A stretch of DNA of 64,000 nt from positions 868,001 to 932,000 of the forward strand of contig NIVC01000106.1 of assembly GCA_002269645.1 (NCBI GenBank). The letters run 5' to 3'. The notes below the pieces were generated by a model that did not search any database, was not told the origin of the DNA, and worked only from the letters and a program-made list of their open reading frames with translations. The translations under genes and the position numbers were made by a program. Of this stretch, positions 1 to 64,000 are shown in pieces. Source of the stretch: Macrostomum lignano (lineage: Eukaryota). Within the stretch, counting starts at the first letter, position 1. Each line of letters starts with the position of its first letter.

Positions 1-783
1 CGGTGCGATGGGCGGTGAATTGAGAGGCGGGGACTTAACGACCTAGTTTTTGGACCTAAGTGGGTCTTGAAACTGTGCCACTTATATGACTAGGCATAAG
101 TCTTTCGTATCCTTACGACCTTCGTAATCTATAAAGCGCAGGTTTGCTCTTACGCTTGACCGTAATTTTGGGACTACGAGTAACATGGAGTCTCTGCTCG
201 TGCAATTAACGGCCTTGGAGAGCCAACCCACCAAGGCGCAATGAAGTGTACATGCCTAACGATTAATCAAGTTAGGGCCGCTGTACACTCCTGTGTGAGT
301 GTGTGCCTATGTGTATGACTGCGTACGCATCCGCGCGCTTGTGTGCCTGCTCAGGGGAGTCGGCGGAATTGGCAGCAATGCCTCTCGCCGGTTGTGCGAC
401 AATGTCGCTCAAGTGCGCTAGGGTGCACACAGCCTTCTGGCAAAAAAGTGGCAGGTTCCTTTAGGCTTGTAGGAATATTTTTCGGGATTGCAGAAAGGTT
501 TTGAGATCCCAGTATTCGAATATCTTAGTGAATGTGGAAGTGACCAATAACTTAATGCATGTAAAATTTGAAAAGATTCCCGTTTTTCTTTCAAGAGTAA
601 AATATCTGACCCTGGAAATGGGAAAGTTCATCCTTCGGTTTATTGAAGGAATGCAATACCGAGTTTTGAACCATTGTGGTGTTCCCTTGCATTCGAGTTG
701 TTCCAATGTGCACCGGAAACTAATGAAATACTAGTCACTGTAAAGTACAGTCAGAACGACTCCCGATTGGCTAAAGGTCAAAC

Positions 784-2314
784 CTGCATGAGCCAGCGAG
801 GCGACTCAACCACGTAGAAGTGGGCGAGCAGCAGCAGCAGGGCCGGAGCCGAGATGACCAGCTCGAGGTATCGCCAGTGCTGAGTTACGTAGGCTGCGCC
901 GGTTAGCAGAAAAATTCCTGCACTCCAGCCCTGCAAGTAGTTTATAGGGCGTTTGTAGGTAATTGCGGAGAAGCTCGAAACTGCACTGTTACACGTGGAT
1001 GTGCAAAATGTCTTCGTGTACAGTAGGTAGGTGACGTTTTTACGGAGACAATCAGACTGGGTTTACAAAGACATCAGACTGGGTTTACACAGACATCAGA
1101 CTGGGTTTACACAGTCATCAGTCTGGGTTCACGCAGTCATCAGACTGGATTCACACAGTCATCAGTCTGGGTTCACACAGTCATCAGTCTGGGTTCACAC
1201 ACTCATCAGTCTGGGTTCACACAGTCATCAGTCTGGGTTCACACAGTCATCACACTGGGTTCACACAGTCATCAGTCTGGGTTCACACAGTCTTCAGGCT
1301 GAGTTCACACAGTCATTAGACTGGGTTCATACAGACATCAGACTGGGTTCATACAGACATCAGACTGGGTTCATACAGACATCAGACTGGGTTCACTGCT
1401 TGCCCTGTCGATTTTCGCTTTTATTTGCGCCAGTGACCGAAGCCGAGTTAATAACTGGCAGGAAAAATTTCCTCTCTCACCTGCTTCATTAGCATAGTAA
1501 AGAGGAACCTGTGCCTGCTGTGCTGCATCTCGGTGTGCCAGGCGAAGCACACAGTCAGCAGACCGGAGGCCGCGAAGCCGGTCACGAAGCGGAACACTGC
1601 GTAGGCGGCCACCTCCTTGACGAAGGCCGCGATGACGCCGCCGACAGCCAGATTGACGCAGGCCAACAGGTAGGCGTTGCGCCGGCCCCACCGATCCGAC
1701 AAAATCCCATAGCTTGTGCTGCCAAATAGGAAGCCGAGCATAAACATCACCTTGACAACCGTTGCTATGGGTTCCCAGCCACAGACAAGACCGAACGATT
1801 CCGTCACAGTTTTAGACATCGGGTCGGAGCTGTTGAAGAGAAAGCGCTGGCAAGGTATTCCGGCTGCAGAAGGAACGCTGCCGTTCTGAGTCGCCTCTGG
1901 CGCCGATGTCGGACCGGGAATCTGACAGCTGCTCAAGTTGGACACCGAGGCCCAGTCGATTGAAGCTGCAGCTGAGGAATTATTCGAGCCGAAACCGGTG
2001 GCGCAGACGAACGGGCGTCTCAGCATGGTGAAATTCACCGAGTGAATCTGCATCGACGGAAACGCGACAGCCAGCGCGATTGTGACCATGAAGGCGGCCT
2101 GGTACTTGTGTCGCCGGCCCACCACGTTCATGTACTCGTCAAATGTCGGCTCCAAGCTGCCGCCCGACATCAGAGACTCCATCGAGCCGGCTGTCCGCTT
2201 CAACTGGTGCTGCTCAACTTTATCTAAGTCGTTTCCTTCTTCATCATCGTCCTCGTCCGCTCCATCTAGCTGGTCTTTGATCTCGCCGACAGCTTGTTTT
2301 ACAGGCTCCTGCAT
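784..2314 (-). CDS. SLC22/organic cation-type MFS transporter, 5' part (exons 2314-1481 and 930-784; further exons not found in window)
   Basis: TM1, large Cys-containing loop (FVC...CQRF...TVTESFGLVC), MFS motif GILSDRWGRR, then exon GWSAGIFLL...VVESPRWLMQ (ESPRWL motif). GT-AG junctions in phase 0 at 1480/931 and a donor at 783. Confidence 0.9.
1050..1395. repeat. 22-nt minisatellite (CATCAGTCTGGGTTCACACAGT-like) in SLC22 intron
   Basis: About 15 tandem copies, entirely inside intron 931-1480. Confidence 0.9.
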
Positions 2315-3584
2315 GATGTAGAATGAATGGAAAACGACGGTAAATTTCCTTGCAAGTTGTAAACTTCAATTAGTTAGCTAGTTGTACATTTATGACGGTA
2401 TTGAGGAAGGCACAGCTGTGCAGGCTAGGGATGCAAAGTTCCATTAGGCTAATGCCTCTCTCTCTCTCTCTCTCTCGTGAGGCTGCTATATCAGTTTTTT
2501 GTACAGCAAAGCCGTGCTTTGCCACGCTCTATCCCTCTCCTCTCTTTCTCTTTCTCTCTCTCTGCCGCCGTCCCACTCAAGCTATAGGAAGGGAGAAGCA
2601 CAGTGTTCACGCAGAAAATCATCGGTGGAAGTGTACGCTGCAGACATTGCGTTCCTCCTCTCTCCAGCCCTCTCCTCTACCCCACTCGGCTCCTATTCAA
2701 CTGTGCGCAGTCCACACACAGAAAGGCTGAATGCTGATTAAAGTAGCCAAGAAAGAAGCACTTTGCTAGCTTCTTCAAGTAGCTTTTACAATGTGCGTGC
2801 ACTCGTGGAAAATTTGCATCTAAGAAACCTAGTGAAAACCAGTGTTGGAAGGCTGCGAAATTGAAAAGTTTCCTAGTTTACTAATATTGCTGTGAAAAGT
2901 TGAAAAGTTGCCTTGCACTTGTGTAGTGATTGCTGCACTGTTGCACAGTTAGATTTTAATTAAAGTTTCTGTAAGAAAGAGATGAGGCTAGAGGATATCT
3001 GATTAAGAACCTGATGATCGGACATAAAATTGCTAATATCAGGTGGCCCAGGTTGCTAAAACCTCAGGGCAGAGCACGCTGCGACGCCAGGATGGCGTTG
3101 GCGTTGCGCCAGGATGACCACAGCCTTCCTGCGAATTATGATTTAGCCTACTATCAACGTTTTTTGTTGCTCCTTCCCGAGTTCTTGAAGAGGTTCCTAG
3201 AAATAGAACTCGCTGCTCCGGAAGTATTCTAGCTAGATAGTACCGTTGTACTACCTATCGATTTGCCTGAAAAAGAACCTAAAACGTTAGCCTTAGACTT
3301 GGTAGGGTTGCTGCAATCTTGGTGTGCGGACTCGACGCGTCGGCAGAGTTGTCTATCCGTCACCTGAAATAAAATAACGAAGTCGCTCGGAGCAAGGCAG
3401 ATCTGAAAAATGTCTCGACAGTTGATCGTTCCTAAAATTGCTGCTCGAACCTGAAAACCTGAAAATCCTGAAATGAGAGAGAAGAGCTCGGAGGCAGAGA
3501 GGCAGCTCCGGTCGAGCCCAGGCAGGACGACGCGACACTCCGCGCTGCTCCGCGATCTGGAGAAACTGGTTCACAGATGCTCTG

Positions 3585-3957
3585 TATTTATAGCCGAGCG
3601 AACTCCCAAAAGTCACGTGATTTTCATGCGTTGAGCGCGTGAAACTTCCTTATTTGGTCCTTAGAATCATGCGAGCGATGCGTGATCCAAGGCCAACTTC
3701 CAAATAAGGTAACCCTGTCACGCAGCAGTGGCGTGATTCAAGGTCAGCGGCCACGCATAACATGCGTGCACAGTCACGTGCTTATTCTGTGCTAAAAATA
3801 GAACTTGGGCGGATGAGTCATCCTGTTAACTCCATCTAGGCAGCCATTACACTTCGCGCGCGCGAGAGGGCAGGTGATGAGTCATCCTGCTCAGCCTCAG
3901 CGCGGGTGGGGAAGATATTGTGTGTGGCTGCCCACGCCTGCTCGGGCGATGAGTCAT
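3585..3957 (-). promoter_or_regulatory. Putative promoter: TATA box, 2 E-boxes, 3 AP-1 sites
   Basis: TATAAATA on - strand at 3585-3592. GTCACGTG at 3612 and 3773. ATGAGTCAT at 3813, 3877 and 3949. Confidence 0.55.
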
Positions 3958-5744
3958 CGGGCAGTAAACACTTAGGCCCAGCACAGGGTAACTCTCTCTC
4001 TAGATCAGGTGGATTGAGCTGCTGTGCAGCGGATCACAGAGCCCGTAGAGATAGCTAGTGAATGCTGCTGAATAGCCAGTTAGCAGCCAGTCACTACAGT
4101 TTCAGTGAAGTTTCAACACTGCTTTTGCAACTTTCACCATAGACTATGGTCACAAGCTTATTGTTACTCTGATTTAACCATAGAAGCATTGCTTAGCAAT
4201 TTGACGATCATTATTCACATTTTTTATTCAGACTACAGCATAACAATGCAAAGAATCAGCGGTCCCAGTGCGTGACGACGATTGTCTGGCGAGCGCCAAT
4301 ATTTATCCATTGTTATGCATCATGGCTTTAACCTCTCACACTGAAGCCAGAAAAAGTACGTTCTTGCCGGCGTATTCAGCGAGGATGGCCATCGACTACG
4401 AGTATCGCTGCCATTGTTAGAACTCTCATCAGTTAGAACTTATTCATTACCCAATAAATCTGAGATGAGTAAGCGCGATCTACGTTCTTAAGTGGTTTAT
4501 TTTAGAGGTGTAAAATAAGCATGGTGATCGCTATGGCGCTTCTACGTTGGAGGATTGTTTTCAGTATGCAGCAATGCTACGATCGGTCAACCAAGTCGGA
4601 AAGCCATGTGGAGCCTCTGGAAAAACGTAGAATTCAATGAGAGCCGACGTGCGCTGGATGCTTCAATGAAGCTGAGTACCCGTGATTGAAAGGGTAGTGG
4701 ATCGCGTCGCGCAGGACTTGCTCCATCTGGCATCAAATAGACGCTCTGGACTGAAAGTGTGCTTGGTAGTGATAGTCCACGACAACTGATGAGTTCCAAT
4801 TGATTTGTGTAAACGTCTGTTCAACACCTGTTAGCTATTCTACAACTTTATAACCTGTTGCTTCTATCTGTTGAGTATACTTTCAAGCGGTTTATTCGTT
4901 TGTCCCAAAGGGGTGTAGAGATTAATTCTACTTGAAATTATAGTACATTAAAAGTGTACTCGTTGTTCTGAATTGTTCAGTACAGTACCCACGGTGCGCA
5001 ATCGACAGATTCTTGATAGATAGCTCGTAGCGCCTATGTCTGGTGGTACATGATTCTTCTGCTTCAACGTCCAGTAAAACTGCAGCCAGTAAAGCCACCG
5101 ATTCGGCTATTGAAACATCAACAATACATAAGCACCGCCGTCGAGACTGGAAACTGTCAGATGGGACCAGTGACAAGACGTTGCAGACATTAGCAAACAA
5201 AATGATTCTTTGACATGTTTTGACATAGCCGCTTTAAGGCTATATTCGCTCACGAAAAGCAGCCACGGCTTTATTCTTGTCAAATATATTAAACAGTCAG
5301 TCGCAGCTAAAGGCAGCTAAGACGATTAAATTAATGCATTCAGCTCAGTAGAATGAATTCGCAAACGAAACGAAATAGCTGCAAAAAGACTGCTTTTAGG
5401 CTGATAGCTGATGGCGTGTGAATGTGTTAAGCTAGCTGCAGTATCTCAAATATTCCAAATCTAACGCAAAAATTAGCTTCATAAAGATGGCTCCGAGCTA
5501 AAATTTCTCTTCGAAAGGAAAAGCTTTGATAAAGCAGCTACCCAAAACAATAAAAGCTCTTGAATCCCTACTAAGTGCTTTGGTTGAATTGAAAATTGAT
5601 TGCAAGGAAACATTTTTTCATTGATCAACGGTTGCCTAGTAGCTAGTGCATGGAAATTTCTCGATGCATCGAGTTGTCGATAAATAGCTCAGTAAAAGAA
5701 GCATAGTATAGAAGCTGCTAGATGCATATCGGCTTGAGACAGAC

Positions 5745-6477
5745 ATGTCGCTGGGAGTCTTGCTATGTCTGCTGGTCCTGCTACTCGCTGCTCTGCCGCC
5801 ACTGAGCAACTCCTCCGGCTCCTTCAGCCTTATCGAAGGCTACCTGTGCATCAGGAACGACTTCATTGAAACTCCAGGTGGCTCTATGGGACGAAATATT
5901 TCTGTGCCTCGATGTGCAGCCGCAACCCGCGCTGTCAGGCGTTCAGCCTGGCTGACGGTCCGTGCCAGCTGTTCGTGTTCGACAAGTGCAGCAAGTCGGT
6001 GAGGGACTGCGGCTGCTCCAGGAGAGGCCGGGTGTTTGTGAAGCAGCAGCCGGGACTCGAGGCGGGCGCGCTGTGTCCGTCTGGCTACCGAGACGACCTG
6101 TGCGGAGGGAAGTACAAGCTGCACTTTAACGCCGATTTCTGGTGGCCGAGCAGACGCCTGTGCGAGTCGGAGAGCGGTCTGGTGATCATGGCTGACGTGA
6201 TGGACGCCAGCGAGATGAGCCACGTGGAGACGATCTACAGCAAGTACAGCGCCGGCTCGGAGGCTACAAAACTCCTGGAAGTCCCGAGCCGAGAGGCGGC
6301 TGGCACTAGGCCAGCTGCAACATCACCCTTGACGACAGCTTGTGGAACCCAGGTGAGCCTCATGGTGGTGGTGAAAACGTCATTGGCCGCTACAAGCTAA
6401 AGGATCATCTCTCCGATTTCTGGGATTCGGTGGACAAGTACAGAGCGCTGTGCGAGTGCGTGTCTCCAATTGTCTGA
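5745..6477 (+). pseudogene. Secreted PAN/apple + C-type lectin domain protein, disrupted
   Basis: Signal peptide MSLGVLLCLLVLLLAA; PAN-like FCASMCSRNPRCQAF...CQL; CTLD CPSGY...[W]LGGY...GWH*ASC...LWNPGEPH...LSDFW...ALCEC. Reconstruction needs -1 shifts at about 5870-5900 and 6253/6254, and there is an in-frame TAG at 6307. Confidence 0.75.
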
Positions 6478-7485
6478 GCTGTGGAGAGGCCAGTGAATCC
6501 GATCATACAATGTTGATTAAGTTTTTTAAACACAAACGCAGTCTTTTAACGCAATTAAACTGATAATGACGTCTGCCGAAAGTCGGTGTAATGTAAAAGT
6601 ACATATCTGTCATCGACGTCGGTGCATGACACACCCTGTTCGCTCTGTTTTAGAGTTTTCGGAGTTGAATAATGAATAGCTCGTATTGCAATAAAACATA
6701 AATATAACGACTTTCAAGCTATTATTTGCGTTCTTCTGAATTTTATTTTGTTCGGGATTCAATAAAATCCCATAAAATCTTTATAACAATATGTTTTATC
6801 TTATGCTTACGTACATGTATATGGCCTGATAAGCAGCCTACATGAAAACTAAAAAAATTTTTTCAACATCATGCCGAAAATATCTGTGTCGAAAAAAGTT
6901 AGCAAAAGATGAATTGACGAGAATATTTGAATCGCTCAAAACCTGGAAACTATCGGTAAGCCTCATCCTTCTCGCCGTCCAGCCTCACGCTTCTGCGAAG
7001 AATTGACTATTGTTAATGAATGTAGTTGCTGACCTTGATCAACTGGTAAAAGCTTTGTAGAGTCTTGTCCCACCCATAGGCTGCAAAAAATGTTTACAAC
7101 GCGGTTATGGCTTTTTAGTGGAGGCCACTCGGCAGGTTGAAGTTTTAAAAAGCATCCGAAGACGTCAATGGTTGATCCCGTAGCAGCACTGATTCCTAAA
7201 TATAGTGGTTTGGCTTGCAATAAAGCGAAGCAAATAATGAAAATCAAGGGCTGAGAAAGTCGCGATCTGGGCATGAGCTTGGCGCCTATCTACAGACAGT
7301 ATCGCATCATAAAAACCAAGATTGTGGCGGCGCCTTTCACAAGCCAAGTCGCGGACATGTATCCACAATACGGAAGCGTGTGTCGCGAGAACATCTCGGA
7401 TTTACAGTGTATATCGTTAATCAAGCGACAACGGGCGGTGTAGTACCATCTAGCCATTCTTCCTTCACGGAATTGGAGAATTCCT

Positions 7486-7486
<1 letters not shown>

Positions 7487-7550
<64 letters not shown>
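7487..7550. repeat. (GA)n microsatellite
   Basis: About 31 GA units. Confidence 0.95.
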
Positions 7551-7555
<5 letters not shown>

Positions 7556-7800
7556 TGCAGCTGACGCACGAGAAAGTTGTAGGTGTTGGATCAATATAGT
7601 ATACTCCTAGCCCAGTCATATAGAGCAGCTCATGTTAGCTAAGAGATCAAAAAGTATATTATCTATCGCATTGGCAGCTGACTCCCAAGTGTATTTTAAA
7701 AAACCAACGCAAAATACTTTTGACAACGCCCTCGTAAATTGGACAGTCTATTTAAAAGCGCTTTAAACCAACAGAACTTTGAACCACAGCAGCTCGCGTC

Positions 7801-10800
7801 ATGGAGTCAACTGAGCTGTACCGGCTAATCTGCGATCCAAGTCGGACGAGCTATGCCAGAGCTCTAACACTGCTGGACAAGCCGTCCGATGCAGACGTAA
7901 CGGAGATCCTACGTCGTTGTAGTCGTCGGCAGAACACCTATTTGCACCTGCTGATGCTGCAGCTTCGTCGACTGTCGAATCGATGCAACGGCGACATCGG
8001 TTTGGCGATCGCCCTCGCCTATCGGTTGGCACTGCGTGGCTGCGACGTCAACGGGCAGAACCTGGCTGGCAACACGGCGCTGCACATGGCCTGCTACCGG
8101 CCTGCTGGGGACCAGCTGGCTCAGCATCTCATCCGGATGGGTGCGCCCGATTTCTGAGAGGCTGTGGCTCATAATTTTGGGGGAAAGTGGTTGAATTGAG
8201 TGACGCTCATACAGGGTGTACAGCAGTTCTGACTCTTAATCGTCACGCGGAGTCTGAGGCGTTACTCGCTGAGATATTACATGTACTCATCTGCACTGAG
8301 AACTCGGGGATCTTTTAGTTGGTCCTTGCAGATGCGAATTTGATGACAAGCCCCATTATCAGTGTCCGCACAAAAACTTTTACAAATTACTTCGTGAAGA
8401 ACAACACGGAAACAATAATTGGCTAACTTCGTTTTCAAACACAAAGGCGCCGATCCTGGCATAAAAAACGAACGAAATTGGCGAGTGTTTCACGACAACC
8501 GGCAGCACAAGGTCTGGCTGATTCGCAGCAGCACTGCCGCAAATTGCTGCAGCATGTGGAGTGCAGGTGCGGATCTTTTGCCTGGTTTATGCTTGGTCAG
8601 CTGGTGCAGAAGGCGCTGCAAATTTTGCTGGTGGCCATGGTTTTCACCACTTTCGGAATTCCGAATTGCACTCGCGGTGCACACACGAGTTTGTTAAGAA
8701 ACAGTTAGAAAAGAATACTGTTGAAGAGAGGCACCGCTTGACAGTACGCTGAATGAGGTCTCATCTTCGACAAATTTGGTCGAGAAAAAAGTGATTGAGA
8801 AGTCAGAAAACATCAAGCAATGAGTTTAAAAACTGCCAAAAATCGGTTTCCAGCAAAATTTGCAACGAATTAAGAGTACATAGCATCCATGGGTTTATGG
8901 ACTATTCTTTCACCTGCCTGTCATTCTACCATACTCGTATAATAAACCTGCTATTTAACAAGTTTGCGACGGAGTATGGCTGGCTGGTGAGTACAATATC
9001 AGGCTTGAATTAAGTTAGAAAGTTTACATGCACCTTTGTAGGTACAGCTAATATTAGAATTCTGTAAGTAGTTTAGCAGTAGGTAGTATCGCAATGTGTA
9101 TCTATTTTTTCTGAGGTTAATTTAACTGAATCACTTTTATTTTATCAATTTTGACGCGTCACAATTTAACCCAGACGTGAAGGCTTTGAAATAGTTTTGT
9201 CACGTCACGGCGAAATCGAAACACAACCCATTGGAATACCAATGTTTAGGTTCAACTTATTTATAAAGTTATTCAAAGTGATCCTTCTCTAGTGCTTTAG
9301 GTTGTGGCCACCCTGATGCAAAGCCTTCGGCGAAATCGTCCAACAACAATTCCAACGCTGACAGGACGGCAATCCTACCAATCCCGCTGATTCCTGAGCA
9401 CACTCAGGCACAGCACTCAAACATTGGCCCTGACTTTCGAATCGTCAGGCATGTACAATCTGTGTCTCTCTGCCTTGGGGGTTGGCCCTAGTGGCTGTGT
9501 ATCCCACGACGACAATTTTCATGCACAAGCACCAAATGAATGTGGCTGTGCAGGGAATCGAACGCCGGGGTCTTGCCCTTAATGGTTAGAGTCAATACTC
9601 AAAGGTTAGGCTCAAAGTAGCTAGTTTACAAACGCTCAACCTTGTACTCAAACTTAGTTGCCAGGGAGGACGCGGCTCTGGTTGCGAAATACCTGAACTC
9701 ATGGATTCGAGTCGACTCTCGTAGACGACGCAAAACTCTGCTGCAGTTGAGCAACGAGACTGGCAATTATGGCATCATCCGGCTGATGGAGAGGCACTCG
9801 AACACTAACGAGCTGGTGTGCAGGGCTCTGTCCTGCGACTGCGACGGAGTTCGCCAACTGCTGGCTCTCAAATCCGGTATGAACCTTTCACAAGTGCTAC
9901 TTACATATAATTCTAATAGCCGTCATTTGACCCTTCTCGTTGTGAAATCGAACCAGCAATCATCCGTGATGCACAATGCACATTGATTGTTGTATAATAG
10001 GGGCTGTTTCGAGTCCTTTAAGCGGCCACATTCATTTGATGCTTTTGCTTTGCTTATCCACGTGGCGCAGAGAGTGTACATGCCTGACGATTAGAAAGTC
10101 AAAAGGCCCCTGTACACCCTGTGCGAGCGTGTGTACGAGTGTGTGCTGTAGTAGCGCTGTAGACTAGTCTTCGCTTTATTCAGCTTTTTTACTCCGCAAA
10201 AATATTGTCCCCAGACAGGCCAAATGTTTCTACGTGCGACAGCTCACAGAAGATCCCAAAGCCACTGCTGGCTGAGATGCGACTGCTCTCCCAGGTGCCA
10301 GGTGCTCAGGAACTCTGCGGACTGCTGCGCTCAGCTGGGGCACCCGATGAGTCACAATATTTTGGTGAGAAGGTTTTAGACTTTAGGTTGTTACCCAGTG
10401 ATGCTCAGTGGTTACCAAGTCATGTCTTGTGGTTACTAAGTGCCTCTAATCATCCGTGCCATGATGTCCAACAGACCAGCTGGAAACAAGTCGACGCTCG
10501 TTTCGCCTGTCCCAATTCTACCAGCTGGTTCAAACTGGCTCCACTGACAGCTTGGCTCAAGCGTGGAGCGAACTTGACGCCAAGCGGGTTGACGTGGATT
10601 GCATTGACGAAGAAACTGGAGATACTTACCTGCACTGTGTGGTGCGAAGGTGGGCTCTTTTTTGTTTTTACCTGGCCCTTAAACCTGTCTCACCAACCAC
10701 CTCACTCCACACCTCCTCACTCCGCACCCCTCACTCCACACCTCCTCACTCCACATCCCTCACTCCACACCTCCACTCCGCGACCCCTCACTCTACACTC

Positions 10801-13800
10801 CCTACTCTACCGCAGGCACGCATCGGCGGACCTCACAGAGCGCAGTCGGCGCAGTTTGGTCCGCCTCATGTACAAACTAGCTCTGGAAGGCGTCGATCTA
10901 CAAGCCAGAAACGTCGCCGGAGACACCGCCTTGCTGACTGCGGCCAACCCGACTTCGGCGATGCCGTCGGCCTCCTCGGCAACTCTTCCACCGGACCGTC
11001 AACTACTGGAACATCTTCTTCGCCTGGGCGTCGACGCGGGACTTCGCGGAGCCGGTGGTCGCGGTCTGGCCTCGTCTAGCTTCGGTCCCGACCTCCGACT
11101 GCAGCGAGGCGGCTGCCCGCGTTTTCGGGTGCCGGGACTGACAGCGGCGGTCCGCGACGCCGACGTCGGTCGAGTGCGTCGCTGGTTGGCGAGCCTTGGC
11201 CGCGTTGAAGCGGTCAGCAACGGCAGGAGCCTCCTTCAACTGGCAAGGGAAGCTGGTGGCGAGGTGGCCCGTCTGGTGGAGGCGGCCAGGCAGACGACGG
11301 AGTTCGCTGCGGCGGTGATGGCCGGAGATTTGGTTGCCATGCGGCGATGGCTGGCGATGGGCGGCGCAAATCGACTTGTCAACGCCTGTTTCCGGTGAGA
11401 GACTTTAATCTCGAGGCAGAGCAGCTAGTCTGCACGAAATTGGACTGGGGCTTGACTTTCAATCTAGCCCATGAGGGCCAAACTCCCTACCTACCTACAA
11501 GAGTTTGTTCATGCCCAACAATGAAAAGCCATGGCAAAGTCGCTGACAGCACAACAGGTCGTTTGGACGGGCATCTAGGGCTGCGATGGTGACTTGCTCA
11601 TTGCTGATTTTGAAGGCGTCGTGCAGCAAGACAGCCTCGAACAACTCCTGGAACAAGGCCGTCCTCTGGCGGCCTTGAACTGAAGAAGGCAACTCAGGCA
11701 AGCCCGCGACGATGCCGCAGATTTTCGTAGACGCTGGACAACAGACCGCCCGGATTGACGAACTGCTGACATCGACAGGCGCACACACTCGATGTTTAGT
11801 AGACGCCGACGCCCTGGACTCGGTCGGCTTGCCCTGTGGCGCTGTTTTCATAAGACCTGACAGCGTTTATTTTGTTTTTTTTGTAGACCCGTGCCTGCGT
11901 TCGAATGTCCGTGTGCGCGTACTCTGGGATCAGCAGAATCGTCTCTCCTGCTTCTTATCGCTAAGTCGGCTTAGGCACTCCTCCTGCAAGCTAGCAAACA
12001 CTCCCAACAACCTTAAAATTATGGGTTTTTATCTAGCTACCACTACCTCATAGCTTACCTACACCATCCCCATCCGCCTCATTCCTGCTCACCCACTCAC
12101 TCGCCTTCAGCTTCCACTTCGTTGGCCTCAGTACAGACGGCCTGACACCTGAGTTCGCCAACCGCCCTTTGCTCGCCGCAGCCGTAGAGTTCGCCCCAGC
12201 CAGCGTTGTCGACTGTCTGCTTCGCTTTGGAGCTCGTCTCGACGTCCAGTGCGAGGAGAGACACCCCTGCGGCCCGGCCGCTTTCTGGGTATTCAACGAC
12301 GCGCCGTTTGGTGCGGCCGTAGGCGGGACGGCCGTCGCCGAAACCGTAGCCGCCTGGGCCGACGCTCGGCATCTCAGAGATGAGCTCGGGCGCACGCTTC
12401 TGCATGCAGCCATCGAGTGGCGCGAACTCAACGATGAGGAAACGTCGTCAACGCCTAACTCAGAAGATTTAGCATCGGGGGCTAAGTCGCTTGCGCCTCC
12501 AGCGACTCTATTACAATCGAAATCGTTTCATTCAATGCTGAACTCAGTTCGGCCTGAGTCTTCGCTTAGACGGTGCCTCAGATCGACGTCATTTTACACA
12601 TCGTCTAAAGTGCAACCGTCCACCGAGTACAAAGTGCAACCGTCCACCGAGTCCAAAGTGCAATCATCCACCGAGTCCAAAGTGCAACCGTCCACCGAGT
12701 CCAAAGTGCAACCGTCCACCGAGTCCAAAGTGCAACCGTCCACCGAGTACAAAGTGCAACCGTCCACCGAGTCCAAAGTGCAACCGTCCACCGAGTACAA
12801 AGTGCAACCGTCCACCGAGTCCAAAGTGCAACCATCCACCGAGTACAAGGTGCAACTGTCCACCGAGTCCAAAGTGTCGCTGTCAGAGGCCAGACATCGA
12901 GTTATTCGCCGTCTGTTAGCACGAGGGGCACCGTTGGCCGCTCGCGACGCGTCAAGTCGAACAGCTCGAGACTTGGCTAGTGCCGTTGGTGACTTGGAAG
13001 TCTGCCGCCTGCTCGACAATCACGTGACCGAGTTGGCCCGTCGAGGCGACCTAGACAGCGTCGAGCAACTGATTCTCGAAGCCTACGACGCAGGTTTCGA
13101 CGGCGCCACGGCGTTAATCGCCGCTCGGCGCCACGATCGCGATCTGCTGCGCTTGCTAGGCGAGGCACCGCGCTACCGGCGCCAAATCGCCGCGCTACAC
13201 GCATCCATAGCCACCGGAGGCGCCGTCGCCGCTGCTGCTTTTGCTCGATTTGCCGGTGAGAAACGGCTGGCGCTCGGCTTGGACCGACGTGGCCGCAACC
13301 TCCTGCACGCCGCCGCGCTGTCCGGCGAGGCCGCACTGGCCGGCTCCGTGGCCGAGCGGCTTCCTGCGCTGGCTGGACAGGGCGACTGTCTGGGTCGGAC
13401 ACCGGCGCACTATGCGGCTTGTCTGGCCGACTCGAAAGCGACGCTGTCAGCAATTTCTCGAGCGATCGGCGGTTTGGACATGTTGATTAAAGATGCCGTG
13501 AGGATTTGCGATTGACTTCTTTAGTAAACTGTCTATATATGCTCTCGACGAGTAGCAAGTGGCGCTATTAGTCAGGTTGAGTGAAAAAACTGATGGCTTT
13601 ATTATGACTCTAATATTCAAATTGGGCGCCTATTTTTTTCAATTGGACACCTATGTATCTCTTATCTGGGCGCCCCAGTGTTTAAGTTCGGCGCCACTGT
13701 GTCTGAATTGGGTATACCAGTGTGTCTGAATTGGGTATACCAGTGTGTCTGAATTGGGTATACCAGTGTGTCTGAATTGGGTACACCAGTGTGTCTGAAT

Positions 13801-16583
13801 TGGGTACACCAGTGTGTCTGAATTGGGTACACCAGTGTGTCTGAATTGGGTATACCAGTGTGTCTGAATTGGGTACACCAGTGTGTCTGAATTGGGTACA
13901 CCAGTGTGTCTGAATTGGGTACACCAGTGTGTCTGAATTGGGTACACCAGTGTGTCTGAATTGGGTACACCAGTGTGTCTGAATTGGGTATACCAGTGTG
14001 TCTGAATTGGGTACACCAGTGTGTCTGAATTGGGTACACCAGTGTGTCTGAATTGGGTACACCAGTGTGTCTGAATTGGGTATACCAGTGTGTCTGAATT
14101 GGGTATACCAGTGTGTCTGAATTGGGTATACCAGTGTGTCTGAATTGGGTATACCAGTGTGTCTGAATTGGGTACACCAGTGTGTCTGAATTGGGTATAC
14201 CAGTGTGTCTGAATTGGGTATACCAGTGTGTCTGAATTGGGTACACCAGTGTGTCTGAATTGGGTATACCAGTGTGTCTGAATTGGGCGCCACCGTGTCT
14301 GAATTGGGTATACCAGTGTGTCTGAATTGGGTACACCAGTGTGTCTGAATTGGGTATACCAGTGTGTCTGAATTGGGTATACCAGTGTGTCTGAATTGGG
14401 TATACCAGTGTGTCTGAATTGGGTATACCAGTGTGTCTGAATTGGGTATACCAGTGTGTCTGAATTGGGTACACCAGTGTGTCTGAATTGGGTATACCAG
14501 TGTGTCTGAATTGGGTATACCAGTGTGTCTGAATTGGGTACACCAGTGTGTCTGAATTGGGTATACCAGTGTGTCTGAATTGGGCGCCACCGTGTCTGAA
14601 TTGGGTACACCAGTGTGTCTGAATTGGGTACACCAGTGTGTCTGAATTGGGTATACCAGTGTGTCTGAATTGGGTATACCAGTGTGTCTGAATTGGGTAT
14701 ACCAGTGTGTCTGAATTGGGTATACCAGTGTGTCTGAATTGGGTATACCAGTGTGTCTGAATTGGGTACACCAGTGTGTCTGAATTGGGTATACCAGTGT
14801 GTCTGAATTGGGTATACCAGTGTGTCTGAATTGGGTACACCAGTGTGTCTGAATTGGGTATACCAGTGTGTCTGAATTGGGTACACCAGTGTGTCTGAAT
14901 TGGGTATACCAGTGTGTCTGAATTGGGTATACCAGTGTGTCTGAATTGGGTACACCAGTGTGTCTGAATTGGGTATACCAGTGTGTCTGAATTGGGCGCC
15001 ACCGTGTCTGAATTGGGTACACCAGTGTGTCTGAATTGGGTACACCAGTGTGTCTGAATTGGGTATACCAGTGTGTCTGAATTGGGTACACCAGTGTGTC
15101 TGAATTGGGTACACCAGTGTGTCTGAATTGGGCGCCACCGTGTCTGAATTGGGTATGCCACTGTGTCTGAATTGGGCGCCACCGTGTCTGAATTGGGCGC
15201 CACTGTGTCTGAATTGGGCGCCACTGTGTCTGAATTGGGCGCCACTGTGTCTGAATTGGGCGCCACTGTGTCTGAATTGGGCACCACTGTGTCTGAATTG
15301 GGTATACCACTGTGTCTGAATTGGGTGCCACTGTGTCTGAATTGGGCGCCACTGTGTCTGAATTGGGTACACCAGTGTGTCTGAATTGGGTATACCAGTG
15401 TGTCTGAATTGGGCGCCACCGTGTCTGAATTGGGTACACCAGTGTGTCTGAATTGGGTACACCAGTGTGTCTGAATTGGGTATACCAGTGTGTCTGAATT
15501 GGGTACACCAGTGTGTCTGAATTGGGTACACCAGTGTGTCTGAATTGGGTATACCAGTGTGTCTGAATTGGGTATACCAGTGTGTCTGAATTGGGTATAC
15601 CAGTGTGTCTGAATTGGGTACACCAGTGTGTCTGAATTGGGTACACCAGTGTGTCTGAATTGGGTACACCAGTGTGTCTGAATTGGGTATACCAGTGTGT
15701 CTGAATTGGGTACACCAGTGTGTCTGAATTGGGTACACCAGTGTGTCTGAATTGGGCGCCACCGTGTCTGAATTGGGTATGCCACTGTGTCTGAATTGGG
15801 CGCCACCGTGTCTGAATTGGGCGCCACTGTGTCTGAATTGGGCGCCACTGTGTCTGAATTGGGCGCCACTGTGTCTGAATTGGGCGCCACTGTGTCTGAA
15901 TTGGGCACCACTGTGTCTGAATTGGGTATACCACTGTGTCTGAATTGGGTGCCACTGTGTCTGAATTGGGCGCCACTGTGTCTGAATTGGGTGCCACTGT
16001 GTCTGAATTGGGCGCCACTGTGTCTGAATTGGGCGCCACTGTGTCTGAATTGGGCGCCACTGTGTCTGAATTGGGCGCCACTGTGTCTGAATTGGGCACC
16101 ACTGTGTCTGAATTGGGTATACCACTTGCACTCTGTCTGAATTGGCGTCGCCCTCGTAGAAATAGGCTGCTTATACTACTTACTGTAAGTAGTAAAAGAG
16201 TTTCTTCCAGAAAAGAAACTGAATGCCAATACAAATTTTGCAGAACAATCTCAGCGTATTTGACTATCTAGAGCAGATGGATCGGCCAACACAAAAAAAA
16301 CTGAAGTCACCAAGCAGAAGAATACTTAATTATCAGGTAAGAGTGACTTCATTACGCTTGTATAAAGCTTTACTTTTCTCTAAACCTAATTATTAGCGTT
16401 TTAAATCTGCCTAAACCTGCTTAGGTTAGAGATCTAATAGACATCGAGCGGAGAGCTACAGTTTCAGTTGGCCCAGTTATCAACGAAATCGCTGCTGCAT
16501 CAACCGAAAACGACTCCGAATCGACTGACAGCCAAAAGGCTGACACAGACTTGCCTATGATTCGCATCGATATCGTCGATTGA
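7801..16583 (+). CDS. Large ankyrin-repeat protein with internal duplication. Exons 7801-8140, 8447-8566, 9301-9448, 9665-9876, 10215-10364, 10475-10649, 10816-11394, [11502-11557, 11731-? uncertain], 12111-13497, 16244-16336, 16425-16583
   Basis: Ankyrin motifs GNTALHMAC, GDTYLH, GDTALL, GRTLLHAA, GRNLLHAA, GRTPAHYA. Splice phases are consistent except across 11395-12110. Confidence 0.8.
12607..12870 (+). repeat. Coding 24-nt VNTR (KVQPSTE[S/Y]) x11
   Basis: Frame-preserving tandem repeat inside an open exon. Confidence 0.85.
13690..16125. repeat. Mixed 23/21-nt minisatellite (CCAGTGTGTCTGAATTGGGTATA / CGCCACTGTGTCTGAATTGGG) in ankyrin-gene intron 13498-16243
   Basis: Over 100 copies. A 624-bp block duplication is visible (15119 vs 15743). 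Confidence 0.95.
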
Positions 16584-16615
16584 ACGGTGAATTACGATTT
16601 TTGTTTAGCATACAT

Positions 16616-17290
16616 CTCAACCCCAGCCCACTATCTGATGCGGCTTTCCTTACCCTCAACCCCACTCCACTATCTGATGTGACTTTCCTTACCCCTCAAC
16701 CCCGCCCCACTATCTGATGCGGCTTTCCTTACCCCTCAACCCCGCCCTACTATCTGATGTGACTTTCCTTACCCCTCAACCCCACCCCACTATCTGATGT
16801 GACTTTCCTTACCCCTCAACCCCACCCCACTATCTGATGTGACTTTCCTTATCCCTCAACCCCACTCTACTATCTTATGCGGCTTTCCTTACCCTCAACC
16901 CCACTCCACTATCTGATGTGACTTTCCTTACCCCTCAACCCCGCCCCACTATCTGATGCGGCTTTCCTTACCCCTCAACCCCGCCCTACTATCTGATGTG
17001 ACTTTCCTTACCCCTCAACCCCACCCCACTATCTGATGTGACTTTCCTTACCCCTCAACCCCACCCCACTATCTGATGTGACTTTCCTTACCCCTCAACC
17101 CACTCCACTATCTGATGTGACTTTGCTTACCCCTCAACCCCACCCCACTATCTGATGCGAATTTTCTTACCCCTACAACCCCGCCCCACTATCTGATGCG
17201 GCTTTCCTTACCCCTCAACCCCGCCCCACTATCTGATGCGGCTTTCCTTATCCCTTAACCCCGCTCCCACTATCTGATTGGACCTTTCTC
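16616..17290. repeat. 40-nt C-rich minisatellite between convergent genes
   Basis: CCCTCAACCCCACCCCACTATCTGATGTGACTTTCCTTAC, about 16 copies. Confidence 0.9.
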
Positions 17291-17501
17291 ACCCCTCCAT
17301 TGCCAATGCTAGCAAAATTTTCAAGCTAACGTCCGTCAAAAAATCTGAAACTTTGATTTAAAATCCCAAATAAATTTAAACATCCAAACACTGGTGTTAA
17401 AGTTATTATCATTTTATTTGTCATTTTCTTTTGTTACCATCAATGTACATGCTCAGTCAGAATGGTGTAACATTCGATTAGCGAGTGCTCGACCTCGTCA
17501 G

Positions 17502-18207
17502 TCAGTTGTCGTAGACATAGCCAATCGGTGGGCCGCCCTCCACCTCTTCGCACATGATCTCGTACTTCAGGCACAGTCGCAGCACCTGCAGTCTGTACTT
17601 TTGCTGCGACTCATCGCTTAGGTACCGCCGAATGCGTCTCTCGCCCATGCCTAGTTCCGATGACGTCATAGCAGCTTTGCCGTCGCGAGCGTCGCTAGAT
17701 TCATCGTCGACTAGTGTAGTGGCCATTGTTGTGGAGACAATGACAGCCAGCAGTAGGAGAGCTGAGGGTTGGAGTAGACCGACTGAATTGATGGATTTGA
17801 CAAATGGTGGTGGGTTCGTGAAGGATTGAGCTCGTTTTTACTCAGCTATAGAACTTCTGTTTGCCCAAATTGAGCTGCAGTGAATCGTGAATGTCTGCTT
17901 GAAAGACGAGACACAGCATGGTGTCGGAGTGATTTGGAATGCGATTTTAAACAACAAGAAGGAGCTCTATTTTTGCCAAAATACAAGCTAGTCCTTGTGC
18001 AGTTAGTAATTACTGCCTGTATGCTAAGCATCCACAACTTTATCACCCATTAACTCAGCACCAATCCCCTCAGCCCCCACTACCTCAGTATCCACCATTT
18101 CAGCACCCACCACCTCAGCATCCACCACCTAAGCACCCACCACCTAAGCACCCATGCTAAGATTAATTAAAAACAATTTAAGTTTTCTCACCAAAGAACG
18201 ACCCCAT
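17502..18207 (-). CDS. 98-aa secreted peptide/prohormone-like precursor (exons 18207-18192, 17782-17502)
   Basis: ATG GGG TCG TTC TTT G|gtgaga ... ttcag|TC GGT joins in phase 1. Gives signal peptide MGSFFVGLLQPSALLLLAVIVSTTMA, basic sites GK and RRIRR, and a C-X6-C pair. Confidence 0.65.
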
Positions 18208-19139
18208 GCTTTTGGAAGTTGCGTTTGAAGTTTTTGCTTTTGTATTTTTTGTTGTTGCTGCTATCTAATCAGCACAGATCGGGACACCAAATATGAGAAG
18301 AGGCCGACAAGGTACCGACAGTCCCTCCAAATGACTGCAGATGTAGTCATATTCCCAGTCAGTCGGTCAGTCTCAGCCAGTCAGAGTCCGGCTATTCTCA
18401 TTCGCTCCTTGTGCTCCGATTCGCTGAAGAGAGAGAATCGGCACTGATGCAGAGCAAACTGGTGAAAAAATTCCTAAGAATATTAATAAGGCCCAACTTC
18501 ATTAGTGCCTCTGAGAGTTCATTAGCCGGTAAAGGTGCTTATGGCTGCTGGCGCACCAGGGGCTAATGCTGACTTTATGACCTCCATCCGTGCAGGATAA
18601 TTTCCTGAAGAAGATCTCCGTCTTCCTATTGCCGGATGCAATCTCGAGCCGCCAGATAATATCCGCAGTAGGCCATCCGGCAAGGGGCTAAGCCAGCTGC
18701 CTTATCTATTAATCTGGCTGTCCCCAAGCTGTGGAAGTAACGAACCGTTGACGACACGCATGTAACCAATTCCTTGTGTACTCTTGATTGGAATGACCAG
18801 CGCTGACCCAGCTGAGCCCGTCTCGAATCCAGCTGCCCGAGCGATTCCTAATCCTGTAATCTCTGTTCTGAAATTGATCCAGCCGATATCGTCAGACATG
18901 TACGCTCGTACCGATTATCAAGGACTGATAAAATTTGGGATACATCGGTGATAGACAAATTTACAAGGCCTTCGCTTGGCACTGATAAATATATATATCG
19001 TTTCGATAGAGGCCTTAATCTTATTCATTTCCTGATGAATTTGGTGCAAAAATCGACTGTACAAAATGAAAACTAATGTTAATACAAAAACACGAGCTAC
19101 ATGCATGTACTACAGTCACAACACAAAGCTCCAGAACGA

Positions 19140-19697
19140 TCAGTTCCACAGCCTGCCAAAATCAACTCCGAAGGACGAGTCGAAGACGCTGAATCCGACC
19201 TTCCTGCCCAGCTGGAAACCAGTGCCGAGCACCTTGATCGTCAGCGAGTCGTCCACGATCCCGATGGCGGACGAGACGCCCAGACCGAGGTTGACGTCGA
19301 AGGCGGACATGCGACCTCCAGCGAGGACGAGCTTCGCCCCGTAGCCGAGGCATGTCGGCCCGGCGAATGCCGACACCTCGGCGCCGAACACGGTGAAATC
19401 GATGGTGTCGAGCGGCGTCTCTCCAGAGTTGACCTTCATTAAGCCGGCTCCGATGAGGTACTCGATCTTCGGGCCGGTGTAATTCTTGGTCACCTTCACC
19501 GCGGTCTCGATGAATCCGACCGTGTGCTCTTCAAATTTCTGCAGGCGACCTTCAACTGCTACGACGTAGGCAGACGATGTGTAGGCCATGGAGTCGTAAT
19601 CCGCTGCCGTCAGGATCTCGTCGACGCTGTACTCAACATCAGCATTCAGATTGTTTTCCAATTTTTCCTTGATTGTTGTCTCTAGGCCCGCAGTCAT
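19140..19697 (-). CDS. 185-aa uncharacterised protein with Gly-rich amphipathic beta C-terminus
   Basis: Clean ORF with strong GC3 bias. 5'UTR intron 19722-19944 (g|gtaagt...ttttag). TATAAATA on - strand at 20094-20101. Confidence 0.8.
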   Translation of the reverse strand: MTAGLETTIKEKLENNLNADVEYSVDEILTAADYDSMAYTSSAYVVAVEGRLQKFEEHTVGFIETAVKVTKNYTGPKIEYLIGAGLMKVNSGETPLDTIDFTVFGAEVSAFAGPTCLGYGAKLVLAGGRMSAFDVNLGLGVSSAIGIVDDSLTIKVLGTGFQLGRKVGFSVFDSSFGVDFGRLWN

Positions 19698-20519
19698 GGT
19701 AACTGGTTGGTTTTTGGATATCTAAAATTGGAATTCGTCAGCATGGAGCAGCAAAGTCGGAGGGTGGTCGGTTCGGTTGGTCACCCTAATTTGGGGTTTC
19801 TCAAGATACATTCCGGGTCAAGAAACGCACAATGCGTTACACACTAAGCTGACAAATATCAGGCTGCAAGCACAACCGTTGTGTGCGTCCCTGCACAGGA
19901 ATAGGGTAAACAAGATTAACAAGGTTAACAAGATTTTAACTTACCTTACTGATGAAAATTTAAGGACCTTGGGGCTTAAGAAGTGTTTAAAGTTAACAGT
20001 TTTTTGTCGCATGGAATTTTATCTATTCGGTTTCGAATTTCCAGGGCACGATGAAGAATATTATTTGATGCGCATCTACCCAAGTTATAGTTTTATTTAT
20101 ACTGTCGGCTAGGACGAGTGGTACCACCCCCTGCCGTGCGCGAGCTACTACTAGAGACTACACGCTCAGCACAAGCACAATAAGCTAACTGATTCTGCGC
20201 TGACAGACGCAGATTCAAGAGAATTTCCCAAGCAAACAATGCCGCGAGATGAGAGTCCACTGACCACGCGCTGAACAATAGGCCGTGAGTGAAATTTACT
20301 GACCCTGGCGAAGTTGCTTGCTAGAAAGACGAGGGCTTTGCTTTTTTTGGAAAACTCTGTTTTGCCAGGCATTTCGCTCAGGGCGTAAATGACACATTGC
20401 AGGTTGTTTACAAGAATCTGGACTACAAACTGCTCCTAAAATAACTCTGCAAATTATTTACAACCAAAGTGCCGCTCGAAAATGCAGGCTTAATCAGTGA
20501 GTTCATTACAGTGAGGCCT

Positions 20520-21768
20520 CTCCATTTCTCACCTGTGATGTGTCTCCATTTCTTAGCTGTGATGTGTCTCCATTTCTGACCTGTGATGTGTCTCCATTTC
20601 TGACCTGTGATGTGTCTCCATTTCTGACCTGTGGTGTGTCTCAATTTCTGACCTGTGATGTGTCTCCATTTCTGACCTGTGATGTGTCTCAATTTCTGAC
20701 CTGTGATGTGTCTCCATTTCTGACCTGTGATGTGTCTCAATTTCTGACCTGTGATGTGTCTCAATTTCTGACCTGTGATATGTCTCCATTTCTGACCTGT
20801 GATGTGTCTCAATTTCTGACCTGTGATGTGTCTCAATTTCTGACCTGTGATGTGTCTCCATTTCTGACCTGTGATGTGTCTCAATTTCTGACCTGTGATG
20901 TGTCTCAATTTCTGACCTGTGATGTGTCTCAATTTCTGACCTGTGATGTGTCTCAATTTCTGACCTCTGATGTGCCTCCATTTCTGACCTGTGATGTGTC
21001 TCAATTTCTGACCTGTGATGTGTCTCAATTTCTGACCTGTGATGTGTCTCAATTTCTGACCTGTGATGTGTCTCCATTTCTGACCTGTGATGTGTCTCAA
21101 TTTCTGACCTGTGATGTGCCTCCATTTCTGACCTGTGATGTGTCTCAATTTCTGACCTGTGATGTGCCTCCATTTCTGACCTGTGATGTGTCTCAATTTC
21201 TGACCTGTGATGTGCCTCCATTTCTGACCTGTGATGTGTCTCAATTTCTGACCTGTGATGTGTCTCAATTTCTGACCTGTGATGTGTCTCCATTTCTGAC
21301 CTGTGATGTGTCTCAATTTCTGACCTGTGATGTGTCTCAATTTCTGACCTGTGATGTGTCTCAATTTCTGACCTGTGATGTGTCTCAATTTCTGACCTCT
21401 GATGTGCCTCCATTTCTGACCTGTGATGTGTCTCCATTTCTGACCTGTGATGTGTCTCAATTTCTGACCTGTGATGTGTCTCAATTTCTGACCTGTGATG
21501 TGTCTCAATTTCTGACCTGTGATGTGTCTCCATTTCTGACCTGTGATGTGTCTCAATTTCTGACCTGTGATGTGCCTCCATTTCTGACCTGTGATGTGTC
21601 TCAATTTCTGACCTGTGATGTGTCTCAATTTCTGACCTGTGATGTGCCTCCATTTCTCACCTGTGATGTGCCTCCATTTCTGACCTGTGATGTGTCTCCA
21701 TTTCTGACCTCTGATGTGCCTCCATTTCTGACCTGTGATGTGTCTCAATTTCTGACCTGTGATGTGTT
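20520..21768. repeat. 24-nt minisatellite (TCTGACCTGTGATGTGTCTC[A/C]ATT)
   Basis: About 52 copies. Confidence 0.95.
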
Positions 21769-22597
21769 TTAATTGATTGGTAGCAATTCCAAGAAAACCC
21801 ATCAAGACACCAAATATTGGCGCCCCCTAGGGTTGCGGCCCTCACCAGTTAAAAACTATTGCGTACACAACTACATCTATCCTTAAAAATTGTGATGCAT
21901 GTCGTCTGTCCCTCCGAATATTGATTCTCGATTTCTACATTATACCGTATACAGAAACATACCGGTTATAACCTGGGTCATTTTTTAAACTACTATAAAC
22001 AGTGCGAAAGTTAAAAAGTATGCCAAAAGTCAAGTGTACACGTACTTTATTTACTATAGCTGTTTACACCTGACTGGAGTTTGAACGAGCAAATTACAAT
22101 TCGCGGGAGTGCTGCGGCACACTGGTGCAACGCTTTAGGCCACTTGTGTACATTGTGCTGCTCGGGTGTACATGTACAGCGGCAATAACAATTCCTCGGC
22201 CCATTGTTTTCGTACGTGCACAAGCCTCAAATGAATGTGGCCGCGCAATATTGCATTTGCCGCTGAGATATGCGCTTAAGCTACTTTTAGTAGAGCGAAA
22301 AAGTTCAATTATTTATCCTATTATTTATGCTACCCGCAAATTAAGTGAAATTTTGAACAAATGCAAATTTGCATCATTGAGAGAGCAGCAATTTAAATGA
22401 CACATAGTGAGCAAGTTTTAAATCAATAGAGTTCAATGCAGTTGAAGCACAGTTGAAGAATATTTGACAAATACTAAAGTGCTACTAGTACACCAAATAC
22501 TACTTAATTATAATCACAAATGATCTGGATAGCTCAGTAGGCACATGGATTTATTTTTGTGTAAGAAAAAAGACTTGGTGTACAGGGATGCGAAACG

Positions 22598-23041
22598 CAC
22601 CCTCTACAATGAACTGGGGCCCTCTCAAATGAACTGGCGCTCTCTCAAATGAGCTGGCGAGCTTTACAATGAACTGGCACCCCCTCAAATGAACTGGCGC
22701 CCTCTACAATGAACTAGCGCCATCTACAATGAACTGGCGCCCTCTACAATGAACTGGCGCCATCTACAATGAACTGGCGCCCCCTCAAATGAGCTGGCGC
22801 CCTGTACAATGAACTGGCGCCCTCTACAATGAACTGGCGCCATCTACAATGAACTGGCGCCCCCTCAAATGAACTGGCGCCCTCTACAATGAACTGGCGC
22901 CCTCTACAATGAACTGGCGCCATCTACAATGAACTGGCGCCCCCTCAAATGAACTGGCGCCCTCTACAATGAACTGGCGCCCTCTACAATGAACTGGCGC
23001 CCTCTACAATGAACTGGCGCCCTCTACAATGAACTGGCGCT
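22598..23041. repeat. 20-nt minisatellite (AATGAACTGGCGCCCTCTAC)
   Basis: About 22 copies just downstream of the Rab stop codon. Confidence 0.95.
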
Positions 23042-23130
23042 CTCCCCACTGAAACTCCTACCTACACACTCAATGTAATGAAACGCGAACGGTTTAGCTT
23101 CGCACGCCACTGACTCCGATCAACTCGAGT

Positions 23131-24514
23131 TCAACTATCAGACGATCTCCAAGCCACTCGTCGAAAACCGGCGCAGCATCCGGCTGAAGCAGCCTCATCT
23201 TCGTCTACCTGCTGCTGCTGAGCACTGATGGAGCGGGTCAGCTGCACAGTGTTAGCCGGCCTCACGGGTGTCCGTCCCGATCGGCCATCAACCAGGAGCC
23301 GATGGCTGTAGGTCTTGTAGATGGCACGAATCAGCTGATTGAAAGCGGCTTCAACATGGGTGGTGTCCAGTGCGCTGGTCTCCAAGTAGGACAGGCCATT
23401 GTCGCTAGCAAAATTTGTTGCTTCAGTTGTTGTCACCTGGCGAGCGAATTCCTGGTCGACCTTGTTGCCAACCAGAATCACTATGGACTCTTCGCTGCTG
23501 TTTTGGCGAAGTTCGTCGAGCCAGTAGTTCAGGCTGTCAAAGGAGGCCCGGCTGGAGATTGAGAACACCAGGAGGGCACCCAGGCTGTCGCGGTAGAATG
23601 CCTTCGTCACCGCCCGGAACCGATCTTGGCCTGGGGGGGGGGGCGAGGTTAATTTCTGATCTTCTGATCTTTTGTGATTGACCTACGGATTGTTTGGTGG
23701 CTGTGGCGGATTCAGGATTTTTAAATTGGGGGGACGGATTGGCCCAAAATAAGCCCAAAACAAAAAAACTCCCCTCTTATATGCAAGTCCAGCCCCGGCA
23801 AAAAAAAGAGGGGGGCGGCTGCCTCCTCCCCTGGATCTGCCACTGTTTGGTGGGAAGGATGGGAGAAGGGAGAGAGAGAAGGGGAGAGGGGGGAGGGAGA
23901 GAGAAGGGAAGAGAGGGAAGGGAGAGAGGGAAGGGAGAGAAGGAAGGGAGAGAGGGAAGAGAGAGGGAAGGGAAAGAGAGAAAAGGGAGAGAGAGGAAAG
24001 GGAGAGGAAAGGGAGAGAGGGAAGGGAGAGAGAGGAAAGGGAGAGGGAAGGGAGAGAGGGAAGGGAGAGAGAGGAAAGGGAGAGGGAAGGGAGAGAGGGA
24101 AGGGAGAGAGAGGAAAGGGAGAGGGAAGGGAGAGAGGGAAGGGAGAAAGAGGAAAGGGAGAGGGAAGGGAGAGACGGAAGGGAGAAGAGGAAGGAAAGGA
24201 AGAAAGTGCGATATAGGAGCAGAGGGCTTTAGGTTAGCCAGAAATGACTGTCAATACGTAAAAAAAACAATTCGAATTCAAAAAGGCGCTTCACAAAGAC
24301 AGGAAAAGTACAGTGCAGACTCACCTGCAGTGTCCCAGATCTGACAGCGCACAGTGCGGCCATCCACAGACACAATCTTATTCGAGAACTCGACTCCTAT
24401 AGTAGTCTGGCTTTCTATTCGGAATTCATTCTTAGTAAACCTGCTGATTAGATTCGTTTTACCTACGCCACTGCTGCCGATTACAATAATCTTAAATAGG
24501 CAATCGTATTCCAT
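23131..24514 (-). CDS. RAB11-like: Divergent Rab11-family GTPase (exons 24514-24325, 23630-23131; 229 aa)
   Basis: [52 protein letters not shown]. Phase-1 GT-AG intron. Confidence 0.92.
23701..23845. mobile_element. hAT-type MITE
   Basis: Imperfect TIRs CTGTGGCGGATTCAG / CTGGATCTGCCACTG and perfect 8-bp TSD TTTGGTGG (23693-23700, 23846-23853). Confidence 0.85.
23860..24210. repeat. Polypurine (GA-rich) low-complexity tract in Rab intron
   Basis: Almost exclusively G/A over about 350 nt. Confidence 0.9.
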
Positions 24515-25174
24515 AGTATAGTGTTTTCTGCTATAAAGCTGTCGCTCTTGTTCTTTCTACGTCTCTCTTTTTGAGTCTTGGGACTCAATTTATAAAATTA
24601 AAGTAGATGAAGAAAAAATATAATAGAAATGGAATGAAGGCCCGTACACAGACTGCGCACTGCGGTCAGTGCGTTCAATGATAATTTTGCGGCGAAATAG
24701 AGGTTTGGCCAGCCATTGGCTGGGAAGGCCAGTTCTATTTTTAGAAACTGAATTGTACAGTTGTAGAGTTAATGAGCCAGGCTTATGTACATTTCTGGCT
24801 TTGCTGGTGGGGTTGTGGTCTCACCGAGCGTGGATATTAGGGGGCTTTAGTCATGCCGGCGCAATTAGTTTAGGTCGCGGGACACGCAGGCGGTGGCTTC
24901 TCGCTCGATTATGCTTCTTCAGCACACGGAAAAAATTCGCCGGAGAGGCTGAGATGACTCAACTCCCTGAGACCTTTGCATTGGCTTTACCGTAATTTTA
25001 GTTGTGTGTAACTGATACAATTGCTTATTTTGCAGATTATGCAAATTATTTGTGCCATGGCGCGCTGGTTAATACTGCTTTCATTGTGTTTGACGCAAGG
25101 CTGTCTGGGTTTTGGAGTGCAATTCTTTATTGTGTCTCTGGAGTGGGTGCCAGAGTCACTAGCTAGGGGTTTCC

Positions 25175-25915
25175 GGGGTATTTAGAGAGGTGACAGGGTA
25201 TTTAGAGAGATGACAGGTATTTAAAGAATGGCGACGGGGTATTTAGAGAAACGACAGAGTATTTAGAGTGGAGACAGGGTATTTATAAAGATGACAGGGT
25301 ATATTTAGAGAGTGGTGAACAGGGTACTTAGAGAGGTGACAGGATATTTCAGAGTGGTGACAGAGTATTCAGAGATGACAGGGTATTTAGAGAGATGACA
25401 GGGTATTTAGAGAGATGACAGGGTATTTAGAGAGATGACAGGGTATTTTAGAGAGATGGCAGGTATTTAGAGAGATGACAGGGTATTTAGAGAGATGACA
25501 GGGTATTTAGAGAGATGACAGGGTATTTTAGAGAGATGGAAGGTATTTAGAGAGATGACAGGGTATTTAGAGAGATGACAGGGTATTTAGAGAGATGGCA
25601 GGGTATTTTAGAGAGATGACAGGGTATTTTAGAGAGATGACAGGGTATTTAGAGAGATGACAGGGTATTTAGAGAGATGACAGGGTATTTAGAGAGATGA
25701 CAGGGTATTTAGAGAGATGACAGGGTATTTAGAGAGATGACAGGGTATTTAGAGAGATGACAGGGTATTTAGAGAGATGACAGGGTATTTAGAGAGATGA
25801 CAGGGTATTTAGAGAGATGACAGGGTATTTAGAGAGATGACAGGGTATTTTAGAGAGATGGCAGGTATTTAGAGAGATGACAGGGTATTTAAAGAATGGT
25901 GACAGAGTATTTAGC
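25175..25915. repeat. 20-nt minisatellite (GACAGGGTATTTAGAGAGAT)
   Basis: About 35 copies with degenerate edges. Confidence 0.95.
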
Positions 25916-26519
25916 GAGCTCACGAATGCATACATTTGATTTAGAAATGAAATATATCTATACTCAGTTCTTTGCGCCATGCACTTCGCTTATAGAATAA
26001 TTTCTTGTTTATTGATTTATTGATCGAATCAACGAAAAACTTCGTTTGACATTTGATTGTATTTATTTAGTCGATGTATTTTACTCATTTTCCAGATTAA
26101 AAGCAAAAAAAGAGTCTGAAAAAAACAACTTTATTAAGATGGAATGCCTATTTTTATAGACCGAATCCAAATTGGAATGCTTATAGAGTACTGACTGACA
26201 GTAGCAAGGGAGCGCATTAGGCATCTTTTTTAATGATTAATAAATTCAGGATAAAAATTGCACAGAGGATCAACATGATGTACAAATAATGTCCAAAACA
26301 AATAAATAGCATTTGACTTTGGAGGAAGCATTGAACCTTCGAATTCAGCTGTGCACAACAGAGGGGCGGAAGTGCATGTACAAGCGTGGAATGTTTTTTA
26401 TTAAACAAGAAGGTAAAGAAGAGGTCGCTATTTTTCTGCATAAATCGAATTCTTTTTCAGGCGCTAACTGGTAACTATTAATGGCAAAATGTTATAACCA
26501 TAAATCGCATCAGTGATAG

Positions 26520-28475
26520 CTATTTATGACGCCAACTGATAACTATTTATGGCGCCAACTGATAACTATTTATGGCGCCAACTGATAATTATTTATGGCG
26601 TCAACTGATAACTATTTATGGCGCTACTGATAACTATTTATGGCGCCAACTGATAACTATTTATGGCGCTACTGATAACTATTTATGGCGCCAACTGATA
26701 ACTATTTATGACGCCAACTGATAACTATTTATGGCGCTACTGATAACTATTTATGGCGTCAACTGATAACTATTTATGACGCCAACTGATAACTATTTAT
26801 GGCGCCACTGATAACTATTTATGGCGCCACTGATAATTATTTATGGCGCCAACTGATAACTATTTATGGCGCCAACTGATAACTATTTATGGCGCCAACT
26901 GATAACTATTTATGGCGCCAACTGATAACTATTTATGGCGTCAACTGATAACTATTTATGGCGCTACTGATAACTATTTATGGCGCCAACTGATAACTAT
27001 TTATGGCGCCACTGATAACTATTTATGACGCCAACTGATAACTATTTATGGCGCCAACTGATAACTATTTATGGCGCCAACTGATAATTATTTATGGCGT
27101 CAACTGATAACTATTTATGGCGCTACTGATAACTATTTATGGCGCCAACTGATAACTATTTATGGCGCTACTGATAACTATTTATGGCGCCAACTGATAA
27201 CTATTTATGACGCCAACTGATAACTATTTATGGCGCTACTGATAACTATTTATGGCGTCAACTGATAACTATTTATGACGCCAACTGATAACTATTTATG
27301 GCGCCACTGATAACTATTTATGGCGCCACTGATAACTATTTATGGCGCCAACTGATAACTATTTATGGCGCCAACTGATAACTATTTATGGCGCCAACTG
27401 ATAACTATTTATGGCGCCAACTGATAACTATTTATGGCGTCAACTGATAACTATTTATGGCGCTACTGATAACTATTTATGGCGCCAACTGATAACTATT
27501 TATGGCGCTACTGATAACTATTTATGGCGCCAACTGATAACTATTTATGACGCCAACTGATAACTATTTATGGCGCTACTGATAACTATTTATGGCGTCA
27601 ACTGATAACTATTTATGACGCCAACTGATAACTATTTATGGCGCCACTGATAACTATTTATGGCGCCACTGATAACTATTTATGGCGCCAACTGATAACT
27701 ATTTATGGCGCCAACTGATAACTATTTATGACGCCAACTGATAACTATTTATGGCGTCAACTGATAACTAATTTATGGCGCCAACTGATAACTATTTATG
27801 GCGTCAACTGATAACTATTTATGGCGCCAACTGATAACTATTTATGGCGCCAACTGATAACTATTTATGGCGTCAACTGATAACTATTTATGGCGCCAAC
27901 TGATAACTATTTATGGCGCCAACTGATAATTATTTATGGCGTCAACTGATAACTATTTATGGCGCCAACTGATAACTATTTATGGCGCCAACTGATAATT
28001 ATTTATGGCGCCAACTGATAACTATTTATGGCGCCAACTGATAATTATTTATGGCGCCAACTGATAACTATTTATGGCGCCAACTGATAACTATTTATGG
28101 CGTCAACTGATAACTATTTATGGCGCTACTGATAACTATTTATGGCGCCAACTGATAACTATTTATGGCGCTACTGATAACTATTTATGGCGCCAACTGA
28201 TAACTATTTATGACGCCAACTGATAACTATTTATGGCGCTACTGATAACTATTTATGGCGTCAACTGATAACTATTTATGACGCCAACTGATAACTATTT
28301 ATGGCGCCACTGATAACTATTTATGGCGCCACTGATAACTATTTATGGCGCCAACTGATAACTATTTATGGCGCCACTGATAACTATTTATGGCGCCAAC
28401 TGATAACTATTTATGGCGCCACTGATAACTATTTATGGCGCCAACTGATAACTATTTATGACGTCAACTGATAAC
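26520..28475. repeat. 23-nt minisatellite (GGCGCCAACTGATAACTATTTAT)
   Basis: About 85 copies with recurring variant blocks. Confidence 0.95.
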
Positions 28476-28638
28476 GGCGCCAATATTTTGAATTTTTATA
28501 GTCAATATCTTCAAATTTAACAATATAATTTTTTTCAGATACTAAAATTTACAAAAATGAAATCGGCTGTGTAAAAAACTGCAAGGATTTTAATGCAAAA
28601 ATTCAAAATATCACTACAATGAGCGTGAGTCACGCCAA

Positions 28639-29211
28639 TCAGAGCTCAGTCTCTTTACTCTGCCTATAGGCATCCTGCAAAGTGCGCGGGTTCTGTCTAG
28701 GATAAGCACATCGAGTATTGGACTGAGACAGCAGTCCATTGTAAATCGGGTCTGTGACTAGAAATTCAGGTTTGCCATTGCTTAGTGTACTGACATTGGG
28801 CACGCCTAAAAATGGTTGGCAATGCTGAACGTCGAGGTCGCTATAGAAACCATTGTTATCATAGCAACGGTTGCCAAGATAGATCCGACAGTCGGTCGAC
28901 GGTTGCTGTTTAGGTAGCAAATCATTTTTTGTTTTTATTTTCTTAGAATCAGTTAGTTCCGGCTTTTTTCGCTGCATCGACAATCGGGTTAGTAGCTGGC
29001 CGATTGGGAAATTTCCGGGATGTTCTTCAAACTTGGTTGGATTTTTTTCGCGAACGGGCAGAATTACTCGGTTGAGTTCGTCCGGACTGGCTGGTTTGTA
29101 TCGCTTTCGGCCGGCGAAGCGCATGCACACACAGCAGACTGCCAGGCTGGAGGTAAACACCAGCACCAAAGCGATGGCAGTCAGGCATGAAGTTGCAGCG
29201 ATGGAATACAT
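28639..29211 (-). CDS. 190-aa single-pass membrane protein, unknown function
   Basis: N-terminal hydrophobic helix, CCVC cluster, basic stop-transfer RKRYK, Tyr-containing tail. An acceptor at 29234 is followed by an in-frame TAG, so the ATG at 29211 is the likely start. Confidence 0.65.
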   Translation of the reverse strand: MYSIAATSCLTAIALVLVFTSSLAVCCVCMRFAGRKRYKPASPDELNRVILPVREKNPTKFEEHPGNFPIGQLLTRLSMQRKKPELTDSKKIKTKNDLLPKQQPSTDCRIYLGNRCYDNNGFYSDLDVQHCQPFLGVPNVSTLSNGKPEFLVTDPIYNGLLSQSNTRCAYPRQNPRTLQDAYRQSKETEL

Positions 29212-31030
29212 CAATGCAAAGGCTTTGTGCTAGCTGGAAATGTTTAAGAGATGGTCAGTACTATCTTTAAATGTAAAATTCTGCGATTTTTGCCATTCAA
29301 ATTTTATATAGTTCAAGTACCTTGAGTATTTTGTATTTTTAATGAAAAGTTTTACTACACATAAAAGCTCCGAAAAAAATCCATAAAGAGTAAATAATAA
29401 TATTAAGAACAAGTAAACAAGAATGGAGTATTTTTTGAGTCTTGGAGAGTCAAGACTTGCTATTGCTAAACAGGTTTTTCAGAAAGTCATTGTATAAACA
29501 TAAATAAAAGTTTAAGCAGAATATTTTCATTTCTATGTTTAGGATGGAATGCATATCAGTTGAGCTAAGATATATTCCAGTGATGGATTAAGTAAATTTA
29601 AAAAAATGACTTAACTTCTTTTACTTGACAAAATGCTGTTCAAAATATTTTCAGACTATAAAATAGTATTTGTATCATTTATAAACTTATAGAAAACTTA
29701 ACATTATGACAAAATACTAAGTTTTATGCTGACCATAGACTTAAAAATATAACCTGTAAAAATCTAAATAGCTCCCATATTTTAAAGTAAATAAAACATG
29801 ACTAAACCAGAATTAATGGTTAAAAACGAAATAATAGATAATGCTGCTTAGGTAAGAAACGTGGATTACATGTTAATCATCAACTAAACGAGAGATGAAA
29901 ACTATAGCCCTGAAGCTACGCAAATTGTGTCGTCCTTTTGTGTGTTTTACAGTGTGATTCAGATTTATTATCGGAAGTCAAAGCGATGAATAATACAAAT
30001 GCGAAAACTGTGTGGGTATTTTACGAATAGATAATTGTTTTATACAACATTTAAAGCAAAATAAAAATGATAACAACAATGTTATTTTATTTTTCAGCAG
30101 TGTCTAGCGCAACATTTTTATAATTTGTTTAAACGGAATGTCGGCATAAAATATGGCGGGTCACAGAAAAATATATTTATAAATATAAATTAAATAGAAC
30201 TCACGTGAAATTTATTTATGATAAGATGTGTTTTTAGTTGTGAAGCGCTATCTTAAGGTTCGGATTAAATTTCAGGGTAGCTATACGTACTAGCTCTACT
30301 AGTATAGTTACTGATTCCCATCCGCATCTTTATACACAGCCGTCAATCCCGTCGTAGACAGCTGCGGCTTTGGAATAGAACTTAGAAATGACTAGAAGCT
30401 ACCTCGGAATAGAACCTTGAATTATTAAAATAACGCCTGTACATTACAGACTTAATTAAAAGTCTGTAATGTACAACATGCATTGTAGTATGCCAAGTGT
30501 TCTTCGCGTTAAAGAGAGCTCTATGAATAAAGTTTGGTATACAGTAGGATTAATACATGTACTCGCGATAGTAAATTTTACTTGCATGGTCGACATGAAA
30601 ATGTGTTGTATTGCATACATGCATACTCAGCGGATTTTTAATTCAATTGATAATTTTATTATAGGCTTTCTTAATCTGGCACTAATCATTACTGCCACTT
30701 TTTCCGAATTCCAAAACTTGAAAAAGATAATTTGAAAAAATATTGGGCAAAGTCTCATTTCCTTACACTAAATAAAACTTGAAATTTAAATTGACTTCCT
30801 TGTAGAATAATTATTCGTCTATTTAGATTGTTATCATGCATAACAATAAGTTCTGACAATTTAGAAACTTAAATAGAAAAATCACCTTAATAATCTTGAA
30901 TGCAAAAGTAATCAATTGGCAAAATTACGAGTATAAAGAATTCGATTTGTATCAAGCACAATGGTAGTCAAAGTTAGTCATTCGAATTCGCTCGAATGAT
31001 TAAAAAAAAATAATTGAAGTTTTCCGCAGC

Positions 31031-34000
31031 TCACAGCTTCGACCTTGACAGCCAGTCGAATTCCTGAAATTGATGGACAGAATTTAGTTAGGGCATGCAT
31101 GAGGTGCCAAGCAGTCGCTCCTGGCCAAGCGGACGAACACGTACGAAAGCACTGCCGCTCACGCAGGGTGTTACAGCGGCCATGGCCTTCTCATAGCATG
31201 ACAAGCTACATTGAGTACTTAGCTGCTCAGCTGCAGGAATTGTGAGACAAAACTGCAAAATGACTCAACATTCAGCAGATTGTTTGCGACACAAGTTAAG
31301 CAGAGCTGGCCGTGGTTAGTACAAAGGCGGCCATAGCAGTTTCTCACAATCCAACTGTCAGGAGGGGGCAGTTGACCCCCATCTAACTGCTAGGAGAAGG
31401 GCAGTTTCCCCCATCTAACTGCCAGGAGAAGGGCAGTTTCCCCCATCTAACTGCCAGGAGAAGGGCAGTTTCCCCCATCTAACTGCCAAGAGGGGGGCAT
31501 TTGCCCCCATCTAACCGTCAGGGGGGCAGTTTCCCCCATCCAGCTGTCAGGAGGGGGCAGTTGACCCTCATCTAACAGCCAGGAGGGGGCAGTTTCCCCC
31601 CATCTATCTACCAGGAGGGGGGGGCAGTTGCCCCCATCTATCTACCCGGAGGGGGGCAATTGCCCCCATTTATCTGCCAGGACCCCATCCAACTGTCGGG
31701 GGGGGGCAGTTGTCCCCATCCAACTGTCTTGGGGCAGTTGTCCCCATCCAACTGTCGGGGGCAGTTGTCCCCATCCAACTGTCGGGGGCAGTTGTCCCCA
31801 TCCAACTGTCGGGGGCAGTTGTCCCCATCCACCTGTCGGGGGCAGTTGTCCCCATCCAACTGTCGGGGGCAGTTGTCCCCATCCAACTGTCTTGGGGCAG
31901 TTGTCCCCATCCAACTGTCTTGGGGCAGTTGTCCCCATCCAACTGTCGGGGGCAGTTGTCCCCATCCAACTGTCGGGGGCAGTTGTCCCCATCCAACTGT
32001 CGGGGGCAGTTGTCCCCATCCACCTGTCGGGGGCAGTTGTCCCCATCCACCTGTCGGGGGCAGTTGTCCCCATCCAACTGTCGGGGGCAGTTGTCCCCAT
32101 CCACCTGTCGGGGGCAGTTGTCCCCATCCAACTGTCGGGGGCAGTTGTCCCTGCTATGCGGTGCCATCACCTGCTGCTTGCGCTCCGCCCCAGTATCGAT
32201 GATGGCGTTGATGAGGCAGGGCCGGTCGCGAACCCCGGCGAACTCCGCAAACGCCTGGCGTAGTTCGCCAACGCTGCGCACCAATCGGCCGTAGCCGCCC
32301 AACGCTTCGGCGGCCAAATCGTAGCGACACTCCGAGGTTAGCGACGTCGCCGGCAGGCGAAGGGCAGCCGACGCCGACGAAGCACCGGATGAAGGCGCGG
32401 CGCCGTCCTGCTGGAGCAGCTGGCGAAGGACATCAGCCGGCACGCCGGAATAAATTCCCGAATTGTTGATGACAACAAGCAGCACGGGCATGCGATAGCG
32501 GGCCAGGGTTTCCAGCTCTGCTAGGGAGAACCCGACAGCTGAGTCGCCTTCCAGGCATAAAACTCGACGATGACCAACTCGAGAGTCGCCGATGCACAGG
32601 TCGGCGGCGGCGGCGAAGCCGAGACCGACGCCCATCGTACCGAAGGTGCCGGCGTCCTTGAATAGCGAGGAATGGAGTTTTGACCAAGATAAGGATTTTT
32701 GGGTGCCAGAGTTCAAATGTGGATTTTTTGGTGCTAAAGTTAAAATGGGGATTTTTTGGTGCTAGAGTTCTCGGGTGTGCTAGATTCCAAATGGGGATTT
32801 TCAGGAGTGCTAGATCTCAGGGTGGATTTTCGGATGTGCTAGATCTCAGATGGGGATTTTTTTGTGTGCTAGATTCCAGATGGGGATTATCGGGTTTGCT
32901 AGCTTCCAAATGGGGATTTTCAGGAGTGCTAGATCTCAGGGGGGATTTTCAGGAGTGCTAGATCTCAGGGGGGATTTTCGGGTGTGCTAGATCTCAGATG
33001 GGGATTTTTGTGTGTGCTAGATTCCAGATGGGGATTTTCGGGTATGCTAGATTTCAGATGGGGATTTTTGGGTGTGCTAGATCTCAGATGGGGATTTTCG
33101 GGTGTGCTAGATTCCAAATGGTGATTTTCGGGTGTTCTAGATTTCAGATGGGGATTTTTGGGTGTGCTAGATCTCAGATGGGGATTTTTGGGTGTGCTAG
33201 ATTACAAATGGTGATTTTCAGGAGTGCTAGATCTCAGGGGGGATTTTCGGGTGTGCTAGATCTCAGATGGGGATTTTTGTGTGTGCTAGATTCCAGATGG
33301 GGATTTTCGGGTATGCTAGATTTCAGATGGGGATTTTTGGGTGTGCTAGATCTCAGATGGGGATTTTCGGGTGTGCTAGATTCCAAATGGTGATTTTCGG
33401 GTGTTCTAGATTTCAGATGGGGATTTTTGGGTGTGCTAGATCTCAGATGGGGATTTTTGGGTGTGCTAGATCTCAGATGGGGATTTTCGGGTGTGCTAGA
33501 TCTCAGATGGGGATTTTCGGGTGTGCTAGATCTCAGATGGGGATTTTCGGGTGTGCTAGATTCCAAATGAGGATTTTTGTGTGTGCTAGATTCCAGATGG
33601 TGATTTTCGGGTGTGCTAGATCTCAGATGGGGATTTTCGGGTGTGCTAGATCTCAGATGGGGATTTTCGGGTGTGCTAGATCTCAGATGGGGATTTTCGG
33701 GTGTGCTAAATTCCAAATGAGGATTTTTGTGTGTGCTAGATTTCAGATGGGGATTTTCAGGTGTGCTAGATTTCAGATGGGGATTTTCAGGTGTGCTAGA
33801 TCTCAAAGGGGGATTTGTTGGTGTGCTAGATCTCAAAGGGGAGATTTTCGAGTGTGCTAGATCTCAAATGGGGATTTTTTGGGATGCTAGATTTCAAATG
33901 GCGATTTTCGGGGCGCTGGTACCAAACATGGATTTAGGGTATTTAAACAGAGTTGAGCTTTAAATTTAGAAATATCGATAGATGACGAGAGTCGAAGCTC

Positions 34001-37000
34001 TTCTGATGAAAGGAAGAATGTAATCTAAGGATTGGCGAAGACAATAACTTCACATAAATTAAAACAAATAAATCGCCGATATGTATCGATAAAACAGTTT
34101 GCGGATCTACCAAAATCAATTAATAACAAAAGATATACGCAAATAACTTACCAGGCGCCTACGCGCCAAGCGATTAGGCAGCATGGCCCGCCCAATGTCC
34201 ATGCTGTTGGCGCCCTCGCTAACAATCAGCCAGTCGTCGCCGCTATTGTCAACAAATTTTGCTAATTCGTTCAGCGCCGAATAATACGTCATGGGCACGG
34301 TTTGGCCCTCGACAATCAGAGCGTCGACCCGGGCTCGATTCGCGGCCGAAGCGGCGTTGAGTTCGCGCCACCAATCGCTGCTAGAAGAGAATTCGAAGCC
34401 GTGCAGCTCGGATGACAACTGGAAGATCAGATAAGTTTATTGTATTATGCAATAATTAACGCTATCTATATTTTTGCCACAGTTTTGAATGAAAAACTGT
34501 AAAAAAGTAAGATTACCTGCTCAACAACAGCTGCCACACTGCCGCACAGGGCGACTTCGCAGGTGACATTGGTGTGAAACTCTTCAGGATGGATGTCCAC
34601 CTATTAGGAGAGATAAAAAAACGTTCCTGACTTTGGAAAAAAAATCTTTTTTCCTAAATCCAAGGTAATTTATGAGCATTTAATTTACAAGGAATAGATT
34701 AATCCAACAAGTAGAATAGAAGAAAACGTACTGCTGAGTACGATCAAACCGGACCAATAAAAACCAAGCGTTAGAAATTGTCTTTCTTAGTACTCATTCG
34801 CAATGCAAATGCGTGCGTACAAAAATTATCAGCCTTCTTACACCCCTGAAAGTAAGTAAGTACATTGATTTAGTTTGGAATGGGGGGGTTGGGGGCGGGT
34901 TCTTTATCGTCGGAGAGAGAAGAGAAACGAAGGGTTAGGGTTGATAAGGCGACGAGGCTAGAGGCAGCAGCCAGACAGGACTATCGACCAAGTGGGGAGG
35001 CGGGTGGGGGGTGGGTCTGATGGGTAGGAAATCTAGGGGTCTGTGAACGTACACTCCAACCCCCCCCCCCCTCAAACACTACGCCTTTTTCTCGCCCCAC
35101 TCATCCACTCACCACCCAAAACCAACCTACAGTACTGACTCCGCAAGCTCCCACAAAACACACAAAGTAAAGGCAAAACTGGGCAAGATACAAAATCCAG
35201 TTTGGACAAGAAGCAGTTTAACTTAGAAATATTAGTTCCGCTATATTACTAATACGCAGTAATGGTGAAATGCGCTGTACTAGGCTGCGGCCTGATGGGC
35301 TGCAAGATTGCTGGCGAGCTAGCCCGTCAAGGCCATCGAGTCAAGATGACGGACAGCAATGCAGAGGTATTAAATAGCGCTTATCAGCGTATGGAAGAGG
35401 ACAAACAGGAGCTGCTTCGAGAAGGCCTACTGATGCAAGGCGCCTTTCCAGGCCAGGTGCTTTGCCTGTCCCGCCTAGAAGAGACCGTCTCGGATGCCGA
35501 ATTCATATTCGAAGCTGTGCACGATAATTTGGATACGAAATCGGACCTATTAGAAAAGGTTAGTCACGTGTGCCAGCCGGAGGCAGTGATCAGCACCAAC
35601 ACTTTGCATCTGGATGTTAACGAAGTGTTTGCCAGGTGCGCCAAGAGGGAGAGATGTCTTGGCCTGCGATTCTTATTTCCTGTCTACTATATCCCGGAGG
35701 TGAGTCGGTTCGGACATGCTCATAATATAATATAGGTCATGCTGACAGTGTGATGGTGTCAGATGGGTCATGCTGACAGCAGGTGACAGATGGGTCATGC
35801 TGACAGCAGGTGACAGATGGGTCATGCTGACTGCAGGTGACAGATGGGTCATGCTGACAGGTGTCAGATGGTTCATGCTGACAGGTGTCAGATGGTTCAT
35901 GCTGATAGGTGTCAGATGGGTCATGCTAACAGGTGTCAGATGGGTCATGTTGACAGGTGTTAGATGGGTCATGCTGACAGGATGTTTCAGATGGGTCATG
36001 CTGACAGGATGTTTCAAATGGGTCATGCTGACAGGATGTTTCAGATGGGTCATGCTGACAGGATGTTTCAGATGGGTCATGCTGACAGCATGTTTCAGAT
36101 GGGTCATGCTGACAGGTGTCAGATGGGTCATGCTGACACCAGGTGTCAGATGATTCATGCTAACAGGTGTCAGATGGGTCATGTTGACAGGTGTCAGATG
36201 GGTCATGGTGACAGATGTCAGATGGGTCATGCTGACAGATGTCAGATGGGTCATGCTAACAGGTGTCAGATGGGTCATGTTGACAGGTGTCAGATGGGTC
36301 ATGTTGACAGGTGTTAGATAGGTCATGCTGACAGGATGTTTTAGATGGGTCATGCTGACATGTGTCAGATGGGTCATGCTGACAGGTGTGAGATGGTTCA
36401 GGCTGAGTCAGGTGTCAAAGCTACATGAAAAATGTAAGCTACCACAAAACAACTTCAACAACAGGTTGAGATTAATCCAAGCCGAGACACCTCCTCAAGC
36501 ACTACGGAAAGAGTTCGTCGCCTCCTAGAAGACATGGGCAAGACTTTGTTCTTTCGCAGCGGCGGCAATCCGCTGATTCTAACCGAGGAGCAACGCGAAG
36601 AGAGACGCAGAGTGGTGCTGGAGCAGCTGCACAGGAGCTCGGGCTTCGGCAGGGCTGAACAGGCCAACAGTGTACCAGCTCTTGGCTGGGGCGGCGGCGG
36701 TGGAGGCGGCGGCTACCATCACAGTCAACAGCTGCACCAGGTGCACCAGGTGCAGCAACAACAACTGCAACAGTTGCTTCAACAGCAGCAGTCTGAGTGC
36801 GCCATCTGCTTGGATCGGGCCAGAGACTGCCTGCTGTCGCCGTGTCACCACCTGGCACTGTGCTGCACCTGTGCTCAGCTGCTGCACTCGAGACGCGACT
36901 TTTGCCCGGTGTGCCGTCAGCCAATTCAAGACGTTATCAAGGTTTATCACACCTGACTGAAGCTGGGGTGCGCTAAAGTCTAGTCTTGTAGTTAAAATTC

Positions 37001-40000
37001 TGTCTCACTGTACATGTAGTAGACTGTGAAGAAGAATGGTTAAGGACAGGGGTTCGCCGGTCAATTTTAAAGTTTCGTCCATTATTTTTCTTTCTATTAC
37101 GAGTCTTGTAGAACTCGAATAGTACGATCATCATTCGGTAAGCAAAGTTCGTTCTTTCCATACCGAAAAACAGAGACAGCATGATCTTCTTTCCATGTGC
37201 GTCCCTTTGAGCTTTTACCGGAGGATTGGTCCTTCCTGCTTCGAACTGCTCAACCCAGTTGTAGACGGTCATCCTGCTCACCGCATTAGCTCCATGAATG
37301 TTGCATAAATCCGCATAAATCTCTGATCGCTTTTTTCCGAGTTTCCAGAGGGTAAAAATTGCAGCGCGCTGTCCTTCCCTTGAGTTCAGTTCCATAAGTA
37401 CTTATCGTAATTCAAATTGCCGCGATATCTGCGATACTACTACACTTAAACTATAGTTTGTATAGAAGACAGCACTAATATTTTGCTGCGATCTAAAACT
37501 GTTATGTTTTTGTTGACCCAACCATAAACATTTTTCTAATGATATTTTTTATGTACACGTATGATAACCCTCTCATTTCTCACATGCAGAGCTGGTGGTC
37601 AGTAGCACCTGTACACAGACAGGGTTAAATATTTTATTCACTGCGATCGATTTTTATCTTCGAAATCTATATACACACACAGGACCCGCGAAATTTGAAT
37701 CGGACTATGTTCGTTATTTTTTATTATTAATCAGCTTTTAACCAGTTTCCTGCCTCCAATGCTAATTCTCTAAACTCTTTTATATCCTACAGAAAGACAT
37801 AAAACAGACAGTGCATTAGCTAGACTACTCTTGGGCTCTTAGTGGAGGCCCCTGTCTCTTGGGTGGGCGCCCCTGTCTCTTGGGTGGGCACCCCTGTCTC
37901 TTGGGTGGGCGCCCCTGTCTCTTGGTGGGCGCCCCTGTCTCTTGGGTGGGCGCCCCTGTCTCTTGGTGGGCGCCCCTGTCTCTTGGGTGGGCGCCCCTGT
38001 CTCTTGGGTGGGCGCCCCTGTCTCTTGGGTGGGCGCCCCTGTCTCTTGGGTGGGCGCCCCTGTCTCTGGGTGGGCGCCCCTGTCTCTTGGTGGGCGCCCC
38101 TGTCTCTTGGTGGGCGCCCCTGTCTCTTGGGTGGGCGCCCCTGTCTCTTGGGTGGGCGCTCCTGTCTCTTGCTGGGCGTCTCTGTTTCTTGGTGAGCCTT
38201 CCTACTTCTATTACTATGTCGGTGGATGCCACGTTCAAAGAGCTGCCGTCATTAATATAGCCTTAGTTTTTACCTGAATAAATTTGACATCCGGGGTCCA
38301 GCGAGGCGGCCGGCCAAAGTGCAGGATCCAGTTGAGCCTGGCGCCCAGCAGCACTACCACATCGGCTTGCTTCAGCGCCCTAGTCCGAGCGGCCGACACG
38401 CAGCCTGGATGATCGTCCGCGGCAACGCCCTTGCCCATGGGGGTCGGCAGGAAGGGCAGCCTGGTTGATTGGATAAGCTGGCGAACTGCCAGCTCCGCTC
38501 TGCCCTGTGCGGCGCCCTTGCCAATCACCACGAGGGGCCGACGGGCGGAGCGAAGCAGCCGGGCGGCGGCTGACACAGACTGGGGATCCGCCAGGGTGAC
38601 CGGCGGCTGCGGCAGCGGCGGAGGGAAGCTGTGGAGGGGATAGGATACCCATGAAAACGGTACCTAGGTCAAAAAGCGTCCAAGAGTCCTTGCAGGTAAA
38701 ATAGGAAATAACTGACCCTAGACGGCTCAAAAAACGAGATTTCACGTTACAAGTCGCCTAGAAGTCAATTTAAGGTGTTTTATCATCTACGACTCTGAAA
38801 CGACTCCGGAGCCGTAGAGTCGTATCTGAGGCGTCCTAGAGTCGCTGTAGAATCACTGAGTTGCATCTAAAGCGCATCTGCGTCAATTTATATATAATAA
38901 CTTTATTAAGTTAGCGCAAACAACAACGACTATTGAAAAACTTTGTTGCGACTGTTACGATTCTACAACTCGCGTGATGCGATCTTGACTCAAAATCGCC
39001 TCTCGGTGGTTGCATTACAGTCGTTTGAGTTGGCAAAGAGTCGCTAGAGTCATTAGTAAGTTGTTTGCAAAGATTCTTTAGCGATTATGGTCACGGTAAC
39101 GTTTTCAACAGGAAGGTGTTGTGTCGTGTCGAGACTGCTCAAGAGCAATCATTTTACTAGGACAGTATTGAAAACAATTTCTTTACTTTTCAACTACCAG
39201 TAGAGTAGCAAATAAAAGTTTCCTAAAATTAATTTTATACACGCAATATTCTACTGTTTTTACTGCAAGTAAAGTATTAAGGAAATATTTGATGTTAGAT
39301 GTTTTTCTAGCCCGATTTGTCTATGGCCAAACCTCATTCAGCGATATGTAAAATGCGCTATGCGCTTTGCGATATGCACAAATGTATATGTTTAGCATTA
39401 TCGTTTTTAATTAATTTTTGCAAATTTGTTATTTAGTAGAATCTCACTGGATCTCCTCAGAATCAACTGACGACGTAACAAAATCGCCAGGTAGGTCCAG
39501 GTACACAGCACCAGGCCGCCCGTAGGTGGCCTGTTTCACTGCCTGATAGAAAAAGAACATCAAAACTGCAATAAGATTTCACTATGAACGATTTAAACAC
39601 AAAATCAAACGTAACAAGATCTAATGCGAGAGTCAACCTTGTGCACAAAATGCGGAATTCTGGCAATTGACGGTAGGCGGGCGCTGAACTTGCAGAACTT
39701 GGCCGCAGCCTCTGCCTGCGGGAACTCCTGGAATGCCTCGCTGCCATCCAGGTGCGAGTCGCTGGCGCCGCCGATCACCAGCACTGGCCTGAGGGGGTTG
39801 TGGGCGATTCGCTTAAACCAACGAGTAGGACTTGGGATGTTGCGATGGCTGGCTTGTGTTGCCTCGCTGTTGGCCCAGCAACTCGGGATCTGAGAGGCTG
39901 GCCCAGCAACTGAGGATCTGGGAGGCTGGCCCAGCAACTCGGGATCTGAGAGGCTGGCCCAGCAACTGGGGATCTGGGAGGCTGGCCCAGCAACTGGGGA

Positions 40001-40876
40001 TCTGAGAGGCTGGCCCAGCAACTGGGGATCTGGGAGGCTGGCCCAGCAACTGACACTCTGGGAGGCTGGCCCATGCAGCCACTGGGGATTTGGGAGGCCG
40101 GCTCAGCAGCAACTGAGGATCTGAGAGGCTGGCCCAGCAAATAAAGATCTGGGAGGCTGGCCCAGCAACTGACACTCTGGGAGGCTGGCCCAGCAACTGA
40201 CACTCTGGGAGGCTGGCCCAGCAACTGAGGATCTGGGAGGCTGGCCCAGCAACTGACACTCTGAGAGACTGGCCTAGCAACTTAGGATTTGAGAAGTTGT
40301 TCCAGCAACTGAGGAACTGGGAGTAGCAAGCAAAGGCACAATGCTCACCAGCAGTTTTCATTTGCATTGGACAGTCCGGCCAGTGCATGCACAACTCCAG
40401 GACCGGAAACAACCAGACAGACTCCTGGCCTAGAAAATGTTAAAATTTTGTTGGGATTTCAGCGACTGCAAAAGTTAGTCTACAGTTAAATCTTCACGAT
40501 TAGATTTTCGATACATGTATAATTTATTACTTACTTCCCAGTAAGATAGCCAATTGCTGATGCAGCATAGGATGCCTGAAAAGTCACAATATTACTGCAC
40601 AATATTTTCACACAGTAACAAATGATTCACTTGAGTTAAAATAATGGAAACCTACAGACTGTTCATTGCGCATTGCAACAAACTTGATACCGGCAGATTG
40701 AAAGGCAACAGCAACCTCTACCACAGGAATTCCAACTATGCCAAAAGCATATTCAATGCCCTGGAAAGTCAAACAAGGAGTGCAAGATGTATATTTATGC
40801 AGCCCAATAAACTGCTGCTGCACAAATTACCAACCTGTGAGCGAAGGGCTTGAGCCAGCACTGTTGCTCCATCCAT
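31031..40876 (-). CDS. HACL1: 2-hydroxyacyl-CoA lyase 1 (TPP-dependent, peroxisomal). Exons 40876-40835, 40760-40656, 40575-40535, 40429-40349, 39788-39638, 39542-39448, 38628-38274, 34600-34517, 34418-34152, 32656-32171, 31063-31031
   Basis: Exons sum to 1740 nt = 579 aa. Motifs [55 protein letters not shown] motif GDSA...NN. C-terminal SKL. Confidence 0.96.
31355..32152. repeat. 27-nt self-complementary minisatellite (GGGGGCAGTTGTCCCCATCCAACTGTC) in the last HACL1 intron
   Basis: About 29 copies, ending about 20 nt from the donor at 32170. Confidence 0.92.
32718..33910. repeat. 30-nt minisatellite (GATGGGGATTTTCGGGTGTGCTAGATCTCA) in HACL1 intron
   Basis: About 39 copies. Confidence 0.95.
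35262..36956 (+). CDS. 3-hydroxyacyl-CoA dehydrogenase NAD-binding domain + C3HC4 RING fusion, 309 aa (exons 35262-35699, 36465-36956), nested in HACL1 intron
   Basis: GCGLMG Rossmann motif, FIFEAV..NL..K, STNT, GLRFLFP; phase-0 intron gag|gtgagt...cag|gtt; RING CAIC-x10-PCHH-x3-CCTC-x10-CPVC. Confidence 0.9.
35735..36410. repeat. 24/27-nt minisatellite (GACAGGTGTCAGATGGGTCATGCT) filling the nested gene's intron
   Basis: About 27 copies. Confidence 0.93.
37100..37395 (-). mobile_element. Internally deleted mariner/Tc1 transposase remnant
   Basis: Mos1-like N-terminal HTH ([30 protein letters not shown]) fused directly to PPVK...KKIMLSLFF. No TIRs recognised. Confidence 0.75.
37846..38192. 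repeat. 21/20-nt minisatellite (GGGTGGGCGCCCCTGTCTCTT)
   Basis: About 16 copies in HACL1 intron. Confidence 0.92.
39862..40320. repeat. 28-nt minisatellite (GAGGCTGGCCCAGCAACTGAGGATCTGG), copy A
   Basis: About 16 copies in HACL1 intron 39789-40348. Confidence 0.92.
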
Positions 40877-41635
40877 GTGAGTTTAATGATTCAGAAGTGA
40901 TTATAACAGTTTTTGTGGTTATACATTCAACGACTTTGAGGCAATTTATTAAAGATAATTTGAGAGCATTAGTCCCAGTTTATTATGTAGATTTAATAAG
41001 TAGCTTAATTAAGTAGTTTCTTTACCATATAAGTTAAAGAAACTACTTGGTTCTTATTAGTTGTTGTTATTAATAAATGAAAATACACTGACTGATAACT
41101 TAATATATAACATTTTACAATAAATAGAATTAAAAAATGACATTTAATAACACTAAAGGAGCACAAGAACCTGTACATACAGCTGATTTGCTTGCAGTGC
41201 ATTTTGCCCACAAGCAAATTGCCTACTGGGTTTTTTCTCACCAAGGTTTTCCAAATGCTTTTTTTTCTAAAACACCTTTTGCAACACATCATAATGTCTT
41301 AGATTCTTCAAATTCTTTTGATTTATCAAAGTCTTAATAAAGAGATTTACCCAATCAAAATGCTTTAACAGTAACTGCATATAAAATTTTTTATCTTTCT
41401 TGTAGGTAAGCAGGGGTACATCAGTGAGCTATTAATAAATGCAAGTTTATGCACTTACAACAAGGGTAGGCATTGGGAGAAGATGCAAATAGTATCTAAT
41501 ACATGGCAAAATGCACTACAAGAAAAAAGCATTGATAGAAAAACTTGGCAGTCAATTTGCTTGTGGGCAATAATTCATTAGCAAGCGAATTGCACTATGG
41601 GAAAATCTCAGCAGGCAATTCTCTGCCATGCTTGG

Positions 41636-41791
41636 GTGCAGCCTAGGAATTCACCTGGCTGTTTCTATTGGCAACACATACATTTAAGTCACTATTGGAT
41701 AGAATAGTAGTCAGGTGACTGCTCTTAGCCAATAGTGACCTACATGTGTGTGTTGCCAATAGAAATGGCCAGGTGATTCCAAAGGTTGCAC
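41636..41791. mobile_element. Palindromic foldback/MITE-like element, solo diverged copy
   Basis: Homologous to four copies at 53168-55039, with long inverted arms. Confidence 0.75.
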
Positions 41792-42538
41792 ATGTATGTT
41801 CTCTGTGCAAAAAGTAGCAATTCACTCATAGTCAAAATATACTATAGGCAAATATTGGTAGGGAAAAAAGTTGGTAGACAAATCTCCTGCGGGAAAATCT
41901 CTGAGCAATTTGTCTGTGGGAATTTTTTATGGACCCTAATAATATGAGCTAAGTCTTTATATGAAATACTAAAAACTTATATTATTCATGCAGAGATCCA
42001 AAGAGTTGAATAAGGGTATAGATTACTAGGGTATATGTATAGCATAGGCATGTTTATTTACATGATAATATATATACAACCCATACATGGCTATAGAAAA
42101 AATCGAACTTAATACAAGGCCTGTTCCCTTTGCATCCCCCCTGAATCTAAAATACTAATCATGTTGGTCTTAGTATATTCTAAGTTATTTATGGCTATAA
42201 TTATAAATTAGGCCTACTATCAGTATCACATATTTAGATAACTGACTAAAGTGTAAGCATTTTGTAGTAGTAAAATTAAACCAAAATACTGGGCCTTAAT
42301 AATAACCACCCTAATAGTAAAACAGCTGTTGAATGCTGGCATTTACTAGAAAATTCTACTTGTTGCGCTGGCAATAAAAAAAATTACTATACCAAATACT
42401 ACTAGTAAGTAAAAGGCAATAGTTAAGTGTAAGGTTTAGCAATGTTTGAACTGATTAAGATGAAATAAATTTAGTGTAATGCGAATGTAACTTCTAAATA
42501 ATTTAAAACAAAAAATTCAAAAAAATCTATAGTTGATT

Positions 42539-42718
42539 CAGTGGCGGATCCAGTATTTTTAAAGTAGGTGGGCGGGCGCTGGGCGGATTGGCCTAACTTT
42601 TTGGGTTGGCCCAAAATAAGCCCAAAAAGCCCAAAATTGCAATACTCCCTTTTATATTAAATTCAGCCACGGCAAAAGAGAGGGCGACCGCCCCAGCCAC
42701 CATCTGGATCCGCCACTG
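42539..42718. mobile_element. hAT-type MITE, same family as 23701-23845
   Basis: Perfect 15-bp TIR CAGTGGCGGATCCAG; TSD AGTTGATT/AGTTAATT (7/8); shared internal GGCCCAAAATAAGCCCAAAAA. Confidence 0.88.
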
Positions 42719-44432
42719 AGTTAATTATGAGATGAAGCACCAGGTTCGGAGAAGCAGATTCACATTATCTCTAGGAAAGTTCTTAGAAAGTATCAAACTC
42801 AAAAATGTATCAAAAGCTACAGACGCTTAAACAAAGAAGAATTGTTTCACAATAGTTTTGTCAAAAGTTAATGTATAAGACAATGTTTTATTGCTTAAAA
42901 ATTCTATTATGCAAGAATAATGCTTTTTGATGTGCTAAACGATTGTGACTTGATTCGTTTAGGATGATTTCATGGTAATTTTAGGTGGTCATCACTTTTC
43001 GCAACTGTCGCGGCCATCTGAATTGTCCTTGACCTTGTCCCTGTTTTCTTTCTCAGTCTAGTCAATTTCAGTTATTTTCATTACTTTCTACTTGCGCCTC
43101 CACTCCGACCTTAAGCTCTATACGTGTCGGCAACCCTGCAACGGCCACCTGCATGCATGGACAACAAAAGTAGTCTACTCCAGTGTTGATGAACTCACCC
43201 CTTTTTAGAATTTTTATAAATAAAGTCGTTTTGGGCTGTGCCGCAGTCACTAGTTTATTATTTCAAACTACATGAAATTCAAATAAGTCGCAACTTCGTT
43301 TCTTATTATTTTTGTATATCACTTTGACTGCGCGCCGAACAGTCTGCTATTAAAAAACCTTTCTGCGGTCACTCCAATTATCTTTATGAAATACACGATT
43401 ATGAAAAAAGTAATTTTTTACGAACAATTGCAACTTTAGCATGCCGTCATACTGTACATGTATCAAAATGAAGCAATTTAATCGTTGAGTCAGCATTGAA
43501 GTCCAACATAAACGTCATGGCTGCAAAGCTATAATAGACAAATAAAAAGACAAAGGGCGCACCACATTTAAACATAAGATGCAAATTTGCATCTGGACAA
43601 GCATATAGTTTTTTTCTATTGTAGATTATAAATGTATAAATAAATCGGTTCGTTTTAACAAATTTCAATAGCTACTATGAAGCTACGCTATAAATATCCA
43701 GCCGGAGAAAACAATTGAGTAATCGGACGTTGCGGTTGTTTTTAAATCAGTTGGTTGCCAAAAAACTACAAAGCCCAGTTTAGTCACGGTGACAATACAA
43801 GAACAGAACTACAAGCCCAATGCCGACATGGAGGTTGCTGAGTAACACGGGTAGTTGTGACAGAATGAGCGTTCAAAACCTAGCTCTACTAATATAAAAA
43901 ATTGCATCGTAAAAAAGCAAATTTAAATAAGAGCACAACTGCCAACTGTTTTGAAAACCGTGAACCAGGAAATTTAAACGAAGTTCGTGCAATAATGCCG
44001 GAAACTAGCAACGCACACAATGTCTCACGCGCACTCAATAGCAAAATAAACATTTTGAACACTTCAAAACAAAAAACATCCATACAAAAATGCACAACCA
44101 CAATGAATGCGCAAACTAGCCTACTCGCTAATAAGTAGTCTAAAATTAAAGGAAAAATTAGGTGCATTGTGTAGTTGTTTATTAATTTTATTAAATATCA
44201 ACAAGGTTATTGTTCTTTTAATAAATTATTGGCAAATAAACGTTCGCGAACTTCAAAGATTCCGCTTGCTTCAAACTGCATGAAAAGAATGAAAAAGTTA
44301 AATTAATAATTAAACAGCTTAAAAATTATATACTTGCGTACGTGCAGTTTTATGAGTAGTTAAATAAATAAAATAACATCAATTATAAGACGAAATTATC
44401 TAGTTAAAAAATTATGAATTAACGGGCTGAGT

Positions 44433-44709
44433 CAGGGGCGTCGCCGTGGACTATACGGCAGGGGAAGGACAGAGTCAAGAATCCTACCATGACTAAATTC
44501 CTACATTTATTGGGAATCGGTGTTGTTAGCACCCAAGTATTCATTTTTGCACCTCAGACACTTATTTTGGCGCCACGCGCCCTCTTTTTGGCGCCTTGAA
44601 GCAACATTTTTGATTTCCATAACGGGCCACATGGGCGACTGGGCGGGAAGGCAAAGCTTTTACTGGGGTGGGGGGGATGCCCCCTCTGTCAATAGTGGCG
44701 TCGCCCCTG
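44433..44709. mobile_element. Second hAT-like MITE family
   Basis: TIR CAGGGGCGTCGCC / GGCGTCGCCCCTG (1 mismatch); flanks GGCTGAGT/GGCAGAGA (6/8). Confidence 0.6.
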
Positions 44710-45319
44710 GGCAGAGAGTATTGCAAGTTGCAAATTAGTTGGAAAAGCTTGAAGACTGCAAAGCAGGCGCACAAAATATTAATAAAAAAAACTAGGAATT
44801 CAATTAGAAGACCCAGAATAAAATTGAAAGTATAACTCACAAAATCTATAAAAAAACAGCACAAGTAAACCAAACGGAGATGTGGGAGCGAAGCATGGAA
44901 TTGAAACACAAACAAAATGAATTAGGTCTCCAAGACGCGGTTCAAAATTAAGTAATAAATTAATATAATGTTTTATTCGCATATCGAAAAAACAAAAGCA
45001 AATCTTTTTGTAAATTCTCAACGCTAAAAGCTTATTTTTCTCTACTCAAAAATTTACACCATAAATTTGTTCGTGATCAAAGTTAGAAAATAGTTTTTTT
45101 AAAAATCGAATAACAAACAATACAACTGATTATAAAGTAATTGTATAGTGGCATATTAACTAATGTCATGCTATATTCTATCGAGTTGAGGGTGGACATT
45201 GACAACCATAGCAGTTATTGTTTATCTTTAGAAGCAATGTGCATTGTATTAGGATATATATACATATAATACCTACAAGTAAAATGACTTTATACATAGG
45301 AATAAGGTTTATTGCCTCA

Positions 45320-45745
45320 ATACGGAATCACTAATTGTTAATCTATTTTTAGAAAGTGTAAATTGCCACAACAGGGAATCACTAATAGATAATCTATTTT
45401 TAGAAACAGTGTACATTACCTTAACCCGGAATTGCTAACTGATAATCTATTTTTAGAAACAGTGTACATTCCCTCAACCAGGAATCGCTAATTGATAATC
45501 TATTTTTAGAAACAGTGTACATTACCTCAACCCGGAATTGCTAACTGATAATCTATTTTCAGAAACAGTGTACATTACCTCAACCCGGAATTGCTAACTG
45601 ATAATATATTTTTAGAAACAGTGTACATTACCTCTGTGTGGCTATCATTGACTACATCAATTAGTCAATTGATAATCGATAATCTACTTTTAGAAAGTGT
45701 ACATTGCCTCAGCAGGAAATCGCTAATTGATAATCTATTTTAGAA
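45320..45745. repeat. About 54-nt degenerate tandem repeat
   Basis: Recurring TGATAATCTATTTTTAGAAACAGTGTACATT. Confidence 0.8.
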
Positions 45746-46821
45746 GCTTAACATTGCGCTTCTATGCATATTTTAAGAAACAGAAACCGATTTTCTGAAC
45801 TATTCTCGAATAACTGAGTAAAACATGCCAATATAAAGAAATTGCAAACGTGCCAGTGCACCAACAATATTTGCATGATATGCGTCTCTGCAGAGAAATT
45901 AAGAGTCAAAACCTTCCATAAAACCGCATTCCGTGAGTTGCTGAATGGAATTCGGCGAAAGAATGGTTGAAAAATGTATGCAACATATTTATGGACAAAA
46001 AAAACAAACTATGTAAAACCGGGTAGATTGCCCGATAGTCAAGAAGACAAATATAACAAAAAATGAAGTCTATTAAATAGCCACACTTAGGCTATGCAGC
46101 CGAGAGTATTTATCATTGCTCAATTGTTATTTAACATTGGGAACGCACCGAGAATTTTACTTTTGGCAGCCAAGTTGACTACTTACAGTAGTAAAGTTTG
46201 CTTTTGGAAATATAATAATTTTATACTTTACTTTGCACGTATTTTCCCCATATTTTTACTATAAGTAGAGTAGTCGATAAAGTATCAAAGTATTAATTTA
46301 ATAGAAACAATATAGTGTTTTTTCTACTTAAAGTAGAGAAGAAAGAAGAATTAAGTATGACAATTGTTTTTCGTAGTCTTAATTATTTCTGTCGTACGGT
46401 TTTTTGCATAAATTAATTACGCCTAATGGCTAGCAATACAAAAAGGAACCTTCTTGCTCATTAGGATTTTCTACCTCTACAAGGCCCGTACTGTACTCAA
46501 ATATTATGTACAATGTTATTTGAAGGCTTAAGACGACCACATGATTGCAAATTGAAGCAAATCCAAGAAGCAAAACAAGAGACACTACAATACCTTGGTC
46601 CTCGGCAGTTCCACTGTTAAATAAGCAATTATTATAATTATAATATAAAACCACACAAGCATGTAAAAAAGAAGATAAATACAATAAATTGCAGAAAAAA
46701 TACAACTGAAACAGGATCTTGTCAGAAAAAAATGAGATTTTGTTTAGCAAATAATAATATTCATAATATAAATAGTCGAACACGGATACTGGCGCTACAT
46801 CAGCCGCTGCTTGACAGCAGT

Positions 46822-57588
<10,767 letters not shown>

Positions 57589-60500
57589 TTACTGGTGCAG
57601 GCTGTTGTGCAAAGTTTTCAGGAACTGTGGCAAGAGTCTTTGTGGTGGAAGACATATTGCTGTTTTTTGTTGGACCTTTTTTGTTTGTTACTAAAAAATG
57701 CAATTGACAAATTATTAAGAGATAAATTGCTCTTATATAGAGCCTTAGCTGGCTAGTATTGAGTCAATCTTGTATTTGTAGCATGCAATAAAAACGAGGA
57801 TTTATAAAATTTGTAGACTTTAGTTGCCCAATAGGAAAAGATAAAGCCTTGAAGTATAGACAGGCCATATTTAAAAAAATATTTAAGTATCAGATTAAAC
57901 ATGCCTTTTGAGGGAGTTATTTGTATAAATCACGGGGGCCGAGGGATTTATGAAAATAACTCCCGAAAAAGGCATGTGTAATCTCGTATAAACCATAGAC
58001 ATAAAGACTTTACGGGATATTATTGAATATTACCAAATAAAATCCCGGAGAATGCAAATATTGTCACGGAGAGTCTTTATTTCTATGGATTATTGTATAA
58101 TTTAACTCAGAATTATATATTATATTAAAAATAGTAAATAAGTTATATTATTAACAACTTAAAGCAAATTTGAAGGTTAAGCCAATATGATAAGGTTTAC
58201 TATATGATTATTATGTAATAATAGGCATATATTAATGATATTAGTTATAATAAAATACTGTAAGCAAATAAATTTTTATTTGTAATAGCCAAGATGAAAT
58301 TATCTTGGAAAAATTAAGTAAAATAGCATATTTAAAGTTTTAATAGCATAGCATTAGAAATAGAATATAGCATAGTCTAATATAATGCTACATATATATA
58401 TATAATAATAGTAACAATCAGAGAAAAACCTTGCCTTAGTTTAGTAATATATAGAATATAGCAATATGCAGAAATAAGCCACTAATACTAACTATGACTA
58501 TGCCATTTTATGCCACATAAATAGGTTGAAGGTTAATAGGCCTAATGGCCTACTAGGTAAGGCAAAACTTGCAAGAACTCATAAAAAAGGCATACACTAT
58601 AAGCTTATGCCACTAGAACTTAGGCATATAGGCTTATCTAAAATCTGTAATTGGCTTAATGATAGTTTAATAGAAATAGAATGCTAATTATGCTAGCAAA
58701 CATAGGCATTAGGCCTAATTATGCTTAGACAATTTCTTGCACTATTTTTTATATTTTCTATATTGAATTCAATCTTGTTTGACTATTCAAATTCAAAGCC
58801 CATTTTCAAAATTTTGAAAATTTTTCAAAATGACCAATAAAGGCTGTCTCAAAATTTTGAGATTGAGATCAAGATCTCAGTGAGACTCTAATAGAATATA
58901 TGAATTGAGAAGTAGAATGTTATAAATGTTTAATGTTTAATGGGTTTAATGTTAAATACTATAAACCCTATGCCTTTGGTAAAACTACTAAAAAGCTTCC
59001 AAATACAATAATTAAATTAAAAATCAAATACTAATAGAGGCATACTTATAATAGCCTAATTTGTTATTACTTATCAACCAATCATGGAAATCATTAAAAT
59101 TGATGACTAGCATTTTAATGTCAAATAAAAATGTACACAGACACAATTAAAGACAAAGTCCAAACCAGAAATTTTGACACTTCTTTACGACTTTAGTGTA
59201 TCTTCGGCATTAAAAGAGAAATGCCAGAACACAAGAAATGTACACCGAGACTTAAGTGTAATCATTAAAATTTATATAAAGAAGTGAATTCATACACAAA
59301 ATTTATACAAGGTTTATATGCTTGGAAGCTTGGAATTGACAAGTCCATGGGATGGCTAGCTAGTAGATGACGAAATGACTCCCTGGAGTGTGTATGCCAA
59401 TTAGGATGACGAAGGGACATAAATTTAAGTTAGGTAATAGACACCCTAGATGACGAAATTTCAGGTGACGAAATAGCAAATGATGAAATGGCAAATGACG
59501 AAATAACTAGGAACCTAATTACCGACATTACTGCTAGTATAAATAGGCCTACAAGAAGTTCTAAGATGGTAACTTTCTTAGGGACAATACCTACTTAATA
59601 AAAAATATAATAACCAGTAATAAAGTGTAAAAATCGAAGTCAGGAGCTATGACACATTAAGCTGCTGCTTCAATTGTGTAAGCACTGAAATTTTAATTAA
59701 TTTGTATTATGTAAATCATTCTACAGACTTTCTCATAAATTTATTTTTCGCGCGGTTCTATGAGTACAAGCCATAACAATTTTTTTTCATTTTTTGTGAT
59801 AGATTCTTTGAAAATAAAAGCGAAGCCGATTGAGTTCTAACAATTAATTTTTTCTCTTACTTGCACAAGAAATTATCTACCAATACAAAAAATCAAACAC
59901 CGTATTGAGACAGCCCTTCGTTGAAATAGTCTAGATACCTGGGCCTCTAGTGTGGCCCATGTGTTTCCCTCGTTCGTTGAGACATATAAATAGGTCCCTG
60001 AGTCCCTGAACGAATCCTACTACTAAGTACTAATGTCCAATATACTAAAAATGGTCTGCCGGTATCTATCTATGAGAAATAAAGTCAAGGAACCTTCTAT
60101 ATAACGTTACCTGCTACCTAACGTTGATTTCAAATGTCAGCATGGTATTGTTTTATTGTCCAAGTGATCACTTGAAACTTAGAGCGCAGAAGCACCTTAA
60201 ACCTTTTAATCAGGTATACGCTTGCTTTTAAATTTACATGTGCGTTCGTACAAGCCTTAGAACTGCTTCAAACTAGAATTGAATGAAAAAACCATTTTCT
60301 TCCATTAGTTGACTTCGTCTTATTTTAATTAAGGTATGCTTGTTGTCAATTACGTAATCGTGTACCCTTGTGTAAATATAGATTATCCTAATTATCCAGC
60401 TATTAGAAGGAACGAGTAGAAAGAGATTTAATTTTCTTACCCACCGACTTTATTGATCGAAATACATGTACTCGTACAAACCAATACTTGCACTAGCCGC

Positions 60501-60846
60501 GACTTCTGGGTTGTATTAAAACTCTGGGAAGTGTGCTTAAGCTTCAAAGAATAAGGCACTCTACTCGAGTACTAGTCGCGGATTACTATATAGCTTGATT
60601 GAAAGCTTTAAATTGACGGATAATGTACTGACTTTATTGGCAATATTAGTGCCAACTAGGAAATAAAAATAATGACATCAAAACAGAAGTTCATGACAAA
60701 GGCTGAAATATTTTTTTCTTCCAAGAAGACTGGCAGCACGGCCAATATACGAAGCTTAACATCCGACTCAGTTCAAATTTTATTACTTAATCCACTCTTG
60801 CCATGCAATTTTAACAGATTATTTAATGGTCAGGACAGAGCGCCGT

Positions 60847-61457
60847 TCACTTATGCCCGTAGGACTCGATAATCTTCTGATACTTGGCCACGCGATCCTT
60901 CACCTTCTCGGTCGCTTTGGCGCGCAGCTGACGATCCCGGACCTGACGCTTGTGAAAGTGAGCCGATTTCACTTTACGCCTGCGCTCCAGGGTGCCAATA
61001 ACGCCTTGGTATTTCCATCCGACCTCGTGCGACAGGCGGCCGAGCACGCAGAACTTGCGACGGGTCTTCAATCGGAGACACTTGAGCGCGGACGGCACTA
61101 CCTGACGCTTGGCCTTGTCGTAGGGGCTCGGAATGCCTTCGAACACTTTCAGACGGTCCAGAGCCTCGGCACCCCTAGCCAGCTTGTGCGGCAGCATACC
61201 GCGCACTGTGCGCCAGAAAATCTTGGACGGCGCACGGAAATGATAGGGCCGCGGCTAGGCTTAGTGTTCAAGCGTTTGCGCAGGAACTCGTGGTAGCGAG
61301 TTTTGTTGCGAAAGAACGACCCGGAGATGTTGATGCCCTCGCAGCGGACAACCACCACGCGCTGGCCTAGAAGGAGCGTCTTGGCTACGACTGCGGCCAG
61401 ACGGCCTAACAGGTGGCCGCGGGCGTCGATGATCAACGGGCTGGACTTGAATCCCAT
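60847..61457 (-). CDS. RPL13A: 60S ribosomal protein uL13 (L13a), intronless CDS with one 1-nt deletion
   Basis: [34 protein letters not shown]. Adding one base at GGG 61246-61248 restores [19 protein letters not shown] and 203 aa. Confidence 0.92.
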
Positions 61458-61575
61458 GACTAATTGGCTTGGAGGCCTTGCGACATGCAATTGCCGGTTT
61501 TTGTGCTAATTTAAAGATCGGTTGGGATATCAGAAAATCTTCTATACTTGACTGACAGCTTCAGGGAGAGTGAAG

Positions 61576-61866
61576 GCCTCAGTGATCAGCAATGAGTTTA
61601 GATGGAGAGGGTGGAGACCTCAGATCAGCAATGAGTTCAGATGGAGAGGGTGGAGACCTCAGTGATCAGCAATGAGTTCAGATGGAGAGGATAGAGACCT
61701 CAGTGATCAGCAATGAGTTCAGATGGAGAGGATAGAGACCTCAGTGATCAGCAATGAGTTCAGATGGAGAGGATAGAGACCTCAGTGATCAGCAATGAGT
61801 TCAGATGGAGAGGATAGAGATCTCAGTGATCAGCAATGAGTTCAGATGGAGAGGATAGAGACCTCA
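61576..61866. repeat. 41-nt tandem repeat
   Basis: CTCAGTGATCAGCAATGAGTTCAGATGGAGAGGATAGAGAC x7. Confidence 0.92.
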
Positions 61867-62147
61867 GTTTAAACAAACTCATCCTAAATCCTTAACAGCA
61901 AAAAAGTAAATAAACAGGAAAATGCAGAGAGAGAATATGAAATTAAGACCATTATTGCAACTCAATAGGCCAGGCCATTAAACGTAGATTTTATACTTTA
62001 CAAGACATCATTCACAACGAGCTAATTATACGATAATGATTGGCAATAATAACAAATAGTAATTGGCAATTGAATTATAATATTTACCTGAACAATTGTA
62101 ACGGAGAAAAAATCAATAAAATGCAAATAACAATACACAAGTTGCTC

Positions 62148-64000
62148 AATTAGGCTACTGAGCTGGTCAATTAGGCTACTGAGCTACTCAATTAGGCCAC
62201 TGAGCTGCTCAATTAGGCTACTGAGCTACTCAATTAGGCCACTGAGCTGCTCAATTAGGCTACTGAGCTACTCAATTAGGCTACTGAGCTACTCAATTAG
62301 GCTACTGAGTTGCTCAATTAGGCTACTGAGCTGCTCAATTAGGCTACTGAGCTACTCAATTAGGCTACTGAGCTGCTTAATTAGGCTACTGAGCTGCTCA
62401 ATTAGGCTACACAAGTTGCTATATTAGGCTACTGATCTGCTTAATTAGGCTACTGAATTAGGCTACTGAGCTGCTCAATTAGGCTACTGAGCTACTCAAT
62501 TAGGCTACTGAGCTGCTCAATTAGGCTAATTAGGCTAAATTAGGCTACTGAGCTACTCAATTAGGCTACTGAGCTGCTCAATTACTGAGCTGCTCAATTA
62601 GGCTACTGAGCTGCTCAATTAGGCTACACAAGTTGCTATATTAGCTACTGAGCTCAATTAGGCTACTGAGCTGGCTACTGAGCTGCTCAATTAGGCTACT
62701 GAGCTGCTCAATTAGGCTACTGAGCTGCTCAATTAGGCTACTGAGCTGCTCAATTAGGCTACTGAGCTGCTCAATTAGGCTACTGAGCTGCTCAATTAGG
62801 CTACTGAGCTGCTCAATTAGGCTACTGAGCTGCTAATTAGGCTACTCTCAATTAGGCTACTGAGCTGCTCAATTAGGCTACTGAGCTGCTCAATTAGGCT
62901 ACTGAGCTGCTCAATTAGGCTACATAAGTTGCTCAATTAGGCTACTGAGCTGCTTAATTAGGCTACTGAGCTGCTCAATTAGGCTACTGAGCTGCTCAAT
63001 TAGGCTACTGAGCTGCTCAATTAGGCTACTGAGCTGCTTAATTAGGCTACTGAGCTGCTCAATTAGGCTACTGAGCTGCTCAATTAGGCTACATAAGTTG
63101 CTCAATTAGGCTACTGAGCTGCTCAATTAGGCTACTGAGCTACTCAATTAGGCTACTGAGCTGCTCAATTATGCTACTGAGCTGCTCAATTAGGCTACTG
63201 AGCTGCTCAATTAGGCTACACAAGTTGCTATATTAGGCTACTGATCTGCTTAATTAGGCTACTGAATTAGGCTACTGAGCTGCTCAATTAGGCTACTGAG
63301 CTACTTGCTTAATTAGGCTACTGAGCTGCTTTAGGCTACTGAGCTAAATTAGGCTACTGAGCTGCTCAATTATGCTACTGAGCTGCTCAATTAGGCTACT
63401 GAGCTGCTCAATTAGGCTACACAAGTTGCTATATTAGGCTACTGATCTGCTTAATTAGGCTACTCAATTAGGCTACTGAGCTGCTCAATTAGGCTACTGA
63501 GCTGCTCAATTAGGCTACATAAGTTGCTCAATTAGGCTACTGAGCTGCTTAATTAGGCTACTGAGCTGCTCAATTAGGCTACTGAGCTGCTTAATTAGGC
63601 TACTGAGCTGCTCAATTAGGCTACTGAGCTGCTCAATTAGGTACTGAGCTGCTCAATTAGGCTACTGAGCTGCTCAATTAGGCTACTGAGCTGCTCAATT
63701 AGGCTACATAATGCTCAATTAGGCTACTGAGCTGCTTAATTAGGCTACTCTCATTAGGCTACTGAGCTGCTCAATTAGGCTACTGAGCTGCTCAATTAGG
63801 CTACTGAGCTGCTCAATTAGGCTACTGAGCTGCTTAATTAGGCTACTGAGCTGCTCAATTAGGCTACTGAATTAGGCTACTGAGCTGCTCAATTAGGCTA
63901 CTGAGCTGCTCATTAGGCTACTGAGCTGCTTTAGGCTACTGAGCTCAATTAGGCTACTGAGCTGCTCAATTAGGCTACTGAGCTGCTCAATTAGGCTACT
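62148..64000. repeat. 21-nt minisatellite (AATTAGGCTACTGAGCTGCTC) running off the window end
   Basis: About 90 copies, many with small deletions. Confidence 0.95.

Follow-up and report, generated by a model that had tools for sequence, protein, structure and literature searches.

Macrostomum lignano encodes a protein in which a module descended from the NAD-binding domain of 3-hydroxyacyl-CoA dehydrogenases (3HCDH) is fused to a C-terminal RING finger. The best explanation of its sequence, to which we give about an even chance, is a RING ligase with a catalytically dead 3HCDH-derived module that probably binds NAD(H). The gene lies in a window of 64,000 nucleotides (assembly GCA_002269645.1, contig NIVC01000106.1, positions 868,001 to 932,000), and all coordinates below are those of the window. 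A preliminary description, made from the sequence alone, had proposed a 3HCDH-derived pseudoenzyme fused to a RING, and this proposal is supported by substitutions that are shared family-wide. Its two-exon model with a product of 309 amino acids (aa) also stands: exons 35262-35699 and 36465-36956 on the plus strand give a spliced product 100% identical to the NCBI entry [quoted passage not shown]. A search of the main text of freely accessible literature, which covered the architecture as well as pseudo-dehydrogenase and NADH-sensing ligases, found no published study of a dehydrogenase-RING family. The features of the gene and its product are listed in Table 1.

Table 1. Features of the dehydrogenase-RING gene of M. 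lignano (positions in the window)
Feature	Positions	Strand	Details
Exon 1	35262-35699	+	438 nt; residues 1-146; ATG at 35262; donor GAG/GTGAGT
GCGLMG dinucleotide-binding motif	35283-35300	+	residues 8-13 (G8, G10, G13)
Asp31	35352-35354	+	end of strand 2; equivalent to NAD ribose-binding Asp45 (human HADH) and Asp31 (Hbd)
Glu84/Asp88/Lys93 stretch	35511-35540	+	10 residues; equivalent to Hbd NAD ribose contacts Glu90 and Lys95
TNTL	35595-35606	+	residues 112-115; Asn113 kept (NAD contact); Leu115 for catalytic Ser (HADH Ser137, Hbd Ser117)
GLRFLFP	35661-35681	+	residues 134-140; Arg136 (CGA, 35667-35669) for HADH His158; Phe139 for Asn161
Intron (single)	35700-36464	+	765 nt; GT...AG signals
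Exon 2	36465-36956	+	492 nt including TGA; residues 147-309; acceptor side ...AACAG
Glu148	36468-36470	+	Glu of the ancestral His-Glu dyad, kept (HADH Glu170); +12 from Arg136, in PEVE
Segment replacing the C-domain	36546-36671	+	residues 174-215; family-specific 22-residue stretch; strand 173-176, helices 187-204 and 207-215
Linker	36672-36788	+	residues 216-254; Gly-rich, then Gln-rich low complexity; GGC and CAG/CAA runs
C3HC4 RING and tail	36789-36953	+	Pfam residues 255-303; linchpin Arg297; tail VIKVYHT with Tyr307

A Pfam scan matched residues 4-173 to 3HCDH_N (PF02737, E = 5.5e-36, model positions 2-173 of 180) and residues 255-303 to zf-C3HC4_3 (E = 1.3e-12). No match to the 3HCDH C-domain (PF00725) was returned for the 309-aa protein even at E ≤ 1, so that the domain composition is the one anticipated in the preliminary description. 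The point after LLEDMGK at which the protein was said to leave the family also agrees with the Pfam match, which ends just past this motif. Profile-profile alignment to the canonical enzymes (hhalign) ends at residue 176, and the segment of residues 174-215 has no alignment to them. A remnant of the C-domain was considered and rejected, as hhalign stops at residue 176 and the Foldseek alignments of more than 200 columns have an rmsd of at least 10 Å. Foldseek ranks Hbd, CRYL1 and HADH at the top, with alignments of about 180-200 columns that superpose at about 2 Å. AlphaFold assigns a pLDDT of 97-98 across residues 1-170 and about 92-93 to residues 171-200, with lower values beyond. Two residues of the replacing segment, Arg177 and Gly179, never vary among the animal orthologues, but they do in a broad set of 57 representatives.

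The Gly/Gln linker and the C-terminal C3HC4 RING noticed earlier are present, and the protein ends in VIKVYHT. Judging from the orthologues, which carry a shorter acidic linker, the Gly/Gln linker is a lineage-specific expansion; its residues 216-232 have a pLDDT below 50. In two AlphaFold models, of the M. lignano protein and of a compact Saccoglossus orthologue, the RING is predicted to be attached through a disordered linker some 17-28 residues long (pTM 0.67 and 0.70). A RING docked in a fixed place on the pocket was rejected, since the Saccoglossus model (pTM 0.70) too shows a disordered linker, of 28 residues. The two predicted monomers thus give no evidence for a fixed allosteric interface between RING and pocket. 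The protein begins directly at strand 1 (MVK...) and ends in -YHT, without a presequence or an SKL-type tail; read from its sequence, the ligase would be cytosolic.

The GCGLMG motif is intact, as had been described. Its glycines are invariant in an alignment of 54 sequences (alignment A1) and are 85-89% conserved in the 57 broad representatives. Throughout the family GxGxxG, Asp31, Glu84, Glu/Asp88, Lys93 and Asn113 are kept (84-100% in the 57 representatives, animals and protists together). Glu84 and Lys93 are 100% conserved both in this set and in the 94 first-search matches, and Ser takes the place of Asp31 in five bivalve members. These conserved residues correspond to the NAD contacts in a solved Hbd structure (PMC11476959). 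The pattern suggests that the Rossmann module probably binds NAD(H). The preliminary description had named NAD(H) or acyl-CoA as ligands. The former is plausible, its contacts being conserved, whereas acyl-CoA is unlikely to bind in the canonical mode, given the replacement of all three acyl-contacting side chains (Ser, His, Asn) and the absence of the CoA clamp base.

The NAD pocket could owe its conservation to structure and not to function. The Rossmann module would then be a ligand-free scaffold for protein interaction or substrate recruitment, with the "NAD" residues kept for fold stability alone. The flexible tether of the RING in the models is consistent with such a scaffold, being like that of ordinary ligases that combine a substrate-binding domain with a RING, and the animal orthologues are strongly conserved outside the pocket (a 21-residue stretch and a PxLxHxGN linker motif). 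Nevertheless, Asp31, Glu/Asp88, Lys93 and Asn113, whose sole known role is hydrogen bonding to the NAD ribose, are retained in animals, a haptophyte and an amoeba alike, and the animal-specific Glu146 and Arg177 are not conserved over this animal-to-protist range. We therefore regard a pure scaffold as rather unlikely.

The catalytic site was mapped from alignments to 4KUH and 1F0Y. In the His-Glu dyad signature HxFxPxxxMxLxE, Arg136 stands in place of His and the Glu is kept. This is the GLRFLFP motif of the preliminary description, with its CGA codon at 35667 and a Glu at +12 in PEVE, and the reading of SNTS as TNTL is equally correct. All 94 first-search matches have Leu, Met or Ile at the position of the catalytic Ser, Arg at that of the catalytic His, and the partner Glu148; in the broad set Arg is found in 57 of 57 RING-bearing representatives and Glu148 in 91%. 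Family-wide, Ser is replaced by Leu/Met/Ile, His by Arg and Asn by Ser/Thr, while the Asn of FFNP becomes Phe, Tyr or His. With the C-domain the protein has lost Asn208 as well as the surfaces for dimerisation and the CoA clamp base. NCBIfam models score it at 90 bits at most, where their cut-offs are 347-429. Homology to an enzyme family, loss of catalytic residues and fixed substitutions, at a mean column identity of 57% across phyla (alignment A1), are what is expected of a pseudoenzyme, and the protein is very probably not a 3-hydroxyacyl-CoA dehydrogenase. No parent subfamily was assigned: PDB profiles slightly favour HADH/Hbd, and the NCBIfam scores are flat over many models. The IPEVE motif resembles that of the IPLVEV subgroup.

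The protein might still be an enzyme, namely an oxidoreductase of altered chemistry in which Arg136 polarises a carbonyl or carboxylate of a new small substrate, bifunctional with the RING. The intact NAD site and the invariant Arg-Glu pair fit such a role, and the structural and sequence matches include relatives of the fold that act on non-CoA hydroxy acids (CRYL1, an L-gulonate 3-dehydrogenase, and FHMPC dehydrogenase). We consider it improbable in view of the joint replacement of Ser, His and Asn, the missing C-domain half of the active site and the low NCBIfam score; moreover, Arg is a poor proton shuttle according to established enzymology.

The association between the substitutions and the RING was counted in 270 collected homologous proteins of sufficient length. 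A hydrophobic residue at the Ser site and Arg at the His site occur together with a RING in 210 of them, Ser and His without a RING in 42, and Ser and His with a RING in none, counts that probably reflect one ancestral change rather than independent events. Among the RING-bearing homologues, Arg occupies the His site in all except two, which carry Gln or Trp, and the C-domain was absent from all ten that were checked by Pfam. Homologues retaining His and a C-domain, which the preliminary description had named as counter-evidence, were thus not found in these sets. Conservation of the Arg across invertebrates, also suggested there, holds in all first-search matches, but this scope is too narrow, as the family also occurs in cnidarians, a sponge, Acanthamoeba and Emiliania huxleyi. 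Among the homologues collected, the named ones belong to molluscs, annelids, rotifers, chelicerates, echinoderms, hemichordates, jellyfish, a sponge, Acanthamoeba and Emiliania, and to no vertebrate, insect or nematode.

It is improbable that the open pocket reads nucleotide-tagged (ADP-ribosylated or CoA-modified) proteins and targets them for ubiquitination, as the RNF146 and Deltex ligases do. Loss of the C-domain exposes the putative nicotinamide/substrate site, which in animals holds two basic residues, the invariant Arg136 and Arg177, and the conserved residues are the ones that contact ADP-ribose. Against this, the reasoning is purely inferential, and Arg177 is not conserved outside animals.

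The zinc ligands of the RING (C258, C261, C273, H275, C279, C282, C293 and C296) have cross-brace spacing and all eight are conserved, as are Ile/Val260 (Ile in M. lignano), Pro294 and Arg297 in alignment A1 and the broad set. In RING fingers, Ile/Val of loop 1 and the Pro of CPxC contact the E2, and the linchpin Arg follows the last Cys. The closest solved RINGs are those of MGRN1, MDM2, BIRC7, cIAP1/2, XIAP and MUL1, and by sequence the domain is of the MDM2/IAP type. Of the 89 first-search matches that cover position -3, counted from the C-terminus, 86 have an aromatic residue (Tyr/Phe) there. A tail segment of 15 residues aligns with MDM2 up to its residue 489 and places Tyr307 opposite the terminal Tyr of the MDM2 RING. 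These features make an active E3 likely. In the MDM2/IAP type such a tail supports dimerisation and the activation of E2~Ub, and its similarity here suggests that the RING may dimerise.

The intron of the gene, in phase 0, consists mostly of a 24-nt tandem repeat at 35755-36417 (period 24, 26.3 copies, 88% matches). In exon 2 a single open reading frame (ORF) runs from the last part of the Rossmann domain through the linker into the RING, hence the two domains are joined regardless of splicing. The 35699/36465 junction is supported by homology, by the GT-AG signals and by the NCBI model: the 3HCDH_N match is unbroken across it, and the orthologues read ...IPEVEI... there without a gap. The first ten residues fit the orthologue N-termini MVK[IV]AV[LI]GCG. 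A search for an M. lignano transcript found a genome scaffold as the sole contig on record for the exact protein. In another species a 1188-nt Logan contig carries an uninterrupted orthologous CDS of 293 aa, which we count as expression elsewhere. The position of the intron was uninformative, as the Capitella orthologue has about seven small introns, none at the PE/VE site. Synteny was dropped as a clue to function, since the M. lignano gene lies inside a TPP-enzyme gene and the Capitella one has FMO-like and RLL genes as neighbours, with nothing in common. The fused gene is almost certainly real. A chimeric gene model or decaying pseudogene, suggested by a differing second M. lignano model (P0002, 221 aa) with a putative exitron at 36614/36879, has a negligible probability given the single ORF of exon 2, a complete CDS with orthologous start and stop, an architecture common to more than 200 proteins, the identity across phyla, and the intron-free contig encoding the fused CDS.

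Under our preferred reading, the gene product would be a cytosolic RING-type ubiquitin ligase in which the dehydrogenase C-domain has given way to a conserved helix, followed by a flexible linker and an MDM2/IAP-type RING. The RING would homodimerise via the C-terminal tail and activate E2~ubiquitin, with Arg297 as linchpin and Tyr307 as the aromatic of the tail. The Rossmann module would probably retain binding of NAD(H) or a closely related adenine dinucleotide and serve as the recognition or regulatory part of the ligase. Its pocket, lined by the invariant Arg136-Glu148 pair and opened by the loss of the C-domain, might set substrate choice or ligase activity according to whether it is occupied or empty. 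That ligand state controls ubiquitination is possible, though we lean against it. Metabolite sensing is plausible and acyl-CoA sensing is disfavoured; the coupling of lipid or redox state to ubiquitination put forward in the preliminary description can only be inferred.

Like the L-3-hydroxyacyl-CoA dehydrogenases and their relatives (human HADH, 1F0Y; clostridial Hbd, 4KUE/6AA8; CRYL1 lambda-crystallin, 3F3S), the protein has an N-terminal NAD-binding Rossmann domain with GxGxxG, the strand-2 Asp, the Glu/Lys ribose contacts, the Asn of SNT and the dyad Glu. Unlike them, it has Ser changed to Leu and His to Arg, lacks the C-domain and has gained a RING. With MDM2, the IAPs (BIRC2, BIRC3, BIRC7, XIAP), MGRN1 and MUL1 it shares the zf-C3HC4_3 spacing, Ile/Val after the first Cys pair, the linchpin Arg of CPxCR, and a short tail at the C-terminus with an aromatic residue at -3; its CPVCRQPIQ stretch recurs unchanged in MDM2. 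In contrast to these ligases, its recognition module is a pseudo-dehydrogenase and not a BIR, p53-binding or transmembrane domain, and its dimerisation and activity are predicted.

CtBP, NmrA and HSCARG/NMRAL1 are enzyme-descended Rossmann proteins that read NAD(P)(H) instead of turning over metabolites. By analogy, the M. lignano module may be another enzyme-derived fold acting as an NAD(P)(H) reader, but those proteins belong to other fold subfamilies (D-2-hydroxyacid dehydrogenase, SDR), and we know of none that is covalently fused to a RING. The WWE domain of RNF146 binds iso-ADP-ribose and the DTC domain of Deltex binds ADP-ribose/NAD. There, too, a domain for an adenine-nucleotide ligand, putative in our case, adjoins a RING, although the ligand-binding folds are unrelated; the RNF146 ligand bridges WWE and RING, whereas the M. 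lignano RING is on a flexible linker in the monomer models.

A broader idea is that of an ancient eukaryote-wide class of RING ubiquitin ligases, from sponges to echinoderms, Amoebozoa and haptophytes, in which the dehydrogenase site was converted to recognise NAD(H), or a nucleotide tag of the ADP-ribose or CoA type, and redox or nucleotide state directly gates or targets ubiquitination. We advance it tentatively, as less likely than not. Such a class would have gone unnoticed because no named vertebrate, insect or nematode member was found and databases label its members ordinary dehydrogenases. Hundreds of database entries are almost certainly misnamed as "3-hydroxybutyryl-CoA dehydrogenase-like", "L-carnitine dehydrogenase", "lambda-crystallin homolog" or "peroxisomal bifunctional enzyme-like", and through them beta-oxidation genes could be miscounted when the metabolism of molluscs, ticks, echinoderms and other groups is reconstructed. 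If the Rossmann module binds NAD(H) and alters the output or targeting of the ligase, redox or nucleotide state would be linked directly to ubiquitination, a role in which, to our knowledge, a 3HCDH-type Rossmann fold has not been seen. Macrostomum lignano is experimentally tractable, so this function can be tested.

In this genomic DNA of the flatworm Macrostomum lignano, the product of the two-exon 3HCDH-RING gene, P0001, is a dead N-terminal domain of 3-hydroxyacyl-CoA dehydrogenase (3HCDH) with a conserved NAD pocket and without the CoA clamp, joined by a flexible linker to a RING of the MDM2/IAP type. It is 100% identical to the NCBI entry "hypothetical protein BOX15_Mlig004889g1" from scaffold NIVC01000106.1. 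The splice sites (donor GAG/GTGAGT, acceptor AACAG/GTT) are in phase 0. In the Pfam scan, residues 4-173 match 3HCDH_N (E 5.5e-36, profile positions 2-173 of 180) continuously over the exon junction, residues 255-303 match zf-C3HC4_3 (E 1.3e-12), and the 3HCDH C-domain is absent even at E<=1. This is the layout that the preliminary description had predicted from motifs, all of which were found where it placed them, including the CGA codon of Arg136 at 35667. Exon 2 alone covers residues 147-309: the final strand-helix-strand unit of the Rossmann domain, followed by linker and RING.

Several features accompany the gene (see the table). Each unit of the intronic repeat contains a 6-bp inverted repeat, TGTCAG...CTGACA, and on both strands the array opens spurious ORFs 117-234 aa long. 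A second M. lignano protein model, P0002 (221 aa), skips a segment of exon 2, which costs it the linker and six of its eight RING ligands; this reflects either an error of gene prediction or an "exitron" isoform with no functional RING. An in-frame stop lies just upstream of the ATG, near a pyrimidine-rich stretch that resembles a 3' acceptor for splicing, possibly trans-splicing.

Features of the 3HCDH-RING gene and of the rest of the window
Feature	Position	Strand	Details
3HCDH-RING exons	35262-35699, 36465-36956	+	spliced product 309 aa
3HCDH-RING intron		+	765 nt, mostly tandem repeat
Intronic repeat	35755-36417		24-nt unit GGTGTCAGATGGGTCATGCTGACA, 26 copies
Candidate acceptor	35240-35261	+	ends ...TACTAATACGCAG, 2 nt ahead of ATG
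Segment skipped in P0002	36615-36878	+	in-frame, 264 nt, GT...AG
Linker motif	36672-36700		VPALGWGGG, residues 216-225
HTH_48 ORF	36973-37395	-	Mos1/mariner transposase, E 2.8e-09
Thiamine-pyrophosphate (TPP) enzyme gene	31670-32716, 38235-38576	-	575 aa, TPP_enzyme_N/M/C
MARK/Par-1-type kinase exons	46822-47310, 50609-51196, 52656-53018, 57031-57534	-	Pkinase, UBA, KA1 domains
Further short-period tandem arrays	13651-16234, 20423-21805, 31628-32300, 32998-33860, 37825-38277, 39605-40412, 50056-50569, 51233-52566, 53149-55578, 56349-56930		
Other genes, as one list	1448-2314 (-), 7801-13515 (+), 23131-23610 (-), 60847-61490 (-)		

Residue equivalences come from aligning P0001, pairwise and by profile, with clostridial Hbd (4KUH) and human HADH (1F0Y, in which chain numbering equals mature numbering). 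Leu115 takes the place of the catalytic Ser (Ser137 in HADH, Ser117 in Hbd), Arg136 that of the catalytic His (His158, His138) and Phe139 that of the Asn of FFNP (Asn161 in HADH), while Glu148 corresponds to the Glu of the His-Glu dyad (Glu170, Glu150). Homology to 18 canonical enzymes ends at residue 176 (hhalign); Thr186 sits at the place of Asn208/Asn186 by spacing only, homology being undetectable there. The best score of P0001 is 90 bits, against NCBIfam cut-offs of 347-429.

In Hbd of F. prausnitzii, the side chains of Asp31, Glu90, Lys95, Asn115 and Ser117 form hydrogen bonds with NAD, the acetoacetyl group contacts Ser117, His136 and Asn186, a helix of the N-domain and the "clamp base" of the C-domain grip CoA, and the C-domain forms the dimer (PMC11476959). 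Compared with this enzyme, P0001 retains Asp31, Asp88, Lys93 and Asn113, but it has other residues at all three acyl contacts and lacks both the clamp base and the dimer domain. Thus acyl-CoA binding, which had been proposed as one option, is disfavoured in its canonical mode, and so is acyl-CoA sensing by that mode.

The same architecture is widespread. The first search found 94 proteins, most of them about 290 aa long, built in this way and 40-57% identical; all 94 have Arg at the His site, Leu, Met or Ile at site 115, Glu at the sites of Glu148 and Glu84, and Lys at that of Lys93. A profile search enlarged the set, as did an exhaustive search by HMM. It includes molluscs (bivalves, gastropods, cephalopods, a chiton), annelids, a brachiopod, nemerteans, rotifers (monogonont, bdelloid, seisonid), a priapulid, ticks, mites, a horseshoe crab, a sea spider, myriapods, hemichordates, echinoderms, scyphozoan jellyfish, the sponge Sycon and, outside animals, Acanthamoeba castellanii and Emiliania huxleyi. 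All 10 distant members checked by Pfam carry 3HCDH_N and a C-terminal zf-C3HC4_3 and lack the C-domain. No vertebrate, insect or nematode name occurs among the matches listed or looked up, although absence from names is not proven loss. Among individual members, P0149 (669 aa) has the whole unit tandemly duplicated, millipede P0079 has an extra N-terminal PX domain, and in the more diverged Dimorphilus P0147 the Ser site holds His and the Arg site Gln.

We classified the 270 collected proteins that reach at least 100 residues beyond the site; these are non-independent events. A hydrophobic residue at the Ser site and Arg at the His site occur with a RING in 210 proteins and without it in 12 (mostly truncated models), Ser and His without a RING in 42, and other combinations in six. 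None (0/270) joins Ser and His to a RING, in agreement with the proposal of a catalytically altered domain. The association most likely reflects a single ancient change, and the counts show that it has been maintained ever since. Among 57 RING-bearing representatives (clustered at 50% identity), residues conserved in at least 80% are G8, G10, G13, G24, V27, D31, E84, K93 and N113; G134, R136, F137, L138, P140, V141, V147 and E148; and the eight Zn ligands, Pro294 and Arg297. All 57 have Glu or Asp at position 88, and 53 of them have Ile or Val at position 260. Glu146, Arg177 and one 21-residue segment are confined to the animal orthologue group.

Among solved structures, the closest RINGs are those of MGRN1, MDM2/MDM4, BIRC7, cIAP1/2, XIAP and MUL1. 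In MDM2, IAPs and RNF4, the Arg that follows the last Cys acts as the "linchpin" locking E2~Ub, and a tail aromatic at -3 from the C-terminus touches ubiquitin across the RING dimer. A 15-residue stretch of the P0001 RING aligns with MDM2, placing Tyr307 on MDM2 residue 489. Arg297 is conserved in 92-100% of sequences, and position 307 is Tyr or Phe in 86 of the 89 first-search matches covering it. A dimeric RING would also substitute for the dimerisation lost with the C-domain.

The AlphaFold2 model of P0001, built with a 54-sequence orthologue alignment, has a mean pLDDT of 89.3. It has a Rossmann domain up to residue 176 (pLDDT 97-98 across residues 1-170) and a confident RING; between them are helices (187-204, 207-215), a disordered Gly/Gln stretch (216-232) and a Gln-rich helix (233-254). 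Foldseek matched the model to Hbd, CRYL1, HADH and dehydrogenase domains of multifunctional enzymes in the PDB (about 180-200 columns, about 2 A, E 1e-17 to 1e-14). The AlphaFold model of a compact Saccoglossus orthologue follows this plan, its disordered linker being 28 residues long (pTM 0.70). In these monomer models the disordered linker leaves the RING tethered rather than docked. The linker of animal orthologues has a short motif, [IV]PxLxHxGN, followed by PPQDD (alignment columns ~225-240), in which Pro217 and Leu219 are each more than 90% conserved; it may serve in docking or autoinhibition.

From amoeba to flatworm, conservation extends to the dinucleotide site, to the Arg-Glu motif and to a RING that looks catalytically competent. 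P0001, which lacks both a presequence and a PTS1-like end, would be a cytosolic dimeric E3 in which NAD(H) or some related adenine dinucleotide is bound by the Rossmann module, the recognition or regulatory part of the ligase; metabolite sensing, as proposed in the preliminary description, is plausible, and ligand state may gate activity. That this module is a ligand-free scaffold seems unlikely beside the conserved site. We give still less credence to an enzyme with new chemistry, both catalytic positions being substituted, and equally little to a module that reads ADP-ribosyl or CoA tags. An artefact of splicing or gene merging is scarcely credible, because the Rossmann end, linker and RING all lie within exon 2.

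The gene sits antisense within an intron of the TPP-enzyme gene, which resembles a gene for a 2-hydroxyacyl-CoA lyase or for an acetolactate-synthase-like enzyme. This nesting is probably incidental because the Capitella orthologue has different neighbours. The HTH_48 ORF, which opens on the other strand 17 nt past the stop codon, is what remains of a transposon within or beside the 3' UTR. Long repetitive ORFs, of up to 850 aa, open in several frames of the short-period arrays, which probably represent satellite-like repeats in introns or between genes rather than genes themselves. Other genes include an MFS/sugar-transporter-like exon, ankyrin-repeat protein exons and a Ras/Rab-family GTPase exon; further ORFs resemble, by eye, ribosomal protein L13a.

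Both kinds of component are known separately: RING ligases that carry ligand-binding domains, and pseudo-dehydrogenases that sense NAD. The gene and its relatives are already public, but labelled hypothetical or given wrong enzyme names; source names of family members are enzyme names throughout ("3-hydroxybutyryl-CoA dehydrogenase-like", "L-carnitine dehydrogenase", "lambda-crystallin homolog"). Our literature search found nothing on the family, and the fusion of a RING ligase with a pseudo-dehydrogenase of the 3HCDH fold appears to be undescribed. The breadth and strictness of its conservation make the 3HCDH-RING family a worthwhile target.
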